Part shown: in pieces, positions 1-64,000 of the stretch | Position numbering within the stretch: position 1 is the first letter of the stretch | Layout: each line of letters starts with the position of its first letter | Source: a phage | DNA length: 64,000 nucleotides | Strand: one strand, 5' to 3' | Sequence record: NC_135732.1 | Translations under genes and position numbers: made by a program | The notes under the pieces: generated by a model | Databases searched by the model: none | Seen by the model: only the letters and a program-made list of their open reading frames with translations | Told to the model about the DNA's origin: nothing

Positions 1-157
1 AGGTGACACAACAGAGTTCCACTCGGCGATGATTCCCGCATTCATACTGTCAAGATTGTGATCATACTGAGATCTGTGTTTTTGACATGAATCAAACTCC
101 ATGACCCGCTGGTGGAGAAAGTGTGTGTCGCTTGTTACAAAGTATTTCATACATTCC

Positions 158-568
158 TCATTTAAGTTTAATGCAGTTTTTAAGCTGGCGTTCCATACGA
201 TCCACAACCTTGTCTGGAACATCATGAATGCTTTTATTACCGTGGCGGTTTTCAACCACGATCACGGTATAACTATACCCATGACTGATTGCCATGTCAA
301 CATATTCCTGCACATGTTTTTCTTTTGTAAACGTATTACTTACCACGATACGGTCGTATCCCATACGCATCATATCTTCTACGTTATCTTTGCACCATTT
401 TGCTGCGAGTGTTACTTTACTTGCATCCCAGTTGTAATTGCCGTCATCGTCATACCAGAACATGTCGTTCTCAAAATGTGGATACAGACCCTCTAAAGAT
501 AGCGCATTTGCCAGTGTTGATTTGCCAGACCCTGGTAGACCACGCACGATATATAGCATTTTAGACAT
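158..568 (-). CDS. P-loop kinase, polynucleotide-kinase-like (kinase domain only)
   Basis: Walker A GLPGSGKST near N-terminus; track ORF 158..625 trimmed to ATG at 568 preceded by GGAGGG. Confidence 0.55.
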   Translation of the reverse strand: MSKMLYIVRGLPGSGKSTLANALSLEGLYPHFENDMFWYDDDGNYNWDASKVTLAAKWCKDNVEDMMRMGYDRIVVSNTFTKEKHVQEYVDMAISHGYSYTVIVVENRHGNKSIHDVPDKVVDRMERQLKNCIKLK

Positions 569-689
569 AGTGACCCTCCGTTTTAATTTCAACGGTAGTA
601 TACCTAACTGTTTTGTTAATTTCAAGTGTTGACACTAGGTTATTTGTGTGGCAGGATAGACTGACAAAATGACAAATGAGGAACGTATA

Positions 690-1604
690 ATGAAGTATTT
701 TAATGCAGACGACCTGGTTGACAAAGGTCTTGTAACCAGTAGGTATTACCCAGATCTCGGGTTAAAGATCTATAAATATGCTAGAAAAGTATTTTACAAC
801 AATTTATGGCATTTGTCCCCTCGTTTACTGGAGTGCCGAGGCATTGTTGTAGGTAATGAAGGAAATGTTGTGGCATGGCCCTTCACAAAAGTGTTTAACT
901 TGGGAGAAAACTCCACCAACCTGCCTGACAATAAGCTTGTGACTGCGGTAGAGAAAAAGAACGGATTCCTTGGTGTGGTATCATCTCATAAAGGTGACCT
1001 ATTGTTCTCAACAACCGGGTCTCTTGATTCTCCATATTGTAACCTTGCAAAGGAAACCATCCAAGAGCAATGTGGTAATTTAGATCTTATCAAGAAGGTT
1101 ATGGGCAATGAAAACATGACATTCATGTTTGAAATTTGTCACCCTTCAGATCCGCATATTGTTCAAGAAGACCATGGCGCATATTTGATAGGTTGCAGAT
1201 ATAATGATTCTGGAATAATGCTACCAGAAGCAGCTTTAGATGGGATTGCCAAATACCTTGGTGCAAAACGTCCTCACACTGTGCGTGAAATCCCGTTCAG
1301 CTATGCAAAAGAATTAGCCGCAGAAACAAGGGGCGAAGGGTATATGATCCGTAAGCCTTACTACCCTTATGACCTGCAGCTGAAGATCAAGTCTCCATAC
1401 TACCTGGCACGGAAGGCCGTAATGAGGGGTAAAGCTTGGAAGATTTGGGATGATGATATCTTTAAACGTGTTGACGAAGAGTTTTACGGCATGGTAAACT
1501 TCATTCGTAACAATTACACAGAAGATGTGTGGAACTGCCTCCTGGAGCAGGAACGCCGTGAGATACTTGATTACTATTTCCACAACGAGAACTATATGCA
1601 ATGA
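690..1604 (+). CDS. RNA ligase, T4 RnlA-like (Rnl1 family)
   Basis: LECRGI, KVFNLGEN and EKKNGF (KxxG nucleotidyltransferase lysine) match T4 RNA ligase 1 as recalled; ATG 690 has GAGGAA RBS, alternative ATG 669. Confidence 0.7.
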   Translation: MKYFNADDLVDKGLVTSRYYPDLGLKIYKYARKVFYNNLWHLSPRLLECRGIVVGNEGNVVAWPFTKVFNLGENSTNLPDNKLVTAVEKKNGFLGVVSSHKGDLLFSTTGSLDSPYCNLAKETIQEQCGNLDLIKKVMGNENMTFMFEICHPSDPHIVQEDHGAYLIGCRYNDSGIMLPEAALDGIAKYLGAKRPHTVREIPFSYAKELAAETRGEGYMIRKPYYPYDLQLKIKSPYYLARKAVMRGKAWKIWDDDIFKRVDEEFYGMVNFIRNNYTEDVWNCLLEQERREILDYYFHNENYMQ

Positions 1605-1951
1605 AGAAGTTGATTGTGTGGCTGGATGACTTGAGAGATCCGTCAAATTATGGGCTCCCAGACGCTATTTGGCTAAAGAATTCCTCCGAGTTTATAGATT
1701 TTATTAACGATAGGGGAAAGCTCTACAGACGCGTTTCTGAGTGGCACATGGACAACGACCTTGGAGAGTTGTTCGAAGGGTACGATTGCCTATCTATGTT
1801 GGAGGAAAAATTTGTATTTGGTAAGCCCCCTGTAGTTGACAACGTGAAGATTTTCGTGCATACTTCTAACCCATCAGCGGCTCGTAAATTCATGCTTGCA
1901 GCTGACTCGTTTAAAAAGTTTGGAATAGAGATTAAACAAAACATCTACTGA
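1601..1951 (+). CDS. hypothetical protein
   Basis: ATG overlaps ligase stop (ATGA coupling); 116 aa. Confidence 0.5.
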   Translation: MKKLIVWLDDLRDPSNYGLPDAIWLKNSSEFIDFINDRGKLYRRVSEWHMDNDLGELFEGYDCLSMLEEKFVFGKPPVVDNVKIFVHTSNPSAARKFMLAADSFKKFGIEIKQNIY

Positions 1952-1959
1952 GGACACTT

Positions 1960-2721
1960 ATGCGACGACTGATTATTATCTCCGGTGCTGGTTTGAGCGC
2001 TGAATCTGGTATTCCCACTTTCCGATCTGGTAGCACTGCAATGTGGGAGAATTTCAGCATCGATGAGGTGTGCAACATCCACACCTTTGCCAAGAACTAC
2101 TACAAGGTGCATGACTTTTACAATGCACGTCGTGTAGCTCTAGGCGGTGTTGAGCCTAACCTTGCACATCTTCGGATCGCTGAGTGGTATTCCCGCTGGT
2201 CTGGTCGTGTGATCAACCTTACCACCAATGTAGATGATTTGCTGGAGCGTGCTGGTGTAAAACATGAAGATATTTTACATGTTCACGGGTATTTGCCAGA
2301 AATAGTCTATGAGGACGATGAAGGAAGTGACGTCATTAAGGACATTGGATACTCTGAGGTAGATGCAGGAAAGTATACCTGGGTTAAACCTAATGTGGTG
2401 TTCTTCGGAGAAGTAGCTCCGAAGTATACAGACATGTATGACCTGTTGACTTCTCTTACAAGCAATGATATGGTTATCCTTGTAGGGTGTTCCAACACAG
2501 TTATCAATTTTAACTGGGAGCTATTCCCTGCCTGCAATAAGGGCACCAAACTGCTGATCGTTAACAAATACGACTCACAGCATCTAGAGGAGAATGGCAT
2601 TTCACGTAGTGATATTTACCAGTACGAGGATCGCGGCATCCCGGTTTGGTTTAACGGGGCGGTTGACGCTTTCTCTGATAAAACATTCATTGAGACCGTA
2701 GAAAACTTTATGGAACTTTAA
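1960..2721 (+). CDS. Sir2-family NAD-dependent deacylase / NADase
   Basis: N-terminal GAGLSAESGIPTFR Sir2 signature; GAGGA RBS. Confidence 0.8.
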   Translation: MRRLIIISGAGLSAESGIPTFRSGSTAMWENFSIDEVCNIHTFAKNYYKVHDFYNARRVALGGVEPNLAHLRIAEWYSRWSGRVINLTTNVDDLLERAGVKHEDILHVHGYLPEIVYEDDEGSDVIKDIGYSEVDAGKYTWVKPNVVFFGEVAPKYTDMYDLLTSLTSNDMVILVGCSNTVINFNWELFPACNKGTKLLIVNKYDSQHLEENGISRSDIYQYEDRGIPVWFNGAVDAFSDKTFIETVENFMEL

Positions 2722-2734
2722 AAGGAGACCTTTA

Positions 2735-3448
2735 ATGCTGAATACTAAACTGATCGACAACCTGGAAAAACTGTCTCAGCCTGAAAACTATCTTTGGTCT
2801 GCCAACTGGGTGGAAAACTGGAACCGTGTGGCAGCTAAAGTGAAAAAATCATACACACCATTCGAATTACAGCTTAGCTTCATTGAGGAAGAGTTCAATG
2901 AGGTTTTGGAAGAGCTGGAGAAAGGTGATGGTGGAGATCACCTGCTAAAAGAGGCCTGCGATCTTCACGTTGTCACAAGTTATGCCGCTTATCTTGTTAA
3001 TGATAATCACGAAAAGTGGTCAAACCTGTTTGATAATCCACGAGGTCTTAAGTTCAAGATCGGTGAGTTCTATGATACACTGATCGCTGCGAAAAACACA
3101 TCCAAGCAAAGAGCGTCAGCTTACCGCTTAGCGGAGTTGTCAACAGCTTTGCTGTTCCAGCTTCGCGGCGATGTGTGTGGGATGATGCGGAAGGTTCTCA
3201 AATCCAATGACAGCAAGTTTGCACGGATCAACCATCTACGATATTCTCACGGTGCCAGTGCAGATATGTCTACTGAATTGCTCATAGAGTTAGAGATTGA
3301 AGATCTTGAGCGTCGTTTTGGTGGTCGCTACGAAGGTTTCGTTGCTAAAGAGGAGTTCTACAACGGTAATAAAGTTATTATATTCCTTGACAGTAAAGGT
3401 AAGATTATGAAGCCTTCGAGCTTCAAGGATGTAACAGAGTATATTTAA
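2735..3448 (+). CDS. putative MazG-like nucleotide pyrophosphohydrolase
   Basis: EEEFNEVLEELEK ... KEACDLH acidic helix pattern resembling all-alpha NTP pyrophosphatases; AAGGAGA RBS. Confidence 0.4.
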   Translation: MLNTKLIDNLEKLSQPENYLWSANWVENWNRVAAKVKKSYTPFELQLSFIEEEFNEVLEELEKGDGGDHLLKEACDLHVVTSYAAYLVNDNHEKWSNLFDNPRGLKFKIGEFYDTLIAAKNTSKQRASAYRLAELSTALLFQLRGDVCGMMRKVLKSNDSKFARINHLRYSHGASADMSTELLIELEIEDLERRFGGRYEGFVAKEEFYNGNKVIIFLDSKGKIMKPSSFKDVTEYI

Positions 3449-3454
3449 CAACAT

Positions 3455-3476
3455 AGCCGGGATTACCCGGCTTTAC
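3455..3476 (+). terminator. rho-independent terminator
   Basis: AGCCGGG-ATTA-CCCGGCT hairpin followed by T-rich tract. Confidence 0.55.
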
Positions 3477-3510
3477 TTATTATGGAAAGTATGCAGTGAG
3501 GTAGTTAGTT

Positions 3511-3819
3511 ATGTACAAGCATTCCAGAGATCTTGAAAAAGATGCTGTGTTTGGCGACCAGATGAAGGAGCTGATCAAACTTATAGGTAGAATGGAAGAT
3601 AAGTTTGACACTAAAATCTACATCGATAGCAAGATCTTCAACCACAAAATATGGACAAATGTGTGTGTTGGGCTACATGGTGATAAAGATATTGTAAATT
3701 TGGTTGTAATAAAGTTCATAGTGTGGCAGAATAGGACTATACGTTATTCCGATCCACACTTACTTGTTTATCCTATAAAAGACCTACTACAGAAGGAGGA
3801 CTGCAATGCCGTTATTTAA
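3511..3819 (+). CDS. hypothetical protein
   Basis: ORF with GAGG RBS. Confidence 0.5.
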   Translation: MYKHSRDLEKDAVFGDQMKELIKLIGRMEDKFDTKIYIDSKIFNHKIWTNVCVGLHGDKDIVNLVVIKFIVWQNRTIRYSDPHLLVYPIKDLLQKEDCNAVI

Positions 3820-4075
3820 TCTTGCTAAACCTGTAGAAGCACACCAGTTTGATGGAAGCTCTTCATCAGTATCTGATCTGCAACGGTGGATTGATACAGG
3901 TGTGTTTACATCGTCACCTGTTCGGACCAGAGATATTCGTCGCATGTGTGAGCTTGTTGAGCCGTTTGGCAACTTGGTTTTGTACCAGGGAGATTGGTTA
4001 GTTGACTTTATGGGAGACTGGTTGGTAATGAGTAAAGAAGAGATGTTTAAAATTTTTAAGGAAGAGGCCGAGTAA
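3806..4075 (+). CDS. hypothetical protein
   Basis: AAGGAGG RBS before ATG. Confidence 0.55.
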   Translation: MPLFNLAKPVEAHQFDGSSSSVSDLQRWIDTGVFTSSPVRTRDIRRMCELVEPFGNLVLYQGDWLVDFMGDWLVMSKEEMFKIFKEEAE

Positions 4076-5358
4076 TGCATCAAATCAAAACAACACTGTA
4101 CGCACTGAACAAAGATGGCAGCTACCAACAGTGGAAAGTATTCACTGATGGCGAAAAGGTTATCGTAGAGTTTGGCAAGCTTGACGGTAAATTGCAGTAC
4201 AAAGAGACGGTATGTACACCTAAAAACGTAGGTCGTGCCAACGAGACTACAGCTGAGCAACAGGCCGAGCTTGAGGCTATCAGCAAGTGGGAAAAACAAG
4301 TCCGTCTGGGGTATGTTGAAAACATGGAAGATTGCGAGCAGGGTGTTGATCTTTTACCTATGCTGGTGCATGACTACCTGAAGCGTGGCAAGGCACTTAA
4401 ATTACCTTGCTGGATCTTGCGTAAGTTAGATGGCCTTCGTCTGCTTGTTGTTTTCCAAAATGGTGAGCCTAAATTTATTTCCCGTGGTAATAAGTCCTAC
4501 CCTATTCAAGGAAAGCTTTTAGAGCAACTTCGTTCTTTCCATTCTACCACTGGGATTAAACAACTTGATGGGGAACTATACATTCATGGTCTTCCTTTGC
4601 AGAAAATAGTGTCTCTTGCTAAACGGTGGCGCACACAGGAAGAGATTCAGGCCGAGATCGATAAAGACTATGAGGCAGATAAAAAACGCCGTCATGCAGC
4701 AATTAAGGCAGGCTTATCAACATACAAAAACTTCAACAAGGTAGATATTCCTGTCGATGTTGAGCCTGTTCGTGATGATTTGCGTTACGGTGGATACTGT
4801 AGCTACGATCTGGAGTATCACATTTTTGATATTCCTAGCGACAAGGTGTGGTGGGATCCAGAAACAGAGTCTGGACGCTGCAAGGATCTTATGGATGCAG
4901 AGGATACCGTTACCACTCTGATGCTTGATCATATCAAGGTTGTTGACGCAGAGCTTGCGTACACAGTTGATCATTGCGAAGAATCTGTTGGTATATTCAT
5001 GTCCGAAGGATATGAAGGTACTATCATGCGTAATTTCTGCGGTAAATATGAGTATGGTCAGCGAACATCTGAAGCATTGAAATGGAAAAAGTTCAACGAC
5101 GCAGAGGTGAAAGTTATTGACGTTGAGAAAGATAAGAATGATGAAGGTGTTCTTATCTGTGTTGACAAGGAAGGTGTTGTTGTTAAAATGAAGATGAAAG
5201 GCACGCACGAGGAGCGTAGCTATGACAGAATGCAGGAAATGATCGGCAAGTTTGTCACCTTCAAATATCAAGCAAGGACAGAAGACAACAACTACCAATT
5301 CCCTGTCGGTATCTGCGTCCGAAATGTTAACCCAGACACTTGGGAGGTGCTTGAATGA
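4075..5358 (+). CDS. ATP-dependent DNA ligase
   Basis: Motif I KLDGLR (adenylation lysine), 427 aa; ATG overlaps upstream stop. Confidence 0.85.
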   Translation: MHQIKTTLYALNKDGSYQQWKVFTDGEKVIVEFGKLDGKLQYKETVCTPKNVGRANETTAEQQAELEAISKWEKQVRLGYVENMEDCEQGVDLLPMLVHDYLKRGKALKLPCWILRKLDGLRLLVVFQNGEPKFISRGNKSYPIQGKLLEQLRSFHSTTGIKQLDGELYIHGLPLQKIVSLAKRWRTQEEIQAEIDKDYEADKKRRHAAIKAGLSTYKNFNKVDIPVDVEPVRDDLRYGGYCSYDLEYHIFDIPSDKVWWDPETESGRCKDLMDAEDTVTTLMLDHIKVVDAELAYTVDHCEESVGIFMSEGYEGTIMRNFCGKYEYGQRTSEALKWKKFNDAEVKVIDVEKDKNDEGVLICVDKEGVVVKMKMKGTHEERSYDRMQEMIGKFVTFKYQARTEDNNYQFPVGICVRNVNPDTWEVLE

Positions 5359-5481
5359 TGTAGGAAGGTTCAGTAGGTAACGGTAGCCAATTGAATGATG
5401 GTTTTCAATCGGCACCTACATAACCACACTGTGTAGTGTTGTTGATCGTGTTAGTTATGAGTAAACTGGAGAGTATGAAAA

Positions 5482-5952
5482 ATGAAACTTGATAAAAATG
5501 TTCAACGAAAAGCTTTCTTGGACATGATCGCATATTCGGAAGGCACAGATAATGGTAGGCAACCCACTAAGGATCGGGGATACGATGTCATAGTTGGTGG
5601 CAAGCTGTTTAGCGATTACAGCAAGCATCCAGGTGTGTACGTTAAGCTAAATGCTAAACTTACCTCCTCCGCTGCTGGTCGTTACCAGGTTTTGGAGAAG
5701 TTTGCTAAACACTACATGGAACAGTTAGGATTGCCAGATTTTGGCCCCGCCAGTCAGGACAAGATTGCGTTGCAACTGATCCGTGAGTGCAAGGCTCTCG
5801 CCGACATTGACGAAGGGCGTATCCACGAGGCTATCCATAAATGCCGTTCCCGCTGGGCTTCGTTACCTGGTGCTGGATATGGTCAGCATGAACAGAAGAT
5901 CGAGAAGTTGATCGAGGTGTTTAAAAAGGCAGGCGGTGTTGTCCTTGATTGA
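5482..5952 (+). CDS. endolysin, lambda R-like lytic transglycosylase
   Basis: Near-colinear with lambda R as recalled: QRKAFLDM, AYSEGTDNGRQ, GYDVIVGG, RWASLPGAGYGQ. Confidence 0.9.
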   Translation: MKLDKNVQRKAFLDMIAYSEGTDNGRQPTKDRGYDVIVGGKLFSDYSKHPGVYVKLNAKLTSSAAGRYQVLEKFAKHYMEQLGLPDFGPASQDKIALQLIRECKALADIDEGRIHEAIHKCRSRWASLPGAGYGQHEQKIEKLIEVFKKAGGVVLD

Positions 5953-6015
5953 TCATTGACATAACCACACGGACGTGGTATTGTTACCTCATAAAATGTT
6001 TAGGAGGGCTTAACC

Positions 6016-6222
6016 ATGAAAGATTTTCTGTTGGCAATTTTGTTCATGGTAGCATGTCTGTCCTGTGGTGTCGTGTTTGCAGGTGAAACAGCGTATCTTG
6101 TCGATGTATATCGGGACAATGGTAAACGTATTTGCCTTTATGAGACAAGTCAAGGTGAGCTCTACGAGCTTGTGAAACAAGGTGAGGCAGGTTCCTGCCC
6201 TCGCACCCATTTCTTTGAATGA
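6016..6222 (+). CDS. small secreted or lipoprotein-like protein
   Basis: N-terminal hydrophobic signal-like segment LLAILFMVACLSCG; AGGAGGG RBS. Confidence 0.5.
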   Translation: MKDFLLAILFMVACLSCGVVFAGETAYLVDVYRDNGKRICLYETSQGELYELVKQGEAGSCPRTHFFE

Positions 6223-6232
6223 GGGAGAACAC

Positions 6233-6697
6233 GTGGAAGACGGACGTTTAATGAAGTCTGAACGCAGGCTTATTGTGCAACTGATCCCAGAAACAGCTTG
6301 GTATAATAACCTCCGAAACGCTGTGAAGAAGAGTGAGTGGGATAAGATACGTAAGAAGTGCTATAGAGAAGCCAACTACACTTGTGAGGTGTGCGGCGGT
6401 AAAGGCAGCAAACACCCAGTGGAGTGTCATGAACTTTACACTTTCGAAGAGGGAGTGATCCGGCTTGTCGGACTGATAGCACTGTGCCCGGATTGTCACA
6501 CATCGGTGCATCCTGGGTTAGCAAATATCCGTGGAAAGTATGCTCAGGCAGTTAATCAGTTGGCTAAGGTGAATAAGATCACCAAGAGTATGGCAGAGGC
6601 GTATTACCGAGACTGCTTTGCAGAGTGGCGTGAGCTTAGTAAAGTTCCAGAATGGAAGACTGACTTTTCGTGGATAGAGGGTTACCTTGATGGCTAA
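6233..6697 (+). CDS. HNH-family endonuclease
   Basis: CEVCGG...ECHELY...CPDCH Cys/His pattern; GTG 6233 after GAGGGAG, alternative ATG 6251. Confidence 0.5.
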   Translation: MEDGRLMKSERRLIVQLIPETAWYNNLRNAVKKSEWDKIRKKCYREANYTCEVCGGKGSKHPVECHELYTFEEGVIRLVGLIALCPDCHTSVHPGLANIRGKYAQAVNQLAKVNKITKSMAEAYYRDCFAEWRELSKVPEWKTDFSWIEGYLDG

Positions 6698-6980
6698 GAG
6701 ACCTGTAAAAGAGAAATTCGATAAGACAGCTTTTGTATTCGATACACCTCTGGACGACATCATTAGAGGTATGCAATCATTGTATCGGAAGGCTGAATCT
6801 GAGCAGCTGTCGGAATCAGAACTTTACTGGCTCGGTTGGTGGGAGTTAAACCTGCCTAAAGCTGAAAGTTCTTCTCTGAGAACTGTTAAAACGTGCGCCC
6901 AAGAAAACGCTGCACTTGGAATCTACCACAAAAGGAAAAGATCAACAAAAAGCTCTCCAAGAAAGACTAAAAAGTCTTGA
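6690..6980 (+). CDS. hypothetical protein, basic C-terminus
   Basis: ATG 6690 overlaps upstream stop; track start 6687 is TTG. Confidence 0.5.
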   Translation: MAKRPVKEKFDKTAFVFDTPLDDIIRGMQSLYRKAESEQLSESELYWLGWWELNLPKAESSSLRTVKTCAQENAALGIYHKRKRSTKSSPRKTKKS

Positions 6981-7006
6981 CAAAAGTGTTATTAATCTGA
7001 TATTAT
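6977..7006 (+). promoter_or_regulatory. sigma70-like promoter
   Basis: TTGACA, 18-nt spacer, TATTAT. Confidence 0.55.
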
Positions 7007-7039
7007 CGGTCAGATATCTATAAACTAGGAGAACTAGAT

Positions 7040-7348
7040 ATGCTTAAAATTTTTATTGTTGAAGATAAAGATATTGTCCAGTTGTATGCAAACGAGAATC
7101 ATAAAGGTATGATTCTGAAGAAGGCAAGCAACCTTCATGAAAACACAATTCAACCTGGCGATGTAATTAAGATCTGTGGTTATATGATACCAGACTCCTT
7201 GATGAAAATAACCCACCACTGGGGGTCTAATCCGTTCCTTTTTGAAAAGTATTGGGATGTTGAGTCACTTATTGCAGAGAGTGATGATGCATTCCATTAC
7301 AGCATCCAACCATCTTGCAGAATAACTAACAGGAGGGTCTTTGAGTAG
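7040..7348 (+). CDS. hypothetical protein
   Basis: AGGAGAA RBS. Confidence 0.55.
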   Translation: MLKIFIVEDKDIVQLYANENHKGMILKKASNLHENTIQPGDVIKICGYMIPDSLMKITHHWGSNPFLFEKYWDVESLIAESDDAFHYSIQPSCRITNRRVFE

Positions 7349-8480
7349 AGAATATCCACTTATTGAGTCCATAGATTGTCTGGCTGATCTTCTTGAACCT
7401 GACGCTATAGTTTATTATGACTTCGATCAGGTTGCATATCAAGCTGCAGCAAGTTGTGAAAAAAGGACAATTGAGGTAACACACAAAGCCTCCGGACGTA
7501 AGAAGATGTTTAAAACACGAACAGAGTTCTGGGGGCGGCAGAAGAACACAGTTGGTGGTTGGTTAAAAGCTGAGAATACCAACCGTGAAGCTGCATGTAA
7601 AAAGGCTGGCAAGGAGTTTATTCCGTGGACACGAGAAGATTTCGATGTCTTGGATATCCAAACCCCTGATCCTGTAGAGAACTGCTTGCACACAATTAAG
7701 TGTAAAGCGAATGCAGTCCTTAATTATCTCGGTATTCCGGAAGATCGGTGCGTGGGGGTACTTGGAGGCACAGGTAATTTCAGACTAGATCTTCCCATGC
7801 CGGAAAGATATAAAGCCAACCGTAACAATACTCTTCGACCACTGCTGCTTGGAGATGCAAGACAGTATCTCCAAAAGCAGTATAATGCTCAAGTGATCAA
7901 CGGTATCGAGGCTGACGACTGGTTAGCTATCCAGCAATTTGAAGGTTGGAACCACTACCAAAAAACAGGTAAGTTCAACAAGTTTATTATCTCTATTGAT
8001 AAGGACCAAAGAACACTGCCGGGGCTTGTGTTCGATCCCATGCGAAACGATAAGGGAGATTTTGTAAGGGAAACCCCTATGCTGATCGATAACGGTATGG
8101 GGAACATCTTCATGAAGCCTAATGGAGAGGTTGGTGGTTACGGAATGCTGTTCTTCGGATACCAAATGCTGTGTGGTGACTCTGCCGACAATATCAAGCC
8201 GTATCAAGGACTTATCGGTAAGGGTAAGTTCGGGGATGCCTCAGCATTCTACCTACTGTCTCAGTGCAGCACTCCAAAGGAGATGTGGGTGGCTATTATT
8301 GATCAGTACAAGAAGTGGTTCCCGAAAGGTGTTGTTAAGTATACTGACTTCAATGGTGTTGATCGTAGAATTTCCGTAGGTCAATGGATGAGTATAATTT
8401 TTGACTGTTTGTATATGAAGCGAACATTCAATGATCAAACAAAACTTGTTAACGTTCTCAGAAATGTTGGAGCAATTTGA
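7341..8480 (+). CDS. 5'-3' exonuclease / flap endonuclease (FEN family)
   Basis: GIEADDWLA and GDSADNIKPY acidic motifs typical of phage 5' nucleases; TTG start after AGGAGGG. Confidence 0.6.
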   Translation: MSREYPLIESIDCLADLLEPDAIVYYDFDQVAYQAAASCEKRTIEVTHKASGRKKMFKTRTEFWGRQKNTVGGWLKAENTNREAACKKAGKEFIPWTREDFDVLDIQTPDPVENCLHTIKCKANAVLNYLGIPEDRCVGVLGGTGNFRLDLPMPERYKANRNNTLRPLLLGDARQYLQKQYNAQVINGIEADDWLAIQQFEGWNHYQKTGKFNKFIISIDKDQRTLPGLVFDPMRNDKGDFVRETPMLIDNGMGNIFMKPNGEVGGYGMLFFGYQMLCGDSADNIKPYQGLIGKGKFGDASAFYLLSQCSTPKEMWVAIIDQYKKWFPKGVVKYTDFNGVDRRISVGQWMSIIFDCLYMKRTFNDQTKLVNVLRNVGAI

Positions 8481-8812
8481 TGACTAAAAATTCTGTAGAT
8501 AGTGCAATTATGGAAGCTGTTTTTGAGGATGATCATACAACAGGGACACTTAAAACAAAAAATACATTCGTTGTTGCCACAGGTATGTGGCGGTTGTATG
8601 AAGATGACACCATTTCATACATCCTGTACACTGATGATTACGCAGATGACCGTGTATGGTCTGCTGTTTTAAAAGAGGATTGTGAACTGATTGAGGGCGA
8701 GCGGTTATGCATGTTCACCAGTGTGGAAACAGATGTTAAGCTTTGCTCTCTCGTCTTGTTCAAAGATAAGGCTTATGCTCCTGATGAAGGAGAGGAGGAT
8801 GAGGAAGTATGA
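8480..8812 (+). CDS. hypothetical protein
   Basis: ATG 8480 overlaps upstream stop; GGAG RBS. Confidence 0.5.
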   Translation: MTKNSVDSAIMEAVFEDDHTTGTLKTKNTFVVATGMWRLYEDDTISYILYTDDYADDRVWSAVLKEDCELIEGERLCMFTSVETDVKLCSLVLFKDKAYAPDEGEEDEEV

Positions 8813-9438
8813 GAGAGCGTCTATTATCCATAGACCAGTCGTTGACACACACAGCTTGCGTTGTATGGGACGATGGAAAGCCTGTTCATAAGGTTGTGTT
8901 ACGAACTCAAAGCTCATCTGCAAAAGAGAAGAAACCAGGGACGGTTTCTTTTGCAACAGCTGCTGAGCGTATTGACTGGATCTGCAAACAGGTCAGATAT
9001 TATATCCACACGCATGGAGTTGACACCGTGGTTATGGAAGGACTTTCCTTCGGATCTCGCGGGGATGCCACACGTGAACTGGCTGGGTTGTTTTACGGTC
9101 TCGAAGTTATGCTTTGGGATGCTTTAGCTGATTGTGAAAATGACGGCCTGTTTAAGGTTCACACAGTGACACCAACAACTGCCAAAAAGTTTGCTCGTAG
9201 TCATCTTCCTGAAGAACTTGCTTTTGAGGAGAAGAAAAAGCTTGACAAAAAGACAGGTAAAGAGCATACTGTGAAGAAACCTGTTACGATGGATAAAAAG
9301 TTGATGGTTAAGGCCTGCGAAGTATCTGAACCAGGGTTCCTAGATGGGATCAATTTGGTACAAGGTAAGGCCGATCTCGCAGATGCTTATTGGATAGGCA
9401 GGGCGCATCTGGAGGGGTTATCGCAAAGCGTAAAATAA
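8809..9438 (+). CDS. RuvC-like Holliday junction resolvase
   Basis: LSIDQS...VVMEGLSFG...DLADAYWIGRA resembles RuvC catalytic acidic residues; GAGGAGGA RBS. Confidence 0.5.
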   Translation: MRERLLSIDQSLTHTACVVWDDGKPVHKVVLRTQSSSAKEKKPGTVSFATAAERIDWICKQVRYYIHTHGVDTVVMEGLSFGSRGDATRELAGLFYGLEVMLWDALADCENDGLFKVHTVTPTTAKKFARSHLPEELAFEEKKKLDKKTGKEHTVKKPVTMDKKLMVKACEVSEPGFLDGINLVQGKADLADAYWIGRAHLEGLSQSVK

Positions 9439-9995
9439 GAAAGAAAGCTGTCAAAGCCCCCGTTCATAGCGGGTGGCTAAAAGATTCTAAGGACATAGCC
9501 AACTTTCGAAAAGAATTGTCAGAGGAGCAGGATGGTCTTGATCCGATCTTGTGCGAGCCACTTCGTAAGCCTTGTTTAGATCATGATCATCTGACTGGTC
9601 GTTGCAGGGGTGTTTTGTCTCAGTGCACTAATACCTTTGAGGGGTATGTGCTTAAATACTGGATGAAATACTGTAACGAGTATACAGATTGCAGTTTATC
9701 AGAGGCGTTGCGCCGGATGGCTGACTATCTGGAGAAAGACTACAGCGACTTCCCGCTCCACAAAAACTACAGAGATGATATGACAAAGTTCTTGAGGAGA
9801 TGCTCTAAAGCTACGATTATTGCACGAGCAGAATCAGATCTCAATCTTGTCATTAATCCAGAGTGCACCAAGCATGAGGCTATTGAGTCCTACATGCAGG
9901 AGTTTATAAAGAAAACTGAGGAGAGAGATTTCTATGGGGATGAAAAAGGTATTCAATCCTTGCGACTCAGTCCTGATCAGGATGAAATACCGTAA
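9390..9995 (+). CDS. recombination endonuclease VII-like
   Basis: CLDHDHLTGRCRGVLSQCTN matches the endo VII zinc/His motif; TTG start, overlaps upstream gene. Confidence 0.65.
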   Translation: MDRQGASGGVIAKRKIRKKAVKAPVHSGWLKDSKDIANFRKELSEEQDGLDPILCEPLRKPCLDHDHLTGRCRGVLSQCTNTFEGYVLKYWMKYCNEYTDCSLSEALRRMADYLEKDYSDFPLHKNYRDDMTKFLRRCSKATIIARAESDLNLVINPECTKHEAIESYMQEFIKKTEERDFYGDEKGIQSLRLSPDQDEIP

Positions 9996-10155
9996 CTGGA
10001 AAGGTGCTGTTGCAGATCGCTGCGTTACTGAGCCTAATTTATGGTTTGGCTCTACAGAGTATCATAAAGAAGAGCAGTGGTTGATGCATGCCTTTGATGT
10101 AGACAAGGGCGAATATCGTGACTTCGCTTTAAAAGACATTCTTCAGTTTTACTAA
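9934..10155 (+). CDS. hypothetical protein
   Basis: GAGGAGAGAG RBS; overlaps 3' end of upstream gene by about 60 nt. Confidence 0.4.
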   Translation: MGMKKVFNPCDSVLIRMKYRNWKGAVADRCVTEPNLWFGSTEYHKEEQWLMHAFDVDKGEYRDFALKDILQFY

Positions 10156-10167
10156 GGAATTTTGACG

Positions 10168-11151
10168 ATGATGACAAAGTTAACTCTTGAGCAAATTTTA
10201 ACACTAAAGCAGCAGGGATACACTAATAGACAAATTGCTCGTGAATTTTTAGGCCGTGAGTCACGTGAGAGTTGGATCCGACTACAGCTTAAACGTGCAC
10301 AAGAGAATATGTCAGAGATTGTAGGAGAAGCAACGGAGCGCTTCCTTGAAGAACACAAAGGAGCTAAAGTTTGGGTGTATGATACAGAAACATCACCAAC
10401 AAACGGCTGGTTCTTTGGGCACTATAAGACCAACATTCAAACCTGCGGTATTGAAATTATGCCCTATATGCTAACTTTCGCAGGTAAGTGGTTAGACAGT
10501 CCTAGTGTGGTTGACTGCGCTCTTCCCGATTACAAAATGTGGGATGATGATATTCACAATGACCTCGAATTGATTCAGGACTTGTGGTATTATCTTGATA
10601 AATGTGATGTCGCAGTAGCCCACAATTCAGGTTTTGACTGTGGGTGGGCAAACCAACGATTTGCATTTCACGGGTTGCCTCCAACAAGCCCATACAAAGA
10701 GGTTGACACCCTTAAAATGATCAAGAAGGCATTCCGTTTGAATGCAAACACTTTGGAGTATGCATGCAAATACTTCCAACTTGCCCGACAGAAACTGATT
10801 GACCACACATTTGAAATGTGGATCAAGTGTGTTCATGGTGATCTTGAGGCGTTTAAACAGATGCGGGAGTACAATGTTGGTGATATCCTATCTCTGGAAG
10901 GCCTGTATTTGCTGGCACGCCCGTTTGCTAAGCAGCACCCCAACATGTCATTGTACTACCAGGATGAGGAGCCAAAAGTTCGTTGCCCACGCTGCGGTGG
11001 AGAACACCTTCACGAGGAAGAAGCTTTGGCGTATACTCAACTGAGTGCATTTAAAACATATCGCTGCGAAGGTTGTGGATCTGTTGTTCGTGACCGTAAC
11101 AACATCCGTACCAGAGAAGAAATGAAAAACACCCTGATTCAGATAATCTAA
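10168..11151 (+). CDS. DEDD-family 3'-5' exonuclease with N-terminal HTH
   Basis: VYDTETS and AHNSGFD exonuclease motifs; N-terminal GYTNRQIAREF helix-turn-helix; track TTG start moved to ATG 10168. Confidence 0.55.
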   Translation: MMTKLTLEQILTLKQQGYTNRQIAREFLGRESRESWIRLQLKRAQENMSEIVGEATERFLEEHKGAKVWVYDTETSPTNGWFFGHYKTNIQTCGIEIMPYMLTFAGKWLDSPSVVDCALPDYKMWDDDIHNDLELIQDLWYYLDKCDVAVAHNSGFDCGWANQRFAFHGLPPTSPYKEVDTLKMIKKAFRLNANTLEYACKYFQLARQKLIDHTFEMWIKCVHGDLEAFKQMREYNVGDILSLEGLYLLARPFAKQHPNMSLYYQDEEPKVRCPRCGGEHLHEEEALAYTQLSAFKTYRCEGCGSVVRDRNNIRTREEMKNTLIQII

Positions 11152-11160
11152 TCAAGTATA

Positions 11161-11188
11161 GGGAGGCTTGCGCCTCCCTTTTCCTTTT
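11161..11188 (+). terminator. rho-independent terminator
   Basis: GGGAGGC-TTGC-GCCTCCC hairpin then TTTTCCTTTT. Confidence 0.7.
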
Positions 11189-11197
11189 GGAGGCACT

Positions 11198-12016
11198 TTG
11201 AGCAAGAAAGAGTCCAACGACAAATATTACACAAACCCTGAGTATGCAGAATATCTTGTTGGTAAAGTAAAAGATAAGTATGGAAATTGTGCATACGTTG
11301 AGCCTTCTGCTGGAAGGGGTTCTTTTTCAAAACTATTTTCAGAGATACTGTCTTACGATCTAGTACCAGATCCTGAATTTGAAGGACCAACACCGTGCAT
11401 TCAGGCAAACTTCTTGGAGGTGCATCCCAAGGCAGATGTCTTCATAGGTAACCCACCATTTGGCAAGAATTCATCTTTAGCTTGCAAATTCTTTAACCAT
11501 TGTGCATCATTGCTAGAGCTTGGAGGGGCTATAGCCTTCATCTTGCCACGGACATTTGAAAAAATATTTTTTGCAAACAAACTGGACATGTCGATGCACC
11601 TTGTCTACAGTGAAAGGTGCCCTAAGAACTCGTTTCTACTTAATGGCAAACCTTATGACGTGCCGTGTGTTTTCCAAATTTGGGAGAAAAAGGCGTGCAA
11701 CAGGGATCCTGTAGAGATTGGGGAGAATAAGTTATTTTCTTTTAGCACTCCAGATGACTACGACTTCTGTGTAAGACGTGTTGGGTATAATGCTGGAAAA
11801 GTATTGGGGGAGGATGACCCAAAATCTGAAGAATCAACATATTTCATAAAATCTTTAGTTGACGGTGTTGACAGAGTGTTTGCTGAATGCTATTCTTCTT
11901 TTCAAGAAGAAGCAGGTAAGACTGCCGGAATGAAGAGTATAGGTAAGAAAGAACTACAATACATTTTGGAGACTAGGTATGATCAAAAGCATAGACTTGA
12001 CCAAAGAACTTACTGA
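11198..12016 (+). CDS. DNA N6-adenine methyltransferase
   Basis: Motif I VEPSAGRGSF and motif IV IGNPPFG; TTG start 5 nt after GGAGG. Confidence 0.65.
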   Translation: MSKKESNDKYYTNPEYAEYLVGKVKDKYGNCAYVEPSAGRGSFSKLFSEILSYDLVPDPEFEGPTPCIQANFLEVHPKADVFIGNPPFGKNSSLACKFFNHCASLLELGGAIAFILPRTFEKIFFANKLDMSMHLVYSERCPKNSFLLNGKPYDVPCVFQIWEKKACNRDPVEIGENKLFSFSTPDDYDFCVRRVGYNAGKVLGEDDPKSEESTYFIKSLVDGVDRVFAECYSSFQEEAGKTAGMKSIGKKELQYILETRYDQKHRLDQRTY

Positions 12017-12437
12017 TGCAAAAGCTTTTGGTGAGACAGCGGTACAAAGGGGGCAGGCGATGGGACTGGCACTACCTTTCGTATTAAAAGAGCACTTTAC
12101 AGATTTTCAACTTATCAAGGGTGATAAGGGAATGCTTATCCTGGAGCATAAGTTGAGTAAGAAACGCTATAAAGTTGTTTTTAATTCTAAAGCTCCAACA
12201 AAACTGGGATTCAGAACTTACAATCTTAACCCATCCTACACTAAGGGTGTTGGAAGGGTAGAACAACAGCATTTCAGTGCCAGAGCTTCTTTAGCCCCTT
12301 TGATGCTAAATTTCTCAGGGGTGGCTTTAGGATACCTTGATAAGAAAAGAGTTCTTCATGTCCGTTTCACAGACTTTGTAACGCTTCTAGCCAACAACGA
12401 GGTTGATGAAAAGGGACGTGTAAAAACAAACTTCTAA
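11979..12437 (+). CDS. hypothetical protein
   Basis: ATG ORF overlapping upstream 3' end. Confidence 0.5.
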   Translation: MIKSIDLTKELTDAKAFGETAVQRGQAMGLALPFVLKEHFTDFQLIKGDKGMLILEHKLSKKRYKVVFNSKAPTKLGFRTYNLNPSYTKGVGRVEQQHFSARASLAPLMLNFSGVALGYLDKKRVLHVRFTDFVTLLANNEVDEKGRVKTNF

Positions 12438-12464
12438 TAACGCATAGTATGATTGGAGAACGCA

Positions 12465-12656
12465 ATGACACTAAAGTTAACAATTCCAGACAGCTTTTCA
12501 GAAGACTTTATCCCAGAAATGATGGGTAAGATGCGATCATTGCTTGATCAGATCGAGGAAGCTGTTTGGGAAGACGATGCTGTAGTGGCTAACGAGCTGG
12601 TAGATAAGTGTAAAAGTATTATTGATGCAGTTGAAGAATACCACGGAGGTTTTTGA
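12465..12656 (+). CDS. hypothetical small protein
   Basis: ATG after GGAGAA; track start was TTG. Confidence 0.45.
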   Translation: MTLKLTIPDSFSEDFIPEMMGKMRSLLDQIEEAVWEDDAVVANELVDKCKSIIDAVEEYHGGF

Positions 12657-13270
12657 TGGATATTATTGTTCTTAACGCCCCACCCAGCAGTGGTAAGGAT
12701 CACATTGCAGATCTCTTGTTGGAAGCTATTCCTAACTCACACCACCGTGAGGTTAAGGAGATGCTCTTCAGTGTGGCAATTAAGGCAGCTGGTGTAACTC
12801 CTCAACTCTGGAATGCACTTTATGACCGCCACTACAAAGAAGAGCCTTGCCCTTTCTTAATGATAGACGGCAAGCATGTTTCTCCGCGAGAATGGATGAT
12901 CCATTGTAGTGAAAATCTGATTAAACCTATCTTTGGTGAAGATGCTTTCGGTAAAGCCGCAGTCGCATCTTTGAAGAAAGATTTCCCTAAAGGTAAAGGG
13001 GTTGTTGTTTACTCTGATGGTGGATTCAAAGAGGAGCTGGCATGCCTTAGCGAGTACGCGTACAGCACAGGTGGAGATCTGTTGTTGTTCCGTATTCACC
13101 GTGTCGGATATGACTGGGGAAATGATTCCAGAACCTATCTAAGTCTGGAAAAGAACGGAATAAAAGGAATTGAGTTCGATGTTGTAAACCCTGAAGGTGC
13201 ACCTTGGGAATGTGCATCGGAGATTGTGTGCAAGTATATTGATGCTAAAGAGGCCCAAGAAGAATGTTAA
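12656..13270 (+). CDS. putative deoxynucleoside monophosphate kinase
   Basis: N-terminal P-loop-like LNAPPSSGKD; GGAGG RBS; context of nucleotide-metabolism genes. Confidence 0.45.
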   Translation: MDIIVLNAPPSSGKDHIADLLLEAIPNSHHREVKEMLFSVAIKAAGVTPQLWNALYDRHYKEEPCPFLMIDGKHVSPREWMIHCSENLIKPIFGEDAFGKAAVASLKKDFPKGKGVVVYSDGGFKEELACLSEYAYSTGGDLLLFRIHRVGYDWGNDSRTYLSLEKNGIKGIEFDVVNPEGAPWECASEIVCKYIDAKEAQEEC

Positions 13271-13857
13271 TCGGTATTGATGTAGATTTGACACTGGTAG
13301 ATTCAGGAACAGCATGGTGGGAGTGGTTGGAGCGTTTATATGGTCCAGCCAGTAAGACAGTCACTAAACCTTCTAATGGGTTAATGTATTACGATCTGTC
13401 AAAGTATTGGCCTGATCGCCCCAAAGAAAACATCATAGGGCCTTTTGATTTCTGGAGTGACCCGTTCCTCTACGACTTTCTTAAGCCTGAAGAGGGGGCT
13501 ATTGAGGTTATGAAAGATTTGGTGGCTCGTGGTCACAAGCTTGCATTTATCTCGGTATGCAAGAAAGGTCACCTTGCATCTAAATCAAGGTTCTTAAAGC
13601 GTTGGACTAGTGATTTTATGGATCTGGACGATCACACCCAGGGTCACGGCTTCTACGCCACGCATTTCAAGGGAAATGTGGCTGTAGATGTTATAATTGA
13701 CGACAGGCATGAATACCTGAACCAATTCGCTTCACGCCCTGAAGTTATTAAAATCCTAAAAGATACGCCTTATGAGCAATTTGAGGAGTTAAAGGTCAGT
13801 GTTGACTATACCGCTAATAGCTGGTATAAAATAGGAAAGTTTTTAGAAGGTATTTGA
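13264..13857 (+). CDS. HAD-superfamily phosphatase, putative 5'-deoxyribonucleotidase
   Basis: N-terminal GIDVDLTL (DxDxT HAD motif I). Confidence 0.5.
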   Translation: MLIGIDVDLTLVDSGTAWWEWLERLYGPASKTVTKPSNGLMYYDLSKYWPDRPKENIIGPFDFWSDPFLYDFLKPEEGAIEVMKDLVARGHKLAFISVCKKGHLASKSRFLKRWTSDFMDLDDHTQGHGFYATHFKGNVAVDVIIDDRHEYLNQFASRPEVIKILKDTPYEQFEELKVSVDYTANSWYKIGKFLEGI

Positions 13858-13858
13858 A

Positions 13859-14059
13859 ATGGGCAGATGTTCTAAAGGTGGCGATCCTGTAGTCAGATAC
13901 GGTGACTGGCTAGAGGTGTATGATCTGGGAGGTAAGCTGGTGTATGCCTCCAGGATCACCCAAGACATGTGCTCCGATATGTTCAACAGATACCTTGCAT
14001 TTAAGGCCAACATAAACCCAGACGAAATTTCCAAAATTAAAACAAGGAGAGCTAAATAA
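13859..14059 (+). CDS. hypothetical protein
   Basis: AGAAGG RBS. Confidence 0.45.
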   Translation: MGRCSKGGDPVVRYGDWLEVYDLGGKLVYASRITQDMCSDMFNRYLAFKANINPDEISKIKTRRAK

Positions 14060-15042
14060 TGCTAAAACTGTGCACTGCAAAGATCATTGCTGACAGCATT
14101 TCCGAGAAAGGTAAGCGCATCACAACTTTTGAGCTAGAGTATCCTCGAATTATTCACTCAGAGCTTATGACGCACCGAGTGTTCAGCCGAAACGCCATGT
14201 CTTCCCGTGCAGTGCCTGTCGGAAAGATGCTGCAACAGATTGTGGAGAATCCGGCAATGCCAGTTCGCTTCGGTGTAAATAAGCGAGGAATGGAAGATGG
14301 TGGGGAACACGATCAAAAGATCCGTGTAGAGTACACTGATATGGAGCTAACTCCGGAAGAGTTTTGGAAAGAAGCTGCAAAAAACGCCGCTTGGCATGCA
14401 GAGAAGTTTGCCCTTGCTGGTTACCATAAGCAAGTATGTAACCGCTTAGTGGAGCCTTTTCAGCGCATGAAAACAGTTGTAACAAGCACCGAGTGGAATA
14501 ATTTTTTCCACCTCCGTTGCTGGCACGATGCGGATCCTACGATTCAGATGTTAGCTAATTGTATGTGGGAGGCTCTTGTGAATAGCACTCCTGAAATCCT
14601 TAAACCGGGTCAATGGCACACTCCATATGTAGAGCACGTTTATTTGGACGGGGAGTTTAACTACGCTGTACGTGACACAGAAGGAAAGCTCTGCATTCTC
14701 GATACTAAAGAAGCTCTGTCTATCAGTGCTAGTTGCTGTGCACAAGTATCTTATCGAAATATTGACAGCACGTTTGAAAAGGCAGACAGTGTGGCTAAAA
14801 AATTGATTGGTGGGGATCGTATTCATGCAAGCCCTTACGAGCACCAGGCAACACCTATGGATCACGATAACGCAATGGAACGTTTAAACTACTACCTGTC
14901 TTCATGTGAAATCACACAAGACATCAGTACTTGGCAGGAAGGTGTAACCCATCAAGACCGTGATGGTAAATTCTGGTCTGCCAACTTTTGTGGGTGGGTT
15001 CAGCACAGACAACTGCTTAATAACCACTTCGTGAAAGGTTAA
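14059..15042 (+). CDS. putative flavin-dependent thymidylate synthase (ThyX-like)
   Basis: THRVFSRNAMSSR resembles ThyX RHRx7S signature (first Arg replaced by Thr). Confidence 0.4.
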   Translation: MLKLCTAKIIADSISEKGKRITTFELEYPRIIHSELMTHRVFSRNAMSSRAVPVGKMLQQIVENPAMPVRFGVNKRGMEDGGEHDQKIRVEYTDMELTPEEFWKEAAKNAAWHAEKFALAGYHKQVCNRLVEPFQRMKTVVTSTEWNNFFHLRCWHDADPTIQMLANCMWEALVNSTPEILKPGQWHTPYVEHVYLDGEFNYAVRDTEGKLCILDTKEALSISASCCAQVSYRNIDSTFEKADSVAKKLIGGDRIHASPYEHQATPMDHDNAMERLNYYLSSCEITQDISTWQEGVTHQDRDGKFWSANFCGWVQHRQLLNNHFVKG

Positions 15043-15071
15043 TCCTATCACAGCGATAGGTAACTTTTGTG

Positions 15072-15100
15072 TTGACTAATAGTATTAGATAATCTATAAT
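15072..15100 (+). promoter_or_regulatory. sigma70-like promoter
   Basis: TTGACT, 17-nt spacer, TATAAT. Confidence 0.6.
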
Positions 15101-15128
15101 AATGGCTCACTTTGTTGGTGAGCCAGAA

Positions 15129-15602
15129 ATGGAGACAGATATGAGTAATGTTATGATTCCTAAAAAGACATTTATTTCAGTTACTTTGGATTTCCTATCT
15201 ACCGTTCCCGGGTTTAACGTTCGCACACGAAACGGTCTCCGAGCTGCACTCTTTGCCGTAGGGTTTGATTTAAAAAGTATTGATGTTCTTCGTGGAAAAA
15301 ACGTTCGATGCAAAAATAAGCCAACACATTATCGAAAGGCAGATGTATTTGCTGGTGTCATGCGTGCAGACTTTAGATACCCGCAAATGTATAACGGTGT
15401 AGATATTTTAGATGTGGATAAAGCACCTGGTGAGGCAATGCTTGTTCAAGATCTTCCGTATGATATTCCTGTAGAGGATCGTGTTAATGTAAGAAAGTAT
15501 ACAAAACAATCTGAAAAGGCTGAAGATATTCATATTGTTGATGAACCTTTCAATTTTGAAGATCTGCATCGCCTGGAAAAATTATTCGGTATTGAAAGCT
15601 AA
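15129..15602 (+). CDS. hypothetical protein
   Basis: ATG after GGTGAG; alternative leaderless ATG 15102. Confidence 0.45.
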   Translation: METDMSNVMIPKKTFISVTLDFLSTVPGFNVRTRNGLRAALFAVGFDLKSIDVLRGKNVRCKNKPTHYRKADVFAGVMRADFRYPQMYNGVDILDVDKAPGEAMLVQDLPYDIPVEDRVNVRKYTKQSEKAEDIHIVDEPFNFEDLHRLEKLFGIES

Positions 15603-15612
15603 GGTGGTGAAG

Positions 15613-15843
15613 ATGAGTCATAACTCCAAGTGGAAGGATCTTGGTTTTGCAAGTCGGTCAGAGTATGTTGGTTGGCTTTGGTTCAACGGCCTGACAAACG
15701 ATATTAAAATGTATGATGATGTTTATTATGACGAGTATACAGGCAAAATTATAAATATCTCTGTAGAAGAGGATACCTTTATCCAGCAAGATACTGATAC
15801 CTGCCTTGATAAATACGTTGATGAAGTGGAGGAAGCAAATTGA
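15613..15843 (+). CDS. hypothetical small protein
   Basis: AAGGTGGTGA RBS then ATG; track ORF began upstream at a non-ATG codon. Confidence 0.5.
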   Translation: MSHNSKWKDLGFASRSEYVGWLWFNGLTNDIKMYDDVYYDEYTGKIINISVEEDTFIQQDTDTCLDKYVDEVEEAN

Positions 15844-18155
15844 TCACCAAGGTAATTAAAAGCAACGGATGTGAAGTGGCATTCGATCCAGAACGTTTAA
15901 ATAAGGCAGCTATTTTCGGTGACGACGGTAACGGCAATTGGTCACATATTGCACTGGATGCATACAAACGACTGTATGATGGATGTACAACCAAAGAAGT
16001 TAACCAAGCTATCATAGACTCCTGTGTTAGCCGTAAAGACGAAGCACATTCCCGTATGGCTGGTCGTGTTCTTATTGGTCAGATTTATAAAGAGGCTTTT
16101 GGAGGGTTTACAAAGATCCCTTCCTTACCATCATTTTACAACGACATGGTTGAGAAAGGGTATTGGGAGGATATGGGATATAGCTTTACCGAGCTAAACA
16201 CTTTAGACGCTGTTATTGACCACAGTAAAGATCTCGGTTATGGCTATGCAGTCCTTAAACAGTTTCGCGACAAATACGGGATCAAGGATACTCTTAAAGA
16301 CACCTTGTTTGAATCTCCCCAGATGATGTTTATGGGGATAGCAATGGCTGTCATGAAGAATATGCCGAAAGAACGTCGTATCAACGATGTTGTAAAATTA
16401 TACACTTATCTGTCCGACTTAAAGATCAATGCCCCGACACCGTACTTAAACGGGCTGCGCACAGGTAAGACAGGGTATGCATCTTGTTGTGTAATAAAAG
16501 CTGACGATACAGCAAAATCTATTGGTGTGGCACGTGAAGTTGCGTACACAATGACGGTTAACCAAGCAGGTATCGGCTACTATTTATCATCAAGATCTGC
16601 AGGTGATGGTGTTCGCGGTAACACTATTAAACACATGGGTAAGATTCCATATTATCGAGGTATTGATGCTGGTGTTAAGGAGAACAGACAACAATCACGT
16701 GGCGGTTCTGCAACAGTATCATTCCTTGCACTGGACCCGCAGATTGATGAGCTAATCCGTTTGAGAAACCCTATGACTGTTGCTTCAAAAAGAATCAACA
16801 CCATGGACTACTCCATCGGTATTAATAGGTCGTTTATCAACCGTGTGGCTAAGAATTTAGATTGGATGCTTGTTTCTTATAAGCACGCTCCTCAACTGCA
16901 TGAGGGTATCTTCACCATGTCTATGGAGGAGTTTGATGCAGAGGTTGATCGTATTGCTAAAGATGACAGTATCCCTAAAACATGGATCCGAGCCAGAGAT
17001 CTTGCTGTTGAACTGATCACGCAGCGTACTGAGGTGGGAAGGCTGTATGTATACTGGACAGATGAGATGAATAGACATACACCTTTTAAAGATGTGATCT
17101 ATTCAAGTAACCTGTGTGCAGAAATAGCCCTCCCTACAAAAGGCTATTCAGATATGCGTAATATCTTCAAGTACGATGCTGATGATGGAGAGGTTGCATT
17201 GTGCTTCCTGTCATCTCTTGTAGCTGGAAGGGTTACTCCAGAGGAGTATGAGGATGTTGCATACTACACGGTGCTTATGATTGACAATGTTATGGAAATC
17301 ATGACATATCCGTATGAAAATATGGAAAGCACAGTTAAAAAACGCAGATCCATCGGGGTTGGCCTTACCAATGTTGCACATTTTATTGCCAGCCACAAGG
17401 TTACTTACGGATCTCCTGAAAGTAAACAGCTTGTTCACGATCTTGCAGAACTTCACAGCTACAGCTTGCATAAGGCAAGTTTACGGTTGGCAAAAGAGCG
17501 TGGTGTCTGCGAGTGGATGCATAAAACAAAATATCCAGAAGGTTGGTTACCAATCGACACCTATAACAAAGAGGTCGATAGCGTGGTGAAAGATCCTTCT
17601 CTTAAACAGGATTGGGAAGGGTTACGTAAAGAAATTATTGAAAATGGTGGGCTACGTAATAGCGTTCTTGAAGCATATATGCCTAATGAAAGCTCTTCGC
17701 TGGCAACAGACACCACTAACGGGGTTTATCCTGTCCGTGAGCACATTATCTTTAAAAAGTCGCCACAAGGGCAGGTGCTGTTTATCGTTCCTGACTATGA
17801 TGAGTTGAAAGAGTATTACACCTCGGCTTGGGACGTTGATACTAACGACATGATCGATATGTATGCTGTGATTCAAAAATTTACAGGTCAGGCAATCAGC
17901 GCGGATTTATACATAGACTACACCAAGTTGAAAGATGGTAAAATTTCAATGAAGGAGCAGCTAGGGTACCTTATCCGTGCCACTAAATTCGGGATGAAGA
18001 CATGGTATTATTTAAACTCCAGGGTTGGTGCTGGTGACTCATTGGCAGAGGAACTTCATGCCAAGAAACAGGCTGAAGATGAAACCAGAAAGAACTACCC
18101 TTTGATTGCAGATAGTTCGGTTGAAGATCCGTATTGCGAAAGTTGTGCACTATAA
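15840..18155 (+). CDS. nrdA: ribonucleotide reductase class I large subunit
   Basis: N-terminal ATP-cone, SNLCAEIALP active-site motif, 771 aa; TTG start after GGAGGAAG. Confidence 0.9.
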   Translation: MITKVIKSNGCEVAFDPERLNKAAIFGDDGNGNWSHIALDAYKRLYDGCTTKEVNQAIIDSCVSRKDEAHSRMAGRVLIGQIYKEAFGGFTKIPSLPSFYNDMVEKGYWEDMGYSFTELNTLDAVIDHSKDLGYGYAVLKQFRDKYGIKDTLKDTLFESPQMMFMGIAMAVMKNMPKERRINDVVKLYTYLSDLKINAPTPYLNGLRTGKTGYASCCVIKADDTAKSIGVAREVAYTMTVNQAGIGYYLSSRSAGDGVRGNTIKHMGKIPYYRGIDAGVKENRQQSRGGSATVSFLALDPQIDELIRLRNPMTVASKRINTMDYSIGINRSFINRVAKNLDWMLVSYKHAPQLHEGIFTMSMEEFDAEVDRIAKDDSIPKTWIRARDLAVELITQRTEVGRLYVYWTDEMNRHTPFKDVIYSSNLCAEIALPTKGYSDMRNIFKYDADDGEVALCFLSSLVAGRVTPEEYEDVAYYTVLMIDNVMEIMTYPYENMESTVKKRRSIGVGLTNVAHFIASHKVTYGSPESKQLVHDLAELHSYSLHKASLRLAKERGVCEWMHKTKYPEGWLPIDTYNKEVDSVVKDPSLKQDWEGLRKEIIENGGLRNSVLEAYMPNESSSLATDTTNGVYPVREHIIFKKSPQGQVLFIVPDYDELKEYYTSAWDVDTNDMIDMYAVIQKFTGQAISADLYIDYTKLKDGKISMKEQLGYLIRATKFGMKTWYYLNSRVGAGDSLAEELHAKKQAEDETRKNYPLIADSSVEDPYCESCAL

Positions 18156-18161
18156 TTTTAA

Positions 18162-18183
18162 AGGGGCTTCGGCCCCATTTTAG
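18162..18183 (+). terminator. rho-independent terminator
   Basis: GGGGC-TTCG-GCCCC hairpin then ATTTT. Confidence 0.6.
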
Positions 18184-18194
18184 AGGTTAGAATA

Positions 18195-19283
18195 ATGGCT
18201 GTATTTAATGCTGAGAACACCGCTCATAAAACTGGTGACTATCCGCTGTTTCTAGGACAGCAAATGGGTATGTATGACTCTATCAACAAAAAATATCCAC
18301 AACTGTTTGAACTATACAAAAAACAAAAAGAGCAAGATTGGGCAGAGGATGAAGTGGATTTGTCGCAATCTATTTCAGATTTTGTAACATGCTCCAAGTC
18401 AACTTATGACGTGATGGTGCAGACCTTGATGTGGCAATGGGAGGCTGATAGCGTTGCGGCAAGATCGATCATCTGCCTCTTTTCACCATTCATCACTAAT
18501 AGTGAGCTTTTCACTCTATTGATGAAACAGTCAGAGATTGAAGTTCTTCACGCACTAACTTACTCAGAGATTGTTAGACAATGCCTCCCCAATGCCCGTG
18601 AGATTATAGAAGAGATTCAGGAAAACCAAAACGTTCTGAGCAGATCTGGCGTTATTGTCAAATACATGCAAGAGCTTGAGGTTATTGGTGCAAAATACCG
18701 ACTGGATCCTTCTAGTGTTGAAGAAGATATTGTGCGGAAATGCATTCTTAGAGCGCTTTTTGCACTTTTAGCCCTGGAAAGTATTGAGTTTATTGCAAGT
18801 TTTGCATGCACTTTCGCAGTAGCTGAACAGGGTATTTTTGTTCAGGTGGCGCAGCTTGTTCAAAAAATCATGCTTGACGAAATGCTACACTCGAAAGGTG
18901 ATTTTGCCATCATTGATATCCTGCTTAATGATCCCACATGGGAGAAAAGCTTCCTTGAGATAAAGGGGGAGTTAAAAGAGATTCTTGATGAAGTACGAAC
19001 CAAAGAGTACGGTTGGAGTGACTATATTTTCAGCGAAGGAAGGGCGATTATAGGTCTTAACTCACCGTTGCTTAAAGAATGGGTTGACTATAACTGCTCA
19101 CCGATTTATGATTACTACGACATCGACAAAGACTTTGTGCCGCCAACAAAGGACCCGCTACCGTTTATGCAGGTGTGGATGAAACCTTCATTGCAACAGA
19201 CGGCGAACCAAGAAATGTCGAACACTGACTACCGCGTCAACACAACTGTTAACGACGCTGAAGAAGAAATTTGGGAGTTTTAA
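18195..19283 (+). CDS. nrdB: ribonucleotide reductase class I small subunit
   Basis: R2-like layout, 362 aa, immediately downstream of nrdA. Confidence 0.85.
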   Translation: MAVFNAENTAHKTGDYPLFLGQQMGMYDSINKKYPQLFELYKKQKEQDWAEDEVDLSQSISDFVTCSKSTYDVMVQTLMWQWEADSVAARSIICLFSPFITNSELFTLLMKQSEIEVLHALTYSEIVRQCLPNAREIIEEIQENQNVLSRSGVIVKYMQELEVIGAKYRLDPSSVEEDIVRKCILRALFALLALESIEFIASFACTFAVAEQGIFVQVAQLVQKIMLDEMLHSKGDFAIIDILLNDPTWEKSFLEIKGELKEILDEVRTKEYGWSDYIFSEGRAIIGLNSPLLKEWVDYNCSPIYDYYDIDKDFVPPTKDPLPFMQVWMKPSLQQTANQEMSNTDYRVNTTVNDAEEEIWEF

Positions 19284-19286
19284 TAT

Positions 19287-19565
19287 ATGAGCTGCGAAAA
19301 ATCTTTTTTCATCATCATTTACGGTAAGGATAACTGCCCACATTGTGTCAGAGCAAAAGAATTTGCAATCAGCAAAGGTCTGCCTTTTGTATATAAGACA
19401 CTTGGCGAGGGCTACACAAAAGAAGAGCTTATTGAGAAGTGTAGTCCAATCGTCCCCCGAACGTTGCCGCAGATCTTCTTAGAAAGCGATCTTGACAGTA
19501 TCCATATAGGCGGTGCCGACGATTTCATCTCTTTTGTTAAGAATGGTTTTGGAGAGAAAAAGTGA
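19287..19565 (+). CDS. glutaredoxin / NrdH-like redoxin
   Basis: CPHC active site (YGKDNCPHCVRAK). Confidence 0.7.
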   Translation: MSCEKSFFIIIYGKDNCPHCVRAKEFAISKGLPFVYKTLGEGYTKEELIEKCSPIVPRTLPQIFLESDLDSIHIGGADDFISFVKNGFGEKK

Positions 19566-20422
19566 AAGTTGTAAAACGGGACGGTAGAGAAGAGTTCTAT
19601 AACGGAATTAAGGTGATCAAGGCGGCAGAGTCCGCCTTACTTGAGTCTGGACATACTGAAGAAGAAGCTTACCGGATCGCCTGCGCGGTTAATGAAGTTG
19701 TTGCTAACAATCTACCAACCGACCAGTGCACAATCTCTGTAAAAAATATCCATATCCTTGTTGAAGATGCTCTTATGGATATGGGTTTAAAATGTGCAGC
19801 CAGAGAATACATCCAGTATAGACAGACAAGAGATAATAACAGAGAGGCAGGTGGAAAACTGCTTGCAGATATTAGTGGCTTCTTGGATCGAACTTGTGAT
19901 GAATTTACAAAAGAAAACGCAAATAAGCCTACTAATCATGTACACACTCATCGCGACCTGCTTGCAGGTATTCTTAGCAAACACCTTGCATCAACACAGA
20001 TCCTGCCAGACCGTGTCTCCGAAGAGCACAATAAAGGCTTCATCCATGTGCATGATCTTGACTACTTGATCAGTCCGTTAACAAACTGTTGTTTGGTAAA
20101 TTATCCAGATATGTTGGAAAACGGATTCAACATTGGTAACGCCCATGTCAGTAAGCCGAAGTCAATAGGGGTTGCAACAACAATCCTTAGCCAAATCTCT
20201 AGTGCGGTAGCTAGTGCTCAATATGGGGGTCAGACTATGAGCCATATTGATCATTATCTGGCACAGTATGCTGAAGCGACCTATGAGAAGAACCTTAAAT
20301 TTTGCCAGGAACATTGGTTGCCAGATGCTGAGACTGTTGCAATGCAAATGACAGATAAAGACGTATTTGACAGCATGCAGACTTTGCTCTATCAAATCAA
20401 TACATTAACTTCTGTCAACGGT
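19562..20422 (+). CDS. nrdD: anaerobic ribonucleotide reductase NrdD, exon 1
   Basis: ATP-cone start MKVVKRDGREE (GTG start); frame ends at TAA 20423, which is the proposed first intron codon. Confidence 0.7.
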
Positions 20423-21219
20423 TAACAAACTGGCCGTTGTAAAACTCTCCTAACCTCATAAGAGGGGTCGGTAAATCCGGCTAACGGGGAACGCTAAGGC
20501 GAAAGCTATGCCAATCCCGTGACTAGTTCTTACAGGAGTTGGAACGGTTGTAACGACTAACGAAAGGCAGAAATGCTTGACAAACATTTCTGAACCAAGT
20601 AGTGTAGGGGTTAGTTGAAATACTAACTTCGAAATGGAGAGGCTCTATGAAAAAGATCATTCTTAATGGTGAAGAATCAAACTATGTGATTGATGAGGTT
20701 GGAAACGTATACGGAAAACGTGGAATGCTACACCCAATATTGTGGGGAGGTTATGGAAAAGGTAACAAGCATGTTAAACGCCGTTATATGTACTCTTTCG
20801 ACCACAAAGGTAAAAAGATTCGAATCCAAACCTCAAGGATTGTTGCCTTGTATTGTTTGCCGGATGTCCCAGAAGACCCTGAAAACTGGGAAGTGAATCA
20901 TAAAGATGGCAATACATTGAATGATCATCCGTCTAACCTAGAGTGGGTTTTGCCGGAAGATAATAAGAGACATGCTTTCCGAACAGGACTTTGTCCAGGT
21001 AAGTGCTATAGGAAAGTGCAGGCATACAAAGGGAAAACCTTGGTGGGTGAATATCCTTCACTCTATGCCTGTGCAAAAGCCTTAAATTTGAACGTAGGTA
21101 ACGTTCATAGGGCTATTGAAGGAAATGCCGAAGGTAAGCATCTCACAATAAAGGGTTATTATCTTATTGAAGTAGAGTAAGAGATAGTCTGGCCCTGTGG
21201 AAACACAGGGAGGAGACAG
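20423..21219 (+). mobile_element. group I self-splicing intron in nrdD (boundaries approximate)
   Basis: P/Q/R/S-like core elements AACGGGGAAC 20483-20492, CAATCCCGTG 20512-20521, GTAACGACTAACG 20550-20562, GAGATAGTCTGG 21181-21192; P9 hairpin 21193-21210; P1 pairing of exon CAACGGT with GCCGTTG 20433-20439. Confidence 0.65.
20647..21180 (+). CDS. HNH homing endonuclease (intron-encoded)
   Basis: VNHKDGNTLNDHPSNLEWV HNH motif; GGAGAGG RBS; inside the intron. Confidence 0.75.
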   Translation: MKKIILNGEESNYVIDEVGNVYGKRGMLHPILWGGYGKGNKHVKRRYMYSFDHKGKKIRIQTSRIVALYCLPDVPEDPENWEVNHKDGNTLNDHPSNLEWVLPEDNKRHAFRTGLCPGKCYRKVQAYKGKTLVGEYPSLYACAKALNLNVGNVHRAIEGNAEGKHLTIKGYYLIEVE

Positions 21220-22482
21220 CAGACTCCATTCATCACATTAAGTTTAGGACTGGATACCTCGGTCTTTGGTAGAATGATTACCAAAAATTACTTGAAAGTC
21301 CACAAAATGGGTCTTGGTGAAGAACGGATCACACCTGTGTTCCCTAAAGTGCTGTTCTTCCTAGAAGAGGGTGTCAACATGAACCCTGGAGATCCTAACT
21401 ATGATTTGAAACGATTAGCTCTGGAATGCTGTGCAGAACGTATCTATCCTGACTTCGTATCTGTACCACTAAATAGGAAAGTGACAGGCTCGACAGATGG
21501 CAAAGTAACGAGCATGGGTTGCCGGAGTTTTCTTAGCAAATACAATGACTTGGAAACAGGCGAGGAGAAATACCTTGGCAGATTTAACTTAGGCGTTGTT
21601 AGCCTTAACCTGCCAATGATTGCGGCAAAAGCTAAGACGGAAGGTGTTGATTTCTTTGCAGTTCTTGACGAATACTTGGATCTTGCATACGAGGCTCACC
21701 TTGTAAGGGTTAACCGTCTAAAAGGAACAAAGGCAGGGCAGAACCCCATCATGTGGTGTGAAGGCGCTCTTGCTCGCCTGGATCCTGAAGAAAGTATTGA
21801 TAAACTCTTCTATGATGGGTACGCTTCCATCAGCATTGGGTATATTGGTGTGTATGAAACCTGTCAGATTTTGGGCAGAGAAGGTGACAAGGCTTTAGCT
21901 CTTGGAATCCTTCAGCACATGAGAGATGCTTGTGAGCGGTACAAGAAGGAAAGTAGACTAGCATTTAGCTTGTACGGCACTCCTTCTGAGAGTCTATGCT
22001 ATAAAGCTGCAACCTGTCTGGATCGTGAATATCCTGAAGTGTTGAAGCACGAGCATGAATATCTCACCAACAGTTTCCATCAGCCAGTATGGATAAATAG
22101 CTCTCCTTTTGATAAGTGGGAGTATGAGGAAGGTTTTGCTATGATCTCCTCTGGTGGCAACATCGGATACGTAGAAACACCTAACCTGAAAAACAACCTG
22201 GATGCTTTAGAGGCTCTTGTTGACTTCGGGTATAAACACATTATGTATTTTGGTATTAACCAACCTGTGGATAAATGTCTCAAGTGTGGTTTCTCTGGTG
22301 AGTTCAGTGCAACAGCTAAAGGCTTTGTATGCCCAGAGTGTGGAAACCATGAAGAGGGAACGATCAGTGTAATTCGACGTGTGTCTGGATACCTTTCCAG
22401 TCCTAACTCCCGTCCTTACAATAAAGGTAAGCAAGCGGAAGTTATCGAGCGAGTTAAGCACTACGGAAGTTGTGGTTGCTGA
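21220..22482 (+). CDS. nrdD: anaerobic ribonucleotide reductase NrdD, exon 2
   Basis: C-terminal glycyl-radical region RRVSGYLSSP and Cys cluster CLKCG...CPECG; frame open from 21181; 3' splice site after G 21219 (alternatives 21210-21261). Confidence 0.65.
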   Translation, partial: QTPFITLSLGLDTSVFGRMITKNYLKVHKMGLGEERITPVFPKVLFFLEEGVNMNPGDPNYDLKRLALECCAERIYPDFVSVPLNRKVTGSTDGKVTSMGCRSFLSKYNDLETGEEKYLGRFNLGVVSLNLPMIAAKAKTEGVDFFAVLDEYLDLAYEAHLVRVNRLKGTKAGQNPIMWCEGALARLDPEESIDKLFYDGYASISIGYIGVYETCQILGREGDKALALGILQHMRDACERYKKESRLAFSLYGTPSESLCYKAATCLDREYPEVLKHEHEYLTNSFHQPVWINSSPFDKWEYEEGFAMISSGGNIGYVETPNLKNNLDALEALVDFGYKHIMYFGINQPVDKCLKCGFSGEFSATAKGFVCPECGNHEEGTISVIRRVSGYLSSPNSRPYNKGKQAEVIERVKHYGSCGC

Positions 22483-22545
22483 TTCTTGACAAAAGCCACA
22501 AGGATGTGGCATATTATTGACACACAGTGAGCTAGGAGGTGTAGT

Positions 22546-22662
22546 ATGTCATCAGGTATTTATAAAATTTGCAAGTGCGGCTGTAGTTGTAATCTTCGTT
22601 GGTGCAAGGCACTAGACGATTTTATTTGGCATTGCCCTAAATGTGATGCGGAGTATCTATGA
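22546..22662 (+). CDS. small Cys-rich peptide (38 aa)
   Basis: AGGAGG RBS then ATG; CKCGCSC...CPKC; stop overlaps nrdG start; below track length cut-off. Confidence 0.4.
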   Translation: MSSGIYKICKCGCSCNLRWCKALDDFIWHCPKCDAEYL

Positions 22663-23132
22663 ACATTGCTGGATACACAGAAATATCTTACACCGAAGGA
22701 CCAGGTATTAGAACTGCCTTGTGGGTATCTGGGTGCCCACACGCTTGCCCTGGTTGCTTTAATCAGGCATTTTGGTCAAAAGATAAGGGGAGGGAGTTCA
22801 CTGAAGAAGACTTGCAAAAAATCTTGTCAGATTTAGATAACCCGTCTGTGTGCGGTATCTCTCTACTGGGTGGAGAACCCTTAGCATACTATAATGAGCC
22901 AGATATTATTAGCCTGATGGAGAAAATTAAGGAAAAATTTGGTGACAAGAAAACTATTCTTGTATATACTGGGTTCACATTTGACCATATCTCTAGTGAT
23001 GTTCTTAAACTGGCTGATATCATCATTGACGGTAAGTATGTAAAAGATTTACCAACCAAGAAACCGTTCCGAGGCAGTGATAACCAAAGAATGTTTAAAA
23101 AAGTATCAGGCGGTTGGGTTCAGGTAGACTAG
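22659..23132 (+). CDS. nrdG: anaerobic RNR activating enzyme (radical SAM)
   Basis: GPGIRTALWVSGCPHACPGCFN cluster typical of NrdG. Confidence 0.85.
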   Translation: MNIAGYTEISYTEGPGIRTALWVSGCPHACPGCFNQAFWSKDKGREFTEEDLQKILSDLDNPSVCGISLLGGEPLAYYNEPDIISLMEKIKEKFGDKKTILVYTGFTFDHISSDVLKLADIIIDGKYVKDLPTKKPFRGSDNQRMFKKVSGGWVQVD

Positions 23133-23135
23133 TTG

Positions 23136-23165
23136 TTGACAAAGCTTTGTTGAGTTGGTTATAAT
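23136..23165 (+). promoter_or_regulatory. sigma70-like promoter
   Basis: TTGACA, about 18-nt spacer, TATAAT. Confidence 0.6.
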
Positions 23166-23194
23166 TGCCGTAATGAAAGCAGAGGAGGTGCCAA

Positions 23195-23308
23195 ATGGCT
23201 AAAAAAGCCTTGAAGAAGGCGTACAAGAAAGAGATTGCGCTTGAGCTTAAGAAAAAACACAAGCGTGAAAAGAAACATCATGAAGATGAAGAGGGGGTGC
23301 AACAGTGA
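23195..23308 (+). CDS. small lysine-rich basic peptide (37 aa)
   Basis: AGGAGG RBS, ATG 23195; stop overlaps GTG of next ORF; below track cut-off. Confidence 0.4.
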   Translation: MAKKALKKAYKKEIALELKKKHKREKKHHEDEEGVQQ

Positions 23309-23655
23309 CACAAGAACGTATCGATTTGGCTAATAAGTTTGTAGACCTCATTTTGCCACGGTTAGTTACTCAACATGCAGATGCTATTTCTACTAATCTT
23401 GATGGCTTACGCCTAATGCTGAATCGCACAGATGACCCTCGTATTCGGGCTGATTTAGAAGCCTCTGCCAACAAACTGGAAAAGTTCTTGCAAGTAGACA
23501 CGCAAGAAGCCTTGCACAAGATTATGGTGGAAGGTTTCTCTAAAGAATTTACCATTAAAGAGCTTAAGGAGCTGATCCACCAAGAAGAGATGAATATCCG
23601 AGTTCAGGCTGTTGCAAGCAGCATGGAAGCGGCTATTGAAAAACTGTTGCAGTAA
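23305..23655 (+). CDS. hypothetical protein
   Basis: GTG start after GAGGGGG. Confidence 0.5.
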   Translation: MTQERIDLANKFVDLILPRLVTQHADAISTNLDGLRLMLNRTDDPRIRADLEASANKLEKFLQVDTQEALHKIMVEGFSKEFTIKELKELIHQEEMNIRVQAVASSMEAAIEKLLQ

Positions 23656-23693
23656 AAGTACTTGGCACATCTCAATCTGAAAGGAGTCCCAAC

Positions 23694-24482
23694 ATGGGTC
23701 GAGCTAAAGAAACAAAACGCATGCGTGATGAAGCTAGAGAGGCTCGCAAATCTGATCGCCTGCGTAAGGCTGCTGAGAAATTTGCTGACGAAAGAGAGCA
23801 CACCGCTCCAGCTCTCCGACCAATGAATAAGAAGCAGCAAAAGTATCTTGATTATCTAGGGTCACGTAAGATTATTATTGTAAACGGTGTGTTTGGATCC
23901 GGTAAGACATTCATGGCATCTGCATATGCAGGTGATCTTCTGCGTAAGAACGAGATTGATAAGATTATTGTTGCACGTCCTTACGTTCAGACAGGAAAGA
24001 CTTCAGGATTTAAACCTGGAAATGCAATGCAGAAACTGTGGCCCTATCTTCGAAGCATGATGGACACGATTTGTCGTCGTGTTGGCAAAGGTGCTTTTGC
24101 CGCAATGCTGGGAGACGGTCAGAACAGCCGTATCGAGATTTGTGAAGTTGAAAGCATTCGTGGTCGTAGTTTCGATGAGCGATGCTTTGTCCTGATTGAC
24201 GAGGCACAGCAAACTAACCCTGAAGAAATGTTGTCAATTATCACAAGGATCTCTGATCAAGCCACCCTTGTAATTATGGGTGATAATAGCCAACGTGACA
24301 TCCCTGGTAAATCTGGCCTTGCATGGGTGACGGATTTCTTTACTCGTCATCCAGATCCTGAGGTTGGAATGATCAGCTTTGATAGTCCAGACGATGTCGT
24401 TCGTTCTGGGTTGGGCCGTCAGATCGCACTCAATCTTATTGAGGATCGTGCAAATCATATTTGGACCCCTGTTTCCGAGTAA
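23694..24482 (+). CDS. PhoH-like ATPase
   Basis: Walker A GVFGSGKTF and LIDEAQ Walker B; AAGGAG RBS. Confidence 0.7.
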   Translation: MGRAKETKRMRDEAREARKSDRLRKAAEKFADEREHTAPALRPMNKKQQKYLDYLGSRKIIIVNGVFGSGKTFMASAYAGDLLRKNEIDKIIVARPYVQTGKTSGFKPGNAMQKLWPYLRSMMDTICRRVGKGAFAAMLGDGQNSRIEICEVESIRGRSFDERCFVLIDEAQQTNPEEMLSIITRISDQATLVIMGDNSQRDIPGKSGLAWVTDFFTRHPDPEVGMISFDSPDDVVRSGLGRQIALNLIEDRANHIWTPVSE

Positions 24483-24526
24483 TACAGAAGGGTGGTTATT
24501 CCACCCTTAAATATCTAAAACAGTTG

Positions 24527-24555
24527 TTGACAAATAGGTAAGCTTTAGATATTAT
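24527..24555 (+). promoter_or_regulatory. sigma70-like promoter
   Basis: TTGACA, 17-nt spacer, TATTAT. Confidence 0.6.
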
Positions 24556-24583
24556 TATCGGACAAAACAGAGAGAAGGACAGT

Positions 24584-24895
24584 ATGGCTACAATACAAGA
24601 GAAACTGAATAAAATATACTGCCTGTTTGTCTATAACGGCGAGACAATTTTGGCAAATAAAGGATCCAAGAATGTGTGGATCAAGGACAGCGGTGGTAAC
24701 ATAATCAACTTAGCGTTGCTACGTGAGCGCCGACACAGATTCTTTATCGAGTCTCGAATTATTGAAAGCAGCATCTGCTACAGAACAGGCGATAAAGTAA
24801 TTGTTGACAATGATACGTGGTATGTGGTAGACTGGCAATCATTGAGTTGTGATGCTTCTGACAATCGTAAGTATTCCATAGTAATTGCTAAATAA
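24584..24895 (+). CDS. hypothetical protein
   Basis: AGAAGGA RBS. Confidence 0.5.
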   Translation: MATIQEKLNKIYCLFVYNGETILANKGSKNVWIKDSGGNIINLALLRERRHRFFIESRIIESSICYRTGDKVIVDNDTWYVVDWQSLSCDASDNRKYSIVIAK

Positions 24896-24955
24896 AGGTA
24901 AATGTGAATCAGGTTTAAATAAATAGCTTTCAACTTCCAATATTAAGGATTTCTC

Positions 24956-26005
24956 ATGAATTTAACACCTCGCAGCACCATGGTACACGGCATGAAAGAA
25001 AAACAGAACGGTTTCGAACCTATGAGTAATAAAATGTTTGGTATGCCGGGTGGTATTATGGAAACATACAGCTACCCAACACCTGTTGTTGACCACGTTC
25101 TTTATATCGACGATTTGGAGGACCTGCAGGATCATATGTCTCGTCTGCAGACGATCCGTATGGCTCAGCCGGAAGAAAGCATTCGTGTGATCATCAATAG
25201 CCCTGGGGGTTGCGTGCACATTGCAATGGCTTATCTACAGGCATTCCGCGAGTCTCAGGCAAGCGTTGTTGCACATGCTGAAGGGATGTGCTGCTCTGCT
25301 GGAACAATCCTATGGCTGGGTTGCAAAGAACGCACTGTGGCTCCGGACACAGAGTTTATGTTCCACTACTATCAAGGCGGCACTTATGGCAATGGTGTGA
25401 ACATGAATACTCAGGTCAGCTACTGGAAAAAACGTTTCGAACGCCTGATCGAAAAATACTACGGTTGGGTGCTGACAGAAGATGAGATCGCATCCATCAC
25501 AGCGGGTGGCGAAGTGTGGTTGGACGGAGAGGAGCTGGCAGCTCGAACTGGAGCTATCATTCTGGATGAAGGCAACATACAACGCATCCAGAACGGACAA
25601 AAACCTAAAAAGCTTTTGGCAAAAGGTGATGAAGAAGGTGTGCTAGGTGAAGCAGGTCTTCCGGAGATTCACCAGTGCACCTCTTTAGATGAGCTAGTTC
25701 ATGCTGTTGAATCTGCAAAAGCGGGTGGTTCGAAAGGTGATGTTCACACTGTGTTCCTGAACCTGCAGATGGAAAGTGGTGAGACCGTTAAGATTGCCTT
25801 AGGCGAGATTACCTCAGAAGATCTGCAGCGATTCTCTGTCGTTGAACTTCAAGACATTCTGTCCCAATTGAAGACAACCCTGAACGGCGGTGAAGAGGTT
25901 AAGGTAAAAGATAAGACTCGCAAGCGTCTGGTGGACAATATTATTAAAACAGCAAAAGAGCTCAATGAAAAAATCCTGGGTGCAGGAATTGTCGAAGAAG
26001 CTTAA
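24956..26005 (+). CDS. ClpP-like serine protease with C-terminal extension
   Basis: INSPGG motif, candidate nucleophile in GMCCSAG and His in FMFHYYQG; roughly 150-aa acidic C-terminal extension. Confidence 0.55.
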   Translation: MNLTPRSTMVHGMKEKQNGFEPMSNKMFGMPGGIMETYSYPTPVVDHVLYIDDLEDLQDHMSRLQTIRMAQPEESIRVIINSPGGCVHIAMAYLQAFRESQASVVAHAEGMCCSAGTILWLGCKERTVAPDTEFMFHYYQGGTYGNGVNMNTQVSYWKKRFERLIEKYYGWVLTEDEIASITAGGEVWLDGEELAARTGAIILDEGNIQRIQNGQKPKKLLAKGDEEGVLGEAGLPEIHQCTSLDELVHAVESAKAGGSKGDVHTVFLNLQMESGETVKIALGEITSEDLQRFSVVELQDILSQLKTTLNGGEEVKVKDKTRKRLVDNIIKTAKELNEKILGAGIVEEA

Positions 26006-26016
26006 ACATTAATTCT

Positions 26017-26040
26017 AAAGCCCTCTTCGGAGGGCTTTTA
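26017..26040 (+). terminator. rho-independent terminator
   Basis: AAGCCCTC-TTCG-GAGGGCTT hairpin then TTTA. Confidence 0.55.
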
Positions 26041-26056
26041 TGATCTGGAGATTTGC

Positions 26057-26590
26057 ATGACTTGTGCTCGAAAACCTGATGAACAACGTAACGCCTACGA
26101 TGAGTATGTGACACCGGAGTGGTGTGCAGAAGGGCTGTATGACCTTATTCCGTTCCCAGAAGACTGGACCTACTTAGAGCCTTGCAGGAATAGTGCCTCA
26201 GGTGTGTTCTACTCCCGTATGCCGTTAGGATCTGCATGGGGAGAAATCCAAGAAGGTGTTGACTATCTGAATACAGAATACAACCATGTTGACTGTATTA
26301 TCACCAACCCACCATACAGTTTGGCTCGTGAGTTTGTAGACAAGGCGTTGAAAGATGCTGACGTAGTTATTATGCTTTTGCGTCTTAATTTTCTGGAAAG
26401 CAAAGCCAGATTTGAATGGTGGCTTGATAATGCACCTACCACTGTGATCACAATATCTAAGCGTCCATCTTTTCAATCAAATGGCAGAACTGACGGGCAA
26501 GCATATGCATATTTTGTGTGGGATAAGAAAAACCGTTTAGGCTTGCCGCCATTTATGTGGTTGGCACCACCAGAGGTAGACCTGAAATGA
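26057..26590 (+). CDS. putative DNA methyltransferase (NPPY motif)
   Basis: DCIITNPPYS motif IV; small 177 aa. Confidence 0.45.
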   Translation: MTCARKPDEQRNAYDEYVTPEWCAEGLYDLIPFPEDWTYLEPCRNSASGVFYSRMPLGSAWGEIQEGVDYLNTEYNHVDCIITNPPYSLAREFVDKALKDADVVIMLLRLNFLESKARFEWWLDNAPTTVITISKRPSFQSNGRTDGQAYAYFVWDKKNRLGLPPFMWLAPPEVDLK

Positions 26591-26871
26591 AAATGAGTGC
26601 TAAGGACAAATTACACCAGTTAGCGCTAAAACGTCCTGTAACGCTCCCTGACGAGCTTAACTCCATTTATGATGCGATTGTAGGGGAGATACAAAATAAA
26701 GCGTTAGCAGGCTTTCTGGGGTGCGGATTTTCGATAAATCTACCCTCGCATCTCTCAGATTACTTCCCGCACATTGTTGGAGATTTAAGGGCAGGAGGTC
26801 TGCAGGTAGATGTTGTTGGCATCTCCCCAGAGAAAAATAATACGGTTGCCTACTTGACAGTAACCTGGTAG
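26587..26871 (+). CDS. hypothetical protein
   Basis: ATG overlaps upstream stop. Confidence 0.45.
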   Translation: MKMSAKDKLHQLALKRPVTLPDELNSIYDAIVGEIQNKALAGFLGCGFSINLPSHLSDYFPHIVGDLRAGGLQVDVVGISPEKNNTVAYLTVTW

Positions 26872-26907
26872 TTGTGTATTGTTGTTTTCAACAAGAGGGG
26901 GTCATTT

Positions 26908-27147
26908 ATGTACAAGTCATTTTCAATCTACTCAAGACAGGCGAAACACTACACAGAGATCCTGATCACTCAGAAAAAATCTGTGGAAGGTGAGTGGGAA
27001 TATCACCATAAAATGTTGCGTCCAGACTGGGTTTTTGATAGACTTATTGCTATGATCCCTCTCGGAGAAGTATACCCTCTGACAGCCCATCGCGATGCTT
27101 GGGATTTAATTGATTACATAGATTCATTTAAGGAGCCTAGATTATGA
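26908..27147 (+). CDS. hypothetical protein
   Basis: AGAGGGGG RBS then ATG. Confidence 0.45.
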   Translation: MYKSFSIYSRQAKHYTEILITQKKSVEGEWEYHHKMLRPDWVFDRLIAMIPLGEVYPLTAHRDAWDLIDYIDSFKEPRL

Positions 27148-27542
27148 AGATTGAGATTACTAAAGAAGGTAAGAAAGTGTCCGGCAACTATGCAACAGTA
27201 ATTCGGGATTTAATGTTTGAAGCCACCAAGATCGGTACATCTAAAGTTGGTCAAACTGTTAGTGTGAAAAGTAATATCGCCACAGGAGAGAAGGTATTCA
27301 TTGTGGTCAAAGGGCAGGATCCCGTGGAAGGAACAGTGGGCCGAGGTGGCTACCTGTGCATTTCTGAAGAGCCGCGTATGTTAGTGGCTGACGCTACTAT
27401 GGGTGGGAAACGTGTGTGCGAGGCGGATGAGGTAATGATTATCCAACCTGTTGATCCAGATGACCCAGCAACTTGGGTGGTAGGAAATGAAATCTTCTCT
27501 TTAGAAGAGTTATCCTTCCCAGCACCGCGCTCTGTTCAGTAA
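27144..27542 (+). CDS. hypothetical protein
   Basis: AAGGAG RBS. Confidence 0.5.
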   Translation: MKIEITKEGKKVSGNYATVIRDLMFEATKIGTSKVGQTVSVKSNIATGEKVFIVVKGQDPVEGTVGRGGYLCISEEPRMLVADATMGGKRVCEADEVMIIQPVDPDDPATWVVGNEIFSLEELSFPAPRSVQ

Positions 27543-27579
27543 TAATTTATCTTACCAGGGACGGTAGGTAGGAGGTAGC

Positions 27580-27813
27580 ATGAAAGTTAAATTTCTTACA
27601 GATTTAGGGTACCCTTCCTTGGTTGACTGTGTTGGTAAAATTGTGGAAGCAAAACGGCTATCTGCAAACGAGAATGTTGTCCTGGTTAAAGGGAAGGATT
27701 TACTAGCTGCAGGTGCAGAGTCTGGCAGGATCTCTCCTGATTATATGTATTACCTATCTTTAAGTAATCTGCCAGAGCGAGGCGGTAAAGGCCTTGAAGT
27801 TGTGGAGGAGTGA
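27580..27813 (+). CDS. small acidic protein, MKVK...VEIVEE paralog family
   Basis: AGGAGG RBS; KGKDLLAAGAESG and C-terminal LEVVEE shared with 31239 and 31453 ORFs. Confidence 0.55.
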   Translation: MKVKFLTDLGYPSLVDCVGKIVEAKRLSANENVVLVKGKDLLAAGAESGRISPDYMYYLSLSNLPERGGKGLEVVEE

Positions 27814-27818
27814 CAGGT

Positions 27819-28343
27819 ATGCTTCTGATTAACTGGGAAGACCTCTATGGGGACAAAGACCCTGTTGCGTTTGTTGATCGTAGGTGGAGATACACTGAAG
27901 AACAACTGGCGGCAAAAAATTTAACTGCAAAACGCAGAAAGATCATCCAGTGCAAGTACAAATACGCACAGTTTGCTGCAAAAGTGTCTCCACAAATCGA
28001 GAGCTTTGTGCTTAAATTGTATGACGAGTACCTCAAATTCAAATTGGATTTTGTGCAGGTGTACCGTGCACAGGTACGACCAGATACCAACATATGTAGA
28101 TGGGAGGTTGTTTGTGAAGGTAAAGATTTGCCGCTCAGCTTGACAATTGAGTGGCGTTATGGGTATCATGAGTGTGGTCTGTATGATATTTGGGATGTCA
28201 TTGTAGATCCTGCTAAGCATCTGAACACAGAGGAGCTGGAATATATCAATAAGGTTATTCTCGATATGTTTTTCAGCTACACACATGAAAACTCTGAGAA
28301 AGAACGGGATAATTTTCTTGACACCCTCAGCGACCATTTGTAG
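27819..28343 (+). CDS. hypothetical protein
   Basis: GGAGGAG RBS then ATG. Confidence 0.5.
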   Translation: MLLINWEDLYGDKDPVAFVDRRWRYTEEQLAAKNLTAKRRKIIQCKYKYAQFAAKVSPQIESFVLKLYDEYLKFKLDFVQVYRAQVRPDTNICRWEVVCEGKDLPLSLTIEWRYGYHECGLYDIWDVIVDPAKHLNTEELEYINKVILDMFFSYTHENSEKERDNFLDTLSDHL

Positions 28344-28373
28344 TATACAATTTAACCTACAAAGGGAGGACCA

Positions 28374-28601
28374 ATGAGTATAAATGTTGTGCTAATAGGT
28401 TACCTGGTAATGTCCGTTATAACAGCGGTATTCTTGACAGGTGTATGCATCGTGTCCAGACGAAGGGTGAAGTTTGATGATTTTATCACCATCATCACTG
28501 CTGCACCTTTTTGGCCTGTTGTTATCTTCATCGTAATAATGTGCCTAGTTGATTACTACAAGAATATCAGGAAGGAGAGTAGGGATGGAGACCGCACCTA
28601 A
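28374..28601 (+). CDS. small membrane protein (two hydrophobic segments)
   Basis: AGGGAGGA RBS; hydrophobic helices. Confidence 0.5.
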   Translation: MSINVVLIGYLVMSVITAVFLTGVCIVSRRRVKFDDFITIITAAPFWPVVIFIVIMCLVDYYKNIRKESRDGDRT

Positions 28602-28737
28602 AACTATCTATACTGTTCTTAAAGAGATTGCGTTCTACGCAGATCTTAGCCAGGCACCTTTATGGGAAAAGAGCATGTATTTAAAATGGTGCGTTAATTT
28701 AGGGAGACCTTCCAGTGTTTCAAGCCATGTTTATTGA
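28585..28737 (+). CDS. hypothetical small protein
   Basis: AAGGAGAG RBS then ATG; overlaps upstream gene. Confidence 0.35.
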   Translation: METAPKTIYTVLKEIAFYADLSQAPLWEKSMYLKWCVNLGRPSSVSSHVY

Positions 28738-28820
28738 GATGCTATCTGGGATATTGTTACTGGTAGCCATCTTAGGTGGTGCAGTTCTGATGTATAACTA
28801 TCTTGAAAAAGGAGACAGCA

Positions 28821-29006
28821 ATGGTAAAAAATAAATCTTTAGAGCAGGCTGAAAACCTTCTCCACGAGCTGGTAAAGGAGTGGAAAGTTGAATACTCAGA
28901 TTTTAATGCACGAGAGGGTGAAGATTATTGGCCTACGGAGCGCTCAGAGGGCGAATGGTATCAAGATTTTATAGAGTGGTTATATCAGACGTGCGATGAG
29001 GGGTGA
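28821..29006 (+). CDS. hypothetical small protein
   Basis: AAAGGAGA RBS then ATG. Confidence 0.45.
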   Translation: MVKNKSLEQAENLLHELVKEWKVEYSDFNAREGEDYWPTERSEGEWYQDFIEWLYQTCDEG

Positions 29007-29008
29007 CG

Positions 29009-29473
29009 ATGTTTGTTAAATATGTAAAAACGTGCCTCAACAGTCTTGGCAGAGAGCATTGGTACACCTTGCTTGAAAAAGGGGAAATTTTAACAAAATC
29101 TGGAAAGATAACTTTGATACCTCTTGATAGTAAAGGTAAAGACCCGTCACGACTTGTTATAGATGATTACGTTACAGGTGTGACGTTCGAGGTCTCTGTG
29201 GAGAGGTTAATACGCAGAGCTGGCGGCCCTTATGACCGAAGAGAGTATGTTTTCGATTCCGTTACAGAGATGGGGGAGCATCCGTCTTTAATGTTCAGGA
29301 TGGTAATCAGAGATATGAGGTCATCTATAGATAGGATCGTAAAGGACATTAAGGAACCTTTTAGAGTAAAAGTTAAGAAGTTTTTCGATTCTAAGATTAA
29401 CATACTCGCCGTTGCACTAGGTGTAGTTCAACTTCTGTTAATTTTGCACTATTTTGAACTACTATTTAAGTAG
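29009..29473 (+). CDS. hypothetical protein, C-terminal hydrophobic segment
   Basis: GAGGGG RBS then ATG. Confidence 0.5.
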   Translation: MFVKYVKTCLNSLGREHWYTLLEKGEILTKSGKITLIPLDSKGKDPSRLVIDDYVTGVTFEVSVERLIRRAGGPYDRREYVFDSVTEMGEHPSLMFRMVIRDMRSSIDRIVKDIKEPFRVKVKKFFDSKINILAVALGVVQLLLILHYFELLFK

Positions 29474-29535
29474 TAGTTGAGATATGGCACAAAGGATGTG
29501 CCATAGTGAAATAAACTAAGAAAGAGGTAGAGAGA

Positions 29536-29883
29536 ATGCCAAAGATTAAAACGTTATTACTGTGGGTAGCTGTTTTAGCTTTTATAGGGTACTGGACTTG
29601 GGAAACTGAATTAAAAGATATCGGATATACCAGTCTTGAGAGCAAGGCGTGCATTGGCATAACCGATGCGTTCAGGCAAAATGCTCTGGATCACGAATGT
29701 GTTGATGCAGATATAGATGAGAAACTGTCTAAGGACAAAGATTTTTACCATGGGCATGCTTTACTTGATAGTGGTGACACTGTAGAGTTCTGGTCGTGGT
29801 TTCGTGAAGATGGAACAATAAAAACAGCAGTAAAGATCTCTAACAAAGAGTTAATGCTGTTGCAGCAAAAGGAGGCTCAATGA
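29536..29883 (+). CDS. hypothetical protein, N-terminal membrane anchor
   Basis: RBS; N-terminal LLLWVAVLAFIGYW. Confidence 0.5.
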   Translation: MPKIKTLLLWVAVLAFIGYWTWETELKDIGYTSLESKACIGITDAFRQNALDHECVDADIDEKLSKDKDFYHGHALLDSGDTVEFWSWFREDGTIKTAVKISNKELMLLQQKEAQ

Positions 29884-30167
29884 TCTGGATATCCTATGCT
29901 GATGGCACCATGCTGTATACTGCAGGTACCAGATATGAAGTTCAGGAGAACGATAAAAAATTTATCGTAAAAACATTTGACAAGGACGACAACCTTTTGC
30001 TAGAATTGACTTACAAAGTTGGAGAGGTATCCAATATCCAGTTGGATTGTGGTCATAAAGATAATCCACTCAAAAAACCTGGAGTAGGTAAGGCTTCAGA
30101 AGAACGTCTGTCTCGTATTGCAGAAAGCGTTTCTCCCCAAAAATCTAAGAAGAGGACTAGAAAATGA
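29880..30167 (+). CDS. hypothetical protein
   Basis: AAGGAGG RBS. Confidence 0.5.
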   Translation: MIWISYADGTMLYTAGTRYEVQENDKKFIVKTFDKDDNLLLELTYKVGEVSNIQLDCGHKDNPLKKPGVGKASEERLSRIAESVSPQKSKKRTRK

Positions 30168-30358
30168 AAAACTTACGTTTTAACACTTATTACTACAACA
30201 CATTGAATGATTTGTATTATATTGTTCGAAGTAAAAGTCCTGAAACAGTCCTATTCTGCCGCGAACCTTTCAAAGGGGAGGAAGTAGAGTCTGAGATGAA
30301 TGTTAGCCAGATCACCTCTTTGTTGCTCTCAGGCGCAATGGAAGAAGCAATATTCTAA
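30164..30358 (+). CDS. hypothetical small protein
   Basis: AGAGGA RBS. Confidence 0.45.
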   Translation: MKNLRFNTYYYNTLNDLYYIVRSKSPETVLFCREPFKGEEVESEMNVSQITSLLLSGAMEEAIF

Positions 30359-30377
30359 ACCGGGCGGGAGGGTTTTT

Positions 30378-30563
30378 ATGAAGCACTATTGTCTGTCTGG
30401 TAGAATGGGTGCAGATTGTGATTGGGTTTTCTTAAAACTTGTCAGTATTCGAGAGTTCATCCCAGAGGAAGAGCAAGAAAGTGAGCTGATGTCATGGATC
30501 AACCATTACGGTAACACTTTTCGGCATGTTAAGGTAGAAGAGTTGCCAGGCGAGGCTGATTGA
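30378..30563 (+). CDS. hypothetical small protein
   Basis: GGGAGGG RBS then ATG. Confidence 0.45.
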   Translation: MKHYCLSGRMGADCDWVFLKLVSIREFIPEEEQESELMSWINHYGNTFRHVKVEELPGEAD

Positions 30564-30658
30564 CTATGATTGCATCAATATTAACGTTTATGGGTGGCGT
30601 GTCATTCGGATTCATTGTTTGCCTATTTATAGTGATTATGTCTATGCGGGGCTGAATT

Positions 30659-30955
30659 ATGAAACTTTTTGAGTGGTTTAAAAAGTTTAAATATAAAGCT
30701 GTAGCCATCGTGCCGTGGTCAATTCAGTGGGTTGATGAAGGTGGTCTACCGATACCTGGTGACAAAGATACTGGGTACTGGATTATGATGGAGAACGGGT
30801 TTGGAAAGCGAAAGTATACGTGCACAAACTCTACTCGATCTGCACTTAATAGAGTGCCTGGTTATAAACTTATGGTTGTGTGGAAAATGTCAGGCGTGCC
30901 TCCAGCCAATGCTCAATTTCTTACTGACAATCCGACCACGGTAGAGGGAGATTGA
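30659..30955 (+). CDS. hypothetical protein
   Basis: ORF with ATG start. Confidence 0.45.
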   Translation: MKLFEWFKKFKYKAVAIVPWSIQWVDEGGLPIPGDKDTGYWIMMENGFGKRKYTCTNSTRSALNRVPGYKLMVVWKMSGVPPANAQFLTDNPTTVEGD

Positions 30956-30957
30956 TA

Positions 30958-31239
30958 ATGAAAAAGATTAACAGTAGTGAAGTAGAGTTTAAACTTGTCG
31001 GAAAAGGCACTTACTGGGAAGTTCGTCAAAAGGTATATTTGTTCGGTCTTATTCCCTACTGGTCTAAATTCTACTGGGGAGCTAACGAGTGGGGAAGATA
31101 CGCCACCAAATCAATGGCACTTGTTGGTATAGCAGAGTACATTGCAGCCCGAGATAGGGTTGGAACCACTTATTACTACACTGCTGACGATATTCGTAAC
31201 AGTGTTTACGTCCCACAACCGCCTGAGGGAGACCGTTGA
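30958..31239 (+). CDS. hypothetical protein
   Basis: GAGGGAG RBS then ATG; track start was TTG. Confidence 0.5.
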   Translation: MKKINSSEVEFKLVGKGTYWEVRQKVYLFGLIPYWSKFYWGANEWGRYATKSMALVGIAEYIAARDRVGTTYYYTADDIRNSVYVPQPPEGDR

Positions 31240-31463
31240 TGAAAGTTAAAGTTTTAGATTCAAGCTTCTATATTGGTCAGGAGCCCTTAGTGGGGAAAGT
31301 GTTTACCGCTATCCCTAACGAAGATTATCCTGACCTTTTAAAAATAAAAGGTGCAGATCTTATTGCCGCTGGTGCATCTCAGGACTGCTTTGACAGCCAG
31401 TGGACCTACAACTTTGCCCTTGGTGAGGATGTAGAGATAGTGGAGGACGAGAATGAAGGTTAA
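31239..31463 (+). CDS. small acidic protein, MKVK...VEIVEE paralog family
   Basis: GAGGGAGA RBS; KGADLIAAGASQD and DVEIVEDE tail. Confidence 0.55.
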   Translation: MKVKVLDSSFYIGQEPLVGKVFTAIPNEDYPDLLKIKGADLIAAGASQDCFDSQWTYNFALGEDVEIVEDENEG

Positions 31464-31707
31464 AATTCTTGATTCTAACGTCTACTTGGGACAATCCTTC
31501 CTGAAGGGAAAGGTTGTACCTGCGGTGTACTTTGAATGGTTGCCTGACAACGATCCTGTGCGTCAGAAGCATTCCACTGTATCACACGGTGTGGTATTTA
31601 TTCGCGGGTTAGATCTGATCAAAGCGGGTGTCCCCAAGTATTACTTTGGGGAAGAACATTACTATGCCTTCGGTGTAGGAACAGACGTAGAGATTGTAGA
31701 GCGGTAG
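31453..31707 (+). CDS. small acidic protein, MKVK...VEIVEE paralog family
   Basis: GGAGGA RBS; MKVKILDSNVYLGQ and DVEIVER tail. Confidence 0.55.
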   Translation: MKVKILDSNVYLGQSFLKGKVVPAVYFEWLPDNDPVRQKHSTVSHGVVFIRGLDLIKAGVPKYYFGEEHYYAFGVGTDVEIVER

Positions 31708-31708
31708 T

Positions 31709-32107
31709 ATGAAGAACAAGCTTTTCAAAGTAACAATGAAAATTCGCGGAGCTTGGAGCGTAAAGCAAGGGCGTATTCCGGAATTTGAGAAAGACTTCTA
31801 CGTAGTCTCCACCTCGGAGGAGGCTGCATGCTGGCAGGCTGGCTATGCCTATGCAAGAACCTGGTACGAAGGATACCAGACTGGGGGCTATGACGGAGAA
31901 ATTATCAGCAAGGGTGTAGAAGAAATTAATGTGTTGACAAGTGAAAAAGTTTTTGTTATAGTGCATCCAGATTCCAGAGTGAAGCATTACTGGAATGCCA
32001 GAACAAAAACTTGGACACCGTTTGCAGATTCTGCTACGCCACTTTTAAACCAGAAAGCTCTTGACTCTGCCCCAAGTTATGGGGTTGTTGAAGAAAAGCT
32101 AAACTGA
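31709..32107 (+). CDS. hypothetical protein (paralog of 33919 ORF)
   Basis: VIVHPDSRVKHYWNARTKTWTPF resembles VMRHPHSNIAYYWDVLNNEWTPDL in 33919 ORF. Confidence 0.5.
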   Translation: MKNKLFKVTMKIRGAWSVKQGRIPEFEKDFYVVSTSEEAACWQAGYAYARTWYEGYQTGGYDGEIISKGVEEINVLTSEKVFVIVHPDSRVKHYWNARTKTWTPFADSATPLLNQKALDSAPSYGVVEEKLN

Positions 32108-32124
32108 AACAGTGAGGTGTCACC

Positions 32125-32415
32125 ATGATGGATTTAATTCTAAATATTGATAACGCAGAAGAGTTTAAAGACGATGGTGTAACAAGCATGGACAAACCCT
32201 GCTCTGCTAAGGTTGACTCAAAATGGACCTACAAGTTTGACGGAGAGATCTTCGCAAATGATGAGAAGGTTGTAGATGCTGCAGCCATTTTAAACGCTCT
32301 AGGGTACGACCCTGTGAATTCTTTGATCAAGGATCCTGTTGAGTTTGCAGAGTATGTTCGAAAAATGGCAGATCTTGCTGTGGATATTTTAAAAACTATC
32401 GACAACAAGCTGTAA
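32125..32415 (+). CDS. hypothetical protein
   Basis: GTGAGGTG RBS. Confidence 0.5.
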   Translation: MMDLILNIDNAEEFKDDGVTSMDKPCSAKVDSKWTYKFDGEIFANDEKVVDAAAILNALGYDPVNSLIKDPVEFAEYVRKMADLAVDILKTIDNKL

Positions 32416-32421
32416 AAACTG

Positions 32422-32450
32422 TTGACACAACGCTTCAGATTTAGTATCAT
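32422..32450 (+). promoter_or_regulatory. sigma70-like promoter
   Basis: TTGACA, 17-nt spacer, TATCAT. Confidence 0.5.
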
Positions 32451-32499
32451 TGTTTTCAAAGAGAGATAGTTATTCCCTCTTCCTTAAAAGGAACACGTT

Positions 32500-32820
32500 A
32501 TGCAAATTGAAATCACTGGCAACAATGTAGAAATCACAGAAGGTATGGTATCTTTTATTTCCCGCAAAATGTCCAAGCTGGAGCGTTTACATCCCTCTGT
32601 TAACTATGCACGTGTGAGTGTAAAAGTTGAAAATGATCACCAGGAAGTTATGGCGTTCATTTTTGACAATTCTGGAAAAGAAGTTATTGCCAAGGCTAAA
32701 GGCAGTGATGCTTACGAGGCAACTGACCGTATGGTAGATGTTGCAGCACGTCAGCTGGCTAAATGCGGTGGAAAGAAAGGTAAGGGGAAAGGCAAAGTAA
32801 AGATTGACTTTGGAGAATGA
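32500..32820 (+). CDS. hpf: ribosome hibernation promoting factor homolog (HPF/RaiA family)
   Basis: MQIEITGNNVEITEGM...VSVKVEN...ARQLAK matches E. coli HPF as recalled; AAAGGAAC RBS. Confidence 0.7.
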   Translation: MQIEITGNNVEITEGMVSFISRKMSKLERLHPSVNYARVSVKVENDHQEVMAFIFDNSGKEVIAKAKGSDAYEATDRMVDVAARQLAKCGGKKGKGKGKVKIDFGE

Positions 32821-32957
32821 GGTGCTACAATGGGTGTGATTAAGAAATTAGTCCCAAATGTAGAGATTGCATGCTTTGAAATTATGTTTGCAATCGCAGT
32901 TGTAGTTAATGTGTTAGGTTACGGCTATTAATATCAAATAATTGAGGAGACCTCTAA

Positions 32958-33227
32958 ATGAAAATTAAATTATTCAAAACTGAGCTGGCAGACAAAAATT
33001 GTGGTCTGGTTGAAGGCATGATTGTTGAAGCACAACCAGTGGACTATATGAAGGTGGTTCGTGATGCCCTGGGTGAAGGTTTTGATCTGATGGAGCCAGC
33101 TCTGCGAGAAGATGTTATCGAGATGGCTAAAAAGCACACACCTGAGGGTTTGGTGGTGTTTGTTGCACCTGGTAATGGAGAAGAGTTGATTGTAACTCCT
33201 GATGTGTATGAGATTGTAGAGGAATAA
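32958..33227 (+). CDS. small acidic protein (VEIVEE-tail family)
   Basis: GAGGAGA RBS; C-terminal DVYEIVEE. Confidence 0.5.
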   Translation: MKIKLFKTELADKNCGLVEGMIVEAQPVDYMKVVRDALGEGFDLMEPALREDVIEMAKKHTPEGLVVFVAPGNGEELIVTPDVYEIVEE

Positions 33228-33318
33228 TCCTGCTTGGATTAGCATACTTCCTCGCTAAGGAAGATTTGTAATTATTTGTGGGAAAGGAATCCCAATATCT
33301 TACCAGAGGTGATATTAT

Positions 33319-33582
33319 ATGATTGTTTATTTTAAAACTTCAGGTGGATACCCTGATTCTCAAAGCTTGATCGGAAAAACGTGCACAGCATACTCACCTC
33401 TTGATGAGGAGGTAAGTGATATTCTACGAAATATGTATCGGATTGACCCCCAAGAAGCTTTTGATCAAAACCTTGTATTTGTCAAGGGCTCAGACATGAA
33501 GTCTTTGGGAGCATTCCCTGAAGCAGATGATGATGCCGTTTATTCGTTCATGACTCCTTTTGAAGCTATGGTTGTTGGGTGA
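33319..33582 (+). CDS. small acidic protein (family-like)
   Basis: GAGGTGA RBS; LVFVKGSDMKSLGAF resembles family core. Confidence 0.5.
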   Translation: MIVYFKTSGGYPDSQSLIGKTCTAYSPLDEEVSDILRNMYRIDPQEAFDQNLVFVKGSDMKSLGAFPEADDDAVYSFMTPFEAMVVG

Positions 33583-33586
33583 TAAT

Positions 33587-33919
33587 ATGAAAGTACGCTT
33601 TATTGGTGAAACAATTCCTGTGCATCTCCGGTCTCCTGAGGATTCTGCAGATCTTGCATCTCAAAAGGCGAGAGGTTATGATAAGAAAGTAACCTCAACC
33701 GATGTAGTGCTTGAGGCTACTAGTCTACCTGACCCTGCTGCATTCTTTAATCATTATGGGTACTATTTCAGCAATCTGATGAATATCGGTGAGCTTGTGT
33801 TTATTAGTGGTGGAGAAATTGTTAGCAAGCTTGGCGGAGATCCGGATGTCTTTCATGAAACCTGTCCTTTTGCATTTGTGGTGGGTTCAGATGTGGAAGT
33901 TATTGAGGAGGTGCGGTAA
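33587..33919 (+). CDS. small acidic protein (VEIVEE-tail family)
   Basis: ATG 33587 (MKVRFIG); C-terminal DVEVIEEVR. Confidence 0.5.
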   Translation: MKVRFIGETIPVHLRSPEDSADLASQKARGYDKKVTSTDVVLEATSLPDPAAFFNHYGYYFSNLMNIGELVFISGGEIVSKLGGDPDVFHETCPFAFVVGSDVEVIEEVR

Positions 33920-34314
33920 TGGTAAGCCTATACCGTGTTGAGTATAGCTCAGATACTGTATACAACGTAAGAAGCAAAGATCGCAGCGACAGAGTGCAAG
34001 AAATGTACGTTCTTGCCGACAGTCCGTTATCTGCAGCGTTCAAGGCAGGGGCTCTTGCATCTCGTTGGAAATTTGAAGGTGGATCTTTCTATGAAGAAAC
34101 CCTTGAAGATTCTGTTGTTATTTCTTCTGTAGAGGTTTCAGATGACTACGAAGGGAAAAAGTTCGTAATGCGGCACCCACACAGCAATATTGCGTACTAC
34201 TGGGATGTTCTGAACAACGAGTGGACCCCAGATCTTCAGAAGGCTACTGTGCTAACACCGTTTTTGGCAGATAAGTTCCCACCAGAAGGTAATTTATCTG
34301 CACTGTTTCAGTAA
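33919..34314 (+). CDS. hypothetical protein (paralog of 31709 ORF)
   Basis: GAGGAGG RBS; shared HP..YW...WTP motif. Confidence 0.5.
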   Translation: MVSLYRVEYSSDTVYNVRSKDRSDRVQEMYVLADSPLSAAFKAGALASRWKFEGGSFYEETLEDSVVISSVEVSDDYEGKKFVMRHPHSNIAYYWDVLNNEWTPDLQKATVLTPFLADKFPPEGNLSALFQ

Positions 34315-34393
34315 TTTTCTTGCACACAGGTGTTGACAACGCCAACCCTGTGTGAAATAATACCTTCATCTTAACAAGACAGGAGACCGATTG

Positions 34394-34651
34394 ATGAAGA
34401 TTAAATTGAAAAACCTTGAAACGGCAGAGATTCAGGACGGTGTTGATTTCCGTTCTAAAGATGGTGACATCTTAGAGGTAAATATTCCAACCTACGAGCT
34501 GATCAAAGGTTTTGGCAACGTCCCCGAGGAAGGTATCGCAGACGTTCTTCTAATGTTAATCGTTAGTGGGACAGTGTTCTTGGGTGAAGGTGAGAACGCT
34601 ATTGCAATCCCAAGCCATTTTTATGAAGTAGTTGACGAAGAGGTGCTGTAA
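34394..34651 (+). CDS. small acidic protein (VEIVEE-tail family)
   Basis: ATG after TTG; C-terminal FYEVVDEEVL. Confidence 0.5.
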   Translation: MKIKLKNLETAEIQDGVDFRSKDGDILEVNIPTYELIKGFGNVPEEGIADVLLMLIVSGTVFLGEGENAIAIPSHFYEVVDEEVL

Positions 34652-35002
34652 ATGAAAGTAGAAATTACTGGTTTTGATGTGAATGTGGTTCCGGAAGATA
34701 TTTTAGCTAAACTCCCGGAAGGTTTTGGTAACGGTGTTGTGGTGGATGCTGTTCCTCCTACCAAAGACATTCTGCTGCAGTATGGTGTAGCAGAGGAAGA
34801 TGTCGATAAAGTTCTTACAATGATGGCAATCGATCGTGTTGTCGTTGTTAAAGGTCTCGATAATTTTGAGAGTGATCCCCTGATTATTCGTGGAGATGAC
34901 TATAAAATCATCGATAATGAAGGCCAAGAGTTCTATGAGCCTTGTGCAGAAGATATTCTTAGCTTATTACTGGAAGCAGGTACCGAAGAGGAGGACGAAT
35001 AA
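34652..35002 (+). CDS. small acidic protein
   Basis: GAGGTG RBS; MKVEITGFDV. Confidence 0.5.
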   Translation: MKVEITGFDVNVVPEDILAKLPEGFGNGVVVDAVPPTKDILLQYGVAEEDVDKVLTMMAIDRVVVVKGLDNFESDPLIIRGDDYKIIDNEGQEFYEPCAEDILSLLLEAGTEEEDE

Positions 35003-35331
35003 TGAAGATTGACCCGTTACTGAAGGCTCGTGCAGAAAAAGCGTACACCATTAAGCTGACCAACCTGGTTCCTACTTGTCATCCAGATGTAGGTTGGCCT
35101 GAAGGTCTGGTAGAGGGGACTGTAACAGCTGCATACCTCCCTAACATCAAATACCTTATGGAAATCTTGGAGCTGGATGAGGAAACGGCAGAAGAGTTCC
35201 AGTTGGACATGAAACAAAGTGGGACTCTGGTTATTCACGGGTGGTATAATACTAAAGACGCAGAAGACCCTCTTGTAACTTCTAATCTGGCATATGAAAT
35301 CTTAGGACCTTTGAACCTGGGGGAAGACTAA
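35002..35331 (+). CDS. hypothetical acidic protein
   Basis: GAGGAGGA RBS. Confidence 0.5.
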   Translation: MKIDPLLKARAEKAYTIKLTNLVPTCHPDVGWPEGLVEGTVTAAYLPNIKYLMEILELDEETAEEFQLDMKQSGTLVIHGWYNTKDAEDPLVTSNLAYEILGPLNLGED

Positions 35332-35618
35332 TGAAAGATCTGGTTAAGATTAAGATTAAAGATACCAACGGCGAACTCAGCCATTTTGGAATTAATGATG
35401 GTGACGAGCTGATCGCACACCTGCCTACCAAGGAAGTTGTAAGCAAAGCAGTTGCCGGAGAAGAAGATGCAATGCAGGCTGCAGGTGTGGATGAAAACTA
35501 TGTAGCCATGTGCATGTGCCGAGACCAGGTTGTTCTGTATAAAGCGTATCGACCAAACGGAGCCACGGAGTGGCTTGTATTCCGACCCGAAGGATATGAA
35601 ATCTTAGAGGCACTATGA
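35331..35618 (+). CDS. hypothetical acidic protein
   Basis: GGGGGAAG RBS. Confidence 0.5.
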   Translation: MKDLVKIKIKDTNGELSHFGINDGDELIAHLPTKEVVSKAVAGEEDAMQAAGVDENYVAMCMCRDQVVLYKAYRPNGATEWLVFRPEGYEILEAL

Positions 35619-35707
35619 TAAATCTTGCCAAGGTTGCAACGGTACTGTTAATTATTTGCTGGTCAGTAACCTTAACACTGTGTCTTGTATTTCAGTAAGG
35701 TGCTTAT

Positions 35708-35971
35708 ATGAACATCCTGATGTGGGTTGTAGCAGTGGCGTTTGTTGCATGTTTTTGCTGCTGGGTTGCGGTGAGGATTTCTGTAGCTACCCTTCGGAAG
35801 TTGGGGTTCTCAGAGTGGGATATTAATATCCTTTCTTTTCGCAATGAAACAATCTCAGCCGCCCTGCTCTGTAAGAAATTCAAGTGGGAACCTTGCGAGG
35901 TCATGAACTATCTAAGAACGGGAGATATCCCTGAAAGATTTAAAAAAGTTCTTGACGACAAGGATAAATGA
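35708..35971 (+). CDS. small membrane protein
   Basis: AAGGTG RBS; N-terminal hydrophobic helix. Confidence 0.45.
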   Translation: MNILMWVVAVAFVACFCCWVAVRISVATLRKLGFSEWDINILSFRNETISAALLCKKFKWEPCEVMNYLRTGDIPERFKKVLDDKDK

Positions 35972-36126
35972 TAGTATAGTGACTAACAAGAGGTGAGGAA
36001 TGACTGATTTTACTGAAGCTTTAATGATGGCCTTGTCTGTTTTAGCGCTATCGGTGTGTTTTGGGGCGTTATTCACATCTCTGGTTAAAGTTTTACATAC
36101 AGTATTATTACCCAAGGAGCGCAGTA

Positions 36127-36378
36127 ATGACGAAGATTGACTTGAATGCTGGCGATCATGTTGTTGTCAAATGCATTGGAGATTATCTTGGATTCACAAT
36201 CGGCAATACTTACGAGGCGGTAGTGGCGAAGGTTTACTATGATAAAGTCCTCAGTCTTGTATTTGACTGCGATGATGATGGGGATGACCGATACGTCTGT
36301 GAGGTGCTGGCACGAGACGATAGTGAAGACCAGAAATTCCTGGTTATTGAACTGAACGGTATTTTTGTAGAACGTTAA
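36127..36378 (+). CDS. hypothetical small protein
   Basis: AAGGAG RBS then ATG 36127; track ORF started upstream. Confidence 0.45.
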   Translation: MTKIDLNAGDHVVVKCIGDYLGFTIGNTYEAVVAKVYYDKVLSLVFDCDDDGDDRYVCEVLARDDSEDQKFLVIELNGIFVER

Positions 36379-36406
36379 TTTAAAACAACATAAGGAGACT
36401 CTTACT

Positions 36407-36712
36407 ATGGCTAAATCTAAAGTTGAACTGTTCACCTCTCTTCCTTCTGACACTGCAGAGCGTGATCGCCTTCGCAAAACAATCGAAGAACTGGTAGAAC
36501 TCCAACTTCAGATTAAAGATCTGAAAGATGCCATTAAGGATATCATTCTCGTTGAGAAGCAGGATCACCTGTATTCTCCTAAATTCATCAAATCTCTGGT
36601 GGCTACCGAGTTCGATATTCGCTATGAGGCTGAAAAACGTCGCGCTAAAATCGAAGAAGAGGTTGAGCACATGTCTGAGGCAGACATTCTGTTCAAACGC
36701 TCTGTAGAATAA
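36407..36712 (+). CDS. hypothetical protein (charged, helical)
   Basis: AAGGAGA RBS. Confidence 0.5.
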   Translation: MAKSKVELFTSLPSDTAERDRLRKTIEELVELQLQIKDLKDAIKDIILVEKQDHLYSPKFIKSLVATEFDIRYEAEKRRAKIEEEVEHMSEADILFKRSVE

Positions 36713-36718
36713 TGACAA

Positions 36719-36746
36719 AGAGGGGGGCTTGGGCCCCTCTTTTTTC
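36719..36746 (+). terminator. rho-independent terminator
   Basis: GAGGGGGG-CTTG-GGCCCCTC hairpin then TTTTTTC. Confidence 0.7.
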
Positions 36747-36767
36747 TATCTATGAAGGAGATTTGAG

Positions 36768-37094
36768 ATGGGTATACCGATTACTGTAAAAGAGCTAAAT
36801 GAACGTGATGCAGGTGGTCTATGGCCTGCACGAAAAATCCGCTGCGTCTATATGAAAGAGAATCTTGAACATCTTGATCAACAGATAAAGGTCGGCGATA
36901 TTTTCGAGGTCTTCTATTCCAATCGTCGCAACTGGGAAACCATTCAACCTTCCGGTTTTGTTCTTGCTAAGCTCGACACTGGAGAAGTGATTATCCCAGG
37001 GTTGGATATTGTCTTCGAAATTATCCAGGAGTGGGATCCGGATAAGATTAGATACGAAGAGTTATTCGGTAAAGGTATTATCAAACCTGTGTGA
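36768..37094 (+). CDS. hypothetical protein
   Basis: GAAGGAGA RBS. Confidence 0.5.
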   Translation: MGIPITVKELNERDAGGLWPARKIRCVYMKENLEHLDQQIKVGDIFEVFYSNRRNWETIQPSGFVLAKLDTGEVIIPGLDIVFEIIQEWDPDKIRYEELFGKGIIKPV

Positions 37095-37402
37095 GGTGGA
37101 TTATGTCTACAAAGGCGGCTAAATACTCTTACATGCCATCAACCTCTGCAGAGGTAGACTTTAGTTTCGATGTGTTTCCACTGTTTGAGGTGGTTCTGGC
37201 ATACCCAACAATACTATCTACTCCTGAATCACTTGTGCCTGTTAAATTGCAGAACGCTATGCATTCTATGCACTACAACAATAAATGTAGGCACAGATGG
37301 TGTCAGGACGAGGAAAAAGATTTAGATAGTTTGAGAGATTTTGACAGTCACCTTTTGACACCTTTCAGCTACTCCAACCTTGATAAGCCCTCATGGGTAT
37401 AG
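37091..37402 (+). CDS. hypothetical protein
   Basis: GAGGTGGA RBS. Confidence 0.45.
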   Translation: MRWIMSTKAAKYSYMPSTSAEVDFSFDVFPLFEVVLAYPTILSTPESLVPVKLQNAMHSMHYNNKCRHRWCQDEEKDLDSLRDFDSHLLTPFSYSNLDKPSWV

Positions 37403-37427
37403 CAAAATATCAAATTTAAGACACCTA

Positions 37428-37455
37428 GGACGCTCTGTGGCGTCCTTTTCTTTAT
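37428..37455 (+). terminator. rho-independent terminator
   Basis: AGGACGC-TCTGTG-GCGTCCT hairpin then TTTCTTT. Confidence 0.7.
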
Positions 37456-37615
37456 CTGGTGCACGATTGCATACCTTGGACAGATAATCTCATTACAGAG
37501 CGTTTAAGAGCTTCCTACAAACAAATCTCTCTTTCGAGCGTAGCGAGAACGCACGTCCGTTTTGACCCAAATCACCATACGCTCGGATTTTAACCAAACC
37601 CTCGCGGCGTTTCTG

Positions 37616-37644
37616 TTGACACATTACCGCTCTCGTGATAGTAT
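37616..37644 (+). promoter_or_regulatory. sigma70-like promoter
   Basis: TTGACA, 17-nt spacer, TAGTAT. Confidence 0.5.
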
Positions 37645-37664
37645 CCACACATCGTTTGGAGAAT

Positions 37665-37766
37665 ATGGAATACACAATGAGAACATTGTCTGAAGTTTTA
37701 GTGGTGATCCTGATGATCATTACATCCATAGCGGCTGTTGCCGGAATACTCACAGGTGGAACATGA
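37665..37766 (+). CDS. small hydrophobic peptide (33 aa)
   Basis: GGAG RBS; MEYTMRTLSEVLVVILMIITSIAAVAGILTGGT; stop overlaps next ATG; below track cut-off. Confidence 0.35.
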   Translation: MEYTMRTLSEVLVVILMIITSIAAVAGILTGGT

Positions 37767-37978
37767 TCAACACACATGCATCTGAAGAGACATCCGAAGG
37801 AGTGACGACCATATGTAACCTGGCTGAGCCAGTGAAAGAGGAAAACTTCGATTCTGAAGATTCTCCATCTTCGCTCCAGGTAGACCCTGAGGCTGATGAC
37901 CTGACGTGGGAGGACATCGTAGACATCTGGTTCTCTATTATGCCTGAGCACGAAGAGTTCAGAGGTGGTAGACTATGA
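37763..37978 (+). CDS. small acidic protein
   Basis: GGTGGA RBS; ATG overlapping upstream stop. Confidence 0.45.
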   Translation: MINTHASEETSEGVTTICNLAEPVKEENFDSEDSPSSLQVDPEADDLTWEDIVDIWFSIMPEHEEFRGGRL

Positions 37979-38098
37979 AGCACCGAGCCCACACAGGTTC
38001 CTCATGCTAAAGCATGACCTGAAGAGGCAAACGTGCATAATTCCTGTGCATTGAAACGTATAAACCCTGTTCACACTCTCATTCACAGAGGAGATTTC

Positions 38099-38314
38099 AT
38101 GAAGATAGAAATATTTGGTGGGGCTGACAACACTCGTGGCCTGATTTACCTTGAATTCGATGAATCATACCTGCCAGAGGTGTTAAATATAGACTCTGTT
38201 GCTGAGGCTTTGGGAGTAAACCCTAAAGAACTCCACTCTTGTGCTGAGATCGATGGTTGGGAAGAGACCATGAACATTGATTTCAGTGAAGTAGAGGATG
38301 AACCGCTGGACTGA
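38099..38314 (+). CDS. small acidic protein (MKIEI family-like)
   Basis: AGGAGA RBS then ATG 38099; track ORF started upstream. Confidence 0.5.
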   Translation: MKIEIFGGADNTRGLIYLEFDESYLPEVLNIDSVAEALGVNPKELHSCAEIDGWEETMNIDFSEVEDEPLD

Positions 38315-38443
38315 CACACAATTAGCTGCCCGGCTAAAGTGCTGGAAGCGCACCTATAACACATATTTCAACTAAATTTCCCACCACCACAATCACTTAC
38401 CTACCACACGTGACTGTTTGCTTGTTTAGTGAGCAGTCATGCC

Positions 38444-38471
38444 TTGACATTCTTGCCTATCCTGATAAAAT
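38444..38471 (+). promoter_or_regulatory. sigma70-like promoter firing into non-coding region
   Basis: TTGACA, 16-nt spacer, TAAAAT; no credible ORF downstream. Confidence 0.4.
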
Positions 38472-39791
38472 TAAGTTCTTCTCTTTTCTTTTACCGAGTA
38501 ATTCGGGTTTTCTGTTCTCTTCGGTTTGAAGGGGTATGGAGATACACCTGAGTGAACAGGGTGAACAACCGAACCATTAGCTATGGCATTAGCATGGCGA
38601 AGCGGACGGGTGACGAAAGAGGGGCCGGAGGACACCAGTCACTGCCATATGATATATGGGTGATAACCTGAAGAGTCTGAATAAGTGTTTAAGTACCAGT
38701 CAGAGGAAAAGGTGAATGGTAGCCGAAGGGGGAGGGGGGGTTTCTTGTATCTTTAATTTGTATATTATGTATACACTTGTAAACCAATTTCATATGAATC
38801 TGTTTACCACACAAAGTGGATTGAGACAAATATTACCTATTAAACTTGAATTATTTATAGAAAATACCACAACACACCTTAAGTCTTTGATTTTACACAT
38901 AAATCTTACAGATATTCAACCTCCATATTTAACATACTTGTAACATATCCTATACCACACCTGCCTGATCAATTCCCCCAACTACATCCTCTATATTTTC
39001 CCTGTCTGTACTACCCCATCCCCGCCGGGAGTCCCGTCATATCTGGCTTTCCAGCAAATATCACACCCACAAATATCATTGCCTGAAGAGGGTTTCATCC
39101 TCTAATACCTGCCTTACCTGAAGAGCGCTTCATACACCACGTAAATTTTTTAATTGACCTGCAATTTTCCCGTCATGACCCCCTGCCCCGCCGGAGAGGT
39201 TGGCTTTTCCCACACAGACCTGAAGAGTCAGCCAGAAATATCTGAACAGGCCCAATTCTACCACGATTTTGACCTGACCTACAGGAGTGCTGCCAGGCGG
39301 ACGAAATGGGAATACTTCTCATTCTTATAATAATTCTCAAATATCGAGGCAGTGAAGCAAATTAATAGGTGAGGCCGTTCACATAGTGGCACAACATTTG
39401 CAATCTATTTTGTGTGGGGGAATGAGAATACCTATCATTGTGAGAACTGTTATCATTACGGGCAATTTAACATAATACCCATTATGCGCACCACTGGCGA
39501 TACATACAGGGATTGATAACATGAGTTACTGTTTACGCATATAACAATTATATTTATTACTATTTGTGTGGGATATAGTTAGCAGCCGATAGATTAGATA
39601 TTGACCTGCGGACTTCTGACCGTCTAGACGTCTAAACGCCCACACAGCAAGAGTTATACATACATCGCTGAATGTAAACAGGGCCGCAAAAATGCTACCA
39701 TACCAGTTTGTAAATTTTTCATGCAGCACTTGACAAAGAGGAGAAAAACTTGTCTGACATAATGTGACCTAACTGACACAACATGACACTT

Positions 39792-39875
39792 TTACACACC
39801 TATTAGTTTACACACTGGATTGTTTACATTCCTGATTGTTCACATGCTAACCATTTACATGATTGACTGTTTACA
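39792..39875. repeat. iteron-like array of TTTACA(C/T)A motifs
   Basis: Six copies at about 15-16 bp spacing (39792, 39807, 39823, 39838 variant, 39854, 39870). Confidence 0.6.
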
Positions 39876-39888
39876 CACCGATAATCAG

Positions 39889-40138
39889 CCATGCCATTCG
39901 TTTGCATGACAATAATTATACATGACAATAATCGCACTGATTATAATTAGCATGACATAATATAAAAGCAGGGCAACTATTAGCAGATCTATAGTTGCCT
40001 TGCTTGTTATGTCATGATTAACTAAATACAAGGCAACTATGATCTGATTAATAGTTTGCAGACAAACTATCACGGGGGTGATGGTTACTGCTTTTATATT
40101 ATGTCGCGACTCCGTCGCGCCATGCCATTCGTTTGCAT
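39889..40138. repeat. symmetric element: 18-bp direct repeats flanking inverted repeats
   Basis: CATGCCATTCGTTTGCAT at 39890 and 40121; inverted arms 39950-39971 and 40089-40111; internal hairpin 39971-39998. Confidence 0.6.
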
Positions 40139-40763
40139 AGTTGCCTTATTGTTACAGATAAAATAATTGTATTGTTAATTATTTCTTATCTTTCTATTAG
40201 TCATCTAATGATTTCAGTTAATATAGTAACGTACAGTAAACATTAGACGACTAAAGATTTCTCTGCTTATGGTAACCTAACGTGACAATTCCAGACTGTT
40301 TACGAAAAATGTTGACACCTGGGCCGATTTATGTTATGCAGTTTACACGAATAATTATTTTATGCAGGTATTGACTATTCCGTTATTCTACGGTTGGAAT
40401 AAATGCTTAGCAGGCTATAGAATGGCGAGCGTACGTAAATTCTGAGATCTGGCGGCTATAGTTATACTCGATTTTTCACGTAGAAAACGCTTTTGTAGTT
40501 ATGTAAGTGTATGACTTATAAGAATTTTTAGTTGTTGACAAGCTATTGAAGATATGCATCAGGTTAAATTTTGTGCAAATGCTGCATTACGTGCAATTTT
40601 GGAAGGAAAAACGTGTAAAAATGGCCCTGCTACCACACAATGAAAAATTATGCAATAGTTATTTTATATGTATGTTTGTACAGTGGGGTTAATTGCTGGC
40701 TTGTTGATTATTCCATTTGCCAGGCGGGGCCATTTGTGGTAGGAAAAGAGGAGACAAAAAGAA

Positions 40764-40788
40764 AGGGGCTTTAAGCCCCTGACCGTGC
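40764..40788 (-). terminator. rho-independent terminator for minus-strand block
   Basis: GGGGC-TTTAA-GCCCC hairpin followed on the minus strand by TTTCTTTTT. Confidence 0.6.
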
Positions 40789-40799
40789 ACCTTGTTGTA

Positions 40800-41064
40800 T
40801 TATTTGTTGCTCATCCAGTTTTCCCAAGCTGCCTGATAATCTGCCTCACTACGGCGGATCTCTTCTTGCTCTTCAAGGCGGATCTCTTCTTCCAGGTACC
40901 CCAAGATGTCAGCCTTTTTGGTCTGGCGTAACATCCAATCATCTTTTTTTACGAGTGAAGATCTTATAAGCTTTCTCGCAAACCTCTTTTTTGCTACCTT
41001 TCTGGACTTCAAGAATTCTGTAGGCCATGTACTGAACTAATTTAAGCTGATCCAGACGTTTCAT
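40800..41064 (-). pseudogene. small basic protein gene with apparent 1-nt frameshift at an A7 tract
   Basis: ATG 41064 frame stops at 40939; downstream frame (track ORF 40800..41012, TTG start) continues; junction at homopolymer 40944-40950. Confidence 0.4.
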
Positions 41065-41141
41065 GATGTTTCCTCTTTATGTGGTTCGTTTTGATTAGTT
41101 GATAATACAGCAGTTCGCAGATCAGTCTTTAGCAATTCATG

Positions 41142-41360
41142 CTATTTACTCACAACGGTGTCGAAAACAAATTTTTCTTTATTGTCTAAACTCACGTATC
41201 CGATTCGACCACGCAAGCCGCAAGTAGTGCCGTACTCGTAACCATTAAGGCCTTTAACCTTCCAATCCGTACCCATTAAAACCGCATTATATTCCTGACC
41301 AACTACAAAAGCGCCCCCAGTCGATTCAATGCAAACAACTTTAATTTTACGGGTTGTCAT
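41142..41360 (-). CDS. hypothetical protein
   Basis: ATG 41360 with AGAAAG upstream. Confidence 0.5.
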   Translation of the reverse strand: MTTRKIKVVCIESTGGAFVVGQEYNAVLMGTDWKVKGLNGYEYGTTCGLRGRIGYVSLDNKEKFVFDTVVSK

Positions 41361-41420
41361 TTTCTTTCTCTCTTTGTGTGGTTCTGATTAGTGGGCCTTT
41401 TGGCCCGTGTCATTATCTTA

Positions 41421-41693
41421 TTACTTACGGCGGCAGAATTCAAGCGTTTTTAATTGATAATCTTCCTCAGCCTGGAGTACAACCGCCTCGATCATTTCGT
41501 TGGCATTGTTGAAGCCATACCCTTTAGCGAACTCATCCGCACCACCTTCGTGATCATGTTCTGCGTTCATCGCTTCCACGAAATGGAATTCAAGATTATT
41601 GAGATAAGGGCTTGATGTTCCGTCCTCTTTTTCGATGAGATCCCAAATAGCATTAAAACGTGATTCGACTTCTTGATTAATCCAGCTTGACAT
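41421..41693 (-). CDS. hypothetical acidic protein
   Basis: GAGGAAAAC RBS. Confidence 0.5.
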   Translation of the reverse strand: MSSWINQEVESRFNAIWDLIEKEDGTSSPYLNNLEFHFVEAMNAEHDHEGGADEFAKGYGFNNANEMIEAVVLQAEEDYQLKTLEFCRRK

Positions 41694-41946
41694 AATGTTT
41701 TCCTCTCTTCTGGTTGTTGTGTGGGCACTTTTGCCCCTTCAAGATAAATGTTACCCCACCCCATGGCAGATGTCAACGGTTTTTATAGTTCTTATATGAC
41801 AGGCAGGCCCGGTGATTTGCGATCATAGTGATTCCTCCAGATCTTCCCGAACCTTTTCGGTTTATTCAGTTTATTGTTACGCTGGCGGCGTTCTGGCAGC
41901 TCTTCGGAATCGTGGGGGCGCTTTACAATTTTTTCGAAATTAATTT

Positions 41947-42294
41947 TCATAAATTTCCCCCTTTACTAATTTCAATATTTGCCTGAATCGCCCGGATACG
42001 ACGTTTTATGACCTCCTGATCCTTGCAATCATATCCCCAAAAGTCTACGATCTTTGCGCCTCCGGCCTTTAGGCGGTATAGTGTTTCCTGCATCTTGTAA
42101 GCTGGGATCGGTCGCGGTGTTACCTGGTCGCCTCTCTCATCTTTGTACTTGATTATGTAGTCTTCGTTGTCGTTGAATACCCAAAATGGGTATTCTGTGA
42201 GCGCGTTGCTATCTTTTTCGTTTTTAGATTGGATCTTGTTTACAATTAAAGCCGTAGCAATAGCGCCAATAATAAAACTTGCCCCGCTGATCAT
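41947..42294 (-). CDS. hypothetical protein, N-terminal membrane anchor
   Basis: ATG 42294; N-terminal hydrophobic helix. Confidence 0.5.
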   Translation of the reverse strand: MISGASFIIGAIATALIVNKIQSKNEKDSNALTEYPFWVFNDNEDYIIKYKDERGDQVTPRPIPAYKMQETLYRLKAGGAKIVDFWGYDCKDQEVIKRRIRAIQANIEISKGGNL

Positions 42295-42368
42295 GTACTT
42301 TCTCCTTTCATGGTGTTAATAAATTATCTTTATAGATGGCCCTGCAACCAGGACCACCGAAAAAATAA

Positions 42369-42614
42369 CTATTTCACAATGCCTACAAAACAGATCCCGC
42401 CTTCACCTATATAAGCAATATCGGTCACTTTATAACTTGTCAAGATCTGCTTATTTAGTTCATTAATAAAATCGGTCATTGCGTTGGTGTAGTTGTCTTC
42501 CGTGTCTAAGGCATAATCCCAAGTGTACACCTTTTTACGTCCGAAGCCTTTTACCATGATACGGGCGCTTTTGGTGTTGGTAGGGGCATAATATTTGGTG
42601 ATTAGTGCTGCCAT
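42369..42614 (-). CDS. hypothetical protein
   Basis: GGAG RBS. Confidence 0.5.
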   Translation of the reverse strand: MAALITKYYAPTNTKSARIMVKGFGRKKVYTWDYALDTEDNYTNAMTDFINELNKQILTSYKVTDIAYIGEGGICFVGIVK

Positions 42615-42703
42615 GGTTTTAACTCCTATGCATTAGTTCAGTGTTAACAGTATAAAGTTTACTTTATTGATGGCCCTGGTGTCAAGGCCATCTAAAAATA
42701 AGC

Positions 42704-43045
42704 TTACTCGTTTTCTTCCAGCTCCGCAAGCTCTTCTTTTGCTTCTTCTAACTCTGTCTGTAATTCCTGGTATTCTTCATCGTCCTCAATATCCAGGCTG
42801 TCGATGTAGTCGCTAAATCCGCAGCGGTAAGCGATAGGATCTAGCTCCTTGAGGATACGCGACGGAAGAAAAGAAATGTTTCCGATCATAATTTCGCCGT
42901 AGATCTCGTCTAACCATTCATCATAGTTTTCGTCGTACTTGTCCTCGTCGATTTCAAAGTTATCGATCTTATTCTCAAGGTCTGCGATCTGTTTTTTCAG
43001 TTCAGCGATCTGCATAGCTTTTTCTGAGGCGGTCATAGTAGTCAT
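42704..43045 (-). CDS. acidic coiled-coil protein
   Basis: AAGGAGAAAAAC RBS; heptad-like QIAELKKQIADLENKI and acidic C-terminus. Confidence 0.5.
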   Translation of the reverse strand: MTTMTASEKAMQIAELKKQIADLENKIDNFEIDEDKYDENYDEWLDEIYGEIMIGNISFLPSRILKELDPIAYRCGFSDYIDSLDIEDDEEYQELQTELEEAKEELAELEENE

Positions 43046-43096
43046 GGTGTTTTTCTCCTTTTGTGTGTTCTGGGAAGTTTTCCCGTTTATGTGCTT

Positions 43097-43124
43097 ATTA
43101 TATCGATTTAAGTTAGCTTGTCAA
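43097..43124 (-). promoter_or_regulatory. sigma70-like promoter (minus strand)
   Basis: Minus-strand TTGACA, 16-nt spacer, TATAAT upstream of 43045 gene. Confidence 0.55.
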
Positions 43125-43307
43125 TTAAAAGTTTAAGAAAAATTTTGCGACACCGTTGGCGCTACCCATCAACATTTGCGCCAGGATGTACCCAATGATG
43201 CAAACGATGATGGTTACCTTTGTGTGCTGGCGGGAAACATTCCCGCCTTTTGTGTCTAGTTTACTTAAATTTTGCAGCGTGTCAATGATTTTTATTCGTG
43301 GGCGCAT
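43125..43307 (-). CDS. small membrane protein
   Basis: ATG 43307 with no clear RBS, possibly coupled; hydrophobic core. Confidence 0.35.
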   Translation of the reverse strand: MRPRIKIIDTLQNLSKLDTKGGNVSRQHTKVTIIVCIIGYILAQMLMGSANGVAKFFLNF

Positions 43308-43690
43308 GTTACAATGTGCTTTTTATAGCCCAGGTGGTCAGCAAGTGCCGACAAAAACTCTTCTTCGTAGATCCAGCCGTCGGCAGTGATCCCCATAGCA
43401 TTTAATGCGCTCTCAAGTGCTGCGTTAGCTTTATCATAACCGTGACCGCTCGCCTTGCCGCCAGTATAGCCGTACTTATTGTTCTTGTTGTCGTGAATCC
43501 AAAACACGCAGTAGTGAGTGTTCCCGCTGGCGGCGGCATAATACCGGATCTCAGCTACTTCGTGCAAATTATTGTCATCGTCCAGGCCCACCAGATTATA
43601 AGCCTTGTAAAATCCACGATCACGGCGGCAGTTCTTGACATCAGAAAAAGAAAAGTCCGCATTATCAAAATTAAAGGTAGTGGTTTTCAT
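43292..43690 (-). CDS. hypothetical protein
   Basis: AAGAGGA RBS; GYTGGKASGHGYDK motif, function unknown. Confidence 0.5.
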   Translation of the reverse strand: MKTTTFNFDNADFSFSDVKNCRRDRGFYKAYNLVGLDDDNNLHEVAEIRYYAAASGNTHYCVFWIHDNKNNKYGYTGGKASGHGYDKANAALESALNAMGITADGWIYEEEFLSALADHLGYKKHIVTCAHE

Positions 43691-43754
43691 GATTTTATCC
43701 TCTTAGTGTCTTTTGTGCTTTTAGTGTATTTGGTGTCGGACTATATGTCAATAC

Positions 43755-43952
43755 TTATTTTTTATTAAACCAGTGGTTGATCTGTCCTTTTGTCAGGGCG
43801 CAACGATTAAGCTGTTGCCGGGTATAGCTCTGACCGCGACGGAATTTATAAAGGCCTTGCCCGTTGTTGATGGTTACGTCCACCTGGCAAACCATTTGAT
43901 CGGTGACCACCTGGCGAGTGTTGCGACGTACTTTGATCCCGTATGCGTTCAT
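43755..43952 (-). CDS. hypothetical small basic protein
   Basis: AGAGGA RBS then ATG 43952; track ORF extended upstream to a TTG. Confidence 0.45.
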   Translation of the reverse strand: MNAYGIKVRRNTRQVVTDQMVCQVDVTINNGQGLYKFRRGQSYTRQQLNRCALTKGQINHWFNKK

Positions 43953-44392
43953 AAATTTATCCTCTTTACTGGTTAGTGCGGTGTTGTTCACCTTGTAGGG
44001 TAATAATACCATGATTAACCTTGTTGTCAACGATTATTTTAAATTATTTTTATGATAGAATCCACCTGCCGCCCCCGCCAGGTTAACCACCATTTTTCGT
44101 ACTCTTCTTTATGTTCCCGCGCTTCTGTATCATTAATCACTACATTTCCCAGGTGAGTAGCATTACCTTTCATTTTTGTACCTCCTCTTCAATTGTTTAC
44201 CCTACAGCATGGGCCTACCAGGTTTGCAAGATTTCACCCTCTCCCACCTGGTCAGTTAGGTCCTGCCAGGCTGGCCCCGCCAGGTTGCAACGGTTAGCGC
44301 ATCAGGTTAGAAAAATTTTTTGAAAAGGTGTTGACAGCGGCCCCGCCAGGGGGCACAATATACCTATCGAAAGGACGGCAGGCACCGGTGAC

Positions 44393-44590
44393 GGGGGAGA
44401 CAACCACCGGGGATGGGCGCTGCATAAAATGAGAACGGTTATCATTATCATTTAAAAATTTATGCAAAAAATCCTTGCCTTCTTTGTCCTGTGTGATACT
44501 ATAATAACAAGCCGGGGCAACAGGGGCCGGGAGACAATCACCGGGCCTGCCCGTTATTCTGCAAACGAGAATGATTATCATTCAAAATTC
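44393..44590. repeat. two copies of a roughly 65-nt repeat
   Basis: GAGACAA(C/T)CACCGGG...GAGAA(C/T)G(G/A)TTATCATT...AAAATT at 44393-44460 and 44527-44590. Confidence 0.55.
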
Positions 44591-44786
44591 TAAATGAGAA
44601 CTCCTCGCATTTAATAAATTTAATTAGCATGCTAATTACCCTCCGTAACAATTTCCTATAAAACAGTATCCCATAAAATATTCCCATATAGAAATTTTAA
44701 AAATCCATTTCTGAAAACGAAAAATCGATTTCGTCCCCAAAAATTTCAGGTCGAGAGCTGGAACGATTTCCAGAAAATCCGATTCA

Positions 44787-44882
44787 GAAAACGAAAAACA
44801 GATCGAGTACTTGGAAATTTATCGAGAAAAATTTTCAGAAAATTCAATCTTTGAAACGAAAAACAGATCGAGTACTTGGAAA
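44787..44882. repeat. tandem direct repeats, about 66-bp period
   Basis: AACGAAAAACAGATCGAGTACTTGGAA identical at about 44790 and 44856; degenerate third copy near 44711. Confidence 0.6.
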
Positions 44883-45187
44883 GCTGTACCGCAACTTCAA
44901 GATAGTGGTTAGATTATTACCATAAAAGGTCAAGGGTAAGTGGAGGAAGTTCTAGTAGAAGGATGTGAGCATGTGCGGGAAATCTGTAATGGTGGTCTGG
45001 AATATGGTGCAAACGATAGGATGAGCGATTCAGCTTGTCGCGCCTACTCTGAAAAATCCATTTTAGTTTTCGATCCATTTTCTGATTTTCTAAGAATTTT
45101 AAAATATCTGGTCCGGTTAAATATCAAAAGGAGGAAATCCATTTTAGAAATCCTCCTGATCTCTAGCAACCTGATAACTTAAAAATA

Positions 45188-45520
45188 TCAGGTGCCCAGT
45201 TTGTTCTTTCCTTTATACAACCGTAAGGGTATAGTTTTTGTAACAGTCCATCTCCCCAGCCCTTCCCAGTTCCAGTTGTAGGCATGGTACCCGGTTACGC
45301 ATGCACTGCTAGAGTGGTCATAGGCATAAGAGAACGCTATACGCACCAAATGGAACCAGTCTTTCCACGGTTGTGGTCCGTAAGCTTTTCTCCAACACCG
45401 ACACAAACTAAATGTCTCAAGAATAGGCAGGATAACAAATCCATACACCGCCACCAGAATAGCCAACGCAATGATTGTCAGGAATACATACCCTGCAGTT
45501 GAAACGATGATCTCTGTCAT
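45188..45520 (-). CDS. membrane protein
   Basis: GGGGA RBS; N-terminal transmembrane helix. Confidence 0.5.
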   Translation of the reverse strand: MTEIIVSTAGYVFLTIIALAILVAVYGFVILPILETFSLCRCWRKAYGPQPWKDWFHLVRIAFSYAYDHSSSACVTGYHAYNWNWEGLGRWTVTKTIPLRLYKGKNKLGT

Positions 45521-45715
45521 TTGTCGTCCCCTTTCTTACGGATATAGATGTGAGAGCCTGCCTGTATATAAATTTCTCGACCATCTTCTGCAAAGATATG
45601 AAATACACGATCACCTTCATACTCGATACGTGATATCTTCATAATGGTCTTTCCACCTGGGATGCGGATCTCGTCCCCCACAGCGATGTTCCATGCAGAT
45701 TTAAGCTTAAACATC
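45517..45715 (-). CDS. hypothetical small protein
   Basis: GGAGG RBS then ATG 45715; track start was GTG. Confidence 0.5.
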
Positions 45716-45952
45716 TGCACCCTCCTTTGGGAGCTCTAACTCTGGCATAGCCATATACGCCACAACAGGGTTGTAATCAAAGTAGAAATGGCCGTTAATT
45801 ATCCCAGTTTTGTGAGCATAGTCACCAGATCCTGCAAGAACAACCTCGCAAACTCCGAAATCCACCTTGCCATTCTCATCTGCCATGGCTACAATATACT
45901 TTCCTAGAGGCATGTTTTCAACGCCGTCTACAAATGTCCACCCTTTGTTCAT
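45707..45952 (-). CDS. hypothetical protein
   Basis: AGGAGA RBS. Confidence 0.5.
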   Translation of the reverse strand: MNKGWTFVDGVENMPLGKYIVAMADENGKVDFGVCEVVLAGSGDYAHKTGIINGHFYFDYNPVVAYMAMPELELPKEGADV

Positions 45953-45972
45953 ACTTTATCTCCTGCATTCTC

Positions 45973-46305
45973 TTAAGGTAACCAGTAAACAATCTCGCCT
46001 TTCAGCTTCATGTCGTTTCCAACATAAATTTGCCAGCCATCCATCTTAGCAGCTGCAGGCCCAAAGTCATCCGCACCCCTTACCTCTTTCCAGGCCCAGT
46101 AGTCAGGCTGCCAGATGTAAAATCCACCTTCTTTGTCCCATGCTCCATACACTACGTTTAACAAGTTTCCCATTGCAACAATAGTGGGCCGTGGGAACAA
46201 TGCATCTACAGATGCGCCACAATTTCTGGTATCTTTTAAGTTGCAATCCCAAAAGATGTCTGCCAGTGTGGCGGCGATAGCTTTACGTCTTTCCAATGTT
46301 ACCAT
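45973..46305 (-). CDS. hypothetical protein
   Basis: ATG ORF, weak RBS. Confidence 0.45.
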   Translation of the reverse strand: MVTLERRKAIAATLADIFWDCNLKDTRNCGASVDALFPRPTIVAMGNLLNVVYGAWDKEGGFYIWQPDYWAWKEVRGADDFGPAAAKMDGWQIYVGNDMKLKGEIVYWLP

Positions 46306-46312
46306 ATCATAC

Positions 46313-46504
46313 TCACTTGTTGTTAATAAGTTCTAAAACTTTCTGTCTTACTTTGTCAAGGTCTGTGGATTCAAAAACTGTACGGTATCCCCAACTTTGC
46401 CCATAGGAGTGACTGCAATCCCCGTAGCACCATTGCTCAATTTGATAGTATTCAAGGAACGGGTGCTGTCTAACTATGATACTATCCCGGTTAAAAATTA
46501 CCAT
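46313..46504 (-). CDS. hypothetical small protein
   Basis: ATG ORF. Confidence 0.45.
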   Translation of the reverse strand: MVIFNRDSIIVRQHPFLEYYQIEQWCYGDCSHSYGQSWGYRTVFESTDLDKVRQKVLELINNK

Positions 46505-46567
46505 AATACATCGCTCTCTGTTAGTTTATGCGTATATTATACACTGCAGTTTTCAGATGTCAACCTC

Positions 46568-46762
46568 TTACAGATTGCTCCAGTACAATCGGCATTTACA
46601 TTTTGGGCAATGAGGTTCTTTTATGTAATAACCATCAGTCTTTGGAACACTTTTTGGTGCAGTTTTAAGATTGTACCTGGTAAAACATCGGAAGCAGGTT
46701 ACCTCTCCCACCTGTTGATCGTTGATCCACTCACCAGAGTAAAGCTCTTTCTTGTTTCTCAT
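46568..46762 (-). CDS. small zinc-ribbon-like protein
   Basis: GGAGAG RBS then ATG 46762; CFRC...CPKC pairs. Confidence 0.5.
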   Translation of the reverse strand: MRNKKELYSGEWINDQQVGEVTCFRCFTRYNLKTAPKSVPKTDGYYIKEPHCPKCKCRLYWSNL

Positions 46763-47013
46763 AATTCTCTCCCAAATCATCTGCAATCTTATACCAAAAT
46801 CTCCAGCCAGAAAGCACACGGGAACACTTTGAGGATTGAATCTTTACTTGGCTCGGAAGTTCTTTTTCCGTATGGTAGGTAGAAATACCCTCCTGCAGAT
46901 TCGAATATAGCTCCTTCGGTTGTATCTACCACAGCAAGAATTAAGATTTTAGTCTCCACAGTGCTCTCCTCTCTTAGTTGTTGTGGAAACTATATCACCT
47001 CAGAAGATGGTCG

Positions 47014-47472
47014 TCAACACTTTTTGTACTCCACCACGATAATATCCATATCAAAAGTGGCAAGGTTAATAACGTCCTCTACGTGCTCCCACTTCAAACC
47101 GCCTATGCCGCACCCGATCTTAGGGATGTAGAATGGTAAAGTCGATCCACCGAATACCTCGTTGACTAGCTCAAAGCCTTTCAGGATTGAGAAATATTCA
47201 GCATTAGGTCCTGGGTAGAACTGAGTATACAGATTGATTCCGTAGACAATACCTCTCGGAGATAAGTGCTCCCATCGGGAGAATGCACCCAGTTTACTTA
47301 GGCAACCGTGTCTAGTCTCTTTGTCGGCTGACAATGCTTGAGGGAACTCACGGGCAATATCTTTCGCTATGCCTGCACCCATTGTGTGAAAGCAGTTACA
47401 ACCGTGGATCATGTGTCCTGCCCCTTTCTTGAAAAGGGAGATTAGATCTCCTTCTACAGTATCAATAATCAC
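47014..47472 (-). CDS. macro-domain protein (ADP-ribose binding / processing)
   Basis: VEGDLISL...MIHGCNCFHTMGAGIAKDI...PKIGCGIGGL resemble macro-domain motifs; start uncertain (GTG 47472 overlapping upstream stop; alternatives ATG 47553, GTG 47571). Confidence 0.55.
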   Translation of the reverse strand: MIIDTVEGDLISLFKKGAGHMIHGCNCFHTMGAGIAKDIAREFPQALSADKETRHGCLSKLGAFSRWEHLSPRGIVYGINLYTQFYPGPNAEYFSILKGFELVNEVFGGSTLPFYIPKIGCGIGGLKWEHVEDVINLATFDMDIIVVEYKKC

Positions 47473-47887
47473 GGTATGCCAGCTCCTCTTCCGCAATTTC
47501 AAAAAACTCAGTCCAGCACTGTGGCATATTGGAGTTACCGAAGTGGCTTTCATAGTAAAGGTTCTCACCACTCGGGAGATAGAAATCTGTTACCTCATAG
47601 AATCCACAATCGTCGCACTCACCTTCTTCAAACTTGGCCTCGACCTTAATACCGAGGAAGGTGAAAAGTTTATGGATATCTTCAGTTTCGAACTCCCAGT
47701 GAATGTTGTTTTCCGCATCGGTGTAGAACTGGATCAGCAGACCATTGTCCAGTTTACCAAAATACTCTGTGAAGTAACTTCCTTCCCAGAAATCTTTATG
47801 ACAAATAATATCCATGCGTTTGCCCATAATAATGGTGTGAGCGTTTTGGGCATCATCACGAATCAGTTTTGGCATTTCATAGATCAT
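47462..47887 (-). CDS. hypothetical protein
   Basis: GGAG RBS. Confidence 0.5.
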   Translation of the reverse strand: MIYEMPKLIRDDAQNAHTIIMGKRMDIICHKDFWEGSYFTEYFGKLDNGLLIQFYTDAENNIHWEFETEDIHKLFTFLGIKVEAKFEEGECDDCGFYEVTDFYLPSGENLYYESHFGNSNMPQCWTEFFEIAEEELAYRDY

Positions 47888-47955
47888 CTTAGTTCTCCGG
47901 GTTCAACAGGTGGTGGTGCTACAGGAAGATCATAAAACATGGCTATCACAGTCTC

Positions 47956-48153
47956 TTACACAGGAATTGCTTCAAATAGACCGTTATCTATACCGTCCTT
48001 CAGATAGAGATTATATTCTATATCGGTATCTGTATAAAGGGCAGCATCCAGCATTCTATCTGTGAGTCCATCCATCGGGTGGAGAAACCACCACCCACGC
48101 CAGTCAAAGTAACAGCCTGGTGCATCTTCTCTTACACGGATTCTATAAATCAT
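47956..48153 (-). CDS. hypothetical small protein
   Basis: AGGAGG RBS. Confidence 0.5.
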   Translation of the reverse strand: MIYRIRVREDAPGCYFDWRGWWFLHPMDGLTDRMLDAALYTDTDIEYNLYLKDGIDNGLFEAIPV

Positions 48154-48249
48154 GGGCAGTGGCCTCCTGTTAGTTATACATCCCAGTTTTCTTCGTTCAT
48201 CACGTCCTCCCGTTCTATGAAGTTATAATTACACACCTTTCAACTTGTG

Positions 48250-48666
48250 TCAACAGAAAACTTCAACAAATTCTTCCACAGTTTTAATGTCGTGTGAAAA
48301 AGGTTTACGGCTATAACGGGCAATAGCACTATCAACCACCGCCCGGTACTCCAAATCTTCAGAATATTTCATGAAGCATTGCAGCGTCTCTGGGCAGATA
48401 GCTAAATAGCTCCACCACCCCTCTTCAGATTGGTAGTCGAATCCCATACTCTCCAACCATGAAGCATATACGCCTGCACCCTCAAGCCAGTGAGTATTTT
48501 CATCCAGAAACTTGTTAATAGACATGTGAGCTTCTAAGCATTTATCCAGCTCTTTTCCGTTAACCAGCCACGCACTGACCGTGGCGCATCCAAAGTCTAC
48601 AGATTGAGTTGACAGGTTGTATTGGTCATAGTTCTCAGGTTTAACAATGATATCTTCTAATGTCAT
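48250..48666 (-). CDS. hypothetical protein
   Basis: AGGAGA RBS. Confidence 0.5.
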   Translation of the reverse strand: MTLEDIIVKPENYDQYNLSTQSVDFGCATVSAWLVNGKELDKCLEAHMSINKFLDENTHWLEGAGVYASWLESMGFDYQSEEGWWSYLAICPETLQCFMKYSEDLEYRAVVDSAIARYSRKPFSHDIKTVEEFVEVFC

Positions 48667-48685
48667 TTTTCAGATCTCCTTATAC

Positions 48686-48714
48686 AAAAATGCCCCACCC
48701 TTTCGGGCAGGGCT
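48686..48714 (-). terminator. rho-independent terminator (repeated element)
   Basis: Minus-strand CCCTGCCC-GAAA-GGGTGGGG hairpin then U-run; same 20-nt core recurs at 59681-59700. Confidence 0.6.
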
Positions 48715-48728
48715 ATGTTAACTAGATG

Positions 48729-49955
48729 TTAGAATGGGATGTCATCATCAAAGGCGTACTGTGCTGGATTCTGATCCATCGGGTCATCTTCCTCGTCATT
48801 TACAGGAGGAGCGTCTACAGTATTTTGCTGTGAAGCAGCTTCCTGTTTGGCAGCTTGAGGTTCTTGATGGTCAGTGGACCCAGCACCGTTCTTGATCCAA
48901 TCGTACAACGGCTCAGCCAGATTAGTCAAGACATCTTTTGCTTCTGCAGTAATTGCCGCTGCAAAATCATCAACTTTCGTTTTCTTGTCAATACGGCGAC
49001 AAGCGTTCAACACCGCATTACCGACACTGGCACCTACTTCATCTTCAGTTCGGTTGGTGGCTTGAGCATACTCTTTCTTAAGCTCAATAGTGACTACGTG
49101 CAGTGTTTTAGCCACACCTAGTGGGTCGTCTACCTTAAACCCGCGATCCAGGATGATTTGCAACGCATTGATGCTATGTCCCGTCTCCACACCAATAGGG
49201 TCGTAAGAGGATTTACGCTTGCCACCAGAGCCTTGAGTGCCGTTCTCTGCCTTAGGTGGATAGGCTTTGAAACCACTGATAATGTTTCCGGTGTCTTTGT
49301 CAACAATGGCTGCAACACGACCACCTACCACCAGGTCTTTAAGCTGCTCATCAGTAACAACCATGGCACCTTCGCCAATCTTGTGGTCATTAACAGTAAC
49401 CACGTTGCCAACAATCTGAGTCACATCGCCATAGATGCGTAAAACGTCCTGATTGGCATTCTGCTGAGGTTTCTGCTTCTGGCCTTGTGATTGTGCACCT
49501 TGTTGCTGTTTTTGCTGCTGAGTCGCTGCTGGAGCCTCTCCTGCACCCAGCTTGACCATCTTAGCCAGTGAGCCTTTGTAATAGGTCTTACCGTTATGCT
49601 CGTTTGCCTTCAAAGGGATATTTACGATCCATCCCGGCGTTACGGTTTCCCACTTGTCATCAATCTTAACAGAGACAGAGTCTTGATGACCAGGTTTAAG
49701 CAGCTTATCACCCATACTGATCCAAACTTCTTCACCACCTTGAAGCAGGTTATCAGAGGAATCCAGTTCAGAAATCAGTAAAGAGATGGTGTGGCTGGAT
49801 TCAATTTTCTTACCTTGCCACACAGTGGTTTTAATACCTGTTGTAGGATCAGCACCTTTGATAGGTTTGATGCTGACACGTTTAATCATGCCGTGAGCCA
49901 GTAAAACAGTTTCACGCGGATTCATCGGGTTAGCGAATTGTTGAATAACGCTCAT
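48729..49955 (-). CDS. SSB-like protein with C-terminal acidic DDDIPF tail
   Basis: C-terminus ...AFDDDIPF as in bacterial SSB; Gln-rich linker; AGGAGA RBS; N-terminal domain not assigned. Confidence 0.5.
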   Translation of the reverse strand: MSVIQQFANPMNPRETVLLAHGMIKRVSIKPIKGADPTTGIKTTVWQGKKIESSHTISLLISELDSSDNLLQGGEEVWISMGDKLLKPGHQDSVSVKIDDKWETVTPGWIVNIPLKANEHNGKTYYKGSLAKMVKLGAGEAPAATQQQKQQQGAQSQGQKQKPQQNANQDVLRIYGDVTQIVGNVVTVNDHKIGEGAMVVTDEQLKDLVVGGRVAAIVDKDTGNIISGFKAYPPKAENGTQGSGGKRKSSYDPIGVETGHSINALQIILDRGFKVDDPLGVAKTLHVVTIELKKEYAQATNRTEDEVGASVGNAVLNACRRIDKKTKVDDFAAAITAEAKDVLTNLAEPLYDWIKNGAGSTDHQEPQAAKQEAASQQNTVDAPPVNDEEDDPMDQNPAQYAFDDDIPF

Positions 49956-50320
49956 TATTTGTCTCCTTGTTCTTCGTTAGTGTTTGCCGTGTGTGCAAAC
50001 CCTGCTTGAATTAATTTGTCCTGAACTTGAGCCAACAGGCCCATTGCAAAACTTGTGGTCCCAGAGAGGGCCATCAACATATCTCGTTGTTGAGCTACCC
50101 AACCTAAGGCATAGTCCAAACGACGATATTTTTCTTCTTCACGCAGAGCCTGAAATAATTGTTCAGCCTCCGGTTGTTGTGTGAGCTCCTGAAGTCTTCC
50201 CATGAAAGAAGAAAGCACTAGCAAAAGAGACACTTGATCTTTACTTAACCCTAAGAAAAATTCTTGAGGTTGTTCTTGCTCGTTCATCGCAACCGACGCT
50301 TGATCGTTCATTTGTTCCAT
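49955..50320 (-). CDS. hypothetical protein
   Basis: GGAGA RBS. Confidence 0.5.
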   Translation of the reverse strand: MEQMNDQASVAMNEQEQPQEFFLGLSKDQVSLLLVLSSFMGRLQELTQQPEAEQLFQALREEEKYRRLDYALGWVAQQRDMLMALSGTTSFAMGLLAQVQDKLIQAGFAHTANTNEEQGDK

Positions 50321-50403
50321 TATGGAATCTCCGATTTTATTTGAACAACATAGAAGGAGACACTATTTTAGCATCCCCTTCTGTAAATTACAATAGATAT
50401 TTG

Positions 50404-50649
50404 TTAGCCAATCACTTCAAAAGTTCCCCAATTCCCGTCCAGCAGGCAGGTGATCGGATCCCCATCGTCGTCAAAGATTTCAAAGTTTTCAGCATCCAGG
50501 ATGTGGCCCTCGAACACAATACTTTCGTCGCCACCACCAGAAATAACAGCGTATTCCTTACCTTGAGTCAAGTTTTGACACCCTTTGCCACCAAAACCTA
50601 CTTCAACACAACGTACTTTCTGTCCTGCGCGAGCAACTACTCCAGTCAT
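50404..50649 (-). CDS. hypothetical protein
   Basis: AGGAGA RBS. Confidence 0.5.
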   Translation of the reverse strand: MTGVVARAGQKVRCVEVGFGGKGCQNLTQGKEYAVISGGGDESIVFEGHILDAENFEIFDDDGDPITCLLDGNWGTFEVIG

Positions 50650-50666
50650 CTTAAGGTCTCCTGATA

Positions 50667-50969
50667 TTAATCGTCAAGTTCAAAATAGATTTTAACAGCT
50701 TCATCAAAGATTGGAATCCCGATGTTGTTGATAAGCTGCCAAACTACCATATCTTTACCTGGGTCTGGGAGAATGTCAACCTTTCTCCATGCGCTGTATA
50801 TCCAGTTCGGACCACCTTCTGCACTAACTGGCAGATTTTCACCAGCCTCCTGCAGATACTTATACAGCAAAAGATATTCTGGATACTCTAGAACACTGTC
50901 CTCTGTAGTATATAGCAGTTCACGGTATACTTTTAAGAACCCTGCGGGGGTGATGTTTTCAGTCTTCAT
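50667..50969 (-). CDS. hypothetical protein
   Basis: AGGAGA RBS then ATG 50969. Confidence 0.5.
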   Translation of the reverse strand: MKTENITPAGFLKVYRELLYTTEDSVLEYPEYLLLYKYLQEAGENLPVSAEGGPNWIYSAWRKVDILPDPGKDMVVWQLINNIGIPIFDEAVKIYFELDD

Positions 50970-51348
50970 TTGCTGCTTCTCCTGCATTCATCAGATCTGC
51001 CATAGCGTCACCCACGAAGAGAACAACCACATCGTTGATCGCGTCAGCATCATCTTTGTTGACGTTGCTGAATTTAGGACACACAGCAATGATCATATAG
51101 ACACCGTTACCAACCTGGACTGTCCGTGTGGTGCACATCATGGCGGTATTTGTGCCTTCTTTGAAGGCGAAGCCTTGAAGACGCTCCTCTAAAGTGTTAC
51201 CGGTAGATTTCAGAAGCGCCAGCTCGTCCAAGGCATAGATGATATCTCCGGAAGTTAGTGTTGCCTTGCCATCAGACACCATAATCACTCCATCAGCACC
51301 GTCAAGCTTAGAGGCTTCAAAGATATCAATATCCCAAATATTTTTCAT
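50959..51348 (-). CDS. hypothetical protein
   Basis: GAGGAA RBS. Confidence 0.5.
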   Translation of the reverse strand: MKNIWDIDIFEASKLDGADGVIMVSDGKATLTSGDIIYALDELALLKSTGNTLEERLQGFAFKEGTNTAMMCTTRTVQVGNGVYMIIAVCPKFSNVNKDDADAINDVVVLFVGDAMADLMNAGEAANED

Positions 51349-51620
51349 TACGCTTCCTCGTCGTCTAAGTAATCATCAAGAGAGGTGAAGATTTCACCGA
51401 AGTATTCTAAGATTGCTAGCTCACGTGTGGTGCAGCAAACATAATCGCCTTGGTCGTCCTTAATAGTGGCCTCTTTACCCAGAACATGCACTTCAAATTC
51501 ATCGTTCAGCAGGACGGCCCCTGTGTAAACTTTGTCAGCTGTGCAGTCCCGAAAAGCAGAGTCCTTTTCCAGATAGTCTGGCTTAACCTTGGCTTTAATT
51601 CGTTGATATTGTTTGGTCAT
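51348..51620 (-). CDS. hypothetical protein (paralog of 51684 ORF)
   Basis: GGGGA RBS then ATG 51620; AFRDCT and KDDQGDYVCCT shared with neighbour. Confidence 0.5.
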   Translation of the reverse strand: MTKQYQRIKAKVKPDYLEKDSAFRDCTADKVYTGAVLLNDEFEVHVLGKEATIKDDQGDYVCCTTRELAILEYFGEIFTSLDDYLDDEEA

Positions 51621-51683
51621 TGCTGTGGTCCCCTTTCGTTTTGATAGGGCCATTATATTAGGCCCTATCACTGTTGTCAAGTA

Positions 51684-51938
51684 TTAATGTTCAGGTTTTA
51701 CAAAAACTACTTCATTAACAGTGCACCAGACAGAGTCTCCTTCGTCATCTTTAAAGGTAAGGCACTGTGCTGAGTTTTCCAGCTCATCAATCTCTTCTTG
51801 TGATAAAGGAGCCCCTTCTTCCAGAAGGGCTTTTACCAAAGGGTTCTCACAAAACTCTGCTTCATAAACTACACCGATTGTGCAATCTTTAAAAGCTCGG
51901 TCATTTTCAACGCATTCTGGCTTCAGAGTAATTTTCAT
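51684..51938 (-). CDS. hypothetical protein (paralog of 51348 ORF)
   Basis: AGGAGA RBS; AFKDCT and KDDEGDSVWCT. Confidence 0.5.
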   Translation of the reverse strand: MKITLKPECVENDRAFKDCTIGVVYEAEFCENPLVKALLEEGAPLSQEEIDELENSAQCLTFKDDEGDSVWCTVNEVVFVKPEH

Positions 51939-52014
51939 CTTGGCAGTCTCCTTAATTATTTAAAAATCAACTCTTTGTTTGTGTGAAACATCTTATACCT
52001 AATCTTACTTCTTG

Positions 52015-52386
52015 TCAACGACTATTTTCAATCATCCACCAAGGATCAAGGTAGGTTTGTTGACTTTTTGCCCACTGGCAAACATCTTCGTACATCTGAA
52101 CTTCGTTTTCAGTCAGTTCGCGAATAGGCTCATCTATACCCTCATTTTTGTGGTAATCCCAGCTGGCATCGATTTCCCATAGCCACGGTTTGTTATTTCC
52201 ACGTTTACGTACACAGAAGTCACCGGGACGGCCTGCCAATGCATTTAAGAACTCGTTCTCCGCTCGCTCCTGAAGAATACTAAGGAGCAAAACGTTGGAG
52301 CATGACCGTAAAATATGCTTCAGCTCACAATCATCAATCTCAACTTCAATACGTTGTTTGACTGTGTGGGTACCTTTTACTAACAT
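52015..52386 (-). CDS. hypothetical protein
   Basis: AGGAGG RBS then ATG 52386. Confidence 0.5.
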   Translation of the reverse strand: MLVKGTHTVKQRIEVEIDDCELKHILRSCSNVLLLSILQERAENEFLNALAGRPGDFCVRKRGNNKPWLWEIDASWDYHKNEGIDEPIRELTENEVQMYEDVCQWAKSQQTYLDPWWMIENSR

Positions 52387-52396
52387 CCTACCTCCT

Positions 52397-52591
52397 CTAA
52401 ACGAACTCTGCAAGGGTTGTGTTGTTCACTGCACCGCAGTAAATGGAGTATCCCAGCCCATTAGAGTGCAGAAACCACGGCGTGCCGAAATTATCTTTCA
52501 CGTAGACATCGCCGTTGCTTGTAAAGGGCCAATATTCTTCACCAAGGGTGAAATACCTACTCATACCCTCAGCCAGATACTTTACTTTCAT
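52397..52591 (-). CDS. hypothetical small protein (three-member paralog set)
   Basis: GAAGAGGA RBS; WFLHSNGLGYSIY resembles neighbours. Confidence 0.5.
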   Translation of the reverse strand: MKVKYLAEGMSRYFTLGEEYWPFTSNGDVYVKDNFGTPWFLHSNGLGYSIYCGAVNNTTLAEFV

Positions 52592-52815
52592 AGGTCCTCT
52601 TCAACAGCTACAAACTTGGCAAGCAGGGTGGTTCCGTAGATATGATACTCACCGTTTGCCAGATGGGAGATAAACCAGGCAATCCCTTCCTCGTCTTTAA
52701 TCATCTTGTTTGCACGATTTTTATCGTAATAAACCTCGTAGGTCTTTCCTTCTTTAAAGAAGGACAGGTCTGTCATCTTTTCTTCTACAAAAGTAGCTTT
52801 AACCAAAGTTGTCAT
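52588..52815 (-). CDS. hypothetical small protein (paralog set)
   Basis: AAGGAGA RBS; WFISHLANGEYHIY. Confidence 0.5.
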   Translation of the reverse strand: MTTLVKATFVEEKMTDLSFFKEGKTYEVYYDKNRANKMIKDEEGIAWFISHLANGEYHIYGTTLLAKFVAVEEDL

Positions 52816-53096
52816 TGATCGGTCTCCTTCTTGTTAAGTCTGAATACTGCAATAATAGCATTCCCAAGGTGCAGTGTCAAATCATTTCCAAGATACCACA
52901 GCATCCCACGGTCATCTTTAATGAAAGGGTGACAATCTGGTGCCTTCCAGACATTGTACACTTTCCCAACCTGAAAGAAATCAGGCCCTGTCGGGATTTT
53001 GGTGCCTGGCCACACTTGAGATACCTGAACACACTCCACCTGCATAATAACAGGGATAGTCATGGATGTAAATGTTTTTGTTGGCTCTACTACCAT
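52812..53096 (-). CDS. hypothetical protein (paralog set)
   Basis: AAAGAGGAGA RBS then ATG 53096; track start was GTG 53186. Confidence 0.5.
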   Translation of the reverse strand: MVVEPTKTFTSMTIPVIMQVECVQVSQVWPGTKIPTGPDFFQVGKVYNVWKAPDCHPFIKDDRGMLWYLGNDLTLHLGNAIIAVFRLNKKETDQ

Positions 53097-53145
53097 AAAA
53101 GTCTCCTCTTTGCTCAACAACACTTCCATGTGTTGATAGTTTACA

Positions 53146-53499
53146 TTAGTGACAATCACCCCAATTACGACCACACAAGTATTCACCTGTGATCTGGAAC
53201 GGGACTCCCATCATTTTAGAAGCTTGCCAGAAGCAATGCACCACCATTTCACCCACCGGGCTCCAGATAAGTTCAAGCTTCCCGTCATCGTTCAGGATAG
53301 GATCGTACACCGTGTTTCCGTCTCTGTCAACCACTTCGTTTCCGTTCTCATCCTTGCGTGCCTTTTTGTACTTATGACCGTCAAACACATGAAGTTTGGC
53401 TTCCTGCTCTGCCTTAAATGCTTCCAATTCTTCAATTGTGTCGAAGGTGTACACAGTCTTATACTTAGGCGTGTCAGGGACCTGAAGTTGGTACTCATC
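53146..53499 (-). CDS. DNA polymerase family A, exon 2
   Basis: Begins DEYQ (completes motif C YHDE with exon 1); ends ...VPFQITGEYLCGRNWGDCH like Pol I / T7 gp5 C-termini; no in-frame ATG. Confidence 0.7.
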   Translation of the reverse strand, partial: DEYQLQVPDTPKYKTVYTFDTIEELEAFKAEQEAKLHVFDGHKYKKARKDENGNEVVDRDGNTVYDPILNDDGKLELIWSPVGEMVVHCFWQASKMMGVPFQITGEYLCGRNWGDCH

Positions 53500-54341
53500 C
53501 AATAGTTCAGGTAGGTCGTTAAGCTACCCCGCACCATTACGTGCACAGCCATACGGTTTCCTGTATGGATCGGACTATCTCACTACCTTGTTACCAAGGC
53601 ACCTCTCATTTCGACCGCACTTGCTGGCCTACTCTACTCGCTTCTTCACACCAAACTATGTTGGAGCTATGCTTTCGATAGTCTCTGAACGTTACTACCA
53701 GGTGTAGTTTTTAGAGATATGTTTCCACTGTCTTCTTTGCTTTATGGCTCTGACCGTCTCATAAGGATACCCAAGATCCCTAATCTCGCATTGTCGTAGA
53801 CCACTCTGCAACAGTTCGCAAATCTCCGTTACCTCATCCTCGGTCAGCACAGCGTTGGCATTATACTCACCGACTGGCCTTACTCTGAGTTCATTATCGT
53901 AGGCGTGTTTGATATTTCCACCAGGGGTAGTCCATTCCAGGTTCCAGTGTGCATTGTTGTACTTATTTCCATCCTTATGGTTCACCCATGTGAGCTTTTC
54001 AGGATCAGGGTTCGGTACAAAGCATTCAGCAACCAAGTGGTGGACACCTTTTGTGCACTGCTTCCCCTCGATGAGCATGGTTACGCAAAGGTAACCTCTA
54101 CCATTATCAAAACAAAACATTGTTGTATGATCACGTTTCGATAAAGGTATTGTTCCATCATCAAACACGGTATACCCGTGATAATCAGCTGATCTAGCCA
54201 TTTTAACTACACCCCTTTAGTCTTCGCTGCGGATTAGCATATTAAGCTTTTACCATGTTCAGGTGTAAAAGTCAACTTAGCCTTCCCGTCAATTAAAGAG
54301 GTTTTCGACGTGCATCACTGCACGAAGCCACAATGTTATTT
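53500..54341 (-). mobile_element. group I self-splicing intron in DNA polymerase gene
   Basis: Minus-strand P AATTGACGGGAAGG (54294-54281), Q TAATCCGCAGCG (54236-54225), R GTTCAGAGACTATC (53690-53677), S GAGATAGTCC (53581-53572), P9 hairpin with GAAA loop; guide sequence CATTGTGG (54335-54328) pairs exon 1 end CCAT and exon 2 start GATG. Confidence 0.75.
53695..54201 (-). CDS. HNH homing endonuclease (intron-encoded)
   Basis: HHLVAECF...VNHKDGNKYNNAHWNLEW HNH motif; AAGGGGTG RBS; between Q and R elements. Confidence 0.75.
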   Translation of the reverse strand: MARSADYHGYTVFDDGTIPLSKRDHTTMFCFDNGRGYLCVTMLIEGKQCTKGVHHLVAECFVPNPDPEKLTWVNHKDGNKYNNAHWNLEWTTPGGNIKHAYDNELRVRPVGEYNANAVLTEDEVTEICELLQSGLRQCEIRDLGYPYETVRAIKQRRQWKHISKNYTW

Positions 54342-56765
54342 ATGGTAATAAATAATACGACGAACACCTTCATCGTACCACCCGCGCTTCACCATTTGGT
54401 GGTGCATGAGTATCCCAACTAAGTCACACAACGATGCACCACCATTCTGTTGGTATGCATTAAGTAAAGAGTGTTTAGATCGGGTCCAGATAGCATGACC
54501 ATCAAAAGAGTAGATAAACTTCTTACCCGTTGCTTCCCAGAATTTCTCCAGATCTTCTTTACGCCCCTTAAGACCGGGGTTGGCATCCCAAAGTGCATCG
54601 ATTACCCTTTGTCCCAACTCTGGGGAGATATCCAGCATGTCTGCAACTTTGTCTTTTTGTGCCCCATACATAACCCCATACGTGATAGGTTTACCGTCGT
54701 TACGAGACACCTCTCTGCCTGCTACTTTTGTATATGCCTCAGCATTGTTTTGGTGTGCGTCCCCGTTACTTACAACATCATAATACAAGCCGTTGTCGAA
54801 CTCAAAGGCACCCCAAGCCCCGATAAGCTGCTCTAAGTTGGACCCGTCAATACCGATCTCAAAGTATCCCGGAGGAACACCCCACAGACTACGCATCTCT
54901 TTACCCATAACAACTTTAGGAGATGGTTTAGGCATGTTTGCACAAATACTGTGTTTCTGTCTGGAAGTGTTTGTTAATCCAGAGCTTTTAGCAGGAAGCT
55001 TATGGTCAATCTTCAAACGTGGGTGATTAAGAAGACCAGTGTCAACCTTATCCTCCTTGATTGGATCAAGTACCGATCTGCGGTTTCGCAATGATAACCA
55101 CAAGACGATATCTTTAGCCATCTCTCCGTTCAATTTTTCAAGATTCGGGCACAGGTGTCCAAACGTATCTTTCAGTTGCGGAGAAGTAATAAGTGCCCTA
55201 GCTTTTCTACGTATTTTCCCGAATACTTCCTTTTTAATCCTTTCGGAGTTAGGAAAGCTTCGGAACTTGTGCACGGTTGTCTGGAACTTAGCATCAGTTT
55301 TGTTCCAGAAGTTGATAATTAGATCACAATACTCTGACTCTAAAAGCTCGTCCATATATGCATATACTCGTGCATCAACATCTGCATCAGGTAGAGCTTT
55401 CTTCTTGCTGTCTTTAGTTACATCCTTAGTTCTCCACATTGTCGGAAGCCAACCAGCACTGATCAGATACCGCTTAATGTCGTCCTGATTGCTGATTTTC
55501 ATAGGTATCTTGCAGTCCGGCATTCGCTTCTGCTGTAGATCACTTATTGCCTGATCCATTAGCTCTTTAGGTAAAGGTTGTGGTGTGGAGGTGCCCTTAA
55601 TATAGCCTCTCAAGAAATCAGCCATCTTATCTGGGTCTTTGCAGCCCATCTCTTCACACCATTTTATCCCCATCTTACTGACATCTCCTGTGGAGGTAAA
55701 TGCTCGCTTAGGCGGGGCTTTGAACTCTAAAGCACTCATGTCTACAGGATAGCCAAGCTTATCTTTTAACCATTTCCAACCATTATTGGAAATTGTCCCA
55801 TCTTGGTTAAATGGCTTTTCAGGGAACTTGGGCCGCTGAGACATTGACAGCTCTTTTAAAGGTAGTTGTGGTTCAACACGATCAGCGATTTCTTTCATCC
55901 ACGCATCGCAACGGTCACGTAAAGCAATAGCTCCATCTATGTCAAAATACACACCCTGACGGGCCTGCAGCTCCATCAGGAAGTGCTGCAGCATGCCTCG
56001 GCGCAATGCGTTCTTCCAGGTGATTTTCTTGAACCCTTTCGGCTTCTCTTTGGCTGGATCGTACATAAAGTTCTGCATGTCAGATTTGCCGTAGAATACA
56101 CCTTTTGATTCCGCTACCAGCTCTTTCCAGAGCAGCTCCTGGATGATAACGTCCTCGAATACACGATCCACATACTTCCACAACGGAAGATCGCGCCAGT
56201 CATCAATTTGAACTTTCTGGTTACCAAGGGCGTAGCCCCATGCCATAAGGCCGTGAGGACCAACAGGCTGCATTTTCTTAGTAACCGGGTTGAATACAGA
56301 GTCCGGACAACCTTTTGGTAAAGGGCGATCAGGCCACAAGATTCTGCTCATCGCCAACGTATCAAACAGGTTAACCTGGTGGTCGTTGATAGTCCCCATG
56401 CATTTAGGATCACGGAACATATCAAAATGAATACCGGATAATCTTTCCATCAGCATAAAGTCATAACTGTAGCAGTTATGGCAGTTCAAAGCTGTTGGTG
56501 ACCAGTCGGAATTGCCTGTAAGCCAACCTTCCAACTCCGAAAAATCTGCTATGCGAACTTCAAAATCTTTATGAAGAGTTTTCTTTGCCAGAATAAAGTT
56601 CTTAGCCTTCTCTATATCCTCTTCGGAGTAGTGTGTGCGGTCATTTAGAGGAAGGAACAGCATAAAACGGTTCTTATTCAGCTCTTTAAACAGGCCGCAG
56701 TGATAATAAAGATCTGGATCTTCCAGCAAACCGGATGACTCAAAGTCGAACGACCACATGCTCAT
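54342..56765 (-). CDS. DNA polymerase family A, exon 1
   Basis: Motif A FEIGIDGSNLEQLI, motif B RNDGKPITYGVMYG; AAGGAGA RBS; frame reaches stop 2 codons into the intron. Confidence 0.8.
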
Positions 56766-56823
56766 ATACAGTTCTCCTTAAAGGGGAGGCGGTTGTACTA
56801 CCCCTCCCACTCTTTGTTAAACA

Positions 56824-58902
56824 TTAAAAAGGTGTTTCATCATCCTCAAAACCAGGGACCGGATCAGAGGATGGATCATCGTATTGGAGGTCTTCCTGCG
56901 TGTCAATAGGCTTGACAGTGGGTGTTACAACCTTATCAGCCACAACCTTGCCCATAGGTGTTTCTACAACTGCATGCTCCTGATCCTCAAACATAGCCTG
57001 AGGTCTCCAAACAACCTCCCCACCTTCTCCGTCTGTAAACATCTGCATTTCTTTGTCCCAGTACCAATTACTGGCATCATGGAACTTACCTGTATGCGGA
57101 TCCATAACTAAAGTGTCAGCAATACCTAAAGTTTTTGCTGGACGGTTTTTAAGACCTACCAGACGGACACGTCCACGAGAACGATCCACCATTTCTTCGG
57201 CCTCGACACCTATGACTACCCAACTCAACTGTTCAAGCCCAGCCGATCCTCGCAAATTCTCTTTTCGCACAGGATACCAGAAAGGTAATGGGTTACCATC
57301 CTTGTCCTTAGGGGGCACAATCTCTGTACGTTTGAGGTGAGCGATCACCAAGATAAACACGTTAAACTGCTTACAAAACGCAGCCAGTTGGGTCATAGCC
57401 ATGTCCAGTTCTTTTCGCTCATCCTTAACATTAAGCCCTGAAATTACCATGGACAGGTGATCCAGCACAATATAACGACAATGGTACAGGCAAACCATTT
57501 GCTTAAGCTTGGTAATCAACTCGTCCACTGGAATAGACCCGAAATGTTTGAACACTTTGATTTTTCCAGCTTTTGCCCATGATTGGTGAATCTCTGCGTG
57601 TTCTTGATCAGTTAAAAACTGGCTAGGATCTTCAACAAACTCTTTAACATCAAACCCTAACTGGTTTGCATACAAGGAGTTAATTGCTTCCTCTGGGTCC
57701 TCCTCAAGATGGATCATACATAGACGATCATCCTCTTCATAGTCATCAGCCTTCGGGCATGTTGGGTCCATTAGGTATCTTGCAATACAATGTTCCAGTT
57801 TTTTAGCTACGGTTGTTTTACCGCCACCTGATGGGCCTGTAAGCATTACAAGTGTCCCCTTGTGCAAGCCTTTTAACATTTTTTGCAGTTTTGGGAACTC
57901 TGCACTGATATCTACCCCGTTGGAAGTCTTTTTCCGCAAAGACTCGATAGAGAAGTCTTCTAAGTCCGACACAGCATCAGGCACATATTTAACAGGATGC
58001 CGGAACATGTTGACAATATCTTCCAGCTTTTTAGCCTTCAGCATGTCACGGATATCTTTTACCCCGTCAGGGTCATTTACTTCACCAGGGTATTCTACGT
58101 GGTAAACGTTATCAGCCATCAAAAATGCTGCGATATTGTGCGTGGCCTCAACACCTTTAATGACGTGTTTTTGCTTCTCTACCTCGTTGGCTGCATCGTT
58201 ATCCATTGCCAGCACAACTGTTCCATAGCTACGGATAAACTTCTCATTGTTTGCAAAAGTATCTACTGCGTTTGCACATCCACAGTTAATTCCAACAAAA
58301 GGTAGGCAGGGTTTTCCTGCCAGATCACCACCGTTGATAACTGCATCGATCCCGTCCTGGACCTCTTTAGCCCACTGTTTCACCTTTGCCGGGGCTTTAG
58401 CATTGGTGAGAATCCCTTTTACTTGTATCTGATATGCAGCCTGCCATGCTGCAATAACATCGCCTTCCCCCTCACAAACGTTAATCTGCTTACGGTTGTT
58501 AGAAGATGCACACAGCTTTTGCCCAAACATTTGGGAGTTAGCCTTTACGATCCCAACCGTCGTAAAGTGCCCACGTTGCTCTTTGGGGATCGTCCAGTCA
58601 CGCTTTTTGAAACCGGACAGATTCCCGTAGCGGTCGTAATATGGGAAATATGTTGCAGTAACTGTCACACCGTCTTCTTGGGACAATGCTGATCGCACAC
58701 CAAAATATTGTGCAGCCATCAGACCGATATTTTGTTGTGGGACAGGGACAATTTTAGTATTTTCTAAAACAGTCTCTACAGTTTCAACTTCTTTTTCATC
58801 ACGATAGTCTCGTTTCACACTTCCCCCACTTTTATACTTAGTTGCTTTCGGGTTTGGCTCACCGAAACGGTTGTATGCAGATGCCATAAATTTACTTCCC
58901 AT
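56824..58902 (-). CDS. primase-helicase (T7 gp4-like)
   Basis: TOPRIM-like CEGEGD and AMDNDAANE, Walker A LTGPSGGGKTT, Walker B IVLDHL; acidic tail ending DDETPF. Confidence 0.8.
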   Translation of the reverse strand: MGSKFMASAYNRFGEPNPKATKYKSGGSVKRDYRDEKEVETVETVLENTKIVPVPQQNIGLMAAQYFGVRSALSQEDGVTVTATYFPYYDRYGNLSGFKKRDWTIPKEQRGHFTTVGIVKANSQMFGQKLCASSNNRKQINVCEGEGDVIAAWQAAYQIQVKGILTNAKAPAKVKQWAKEVQDGIDAVINGGDLAGKPCLPFVGINCGCANAVDTFANNEKFIRSYGTVVLAMDNDAANEVEKQKHVIKGVEATHNIAAFLMADNVYHVEYPGEVNDPDGVKDIRDMLKAKKLEDIVNMFRHPVKYVPDAVSDLEDFSIESLRKKTSNGVDISAEFPKLQKMLKGLHKGTLVMLTGPSGGGKTTVAKKLEHCIARYLMDPTCPKADDYEEDDRLCMIHLEEDPEEAINSLYANQLGFDVKEFVEDPSQFLTDQEHAEIHQSWAKAGKIKVFKHFGSIPVDELITKLKQMVCLYHCRYIVLDHLSMVISGLNVKDERKELDMAMTQLAAFCKQFNVFILVIAHLKRTEIVPPKDKDGNPLPFWYPVRKENLRGSAGLEQLSWVVIGVEAEEMVDRSRGRVRLVGLKNRPAKTLGIADTLVMDPHTGKFHDASNWYWDKEMQMFTDGEGGEVVWRPQAMFEDQEHAVVETPMGKVVADKVVTPTVKPIDTQEDLQYDDPSSDPVPGFEDDETPF

Positions 58903-59656
58903 TAATTCTGCTCCTTACTACAGGCTCGTTTGCTAAGAATACGGCTTTTGCCCAGCCACGTGGTGTGAGGCTTCGGATCATCTTCGTTCTTGCACTCTTC
59001 CCACCCAGCTTGGCGTGTTGCATGGAATACCCGCTAACCGCGTCAACTATTTGCGGGACAGGTTTTGTGGCCGGGATTATAAATCCATTACCTATCCAGC
59101 CGCAAGTTATTTTTGGATAGGCATCACGTGGAGCTATAAATTCAGGAAACCAGGGGTTTACATCATCCTCCGGTAAATACCCGCCATAGTCAGAAGGATG
59201 AAAACGGTAATCAGGTTTGCGCCACAGTGTGGACATAACACCAACAGGATTCTCTACATGCCACGGGCAATCGTAAATCTCTCCCAGCTCTTCCGCAACC
59301 CGAGCATCCTTTACAGCATTAATTTGGATCAAAGGATCCTTAGCCAGCTTTTTCTTAAAATGTGCAGCACCTGATACCGCTAAATGCGTGCACGGAGGAA
59401 ATGCAAGAATAAAGTCTGGAGCTGGATACATGCAAAAAGTTTCCTGAGGGAACCATGGGTCAATCCAATAATCCACATAGTGAATGTTAGGATGATCGGT
59501 TATCACCTCTGCATAACTGCCGTGGTCAGCACCTTCTGCATTAAAGCACAGGCACAGGTACCCAGCTTTTGCCCAGTCAATAACTGCACCACCAGACCCG
59601 TCAAATAGACTCCACACAACACCTTTGTGGTAGTGTTCTTTGTAGATGAATTTCAA
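58892..59656 (-). CDS. DNA cytosine-5 methyltransferase-like
   Basis: Motif I LFDGSGG, motif IV FPPCTH, motif VI HVENPVG; start uncertain: track GTG 59686 lies inside terminator hairpin, TTG 59656 follows GGAG. Confidence 0.5.
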   Translation of the reverse strand: MKFIYKEHYHKGVVWSLFDGSGGAVIDWAKAGYLCLCFNAEGADHGSYAEVITDHPNIHYVDYWIDPWFPQETFCMYPAPDFILAFPPCTHLAVSGAAHFKKKLAKDPLIQINAVKDARVAEELGEIYDCPWHVENPVGVMSTLWRKPDYRFHPSDYGGYLPEDDVNPWFPEFIAPRDAYPKITCGWIGNGFIIPATKPVPQIVDAVSGYSMQHAKLGGKSARTKMIRSLTPRGWAKAVFLANEPVVRSRINGK

Positions 59657-59673
59657 TTTGCTGTCTCCTAATG

Positions 59674-59702
59674 CAAAAAGCCCCACCCTTTCGGGCAGGG
59701 CC
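59674..59702 (-). terminator. rho-independent terminator (second copy of repeated element)
   Basis: Same CCCTGCCC-GAAA-GGGTGGGG hairpin then U-run as at 48693. Confidence 0.6.
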
Positions 59703-59707
59703 TAGTG

Positions 59708-60190
59708 TTAAACCCGGATACCTATTGTATACTCGGTGGATACCAATGTCAAATCTAAATTTAAAATTTCTTGCATCTCATAATATGCGTCCAGGGTTAG
59801 ATACATTTCCCCATCCTTTTCTACATACTTGTCCAAGTGCTTGAGGCATTTCGGATAACTATCAAGTGCAGCTTTCAGGCACTCAAACTCTGTGCTGTTG
59901 ATGAATCCTTCCATCTTGGCTACCCGTTCTGGGGTAATGATAGCACTGTAGTGAGATTTAGCTTCCTGAATGCAATGGGTCCAAGCATCAACCTTCTCTT
60001 CGAAAAGTCCAAAGAACTTCTTTTTGGTGAGCTTCAGATTCTTTAAGTGCTTAAGCACTCGGTTGCCGATTACAGCCACATCACGAAACTTAAGGATCAC
60101 CTTGTCGATATCCTCGCGGCCTATTTTCACAAAGCAGGCTTCGCACATTTCAGGGGCTGCGTAACCTACTTTCCACATAAAATCTGACAT
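59708..60190 (-). CDS. hypothetical protein
   Basis: AAGGAGAAGG RBS. Confidence 0.5.
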   Translation of the reverse strand: MSDFMWKVGYAAPEMCEACFVKIGREDIDKVILKFRDVAVIGNRVLKHLKNLKLTKKKFFGLFEEKVDAWTHCIQEAKSHYSAIITPERVAKMEGFINSTEFECLKAALDSYPKCLKHLDKYVEKDGEMYLTLDAYYEMQEILNLDLTLVSTEYTIGIRV

Positions 60191-60202
60191 ACCGCCTTCT
60201 CC

Positions 60203-60598
60203 TTATTCCTTAAAAGCTATGATATCATAGGAACTTGCAGATGATTCTGGTGAAGAATGACTCCAGTCCAGGTCATCAGAATAGTCAGCGTACTGTGCAC
60301 CACTACGTAGTTTATATTTTACCCACTTACCTGGTGCAGGGTTTTCACCACCTTCCCATACTTCCCAGCCTTCTGGCAGGCCGTCCTGGGGATAGTCATC
60401 CACCTCACTAATAATCTTAGGGTTTGGCACCAAGATCCCTGCAGGCTCTTCCTTCCGGATAAGTGTCCACACAACGTAGGTGTCTGAGCAGGCGCATGAT
60501 AGCAAAGTATATCCACTATTCAGAACTTCTGCAAGCTCTTTTTCAGCATCTTCCAATTTGGTTAAGTGGTATTGGATAATCTTCACACCTGTAATCAT
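60203..60598 (-). CDS. hypothetical protein
   Basis: GGGAGG RBS. Confidence 0.5.
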   Translation of the reverse strand: MITGVKIIQYHLTKLEDAEKELAEVLNSGYTLLSCACSDTYVVWTLIRKEEPAGILVPNPKIISEVDDYPQDGLPEGWEVWEGGENPAPGKWVKYKLRSGAQYADYSDDLDWSHSSPESSASSYDIIAFKE

Positions 60599-60903
60599 CA
60601 GAAACCTCCCACTTCTTCAGCAAATGCAGCTGCTGTCGTCGCTGCATCCAGATAGGACTCTAGTTCACGGGCTGCACGTTTGTAAATTGAGTGGCGCATA
60701 TCGTTTGGCAGTTGGTGGAAGTCCACCTCTTCACCGTTGTGGTAAACATGCACATCGGTGATTTGTCTAAATCCGTAACAGTCAACATCAGAATCCCGGC
60801 ACTCCGGATCTGGCAACTGAACAACTGCCTGAGCTTCCACAGTAAACATATCGTCAAGTTCGAAATCGATTTCAAAAGTGTATGGTTTATAACGTTTCAT
60901 CAT
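60598..60903 (-). CDS. hypothetical protein
   Basis: ATG ORF, likely coupled to upstream gene. Confidence 0.45.
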   Translation of the reverse strand: MMKRYKPYTFEIDFELDDMFTVEAQAVVQLPDPECRDSDVDCYGFRQITDVHVYHNGEEVDFHQLPNDMRHSIYKRAARELESYLDAATTAAAFAEEVGGF

Positions 60904-60916
60904 TTGATTGTACTCT

Positions 60917-62242
60917 TTATTGATCAGAATTATCTTTCGTAATTAAGGTCTGGGTAAGTTTGTAATAGCGGAAGCCACCGCCACCTTGCCAGCTTGCAGA
61001 CTTAGAAATACCACCTTGATCTTCACCATCAATCACTTTTTGCAAGCGAGGGATAATATGGGTATGACAATGATCACCCAGTTCGATCAAGATCCAACGT
61101 CTTTTCATCTTGTGGGCTACAGCAGCAGTAGTTCCCGAACCGCCGAATGAATCCAATACCAAATCACCTTCTCGCGTACACATTTCGAGAATCCGCTTCA
61201 AAAGCGCTTCTGGTTTTTTTCCATTTTTGAAACTAACGCCGCCTTCATTTGCTATTCCATTCCAACTAATGTCTGTCCAAACATCAGTTATTAGTTCCGC
61301 AGGTTGCATCTCACCGTCAATTTCCAAAAGCCTGTTGGAGTAAAAGACCATTTGCCTACCATTTGCGATATAAAATCCTTCAACATCCTCATTCGGATGT
61401 ACATAAACCTTATCCCTATCTTTCTTTGACTTCTCGATAGTTTCTTTTCTCTTTATTTTAGCGCCACCACCAATTGCAACAGATTGAAATACACGTTCTG
61501 CATTATCAATTGCGAATTGTGCTAATTCATCATCGAATGTGTCAGGCAGTTTTTTCTTAGCTTCTTTTGCATCTTTATAGCCATTGGCCTTTGCAAACGC
61601 ATCGGCAATACCGCACCACGTCCAATTTTTATAATGGTCATCCGGGTTTAATAGGTATTTGTTATATCCTGTATCATACCCTTTAGTTATATAGATTTTG
61701 TTAAGCGGTTTCTGGTTGCGATCTTTTGCATATACAAGCAAAAAGTTTGCTGTGGAGAAAACTGTGGCTCCTGTTGCCTTAAATCCCGAAGGGGAATTTG
61801 TGGTCATCGATATGGTATTTAGCTGATTTGCACGACCAAAAATCTCGTCCATCAAAACTTTTAAATACGCCATTTCGCAACCATCTAAGTGAACGAATAT
61901 TACCCCATCATCACTCAGAAGATTACGAATTATTTCTAACCTATCCCTCATTAAGCCCAGCCAAATGGAATGCTCCAGACTATCATCGTAGTGCTCAAAA
62001 GCCCTTCCGGTATTGAATGGTGGGTCTATGTAAACACACTTCACTTTGCCTGCATACTCTTGCTCTAGCGCCTTCAATGCTAATAAGTTATCTCCAAAAA
62101 TCAGCTTATTATCAAAAATATCGTTTTCGGTCACTTTCTGGCTGTGGTAAGACTTGCTCGAATCTTCTAACAAAGTGTGCGGCTCTAGCTTTTTGCGCTC
62201 GTTTTTACCTATCCAGGTGAGTTCTAATTTGGTTTTGCTCAT
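60917..62242 (-). CDS. DNA amino-methyltransferase (N6-adenine or N4-cytosine, beta class)
   Basis: Motif IV VYIDPPFNTG precedes motif I DSFGGSGTT (circularly permuted order). Confidence 0.7.
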   Translation of the reverse strand: MSKTKLELTWIGKNERKKLEPHTLLEDSSKSYHSQKVTENDIFDNKLIFGDNLLALKALEQEYAGKVKCVYIDPPFNTGRAFEHYDDSLEHSIWLGLMRDRLEIIRNLLSDDGVIFVHLDGCEMAYLKVLMDEIFGRANQLNTISMTTNSPSGFKATGATVFSTANFLLVYAKDRNQKPLNKIYITKGYDTGYNKYLLNPDDHYKNWTWCGIADAFAKANGYKDAKEAKKKLPDTFDDELAQFAIDNAERVFQSVAIGGGAKIKRKETIEKSKKDRDKVYVHPNEDVEGFYIANGRQMVFYSNRLLEIDGEMQPAELITDVWTDISWNGIANEGGVSFKNGKKPEALLKRILEMCTREGDLVLDSFGGSGTTAAVAHKMKRRWILIELGDHCHTHIIPRLQKVIDGEDQGGISKSASWQGGGGFRYYKLTQTLITKDNSDQ

Positions 62243-62303
62243 AGTTTGGTGCTCTCCTTAGTTTTTGTGGGGAGGAGTGCCTCCCCTTTAGACTCACATC
62301 TTA

Positions 62304-62645
62304 CTACTGAAGGTCTTCACAGTCAAGCTCAAAAAGAATCAAACTGTGCATGCCTGCAGAGAGATCGACACACCCTGCAACAATAAGGGTCTGATAGTAA
62401 GGTTCAGCACCCTCGATGTCTTCGTTAAAATCCACAACAAGATAGTCACCTTTGTTAAAGGTGTATTTGTCCGATGTAAACGCAAAACCTGCCCAGTCCC
62501 CTACTGCAGGATCTTTATCAGTCACCTTTGTCAGCAGTAGATCTTTTTCACGAGATCTTTTAGTAAAATCGTGAATCACAACATCCTTCTCCTCAGGAGT
62601 TGGATTGCCACACACGTAGTTAACTATATTTCTCCACAAACTCAT
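62304..62645 (-). CDS. hypothetical protein
   Basis: ATG ORF overlapping helicase stop. Confidence 0.5.
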   Translation of the reverse strand: MSLWRNIVNYVCGNPTPEEKDVVIHDFTKRSREKDLLLTKVTDKDPAVGDWAGFAFTSDKYTFNKGDYLVVDFNEDIEGAEPYYQTLIVAGCVDLSAGMHSLILFELDCEDLQ

Positions 62646-63961
62646 ACGTCCCCCTCTTCTGCTCTGGTTTCAAAATCTTTCCTGACAATTTTGTCTAAGT
62701 CAGGAAAGGTTGTATTGTAAAACTCTACGACTCGCGGGTCAACAATAATGTCAACTTCTCTTAGTGGACGCAACAAGTTTATTCCTTGTATTGTCTTAAC
62801 TCGACTCAAAGCAACATACGTCATCCCAGGAGAGAAAGCTCCGTTCTTTCCAAGGTCCAGGTTGTAACAATCTAGCGTAAGTCCTTGACTTTTATGAGAT
62901 GTTACGGCGTACCCAGATTTCAGAGGGAGTTGCTTGTATGATCCAATCACTACCCTCTCTATAAACTTCTCCATCTTCCTTTCTGCAATGTTGTATCTTT
63001 GAGATGGCTTATACTCGTTATTCTCCCACAACCTTTGTTCTATGTCAACCTGTGTTCCATCTTCAAGCTCCACCACCACCGCCTTGTTCTTAAATTTAAC
63101 AATTGTGGCACGTGTTCCGTTAACATAATAAGGTACTTTGTGCGTCGGGTCAACATCGTTGGCGGTTATCATAACTTTCATGCCAATTTTCAACTTCATC
63201 TCCTGCTCAACTGGCAAGGTGGAGGGAAACTTACCCTTCATTTCACCAGTGTATACCTTCTCTGGGGCGTTGATGGCATCATAGAACCTTCTGTTCACTT
63301 CCTCTGCTTGTTTGTTGGTGGCGCAAATTGTGAGAGCGTCTGTTGGTACACCTCCTTTGTAACAGCGAGCATTAAGTTCTGCTACAACCTCTTTTATACG
63401 ACGACCCTCACGAACACAGTTGAGCATTGTAGCAAATCGAATAGACTCCTGTCGGAACTGATCTATTAGGGCTATGTTGTGGAGGTCAAGCTCTTTCCAA
63501 GATTCGGTATAGCAACACAAGTCCGTATGGTAGAAGTTGAAGTAGGCTTCCTTCTCCATAGAAGAGACAACAGGAGGTGCCTGGTAAAAATCGCCAAACA
63601 ATATGACCTGTATGCCTCCGAAAGGTTTGTCATTTTTTCGAAGGAAGCGGAGTTTCCTATCCATCTCTATAAACTTATCAGCACGGATCATAGAGATTTC
63701 ATCGATAATTAGGATGGTAAATGCCTTGCTTTTCAAAGGCTTTGCTGTTTTTGCCCTTATTGCGGTCCAGTCCGACTCCATGCTCACACCTGCTGCAAGA
63801 TCGAAGGTTCGGTGTGCTGTTGCTCCATTAACGTTTAAAGCGGCTACCCCTGTCGGGGCAACCGTTATGCAAGAGTCTCCATACATTGACTGGATCATGT
63901 TGATGAGGTACGTCTTCCCACAACCTGCGGGTCCTGAAACGAAGACATTCTCACCGCTCAT
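62642..63961 (-). CDS. SF1 DNA helicase, Dda/RecD-like
   Basis: Walker A VSGPAGCGKT, Walker B ILIIDEISM, GDFYQAPPV and VTSHKSQG motifs. Confidence 0.75.
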   Translation of the reverse strand: MSGENVFVSGPAGCGKTYLINMIQSMYGDSCITVAPTGVAALNVNGATAHRTFDLAAGVSMESDWTAIRAKTAKPLKSKAFTILIIDEISMIRADKFIEMDRKLRFLRKNDKPFGGIQVILFGDFYQAPPVVSSMEKEAYFNFYHTDLCCYTESWKELDLHNIALIDQFRQESIRFATMLNCVREGRRIKEVVAELNARCYKGGVPTDALTICATNKQAEEVNRRFYDAINAPEKVYTGEMKGKFPSTLPVEQEMKLKIGMKVMITANDVDPTHKVPYYVNGTRATIVKFKNKAVVVELEDGTQVDIEQRLWENNEYKPSQRYNIAERKMEKFIERVVIGSYKQLPLKSGYAVTSHKSQGLTLDCYNLDLGKNGAFSPGMTYVALSRVKTIQGINLLRPLREVDIIVDPRVVEFYNTTFPDLDKIVRKDFETRAEEGDV

Positions 63962-64000
63962 GATTGCAACGAGGGCAGCATCTGTGCCTACATCATACTG

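Follow-up and report, generated by a model that had tools for sequence, protein, structure and literature searches.

A probable mobile group I intron with an HNH endonuclease ORF in the nrdD gene of a Vequintavirus phage

The nrdD gene of the analysed phage is divided into two exons by an insert of 797 nt which, with a probability that we put at about 0.92, is a mobile phage intron of group I, subgroup IA2 type, i.e. an intron with P7.1 and P7.2 and a core plan like that of the T4 nrdD intron. All coordinates refer to the window, the whole 64,000-nt stretch of NC_135732.1 that was analysed, which comes from a Vequintavirus (rV5-like) phage and is 99.8% identical to Escherichia phage nomo. The original prediction that a group I intron carrying an HNH ORF splits nrdD is supported by several lines of evidence that agree with one another: the occurrence of intron-less, ORF-less and ORF-containing alleles, the RNA structure, a sub-threshold covariance-model match and the similarity of the ORF to I-HmuI. 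No description of this intron was found in the literature searched (rV5, Vequintavirus, EcoM-FV3, nrdD group I intron); the rV5 paper reports introns in the terminase gene only.

The interrupted gene and the boundaries of the insert

The organization of the locus is as follows:

19562-20422, plus strand: nrdD exon 1, 287 codons, ATP-cone and first part of the NrdD domain (Pfam)
20423-21219, plus strand: predicted group I intron, 797 nt, beginning with UAA (an in-frame stop) and ending with the terminal G21219
20647-21180, plus strand: intron ORF, 177 aa, putative I-HmuI-like HNH homing endonuclease (Pfam, PDB, PHROG)
21220-22482, plus strand: nrdD exon 2, 420 codons and a stop; NrdD core, glycyl-radical domain and Zn ribbon (Pfam)
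21519-21520, plus strand: empty site B, between codons ...SMG and CRSF..., without an intron in the window

The NrdD frame opens with GTG at 19562 and, as had been predicted, is closed by TAA at 20423-20425. Exon 1 is collinear with the intron-less alleles up to 20421/2 and carries the Pfam ATP-cone followed by NRDD profile positions 1-154, ending at residue 287. Exon 2 matches NRDD positions 155-562 (from about base 21217) and Gly_radical, so that the profile runs directly from 154 to 155 across the junction. Compared with the contiguous nrdD of 76 related records, the gene of the window is longer by exactly 797 nt, at one point. The phage nimi provides an example of such an intron-less nrdD (sequence GTCAACGGGCAAACTCC).

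Removal of 20423-21219 yields a 707-aa NrdD ORF of the same length as in the intron-less alleles. The alignment of this predicted spliced product to T4 NrdD (1H78), proposed earlier as a check, gave E = 3e-167 with no gap between ...SVNG and QTPF... at the junction. The predicted 3' splice site, left uncertain in the original prediction, is fixed between 21219 and 21220, at the candidate which that prediction preferred: a terminal G (omega-G) is present at 21219, and only excision there restores the frame of NrdD and brings ...NG and QTPF... together without a gap in the alignment. The boundaries and the 707-aa product are those originally proposed. The DNA sequence alone is equally compatible with an insertion of 20422-21218, and 20423-21219 was chosen solely on the basis of group I boundary rules, in agreement with which the U.G pair closing P1 and the terminal G are both found. 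A G/T difference at position -1, which resembles a target-site polymorphism, is at least partly a product of this 1-nt ambiguity. An intein is rejected on account of the RNA-level structure and of stop codons that directly follow the junction.

In the genome, NrdA and NrdB are encoded just upstream of nrdD, and nrdG lies directly downstream and is intact (Pfam). The DNA polymerase gene on the minus strand is likewise interrupted, at approximately 53.5-54.3 kb, by a group I-like intron that has an HNH ORF, which agrees with the earlier description of the nrdD element as a second intron. The presence of tRNA genes or of other RNA genes was also considered for the window and rejected.

Structure of the predicted ribozyme

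The following elements were assigned:

20416-20439, plus strand: P1, exon CAACGGU (20416-22) with internal guide GCCGUUG (20433-39), U20422.G20433 at the cleavage site, 7/7 pairs
20445-20450, plus strand: P3 5' strand CUCUCC, placed after UAAAA and before UAA as in the T4 nrdD intron, 6/6 pairs with 20636-41
20454-20481, plus strand: two small hairpins between the P3 5' strand with its UAA and P4, CCUC-AUAA-GAGG (20454-65) and GUCGG-UAAAU-CCGGC (20467-81)
20483-92, plus strand: core element AACGGGGAAC
20484-20549, plus strand: P4-P5-P6 domain, the best-aligned portion of the RF00028 match
20484-89/20515-20, plus strand: P4, ACGGGG/UCCCGU
20493-20511, plus strand: P5, with a GAAA loop
20512-21, plus strand: core element CAATCCCGTG
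20521-49, plus strand: P6/P6a
20550-62, plus strand: core element GTAACGACTAACG
20555-20559, plus strand: P7 5' strand GACUA, pairing with UAGUC 21185-89, invariant in all relatives
20560-20629, plus strand: expanded P7.1 (20560-20603), then GUAG, then P7.2 (20608-15/20622-29)
20636-20641, plus strand: P3 3' strand GGAGAG, doubling as the Shine-Dalgarno sequence for the HNH ORF
20643-20648, plus strand: P8 5' strand CUCUAU, including the A and U of the start codon, 6/6 pairs with GUAGAG 21172-77
21172-21219, plus strand: 3' ribozyme segment, consisting of the P8 3' strand (21172-77), J8/7, the P7 3' strand UAGUC (21185-89), P9 and a tail
21181-92, plus strand: core element GAGATAGTCTGG
21193-21210, plus strand: P9, CCCUGUG-GAAA-CACAGGG, followed by a 9-nt tail ending in G21219

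The core elements, the P9 hairpin and the P1 pairing with its U.G at the cleavage site had all been anticipated, and each was found where it had been located. P7, the guanosine-binding helix of group I introns, has its 5' strand within the conserved motifs GUAACGACUA and GAGAUAGUCUG. The P7.1 core hairpin, CAGAAAUG/CAUUUCUG at 20568-75/20585-92, was also flagged by a terminator-like scan. Its loop holds TTGACA, the perfect hexamer of an internal promoter that had been suggested at 20577-20605. This promoter was not borne out: the -10 element, TAGTGT, agrees at only 3/6 positions, the promoter scan did not call the site, and shuffles contain promoter-like sites at least as often as the region itself. 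P7.2 is followed by GAAAU and P3', and thus the extra P7.1/P7.2 of IA2-type phage introns are present. P2 is absent. The P1 loop comprises 20423-32, of which CUG (20430-32) can pair with CAG of exon 2 (21220-22) as a P10 of 3 bp; in the ORF-less lineage described below P10 has 2 bp.

The helices were picked by eye and each was verified by a script across four diverged lineages (the window, L003, L010 and L011). P1, P3, P4, P5, P6/P6a, P7, P7.1, P7.2, P8 and P9 are complementary in all four, and most helices show compensatory changes. The group I core is complete, the P3/P7 pseudoknot included. In the ORF-less lineage P1 reads AAACGGU/GCCGUUU, a compensatory replacement of C-G by A-U, and a compensatory change in P1 is also found in L011. 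P3 covaries (CUCUGC/GCAGGG in L003, CUCUGC/GCAGAG in L010, AAUAUCU/GGAUAUU in L011), and further compensatory changes are found in P5, P6 and P6a. In a MAFFT alignment the variable helices of these lineages were put out of register, which is why each helix was checked separately. In its order of helices and its joining motifs the intron agrees with the T4 nrdD intron and with 29 viral relatives; the order P7.1-GUAG-P7.2-GAAA(C/U)-P3' is common to all of them.

A blind complementarity search for P3 in the 29 viral relatives arrived at the homologous helix in about half of them; in the rest it gave chance helices, some of 7-8 bp. Complementarity alone is therefore weak evidence, and the assignment of P3 relies on complementarity together with positional homology, its position being homologous in the T4 and site-B introns.

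The joiner J3/4 between P3 and P4 normally has 3 nt. The two-hairpin insert at this place is 31 nt long, which is unusual, and both hairpins are retained with compensatory changes in the four lineages; the module may be a replacement peripheral stabiliser. A scan of viral contigs for further two-hairpin members with the 14-mer GGCTAACGGGGAAC returned more than 120 loci, and the downstream core was found only in L010 and L011, therefore the remaining loci are regarded as chance matches. We tentatively suggest, as a possibility at somewhat below even odds, that together with a few relatives, among them L011 and L023, the nrdD intron represents an undescribed IA2 variant, lacking P2, P9.1 and P9.2 and equipped with the covarying J3/4 module and a switch between endonuclease translation and splicing.

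Covariance-model and folding analyses

The covariance-model scan gave significant matches that stay below the curated threshold. At the gathering score of Rfam RF00028 (50 bits) there was no match on the window or on the loci of four relatives, including the compact ORF-less intron. In permissive mode, the ORF-less allele (L003) matched the model over its full length (positions 1-253) with 29.8 bits (E = 7e-6) and the window scored 27.7 bits; the 3' part of the window's intron matched with E = 7e-5 and was aligned with high posterior probability. The miss is a shortfall against a database threshold and does not concern a biochemical defining feature; the structural features of a group I intron are present. 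The ORF-less intron also folds better than its shuffles (z = -3.35).

The intron ORF

I-HmuI and I-HmuII are HNH nicking endonucleases. The 177-aa product of the intron ORF aligns with I-HmuI (PDB 1U3E) over residues 8-160 (phmmer, E = 2.7e-4), its motif NHKDGN..N..NLEW...N corresponding to DHKDGN..N..NLRW...N of I-HmuI. It scores 29.3 bits against Pfam HNH_3 (cut-off 24.8) and matches PHROG 59 with E = 4e-26; PF22083, a C-terminal NUMOD-like DNA-binding region, gives a weak match of 18.4 bits (cut-off 27). The ribosome-binding site predicted for this ORF is present: GGAGAGG at 20636-20642 precedes it, with GGAGAG 5 nt upstream of the AUG at 20647. As the P8 3' strand sits just before the stop codon, the whole ORF constitutes the P8 loop.

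Distribution, spread and alternative explanations

Among the related records, 27 contain the intron with its ORF, 14 an ORF-less intron of 257 nt and 76 no intron. The ORF-less allele has, in place of window positions 20562-21178, a 74-nt stretch that contains a short P8 hairpin, and it retains the whole ribozyme, which indicates that the ribozyme is under selection. The intron diverges by 0.4-1.9% among phages whose exons diverge by 3-8%, a pattern that a homing element should produce. All ORF-containing alleles have the same exon sequence from -18 to +29. The element is thus far less diverged than the exons and sits in diverged nrdD backgrounds, which argues for its recent horizontal spread.

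These data also bear on the most serious alternative, i.e. a decaying intron whose ribozyme splices, whose endonuclease is inactive and which is inherited only vertically. The 14 ORF-less records demonstrate that the endonuclease gene can be lost, and the residue preceding the catalytic His in the I-HmuI alignment is Asn and not Asp. However, all of the sampled copies (7/7) have an intact ORF, which is under purifying selection (pN/pS 0.04-0.11), and the low divergence of the element relative to the exons points in the same direction. We consider decay unlikely and the ORF product a probable endonuclease that presumably acts in homing.

A much less probable alternative is an endonuclease insertion that does not splice, with NrdD made as two polypeptides which assemble after translation, as in NrdA of phage Aeh1 (split by mobE, according to a passage of PMC7344957). 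An HNH insertion of phage CB7 does not splice either (PMC7344957), exon 1 has its own stop codon, an ATG is available at 21274, and the majority of the related GenBank records annotate two separate nrdD CDSs and a stray HNH gene. On the other hand, a start at ATG 21274 would lose QTPFITLSLGLDTSVFGR, 18 conserved residues with aligned counterparts in T4 NrdD, no Shine-Dalgarno sequence precedes this ATG, and in the intron-less alleles it is an internal codon. Moreover, a full covarying group I core is kept even after the loss of the ORF, for which there would be no reason without splicing. As excision restores the reading frame exactly and both exons are under purifying selection, we infer that the intron is spliced. 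The record of the BASEL phage HeinrichReichert, in which nrdD is independently annotated as a two-piece join (method in PMC8594841), agrees with this.

That nrdD is a pseudogene inactivated by a selfish element, with the host enzyme or the phage's own class I NrdAB taking over, can hardly be entertained: NrdA and NrdB are indeed encoded nearby and NrdDG is absent from some genera of the subfamily (PMC7344957), but both exons are intact and, between intron-bearing phages, under purifying selection as strong as that on any gene (pN/pS 0.01-0.05), the frame is restored by intron removal and nrdG is preserved. The strength of this selection indicates that the host nrdD is still functional.

Proposed mechanism

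In the model of a mobile, self-splicing intron, transcription of nrdD would run through the intron, and ribosomes translating exon 1 would halt at the UAA formed by the first three intron bases. The RNA would fold into P1-P9, and exogenous guanosine bound at P7 would attack after U20422, which the U.G pair of P1 keeps in place. In the next step the 3'-OH released on exon 1 would attack after the terminal G21219, joining ...AAC GGU to CAG ACU... and giving the message for the 707-aa NrdD.

The ORF in the P8 loop would be translated into the HNH endonuclease, which presumably nicks or cuts intron-less nrdD in mixed infections; repair of the cut allele would copy the intron together with some flanking exon sequence. 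The P3 3' strand serves as the Shine-Dalgarno sequence of the ORF, and the AUG falls within P8, so that any one RNA molecule should either be translated into the endonuclease or fold its catalytic core, not both. Such a conflict is predicted from the sequence.

Comparison with known introns

The T4 nrdD (sunY) intron, which encodes I-TevII, interrupts the same gene in the same conserved protein block (...NTL-S-NGQTPF...), and also begins with UAAC. The two introns share their 5' plan (P1, UAAAA, P3, UAA, P4, no P2) and their 3' plan (P7, P7.1, GUAG, P7.2, GAAAC, P3', P8, GAUAGUC, P9). However, the T4 intron is inserted 32 nt upstream of the window's (T4 gene nt 538), which rules out their identity. 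Its endonuclease is of the GIY-YIG family and is encoded downstream of P9, whereas the window's HNH ORF lies in the P8 loop. The T4 intron is extended by P9.1/P9.2, and in it the two hairpins that separate P3 from P4 in the window are missing.

A second insertion site in nrdD, site B, is occupied in some members of the same genus, for example phiWec191, phita32 and 241Ecol014PP, by a group I intron with a different I-HmuI-like HNH ORF. It is located 300 nt downstream, between the active-site codons MG and CRSF, and both introns can co-occur in one nrdD gene. The site-B intron, whose 3' end is CUGAACAUAAUG, is nearer to the T4 intron than the window's is. It has P9.1/P9.2 and lacks the two P3-P4 hairpins. 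Its ORF is placed in P6 and not in P8.

The DNA polymerase intron of SPO1/SP82 is also a phage group I intron, residing in another gene and in phages of another host bacterium. Its I-HmuI aligns over almost the whole window ORF with approximately 25-30% protein identity, the aligned part including the HNH motif and a weak match, below the Pfam cut-off, in the NUMOD-like C-terminal region. Within the same subfamily (Vequintavirinae), phage CB7 of the sister genus Certrevirus has elements of the same type, HNH introns in terL and in the DNA polymerase, nrdA and nrdB genes, with splicing shown by RT-PCR, and its nrdD is uninterrupted (PMC7344957). These four introns are a precedent for splicing of the nrdD intron.

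Significance

The nrdD intron leaves the current understanding of group I introns unchanged. Its recognition calls for a correction of annotation in coliphages that are candidates for therapy, which would produce, by splicing, one NrdD of 707 aa and not two fragments accompanied by a stray HNH gene. The genus offers a natural series within the same gene for studies of homing, endonuclease loss and co-conversion: the site is empty in some phages and in others holds the intron with or without its ORF, and a second intron can occur 300 nt away. With its ribosome-binding site in P3 and its start codon in P8, the ORF makes competition between endonuclease translation and ribozyme folding directly testable.

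Intron boundaries and genomic setting of nrdD

A genuine, well-delimited group I intron carrying an I-HmuI-like homing endonuclease, at 20423-21219, is the supported reading of the nrdD region (19562-22482, plus strand). This region is 99.8% identical to that of Escherichia phage nomo and is matched at at least 90% identity by 120 phage records, practically all of which are Vequintavirus (rV5-like). Around nrdD the genes stand in the order nrdA, nrdB, glutaredoxin, nrdD, a small Cys-rich ORF, nrdG:

18195-19283, nrdB
19287-19565, glutaredoxin
22547-22662, plus strand, Cys-rich 38-codon ORF (MSSGIYKICKCGCSCNLRWCKALDDFIWHCPKCDAEYL) between nrdD and nrdG, overlapping the nrdG start by 4 nt
22659-23132, nrdG

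In relatives the Cys-rich ORF is labelled hypothetical or, oddly, 'putative anaerobic ribonucleoside-triphosphate reductase'; just upstream of it are TTGACA-18-CATATT (22486-22515), which resembles a sigma-70 site, and a hairpin at 22495-22510. Nineteen 'Campylobacter phage' GenBank records (MG0656xx, host Campylobacter jejuni) contain an nrdD 95-99% identical to that of E. coli rV5-like phages, and their naming or host assignment looks doubtful.

As the original prediction had it, the NrdD frame opening at GTG 19562 closes at TAA 20423-20425, a 177-codon HNH ORF with its own ribosome-binding site follows (20647-21180, with GGAGAGG ahead), and the remainder of NrdD stands in another frame, in a third ORF reaching 22482. 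The core motifs and P1 pairing that it listed were also found in place. Pfam assigns the ATP-cone and positions 1-154 of the NRDD profile to the first piece, down to its last residue, and positions 155-562 with the glycyl-radical domain to the third, from near base 21217. Among the 120 records the span falls into length classes of 2921 nt (as in the window), 2124 nt (797 fewer), 2381 nt (540 fewer) and several longer ones. In the intron-less phage nimi, nrdD is a single 2124-nt CDS which aligns to window segments 19562-20421 and 21219-22482; the window therefore carries a 797-nt insertion. Comparison of the intron-less ...AACGG-G-CAAACT... with ...AACGG-T[...]G-CAGACT... in the window places it, at the DNA level, at 20422-21218 or 20423-21219. 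The group I mechanism, which requires the 5' exon to end in a U (pairing with a G of P1) and the intron to end in a G, selects the latter.

Excision of 20423-21219 yields a 2124-nt ORF of 707 codons, whose product aligns with T4 NrdD (PDB 1H78; E = 3e-167), ...SVNG|QTPF... standing gapless opposite ...SSNG QTPF.... The 3' splice site, previously left uncertain, is thus settled at the position that the original prediction preferred, on the basis of the natural alleles with their 797-nt insert, the frame, the group I rules and the gapless NrdD alignment. The majority of GenBank records show two NrdD fragments, and the BASEL record HeinrichReichert gives nrdD as a two-piece join. The intron is already half-recognised in database annotation, and its kind is itself classical.

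Ribozyme structure

At the curated Rfam threshold (the 50-bit cut-off of the group I intron model RF00028), no match was obtained in the window or in the loci of four relatives. In permissive mode, the 3' part of the window intron scored 27.7 bits (E = 7e-5 in a 951-nt search, 0.005 in the whole window), and the compact ORF-less allele matched the full-length model (1-253; 29.8 bits, E = 7e-6). These permissive matches to the covariance model are significant, but their scores lie under the family cut-off.

The structure was derived by comparison with 29 viral contigs sharing a P4-P6-P7 core, the T4 nrdD intron and a second Vequintavirus nrdD intron. All compared introns have in common the order P1; P3; P4-P5-P6; GUAACGACUA (P7); P7.1; GUAG; P7.2; GAAA(C/U); P3'; P8; (A/G)AGAUAGUCUG (J8/7 and P7'); P9.

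Helices of the window intron (plus strand)
20416-20422 / 20433-20439, P1
20445-20450 / 20636-20641, P3
20484-20489 / 20515-20520, P4
20493-20511, P5, GAAA loop
20521-20549, P6/P6a
20555-20559 / 21185-21189, P7
20560-20603, P7.1
20608-20629, P7.2
20643-20648 / 21172-21177, P8
21193-21210, P9, GAAA loop, then nine bases up to G21219

A script found complementarity, complete or nearly so, in every helix of four lineages, i.e. the window, the ORF-less intron of HeinrichReichert (L003), its metagenomic variant (L010) and a distant relative in another gene (L011), with compensatory changes in P1, P3, P5, P6, P6a, P7.1, P7.2, P8 and P9. The ORF-less intron folding is more stable than shuffled sequence (z = -3.35). 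The helices were hand-chosen, and an unguided complementarity search also yields chance helices of 7-8 bp; the putative P3 is assigned because its two strands occupy homologous positions in the T4 and second-site introns and are complementary in all lineages.

Comparison with known introns

The T4 nrdD intron, likewise devoid of P2, is located after T4 nrdD nt 538 (…GAGU|AUGAAG…), and the window site is 32 nt farther downstream in the same conserved block. Its endonuclease, I-TevII, is a GIY-YIG protein encoded 3' of P9, whereas that of the window intron is of the HNH type. The two introns are thus related as ribozymes, occupy neighbouring but distinct positions and encode unrelated endonucleases.

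In some Vequintaviruses a further intron (site B) interrupts the active-site codons MG|CRSF; its HNH ORF is located in P6 and its 3' end (CUGAACAUAAUG) resembles that of the T4 nrdD intron. The corresponding window position, 21519/21520, is empty. This intron (in relatives L004 2259-3055, L005, L006 1462-2223 and L007) is about 762 nt long, encodes a different I-HmuI-like HNH protein of 169 aa and occurs in 29 phage records at at least 80% coverage, among them phage VEcB, whose nrdD has an 85%-identical copy. Phages phita32 and 241Ecol014PP have both introns.

RT-PCR has shown splicing of the HNH introns that the sister genus Certrevirus has in terL, DNA polymerase, nrdA and nrdB (PMC7344957). 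The rV5 genome paper reported introns in terL only (PMC3606486), and in the BASEL collection intron boundaries were annotated through comparative genomics (PMC8594841). Our literature search found no paper describing this Vequintavirus nrdD intron.

The DNA polymerase gene of the window is interrupted too, and its intron is probably the 'first' one implied when the nrdD intron was called the second:

53146-56765, minus strand, DNA polymerase gene, intron at about 53510-54338
54336-56765, minus strand, N-terminal ORF, 809 aa, ending ...YYHK*
53695-54201, minus strand, HNH ORF in the intron, 168 aa, motif NHKDGN..NLEW
53146-53502, minus strand, C-terminal exon ORF, 118 aa

This intron is group I-like (RF00028, 33.2 bits, E = 1e-4), and its HNH ORF is located before the P7 element, not in P8.

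Signs of mobility and selection

The 177-aa product of the nrdD intron clears Pfam HNH_3 and matches PHROG 59 'HNH endonuclease' (E = 4e-26); a NUMOD-like C-terminal match is below threshold. Residues 8-160 align with I-HmuI, the nicking homing endonuclease of the SPO1 DNA polymerase intron (PDB 1U3E; E = 2.7e-4), including the HKDGN...N...N motif. Near-identical copies are found only in Vequintavirus nrdD, and all remaining phage homologues are below 60% identity, save one record in the 60-80% band.

Among relatives, the site is occupied by the ORF-containing intron in 27 records and by an ORF-less one of 257 nt in 14 (L003 1162-1418 and 13 others), and is empty in 76. ORF-containing phages differ by 0.4-1.8% in the ribozyme and 0.2-3.6% in the ORF versus 3-8% in the exons, and synonymous divergence is 0.03-0.14 for the ORF and 0.17-0.27 for the exons. 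The junction flanks from -18 to +29 are identical in all ORF-containing alleles, and a separate cluster of synonymous exon-flank changes marks the ORF-less lineage; homing from two different donors, with co-conversion, would be expected to leave such a pattern. At the edge of the otherwise invariant flank, position 20404 (-19) is A in the window and nomo and G in all other sampled alleles, with or without intron, a private synonymous variant. The ORF-less intron, L010 included, is about 86% identical to the window intron in the common ribozyme, has a short P7.1 (ACC-UUUU-GGU) and forms a P8 hairpin where the ORF otherwise stands; together with its own flank changes, this suggests an independent donor lineage rather than a simple ORF deletion. 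The exact ligated-exon sequence occurs at none of the empty sites (best 61/64), so nothing points to a precise loss of the intron.

The ORF is intact in seven of seven copies (pN/pS 0.04-0.11) and the exons of intron-bearing alleles show pN/pS of 0.01-0.05, which indicates that endonuclease and NrdD are both kept functional. An inactive endonuclease is unlikely in view of these selection and divergence data. Also unlikely is a non-splicing insertion with NrdD made as two polypeptides, as in the Aeh1 NrdA/mobE model, since the complete ribozyme is conserved even without the ORF, and a start at the downstream piece's first ATG (21274), which has no ribosome-binding site, would cost 18 conserved residues. 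That nrdD is a dead gene is scarcely credible with both exons under purifying selection.

Unusual layout and ORF translation signals

In the window intron, P1 is followed directly by UAAAA, the P3 5' strand and UAA, without P2, and P9.1/P9.2 are absent. In the T4 and site-B introns P4 comes directly after UAA, whereas here 31 nt intervene, with two small hairpins:

20454-20465, plus strand, first inserted hairpin
20467-20481, plus strand, second inserted hairpin

Both covary. A comparable insert exists in L011 and, in a different subclade, in L023/L035. L011 (8642-8883 of the unrelated 92.7-kb viral contig IMGVR_UViG_3300045988_166972) is an ORF-less intron of 242 nt that interrupts another gene and shows the same arrangement (P3, two hairpins, UA, P4). 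A shallow literature search found no description of such a P3-P4 insert; we present it as a structural observation and claim no novelty for it.

The ORF is exactly the P8 loop: the A and U of its AUG belong to the P8 5' strand, and the 3' strand ends one base before its UAA. As its Shine-Dalgarno sequence, GGAGAG, is the P3 3' strand, folding of the catalytic core would be expected to hide these translation signals, and ribosomes translating the ORF to block core folding in turn. An analogue of such a conflict is known from the T4 td intron, where translation of I-TevI is delayed or restricted. The internal promoter proposed at 20577-20605, which falls within the loop of the expanded P7.1 hairpin, gained no support from a promoter scan. 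Only two features of this intron might repay experimental work: the P3-P4 insert with its two hairpins, and the ORF signals that overlap P3 and P8.

Follow-up and report, generated by a model that had tools for sequence, protein, structure and literature searches.

In large lytic phages, small early genes with accessory roles occur in lineage-specific arrays, such as the T4 early ORFs, the T5 pre-early genes, the SPO1 host-takeover module, and the anti-CRISPR loci, and gene-family expansions of such a kind are a familiar pattern in phages. Here, we analyzed a 64,000-nt stretch of DNA (NC_135732.1; hereafter, the window) from an rV5-like Vequintavirus with 98.6% identity to phage magaca; phages of the rV5 type serve in biocontrol and O157 typing and are part of the BASEL collection. 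The region considered lies distally within a long rightward run of small genes. As in the described arrays, its genes are small, are packed tightly on one strand behind host-type promoters (predicted here), and mostly encode acidic proteins; they are dispensable, variable among close relatives, and mostly ORFans. Unlike in those arrays, about ten of the genes probably share one scaffold, which would make them paralogs rather than an assortment of unrelated ORFans, and unlike in the anti-CRISPR loci, no regulatory partner of the Aca kind was identified here. No description of these paralogs was found in the literature, and the rV5 genome paper mentions neither paralogs nor duplications. In this widely used group of E. 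coli phages, about ten "hypothetical" genes reduce to one or two structural families.

An earlier note on this DNA had described a single family of 8–12 adjacent ORFs encoding small acidic proteins with N-terminal, core, and C-terminal motifs. The motifs were surveyed in a six-frame set of 218 ATG-initiated ORFs from the window, each of at least 50 aa. The N-terminal motif, M(M)K[VI][KER][IFVLP], was region-specific, occurring in nine ORFs, all on the + strand and all between 27144 and 38314. The core motif was found in exactly the four ORFs named earlier (27580, 31239, 31453, and 33319; genes are designated by their first position) and the C-terminal motif in 10, eight of which lie in the region, while exactly six ORFs, again those already named, combined the N- and C-terminal motifs. 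The motifs are present where they had been reported, and their distribution is far from chance. The grouping itself had to be revised: leave-one-out HMM searches and hhalign comparisons pointed to two families of five genes each (A and B). Nor are all members adjacent, since 12 unrelated genes lie between 27580 and 31239, and a ribosome hibernation factor (HPF) gene sits within the array. Acidity held for most members (pI 4.05–4.7) but not for 31453 (pI 6.8) or 27580 (pI 5.4), and, being common to most genes of the region, it does not discriminate the array members. A Shine–Dalgarno sequence precedes each start, and both these sites and the tight gene packing are conserved. An Rfam scan from 26000 to 41500 gave no match. 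The neighboring gene 29009 is labeled "virion structural protein" in the Murica annotation, and HNH endonuclease genes are annotated for this region in some relatives. Two other genes are referred to below:

32500-32820, ribosome hibernation factor HPF/RaiA homolog (PF02482, 56.7 bits; cutoff 23.7)
36407-36712, putative regulator, neighbor of the array

Family A, for which sequence comparison provided robust support, comprises five genes:

27580..27813, + strand, family A, solitary copy, 77 aa (PHROG 5009, E 8e-36; leave-one-out HMM E 3.5e-6, rank 1; AlphaFold pLDDT 95.1)
31239..31463, + strand, family A, 74 aa, first of the triplet A-A-C (PHROG 5009, E 4e-37; blastp to 31453, E 2e-15; leave-one-out E 1e-15)
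31453..31707, + strand, family A, 84 aa, loop insert after strand 2 (PHROG 5009, E 4e-27; leave-one-out E 1e-12)
33319..33582, + strand, family A, 87 aa, insert after strand 2, first of the second triplet (leave-one-out E 4e-4, rank 1; deep profile E 5e-18)
33587..33919, + strand, family A, 110 aa, two inserts (leave-one-out E 3.6e-5, rank 1; deep profile E 5e-15)

In blastp searches of a database of 37 proteins, 31239 and 31453 shared 42% identity over 83 aa, and further links were found between 27580 and 31239 (E 2.5e-6), 31453 and 33587 (E 4e-4), and 27580 and 33319 (E 0.005). HMMs built from the other four members ranked each A gene first among 737 six-frame ORFs (E 1e-15 to 4e-4), and hhalign among the members gave 78–99.5%, including 88% for 33319 with 27580 and 93.5% for 33587 with 31453. 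A profile of 65 A sequences matched the five window ORFs over their full length (E 2e-31 to 5e-15), and no other window ORF fell below E 2. The A core, which follows strand 3, is G-x-(D/E)-L-(I/L)-x-x-G-A, with Y-x-F in strand 4; it is degenerate in 33587. Seven residues (M1, Y11, G38, L41, G45, Y57, and F59) are nearly invariant in 31 diverse A relatives and look like core or turn residues. Gene 31453 overlaps the preceding gene 31239 by 11 nt, and the DNA identity of its Murica allele is only 78%. PHROG 5009 was matched by 27580, 31239, and 31453, weakly by 33319, and by all 31 diverse relatives from the exhaustive search. Together with PHROGs 13367, 13920, and 13661, it represents phage protein families without an assigned function or fold, and PHROGs divides the paralogs of this window among several families. 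Three other candidate members, 27144, 38099, and 36127, had only the short N-terminal MK-I-E-I strand (the first 5–7 residues) in common with the array and were recovered by no profile; when profile A was compared by hhalign with all remaining small genes in the window, values were ≤7%, with only the first 6–9 residues aligned.

Two larger ORFs had been proposed to be mutual paralogs, and sequence comparison confirmed that they are true paralogs (family C), with 28% identity over 112 aa in the same 37-protein blastp search (E 8.5e-8) and an hhalign value of 96.9%:

31709..32107, + strand, family C, 132 aa, after the first A-A pair (PHROG 7379, E 4e-74)
33919..34314, + strand, family C, 131 aa, after the second A-A pair (PHROG 7379, E 2e-66)

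A resemblance of 33919 to ubiquitin-conjugating E2 enzymes (phmmer E 0.4–0.8) disappeared with a five-sequence profile of the family and was rejected as noise.

Family B, also of five genes, is moderately supported, more weakly than family A:

32958..33227, + strand, family B, 89 aa (leave-one-out HMM of the remaining B genes, E 3.4e-5, rank 1; AlphaFold pLDDT 93.8)
34394..34651, + strand, family B, 85 aa, opens the run of four contiguous B genes (hhalign to 34652 68%, 82 columns)
34652..35002, + strand, family B, 116 aa, acidic C-terminal extension (leave-one-out E 7e-3, rank 1; hhalign to 35002 72%, to 34394 68%)
35002..35331, + strand, family B, 109 aa, weakest B support (hhalign to 34652 72%, 66 columns; leave-one-out rank 2–3, E 0.14–1)
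35331..35618, + strand, family B, 95 aa (leave-one-out E 1.2e-3, rank 1; hhalign to 32958 44%, to 34652 24%; Foldseek link from the 32958 model)

The hhalign values for B pairs were 72%, 68%, 44%, 24%, 18%, 17%, and 16% (about 15–72%), compared with ≤28% for any unrelated pair, and the best 11 of 666 profile pairs were all within A, B, or C. Leave-one-out searches were significant for three of the five members (E 3e-5 to 7e-3); 34394 ranked first with A and B combined (E 3e-3) and fourth with B alone. Furthermore, the ortholog of 34652 in a divergent lineage (L011) also matched 35002 (blastp E 8e-4). Each B member falls in its own single-lineage PHROG, and sequence searches found no B relatives beyond Vequintavirus-type contigs. 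Two candidates were rejected: a minus-strand ORF (51684-51938) that had surfaced in early leave-one-out runs had no match to the enriched B profile at E≤1, and 38099 failed mutual profile similarity. The label "sigma 54 modulation factor" given to 32958 in the phage magaca record was also rejected, since the protein had no Pfam match at E≤1, PF02482 included, and its predicted fold (two strands, three helices, three strands) differs from that of HPF/RaiA, which is beta-alpha-beta-beta-beta-alpha.

One member of each family was modeled with AlphaFold (27580 for A and 32958 for B). The 27580 model is a five-stranded barrel, and in the 32958 model, also five-stranded, three helices are inserted between strands 2 and 3, a position at which some A members have inserts as well. 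The order of the five strands is identical in the two models, and their Foldseek match lists overlap. The models suggest that both families are five-stranded SH3-like barrels. The second Foldseek match of the 27580 model was an 87-aa protein of Shigella phage CM1, taken as the 33319 ortholog from its length and organism, and the 32958 model matched a 95-aa ECP32 protein (E 2.4e-3), taken as the 35331 ortholog on the same grounds; the sole outside link of B was a Foldseek match in Vibrio phage Vc1. Searches of Pfam, NCBIfam, and PDB sequences with all members and 31 distant relatives revealed no relative, in agreement with the earlier statement that no function can be assigned from sequence, and the A and B profiles against 177,635 PDB sequences gave best E values of 0.11 and 0.77, both to unrelated proteins.

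Families A and B are probably related through this shared barrel, a link that rests on a post hoc test. Their hhalign comparison gave 80% (E 1.4e-5) after post hoc removal of the helical insert and 7% with the insert kept; 1 of 200 column shuffles reached the insert-removed score. In an excision-grid control, B members ranked 1–3 of 24 gene groups, at 37%, 23%, and 6%, and 35002 and 35331 gave no signal against profile A. Non-significant alignments and different folds, named earlier as evidence against common descent, were not what we found for the core set.

Comparison with relatives showed that the genes are real and evolve under purifying selection (pN/pS 0.13 in each of A and B, across close relatives). 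It also showed that the families arose through duplication in tandem and probably also of a segment (A-A-C), in line with the earlier proposal that a small gene had duplicated and diverged repeatedly. Copy number varied among related phages from 0 to 5; the loci of the Seunavirus relatives LNA4 and EspYZU15 lacked any member. In another Vequintavirus contig (L013), one hybrid gene stands where the window has two (31239 and 31453): its 5' 135 nt are 90–100% identical to 31239, its 3' 75 nt are 96–100% identical to the Murica allele of 31453, and the crossover falls inside the conserved GxDLIxAGA core. This gene is the product of unequal crossover. The L011 lineage has a frameshifted 31453 copy and lacks 31709, and it keeps orthologs at 29–74% identity. 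Phage EduardKellenberger (Bas59) has a 3.8-kb deletion that removed two A genes and one C gene, and it grows on K-12, showing that these genes are dispensable on E. coli K-12. These fast-changing members are still turning over by unequal crossover, deletion, and frameshift decay. They make up a testable candidate set, and natural variants of all three kinds already exist for comparison.

Elsewhere, family A travels as a small accessory gene. Thirteen of 5,426 E. coli genomes carry one copy in lambdoid prophages, between the Q antiterminator and holin genes. Vibrio phage CHOED has a tandem pair, in which an A member adjoins DNA polymerase I within the replication module and an HNH ORF runs straight into a family A gene; a 42-kb phage has two copies, one of them in the replication module beside Prim-Pol and AAA_24. 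Some relatives have two or three domains per protein chain.

Two predicted promoters lie in gaps of the array:

32422..32450, + strand, predicted σ70-like promoter match, TTGACA-17-TATCAT (11/12 in the consensus scan), in the gap before the HPF gene
34333..34361, + strand, predicted σ70-like promoter match, TTGACA-17-AATAAT with TG (11/12 in the consensus scan), in the gap that precedes the run of four B genes, just upstream of 34394

The + strand carries 14 of the 15 best promoter-like sites, and the whole region contains 52 such matches (38.6 ± 5.3 in shuffles). From these consensus matches, we infer that host RNA polymerase would transcribe the genes early.

The best overall explanation, to which we give about an even chance of being correct as a whole, is that the locus holds two lineage-expanded SH3-like barrel families with duplicated A-A-C units and an early role in binding host factors. 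The genes duplicated in tandem, A-A-C probably as a segment; A and B would descend from one ancestral barrel gene, and host RNA polymerase would transcribe them early from σ70-like promoters. The products would be stoichiometric protein-binding modules with a conserved barrel core and variable loops and surfaces, each paralog binding and modulating a different host factor or defense component. The pN/pS of 0.13 shows constraint rather than positive selection, and so does not establish an arms-race role. The likeness to host-takeover or anti-defense arrays drawn in the earlier note is an analogy. If the paralogs inhibit distinct host or defense proteins, the array would illustrate how duplication and recombination can diversify one small scaffold; at present, it cleanly exemplifies a common phenomenon.

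A more far-reaching version appears rather unlikely: A and B would form one scaffold-based family of at least 10 genes with co-duplicated C, a birth-and-death repertoire of host-factor or defense inhibitors whose variable loops choose targets and gain new specificities by unequal crossover. If true, it would be a phage counterpart of the host-range multigene families of large eukaryotic DNA viruses.

Alternatively, the proteins may act within the phage's own life cycle rather than on host factors, as small proteins of assembly, of scaffolding, or associated with the virion, or as accessory factors of replication, as suggested by the A members within the replication modules of CHOED and the 42-kb phage and by the annotation of 29009. 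This is unlikely, given the growth of Bas59 on K-12, the copy number falling to 0 in Seunavirus, and the single copy of lambdoid prophages, which occupies an accessory position between Q and the lysis genes; moreover, the rV5 virion proteins in the main text of PMC3606486, gp133 left aside, fall outside this gene set.

Nucleic-acid-binding KOW/Sm-like barrels that regulate translation or transcription with HPF and the putative regulator at 36407-36712 are about as unlikely. The strong acidity of most members (net charge −7 to −21) makes it improbable that they bind RNA or DNA directly; KOW matches were no better than SH3 matches, the sigma 54 label of 32958 lacked Pfam support and the fold is unlike HPF, and elsewhere the family occurs in unrelated contexts with no HPF gene.

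We consider it very improbable that the duplicates are selfish or in decay, do little at present, and are kept by an insertion-tolerant region with homing endonucleases nearby. The frameshifted copy, hybrid gene, and deletions exist, as do the HNH genes of some relatives and the fused arrangement in CHOED, but the purifying selection, the orthologs retained in L011, the confident folded models, and the conserved Shine–Dalgarno sites and packing all argue against it.

Least credible is the view that beta-strand-forming termini (MKIKL) and acidic C-termini recur without common ancestry, which is true for 27144, 38099, and 36127, and fits the modest single values within B and the HPF gene, which begins MQIEIT, like several array genes, and gave weak spurious matches in leave-one-out searches, but which the restriction of the motifs to the region, the best profile pairs, the confident models with one strand order, and the significance of family A by every method contradict, and which is already refuted for families A and C.

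The family A and B genes of the + strand array at 27144-38314 are duplicated, constrained and dispensable; they encode small proteins predicted to fold as barrels, and their copy number and alleles turn over rapidly. The genes, named here by start coordinate, and the elements beside them are as follows.

Family A, + strand: 27580, 31239, 31453, 33319 and 33587
Family B, + strand: 32958 (32958-33227), 34394, 34652, 35002 and 35331
Family C, + strand: 31709 and 33919 (33919-34314)
32422-32450: σ70-like promoter match just upstream of the HPF gene, predicted by consensus scan
32500-32820, + strand: homolog of the ribosome hibernation factor HPF/RaiA in the middle of the array (PF02482, 56.7 bits against a cutoff of 23.7)
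36407-36712, + strand: match to PHROG 639, "transcriptional regulator" (E 1e-21); the most conserved array gene, with 86% identity in the L011 lineage, a divergent relative from metagenomes
36717-36742: strong bidirectional terminator-like hairpin following the preceding gene

The region matched Escherichia phage magaca over its full length with 98.6% identity, and 122 phage records matched it, rV5-like Vequintavirus nearly throughout. Eighteen of the matching records are named "Campylobacter phage" (16 with Campylobacter jejuni as host), two of which, among the matches listed, are approximately 98% identical; such records are likely to be rV5-like coliphages, either mislabelled or present as contaminants. 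Nearly all genes here are called "hypothetical protein" in the RefSeq record of the close relative Murica, with a ribosome-binding site annotated 5′ of each; in the window, a Shine-Dalgarno sequence is present at every gene, and many starts overlap the preceding stop. All genes at approximately 24.9-38.3 kb lie on the + strand, and the coding strand switches near 38.4 kb, coinciding with the peak of the cumulative GC skew. According to the rV5 genome paper, 88 mostly small ORFs follow one another in this part of the genome, adjoining a 2.6-kb ORF-free stretch; its account makes no mention of paralogs (PMC3606486), and we found no description of the paralogs here in the literature. The corresponding "non-coding" block in the window, at the strand switch and GC-skew maximum, is the almost ORF-free stretch at approximately 38400-41000, which gave no Rfam match and may be an origin or regulatory region. 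Within it, a repeat cluster at approximately 39880-40160 comprises a 20-nt perfect direct repeat 231 nt apart, an 18-nt perfect inverted repeat, and repeats containing GCAACTAT.

A consensus scan of 24-41 kb found 52 σ70-like sites, compared with 38.6 ± 5.3 in shuffles, and 14 of the best 15 matches were on the + strand. Intergenic gaps are few, and several of these sites occupy them, including one ahead of the HPF gene and one (34333) ahead of the block of four B genes. Host-type promoters have been reported throughout the rV5 genome (PMC3606486), and early transcription by the host polymerase is plausible from these predicted sites. The array proteins would act early as accessory proteins, binding host proteins or defence components, a function class to which we give about an even chance. 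This role is supported because the conserved positions, as we read the alignment, look like core or turn residues, because loop lengths vary and most members are acidic, and because the domain also occurs in tandem within one chain (two family A relatives carry two or three copies).

A less likely alternative makes the array proteins nucleic-acid-related regulators linked to the adjoining HPF gene. A further alternative gives them roles internal to the phage. The contexts of family A outside Vequintavirus bear on both: lambdoid prophages carry a single family A gene between the Q antiterminator and holin genes (found in 13 of 5,426 complete E. coli genomes), in Vibrio phage CHOED two tandem copies follow DNA polymerase I and an HNH ORF, and a 42-kb phage has two copies, one of them flanked by genes for Prim-Pol and AAA_24. 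What these contexts share is a small accessory gene among other small genes, with no fixed functional module. In CHOED, no stop codon separates the annotated HNH endonuclease ORF (5557-6216) from the first family A gene, which is read in continuation and keeps a GGAG and an ATG of its own; the second family A gene (6206-6409) comes immediately after it. Either the HNH ORF and the first gene are fused, or a stop codon was lost beside a homing endonuclease. The nearest biological pattern is the variable arrays of small early accessory genes in large lytic phages; the array of the window differs in that its genes are paralogs, probably on one scaffold.

Copy number, which the earlier note proposed to compare among related phages, does vary. 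EduardKellenberger (Bas59), a phage able to grow on E. coli K-12, is without window positions ~28216-32022; the deletion takes out 31239 and 31453, leaving the 5′ part of 27819 fused with the 3′ end of 31709. The resulting fusion CDS of this 3.8-kb deletion (12240-12707 in that phage), consisting of the 27819 ortholog's 5′ part and the final 86 nt of the 31709 ortholog, is annotated "putative glycosidase", a name that is doubtful because the CDS is a deletion product. In a 133-kb Vequintavirus contig (L013), one 70-aa gene stands in place of the pair 31239/31453: over the first 135 nt it matches 31239 at 90-100% identity, over the last 75 nt it matches Murica-type 31453 at 96-100%, and the junction falls within the conserved core motif, a sequence signature of unequal crossover between tandem paralogs. 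No family member was present in the two Seunavirus relatives examined. The Murica allele of 31453 has only 78% DNA identity in a region that is otherwise ~98% identical, and synonymous divergence of the B block is approximately three times that of other genes, which points to allele exchange. A reading of the array as decaying duplicates could draw on the L011 lineage, in which 31453 is broken by a frameshift and 31709 is missing; against it, pN/pS relative to three close relatives was 0.13 for A, 0.13 for B, and 0.07 for other array genes.

The weakest alternative, that the motifs are shared by chance, does not withstand the profile searches in A: with each A member left out in turn, an HMM of the other four ranked it first among 737 six-frame ORFs (E 1e-15 to 4e-4). 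Among the 218 ATG-initiated ORFs of at least 50 aa in the six frames of the window, the N-terminal pattern M(M)K[VI][KER][IFVLP] occurred in nine, every one on the + strand within 27144-38314; the GxDL..AGA-type core was carried by exactly the four said to share it (27580, 31239, 31453 and 33319), and exactly the six ORFs named by the earlier note combined the N-terminal motif with the acidic C-terminal tail. Its single expanded family of 8-12 genes stood only in part: duplication held in A and C, and moderately in B, but 38099, 27144 and 36127, whose common part is the first few residues, failed every test as members. The ORF at 27144-27542 (+; 132 aa, starting MKIEIT) lies outside A and B and gave no Pfam match; its hhalign match to residues 1-75 of the HPF homolog is weak (18%, 64 columns).

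When 37 genes of the region were compared with one another by blastp, the top pair was 31239/31453 (E 2e-15), followed by 31709/33919 (E 8.5e-8); other A pairs were 27580/31239 (E 2.5e-6), 31453/33587 (E 4e-4) and 27580/33319 (E 0.005). After L011 orthologs were added, the 11 best of 666 profile-profile pairs all lay inside A, B or 31709/33919, and seven A pairs scored 78-99.5%. Three A members matched PHROG 5009 (E 1e-27 to 1e-37), the nearest named entity, which has no assigned function, and 33319 matched it weakly; sequence searches found no relative in Pfam, NCBIfam or PDB. Among 1.84 billion representative proteins, searched exhaustively with HMMER, just 37 clusters reached E ≤ 1e-3, most of them 63-87 aa long, and all 31 relatives scanned matched PHROG 5009; family A is therefore small and phage-borne.

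Each B member has its own PHROG, plain pairwise scores within B are weak, and sequence searches located the family solely on Vequintavirus-type contigs. Leave-one-out HMMs recovered 32958 (E 3e-5), 35331 (E 1e-3) and 34652 (E 7e-3) at rank 1; 34394 was found only with A added to the profile, and 35002 was borderline. The L011 orthologs of B genes share 29-57% identity (29-86% over the whole array), and adding them gave 72% for 34652/35002, 68% for 34394/34652 and 44% for 32958/35331; the ortholog of 34652 matched 35002 directly (E 8e-4). We therefore treat B as one family with moderate confidence. The magaca GenBank record labels 32958-33227 (5815-6084 there) "sigma 54 modulation factor", as does APCEc02 according to magaca's note; there was no Pfam match at E ≤ 1 and the predicted fold differs, so that the label is apparently an annotation error passed from record to record.

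The nearest fold to the predicted A and B models is the SH3/KOW barrel. The AlphaFold2 model of 27580 (22-sequence alignment; pLDDT 95.1, pTM 0.82) has strands at residues 2-5, 21-27, 30-37, 56-60 and 72-76, with the conserved core motif on a short helix (38-43). That of 32958 (pLDDT 93.8) has strands at 2-5, 22-27, 66-69, 76-79 and 84-88 and three helices (30-60) between strands 2 and 3, the position at which A members 31453, 33319 and 33587 carry an insert. In a Foldseek search of predicted viral structures, the 32958 model matched a 95-aa protein of rV5-like phage ECP32 (E 2.4e-3), which, judged from length and organism, is the 35331 ortholog, and weakly matched several proteins from family A's own Foldseek list. 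With the helical insert removed, B aligned with the A profile (hhalign 80%, E 1.4e-5, 76 columns) in register at strand 1, the G-x-V-V-E-A strand 2, strand 3 and the C-terminal E-I-V-E-E strand; 1 of 200 column shuffles reached this score, and the same excision run as a grid over all 24 small gene groups placed B members at ranks 1-3 (37%, 23% and 6%). A common origin of A and B is thus moderately probable, and it is not established because the excision test was devised after the models had been seen.

The larger genes 31709 and 33919, proposed as mutual paralogs, are indeed so: both match PHROG 7379, with 96.9% in hhalign. The order A-A-C is present twice (31239-31453-31709 and 33319-33587-33919), which suggests that the three-gene unit was duplicated as a segment; this stays an interpretation of gene order because the A genes of the two units are not clearly matched to each other by their pairwise scores. 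Single-sequence searches with 33919 gave weak matches to ubiquitin-conjugating E2 (E 0.4-0.8), probably noise, that were gone with the family profile; the HP.S..YW..WTP stretch at their centre is kept in both C paralogs.

Elsewhere in the window, the adjacent − strand ORFs 51348-51680 and 51684-51938 are mutual paralogs (hhalign 95.7%, E 1e-8) with AF(K/R)DCT and DD(E/Q)GD motifs in common, by sequence a separate duplicated pair unrelated to A and B. Three adjacent beta-rich small ORFs on the − strand (52397-52591, 52588-52815 and 52812-53186) have a similar G..Y.V ... D..G..W(F) pattern; with only 28.5% between the first two in hhalign, they may be one more small group of paralogs.

What the first reader, a model, noticed from the sequence alone, without database searches (positions are those of the whole stretch)
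28727..37766. Several very short hydrophobic peptides with ribosome-binding sites, below the ORF-track cut-off
Examples: 28727 (about 35 aa, MFIEMLSGILLLVAILGG...), 30567 (about 29 aa), 32830-32931 (33 aa, MGVIKKLVPNVEIACFEIMFAIAVVVNVLGYGY), 35614 (about 27 aa), 36000 (about 46 aa, strong AGAGGTGAGGA RBS), and 37665-37766 (33 aa). Single-helix membrane peptides of this size can act as holin-like factors or as toxins and regulators of membrane proteins. They are easy to miss in annotation.
Basis: seen in the sequence. Interest (0 to 1): 0.35.

Follow-up and report, generated by a model that had tools for sequence, protein, structure and literature searches.

The report
Six small phage membrane-peptide genes
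The six tiny hydrophobic ORFs are real, conserved single-helix membrane-peptide genes of an rV5-like E. coli phage; five are already annotated in close relatives, one (27 aa) was annotated in none of the records inspected, and their function is still unknown.

Summary
The window is a Vequintavirus (rV5-like E. coli myovirus), 98.6% identical to phage magaca. All six ORFs exist as described. Each fills a gap between same-strand genes, has a Shine-Dalgarno site and encodes one predicted transmembrane helix. Only 13 of 582 small ORFs in the window are this hydrophobic, and six of those are these. Across 17-21 distinct relatives, substitutions fall mainly at third codon positions. Pooled pN/pS is 0.24 in frame, against 1.1-1.2 in the other two frames.

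They are mostly not new. rV5 ORF131, 145 and 156 (p1, p3, p5) were listed as "membrane protein, 1 TMD" in 2013. BASEL phage records also annotate p2 and p6. Four belong to PHROG families of unknown function.

The exception is p4 (35615-35698, 27 aa). It was annotated in none of the 11 annotated records I inspected and is absent from the 15-billion-protein collection. It is nevertheless intact in 117 phage records and stays a 27-codon hydrophobic ORF in a lineage with 51% nucleotide change.

p2 is an accessory 96-nt cassette flanked by 10-bp direct repeats.

No homology points to a function. A holin role is unlikely: the endolysin lies 23 kb away, the promoters are sigma-70-type, and no holin family matches. 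This is ordinary biology, plus one useful annotation fix.

The parts
28715..28834 (+). p1: 39-aa single-TM peptide (MFQAMFIEMLSGILLLVAILGGAVLMYNYLEKGDSNGKK). GTG start. Overlaps the next gene (ATG 28821) by 14 nt.
   Evidence: Orthologue of rV5 gp126/ORF131, 'membrane protein, 1 TMD'. Matches phrog_15251 at E=1e-30. Variable columns by codon position are 3/5/21. pN/pS is 0.09. SD is GGGAG at -8.9 kcal/mol.
30566..30655 (+). p2: 29-aa single-TM peptide (MIASILTFMGGVSFGFIVCLFIVIMSMRG). Accessory cassette.
   Evidence: Annotated only in BASEL and MiataMamis records. Present in 90 phage records and precisely absent (96 nt) in Murica, Aya and the IMGVR_b lineage. Variable columns are 6/0/8. pN/pS is 0.19. 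No PHROG or Pfam family.
30550..30559 (+). Upstream copy of the 10-bp direct repeat GCGAGGCTGA bounding the p2 cassette. The downstream copy is at 30646-30655 (GCGGGGCTGA here).
   Evidence: The repeat is exact and 96 nt apart in EmilHeitz. The deletion junction in Murica keeps one copy.
32830..32931 (+). p3: 33-aa single-TM peptide (MGVIKKLVPNVEIACFEIMFAIAVVVNVLGYGY), directly after the ribosome-hibernation-factor homologue (32500-32820).
   Evidence: Orthologue of rV5 gp140/ORF145, 'membrane protein, 1 TMD'. Matches phrog_15151. The exact sequence occurs on 753 contigs. Only its own 50% cluster appears among 1.84 billion representatives. In IMGVR_b it has 8/102 nt differences, against 56/281 in the flanks.
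35615..35698 (+). p4: 27-aa single-TM peptide (MINLAKVATVLLIICWSVTLTLCLVFQ). ATGA overlap with the upstream gene. Unannotated in every annotated record inspected.
   Evidence: The full-length ORF is found in 117 phage records at 81% aa identity or more. It is not annotated in the 11 annotated records inspected and is not in the protein collection. Its 21 distinct DNA versions give 9 peptides, all of 27 codons with KD19 of 2.39 or more. In simulation, 40 random changes keep an open hydrophobic ORF in 0.4% of trials.
35708..35971 (+). 87-aa protein with an N-terminal TM helix, flanked by p4 and p5. Possible partner (inference).
   Evidence: Matches phrog_13956, unknown function. Only four 90% clusters, all 79% identical or more. 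The AF2 model has pLDDT 62 and was not used.
36000..36140 (+). p5: 46-aa single-TM peptide with an acidic tail. Overlaps the next gene (ATG 36127) by 14 nt.
   Evidence: Orthologue of rV5 gp151/ORF156, 'membrane protein, 1 TMD'. Matches phrog_16755. The start codon alternates ATG/GTG among relatives. Homologues are all 78% identical or more. pN/pS is 0.41.
37677..37766 (+). p6: 29-aa single-TM peptide (33 aa if started at 37665). Its stop overlaps the start of the next gene (ATGA, 37763). First ORF after a promoter-like site.
   Evidence: Annotated in Murica (29 aa) and BASEL (33 aa). Matches phrog_34195, a 29-aa profile. pN/pS is 0.23 in frame, against 1.97 and 0.71 in the other frames. Replaced in B9-1.
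37616..37644 (+). Sigma-70-type promoter-like site (TTGACA-17-TAGTAT with TG) upstream of p6. Similar sites lie at 35952-35980 (before p5), 32804-32831 (its -10 overlaps the p3 ATG) and 30543-30570 (its -10 overlaps the p2 ATG).
   Evidence: Consensus scan. PhagePromoter predictions sit at the same places in the Gotham record. Not evidence of function.
28374..28601 (+). 75-aa protein with two TM helices and a basic tail, two genes upstream of p1. Called 'putative holin' (ORF129) in the rV5 paper.
   Evidence: Matches phrog_10061, unknown function. No holin family hit.

Best explanation
**What they are.** These are six separate, genuine protein-coding genes of a Vequintavirus. Each encodes a 27-46-aa peptide that is little more than one transmembrane helix.

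**Expression.** They sit in the long rightward array of small accessory genes.
- Inferred: host RNA polymerase transcribes them from sigma-70-type promoters together with their neighbours.
- Shown in the sequence: they are translationally coupled to those neighbours. The overlaps are ATGA for p4 and p6 and 14 nt for p1 and p5.

**Evolution.** Shown: all six are under purifying selection at the amino-acid level and are restricted to this phage genus. p2 and p6 are dispensable in some natural isolates.

**Proposed mechanism (inferred, not shown).** After insertion into the E. coli inner membrane, each peptide acts through helix-helix contacts. The partner would be a host inner-membrane protein or a co-encoded phage membrane protein, for example p4 and p5 with the 87-aa protein between them. 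The purpose would be host takeover, exclusion of other phages or countering defence. They would not act as the lysis holin.

**Confidence by step.**
- Real translated genes: about 0.9 for p1, p2, p3, p5 and p6, and about 0.8 for p4.
- Membrane insertion: about 0.8.
- Modulator-by-binding mechanism: about 0.35.
For: **Position and signals.**
- The ORFs fill same-strand gaps and have SD sites.
- Their hydrophobicity is far above the background of small ORFs: 13 of 582 reach the threshold, and six of those are these.

**Selection.**
- Variable alignment columns by codon position, summed over the six, are 57/33/93. By my arithmetic chi-square is about 30, p about 3e-7.
- Pooled pN/pS is 0.24 in frame, against 1.23 and 1.07 in the other two frames.
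- Start codons interchange between ATG and GTG but are never lost.
- p1, p2, p3 and p5 are more conserved than the flanking coding DNA in divergent lineages.
- p4 keeps exactly 27 hydrophobic codons despite 43/84 nt changes. Simulation puts this at 0.4% by chance.

**Independent annotation.**
- The alternative frame over p6, as annotated in rV5 gp157, is closed in the window and evolves neutrally.
- Others annotated five of the six independently, and TMHMM/Phobius called a TMD for three.

**Context.**
- Sigma-70-like promoters and intrinsic terminators frame the units (rV5 paper).
- The neighbourhood is rich in other small membrane proteins: 28374-28601, 29009-29473, 29536-29883 and 35708-35971.
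Against: - There is no direct evidence of translation or membrane localisation for any of them. The rV5 virion mass spectrometry did not report them, as expected for non-structural peptides.
- There is no homology to any characterised protein, so the mechanism rests on analogy only.
- pN/pS for p3, p4 and p5 (0.33-0.49) rests on few substitutions, and the pairs compared are phylogenetically non-independent.
- Part of the C-terminal tails of p1 and p5 is constrained by the RBS of the next gene.
- Promoter-like sites overlap the starts of p2 and p3, so some conservation could be at the nucleotide level.
Confidence: 0.6

Rival explanations
1. The gaps are regulatory spacers holding promoters, ribosome-binding sites and coupling distance. 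The ORFs in them are incidental and yield no functional peptide.
For: - Promoter-like sites lie at or just before p2, p3, p5 and p6. PhagePromoter calls sit at the same places in Gotham.
- The tails of p1 and p5 contain the AAGGAG SD and the ATG of the next gene.
- p2 and p6 can be lost.
Against: - The third-position excess and in-frame pN/pS of 0.24, against about 1.1-1.2 out of frame, argue for coding.
- No second-position change occurs in p2.
- All six are hydrophobic, against a 2% background.
- Start codons are preserved through ATG/GTG swaps.
- p4 retains a hydrophobic ORF after 51% nt change.
- Four other gaps in the same stretch hold promoter-like or terminator-like sites or nothing, and no such ORF.
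Confidence: 0.06
2. One or more of the peptides are lysis-timing factors (holin, pinholin or antiholin partners). The main candidate is p1, working with the 2-TMD protein at 28374-28601 that the rV5 paper calls a putative holin.
For: - p1 lies two genes downstream of ORF129, the 'putative holin'.
- A TM helix followed by a short charged tail (p1, p5) is holin-like in outline.
Against: - The endolysin is 23 kb upstream.
- No holin family matches any of them or ORF129.
- The holin call for ORF129 is itself only a TMHMM/Phobius guess.
- p2, p3, p4 and p6 have no charged C-terminal domain.
- The promoters are sigma-70-type rather than the late motif described for rV5.
Confidence: 0.1
3. They are toxin-like peptides that depolarise or permeabilise the inner membrane to shut down host physiology early in infection, in the manner of type I toxins such as TisB, Hok and DinQ.
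For: - Size, a single helix and very short termini match the general description of type I membrane toxins (review PMC12648545).
- They are placed early, in an accessory region.
Against: - No Pfam toxin family is hit.
- There is no meaningful similarity to TisB, Hok, DinQ, Ibs, Ldr or ShoB sequences.
- The helices are uniformly hydrophobic rather than amphipathic with key basic residues.
- Six different depolarisers would be redundant.
- Premature depolarisation would harm a phage that needs energised cells.
Confidence: 0.12
4. They are leader or coupling ORFs. Only the act of translating them matters, because it delivers ribosomes to the overlapping downstream start. The peptide itself would be irrelevant.
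For: - The overlaps with neighbours are 4 nt (p4, p6) and 14 nt (p1, p5).
- p5 and p6 are the first ORFs after promoter-like sites.
Against: Coupling does not require conserved amino acids, a fixed length or hydrophobicity, yet all three are conserved. p3 does not overlap either neighbour.
Confidence: 0.1

Closest known systems
rV5 ORF131, ORF145 and ORF156 (RefSeq rv5_gp126, gp140, gp151), listed as 'membrane protein, 1 TMD' in Kropinski et al. 2013 (PMC3606486, Table S3)
   Same: Direct orthologues of p1, p3 and p5. They share position, length and 95-100% sequence identity.
   Different: Nothing of substance differs. The paper gives no function. It does not list p2, p4 or p6.
BASEL-collection Vequintavirus annotations (e.g. 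EmilHeitz bas49_0169, 0162, 0154, 0144, 0139) and PHROGs 15251, 15151, 16755, 34195
   Same: These annotate p1, p2, p3, p5 and p6 as hypothetical proteins or families of unknown function.
   Different: p4 is missing from all of them. p2 has no PHROG. The chosen starts differ for p1 (35 vs 39 aa) and p6 (33 vs 29 aa).
Bacterial small inner-membrane regulator proteins (AcrZ, MgtS, MgrB, KdpF, CydX; review PMC12648545)
   Same: They share size (about 30-50 aa) and a single TM helix with minimal termini. The proposed mode of action is the same: binding a larger membrane protein through the helix.
   Different: There is no sequence relationship. These are phage-encoded, no partner is known, and this is analogy only.
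Type I toxin peptides (TisB, Hok/Gef, DinQ, Ibs, Ldr, ShoB)
   Same: Short single-helix inner-membrane peptides.
   Different: No family match. No antisense RNA or long structured 5' UTR is evident, and there is no Rfam hit in 27000-39500. They are embedded in operons and translationally coupled rather than being stand-alone repressed genes.
Phage holins, pinholins and antiholins
   Same: Small phage membrane proteins. p1 is near the protein proposed as the rV5 holin.
   Different: See the membership test. There is no family match, they are not near the endolysin, most lack a charged C-terminal domain, and holins usually have 2-3 TMDs (rV5 paper text).

Membership tests
Holin / pinholin / antiholin | Sequence membership in a described holin family | tested here: not met
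   No Pfam hit at E up to 5. The PHROG hits are all 'unknown function'.
Holin / pinholin / antiholin | Genomic linkage to endolysin or spanin genes (lysis cassette) | tested here: not met
   The endolysin (phrog_90, E=3e-56) is at window 5482-5952. The peptides lie 22.8-32 kb downstream. p1 is near a merely 'putative' holin.
Holin / pinholin / antiholin | At least one TMD (usually 2-3) followed by a charged, hydrophilic C-terminal domain | tested here: inconclusive
   All six have one TMD. Only p1 and p5 have short charged tails. p2, p3, p4 and p6 end 0-3 residues after the helix.
Holin / pinholin / antiholin | Triggers membrane permeabilisation that releases or activates the endolysin at a set time | not testable with these tools
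   This needs lysis-curve genetics.
Type I toxin membrane peptides (Hok/Gef, TisB, Ldr, Ibs, ShoB, DinQ) | Sequence membership in a toxin family | tested here: not met
   No Pfam match.
Type I toxin membrane peptides (Hok/Gef, TisB, Ldr, Ibs, ShoB, DinQ) | Cognate antisense RNA antitoxin or translationally inert primary transcript | tested here: inconclusive
   No Rfam family in 27000-39500. The genes are operon-embedded and coupled to neighbours. An undescribed antisense RNA cannot be excluded.
Type I toxin membrane peptides (Hok/Gef, TisB, Ldr, Ibs, ShoB, DinQ) | Toxicity or depolarisation on expression | not testable with these tools
   This needs induced expression.
Vequintavirus small 1-TMD membrane proteins (rV5 ORF131/145/156; PHROGs 15251, 15151, 16755, 34195) | Orthology by sequence and synteny | tested here: met
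   p1, p3, p5 and p6 match full-length at E=1e-21 to 1e-36 and occupy the same positions in rV5, Murica and BASEL genomes. p2 and p4 have no PHROG but are syntenic and conserved.
Protein-coding small ORF (as opposed to chance ORF) | Codon-position substitution bias, in-frame purifying selection and a preserved reading frame | tested here: met
   This is weakest for p3, p4 and p5 taken individually.
Protein-coding small ORF (as opposed to chance ORF) | Direct evidence of translation | not testable with these tools
   My literature searches surfaced no Ribo-seq or peptidomics study of a Vequintavirus.

The most novel reading that the evidence does not exclude
The six peptides, together with the other small membrane proteins nearby, form a battery of phage 'transmembrane micro-inhibitors'. 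Each would dock by its helix onto a different host inner-membrane target, such as a membrane-anchored defence system, a transporter, or a division or secretion component. p4, the 87-aa protein and p5 would form one three-part membrane complex. On this reading p4 is a functional gene overlooked in more than 100 sequenced phage genomes.
Probability: 0.15. Interest if true: 0.55.

Novelty: already known. Interest (0 to 1): 0.2.

Why it matters
The practical value is limited.

- **Annotation fixes for a widely used phage genus** (BASEL collection, O157 typing and therapy candidates). p4 should be added. p2 should be annotated where present. The starts of p1 and p6 should be harmonised. The over-extended starts of rV5 gp157 and A51.2 A512_106 should be trimmed.
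- **A ready test set.** The group is six short, conserved, single-helix phage peptides in a genetically tractable E. coli phage. It could be used to ask what phage membrane micropeptides do.

The existence of such genes is neither surprising nor new.

Tried and rejected
1. **p6 as the N-terminus of a longer protein split in this phage.** Rejected. rV5 gp157 and A51.2 A512_106 are the downstream gene with an extended start in a different frame. That frame is closed in the window and evolves neutrally.

2. **Distant homologues to infer function.** None found.
   - Pfam gave none and PHROGs gave only unknown-function families.
   - p5 has only relatives at 78% identity or more among 5.8 billion proteins.
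   - p3 has only its own cluster among 1.84 billion representatives.
   - The 87-aa neighbour has only four clusters.
   - The HPF neighbour is confined to this genus among phages.
   - The word-index search refuses queries under 40 aa, so p1-p4 and p6 could not be searched there.

3. **Paralogy among the six, or with neighbouring membrane proteins.** None.

4. **Structure of the 87-aa neighbour as a functional clue.** The AF2 model has pLDDT 62 and pTM 0.32. That is too poor for a fold search.

5. **An RNA element explaining the conservation.** No Rfam hit.

6. **Synonymous-site hyper-conservation in p3.** Considered, but 4 observed synonymous differences against about 8 expected is not significant, so I dropped it.

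7. **More loci from IMG/VR.** Only 2 were found.

Full report
**Identity of the window.** The 10 kb around the finding is 98.6% identical to Escherichia phage magaca. It matches 121 phage records at 89-99% identity, all rV5-like myoviruses of the genus Vequintavirus. GC skew shows a rightward transcription arm up to about 38 kb and a leftward arm beyond. The six candidates all lie on the + strand, in the distal part of the rightward arm. That part is a dense array of about 45 small genes, almost all of unknown function.

- p1: 28715/28727-28834
- p2: 30560/30566-30655
- p3: 32830-32931
- p4: 35615-35698
- p5: 36000-36140
- p6: 37665/37677-37766

Each fills a gap between same-strand genes and is tightly joined to its neighbours.
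- The p4 ATG overlaps the upstream stop (ATGA).
- The p6 stop overlaps the next start (ATGA).
- p1 and p5 each overlap the next gene by 14 nt and carry that gene's AAGGAG Shine-Dalgarno inside their last codons.

All six have an SD-like site. The anti-SD duplex is -5.8 to -8.9 kcal/mol. Neighbouring genes average -8.1, and 13% of random positions reach -6.

Each contains one stretch of 18-26 hydrophobic residues. The Kyte-Doolittle 19-residue maximum is 2.27-2.95. Among all 582 ORFs of 25-60 aa in six frames of the window, only 13 reach 2.2. Six of those are these ORFs. The other seven lie either on the strand opposite to the local direction of transcription or in the ORF-poor turnaround region. 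I count ten gaps of at least 60 nt in this stretch, and the relatives' annotations. Six hold these ORFs, and the rest hold promoter-like or terminator-like sites or nothing. This is not chance.

**Start-site corrections.**
- p1: the ATG at 28727 has no SD. The GTG at 28715 has GGGAG 7 nt upstream and is an ATG in FV3, B9-1 and DrSchubert. The product is therefore most likely 39 aa.
- p2: it starts at ATG 30566, with GAGG 9 nt upstream.
- p6: only the second ATG (37677) survives in the most divergent lineage, and the PHROG profile is 29 aa. The first ATG cannot be excluded.

**They behave as coding sequence.** I collected 24 related loci from GenBank phages, IMG/VR and public assemblies, giving 17-21 distinct sequences per ORF.
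- Wherever the segment is present, the frame is open and the length is kept.
- Variable alignment columns by codon position are given below.

| ORF | Position 1 | Position 2 | Position 3 |
|---|---|---|---|
| p1 | 3 | 5 | 21 |
| p2 | 6 | 0 | 8 |
| p3 | 7 | 3 | 5 |
| p4 | 17 | 11 | 21 |
| p5 | 16 | 6 | 22 |
| p6 | 8 | 8 | 16 |
| Sum | 57 | 33 | 93 |

- By my arithmetic the summed counts give a chi-square of about 30.
- Nei-Gojobori counting against the window gives pN/pS of 0.09, 0.19, 0.33, 0.49, 0.41 and 0.23 for p1-p6. The pooled value is 0.24. The same nucleotides read in the other two frames give 1.23 and 1.07. The pairs are not phylogenetically independent and the per-ORF counts are small, so the pooled contrast is the reliable part.
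- Start codons switch between ATG and GTG (p1, p4, p5) but are never lost.
- In the most divergent lineage (IMGVR_b, about 82% nt identity overall), p1, p3 and p5 are more conserved than their coding flanks. For p1 the counts are 11/123 against 54/279 differences. p2, where present, is likewise better conserved than its flanks in the divergent FV3 lineage (7/96 against 58/278).

**p4 is the informative outlier.** In the most divergent lineage 43 of its 84 nt differ. It is nevertheless still a 27-codon ORF with a higher hydropathy score (2.73-3.13). In a simulation, 40 random substitutions left an open, equally hydrophobic ORF in 0.4% of trials.

**Mostly already known.**
- The 2013 rV5 genome paper (PMC3606486) ran TMHMM and Phobius. 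Its Table S3 lists ORF131 (39 aa), ORF145 (33 aa) and ORF156 (46 aa) as 'membrane protein, 1 TMD'. These are p1, p3 and p5.
- Murica annotates p1, p3 and p6. The manually curated BASEL phages and MiataMamis annotate p1, p2, p3, p5 and p6.
- p1, p3, p5 and p6 are PHROG families 15251, 15151, 16755 and 34195, all of unknown function. Their exact sequences are in public protein collections as hypothetical proteins.
- p2 has no PHROG and is annotated in few records.
- p4 is annotated in none of the 11 annotated records I inspected and is absent from the 15-billion-protein collection. tblastn nevertheless finds the complete 27-aa ORF in 117 phage records at 81% identity or more. The 'hypothetical protein' listed under those matches is the upstream gene's 4-nt overlap.
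- The rV5 RefSeq (gp157) and A51.2 (A512_106) records miss p6. They extend the downstream gene's start across it in another frame. That frame is closed in the window and shows no purifying selection.

**p2 is a cassette.** Murica, Aya and the IMGVR_b lineage lack exactly 96 nt. About a quarter of records lack it: p2 is found in 90 records, against 117-118 for p4 and the HPF gene. The segment is bounded by the 10-bp direct repeat GCGAGGCTGA, which holds an SD and a stop codon. The repeat is exact in EmilHeitz and has one mismatch in the window. Loss by recombination or slippage between the repeats, or gain with duplication of the junction, explains the polymorphism. It also shows that p2 is dispensable. 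Most of p6 is replaced in B9-1.

**Context and expression.** Strong sigma-70-type promoter-like sites lie just upstream of p5 (35952-35980) and p6 (37616-37644, extended -10). Intrinsic terminator-like sites lie at 36717-36742 and 37427-37446. Two further promoter-like sites overlap the ATGs of p2 and p3. The rV5 paper reports 33 such promoters across the genome and a distinct late motif elsewhere. I infer transcription by unmodified host polymerase, that is, early or middle expression; this is not shown. The neighbourhood holds several other small membrane proteins:
- a 2-TMD protein (28374-28601), the paper's 'putative holin';
- a C-terminally anchored protein (29009-29473);
- two N-terminally anchored proteins (29536-29883 and 35708-35971).

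The last of these is flanked by p4 and p5.

**Function.** Nothing can be assigned by homology.
- Pfam gives no match, and all neighbours are PHROGs of unknown function.
- p5, p3 and the 87-aa neighbour have no relatives outside the genus in searches of billions of proteins.
- The six are unrelated to each other.

The endolysin (phrog_90) is at 5482-5952. No holin family matches. Four of the six have no charged C-terminal domain. The promoters are not the late type. By analogy with bacterial small membrane proteins that act by binding larger membrane proteins (review PMC12648545), I favour helix-mediated modulation of host or co-encoded phage membrane proteins. This is inference, at about 0.35 probability. 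Membrane-toxin, lysis-timing and pure translational-coupling roles remain open.

**Verdict.** The finding is ordinary and largely in the literature and databases already. The new items are a conserved 27-aa gene (p4) that was annotated in none of the records inspected, the cassette nature of p2, and several start-site and over-extension corrections.

Noticed in passing
window 30550-30655: The p2 gene is a 96-nt presence/absence cassette bounded by a 10-bp direct repeat (GCGAGGCTGA) that contains an SD and a stop codon. It is absent from about a quarter of related phages.
   Followed up: yes
window 37562-37766 (rV5 NC_011041 gp157; A51.2 A512_106): Two public records extend the start of the gene at 37763-37978 upstream across p6 in another frame. 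That frame has a stop in the window and evolves neutrally, so those annotations are probably over-extended.
   Followed up: yes
window 35331-35618 (rV5 gp148/gp149): The 95-aa gene upstream of p4 is split into two overlapping ORFs (70 and 44 aa) in the rV5 reference by a 1-nt indel. This is either a real frameshift or a sequencing error in that record.
   Followed up: partly
window about 38300-40800, especially 39888-40160: The strand-switch region has almost no credible ORFs (the rV5 paper's 2.6-kb 'non-coding' box). It contains a cluster of repeats. There is an 18-nt perfect inverted repeat (39954-39971 / 40088-40105) and a 20-nt perfect direct repeat (39888 / 40119). There are also four copies of an approximately 15-18-nt motif (AAGCAGGGCAACTAT) in both orientations. 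Possibly an origin or a protein-binding array.
   Followed up: partly
window 32500-32820: Ribosome hibernation factor (S30AE/RaiA) homologue directly upstream of p3. Among 50,697 records in the phage collection it is found only in this genus. The single other hit is a Salmonella chromosomal record at 42% identity.
   Followed up: partly
related records MG0656xx: Eighteen records named 'Campylobacter phage' with host C. jejuni are 95-98% identical to this E. coli phage region. The labels or hosts look doubtful.
   Followed up: no
window 6016-6222: A 68-aa ORF right after the endolysin has an N-terminal signal with a lipobox-like LSC motif (MKDFLLAILFMVACLSCG...). It is a candidate lipoprotein or spanin component. 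It matches phrog_4641, unknown function.
   Followed up: partly
window 22517-22615: Another 32-aa partly hydrophobic + strand ORF (TTG start) sits in a 176-nt same-strand gap. Conservation and RBS were not checked.
   Followed up: no
window 28374-29883 and 35615-36140: Membrane proteins cluster in two groups. The first is the 2-TMD protein, p1, a C-terminally anchored 154-aa protein (virion MS evidence in rV5) and an N-terminally anchored 115-aa protein. The second is p4, the 87-aa anchored protein and p5. This suggests membrane modules.
   Followed up: partly
window 28800-28834 and 36105-36140: The hydrophilic tails of p1 (KGDSNGKK) and p5 (KERSNDED) resemble each other. Both are encoded by the AAGGAG-spacer-ATG initiation region of the next gene, so this is convergence imposed by overlap, not homology.
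   Followed up: yes
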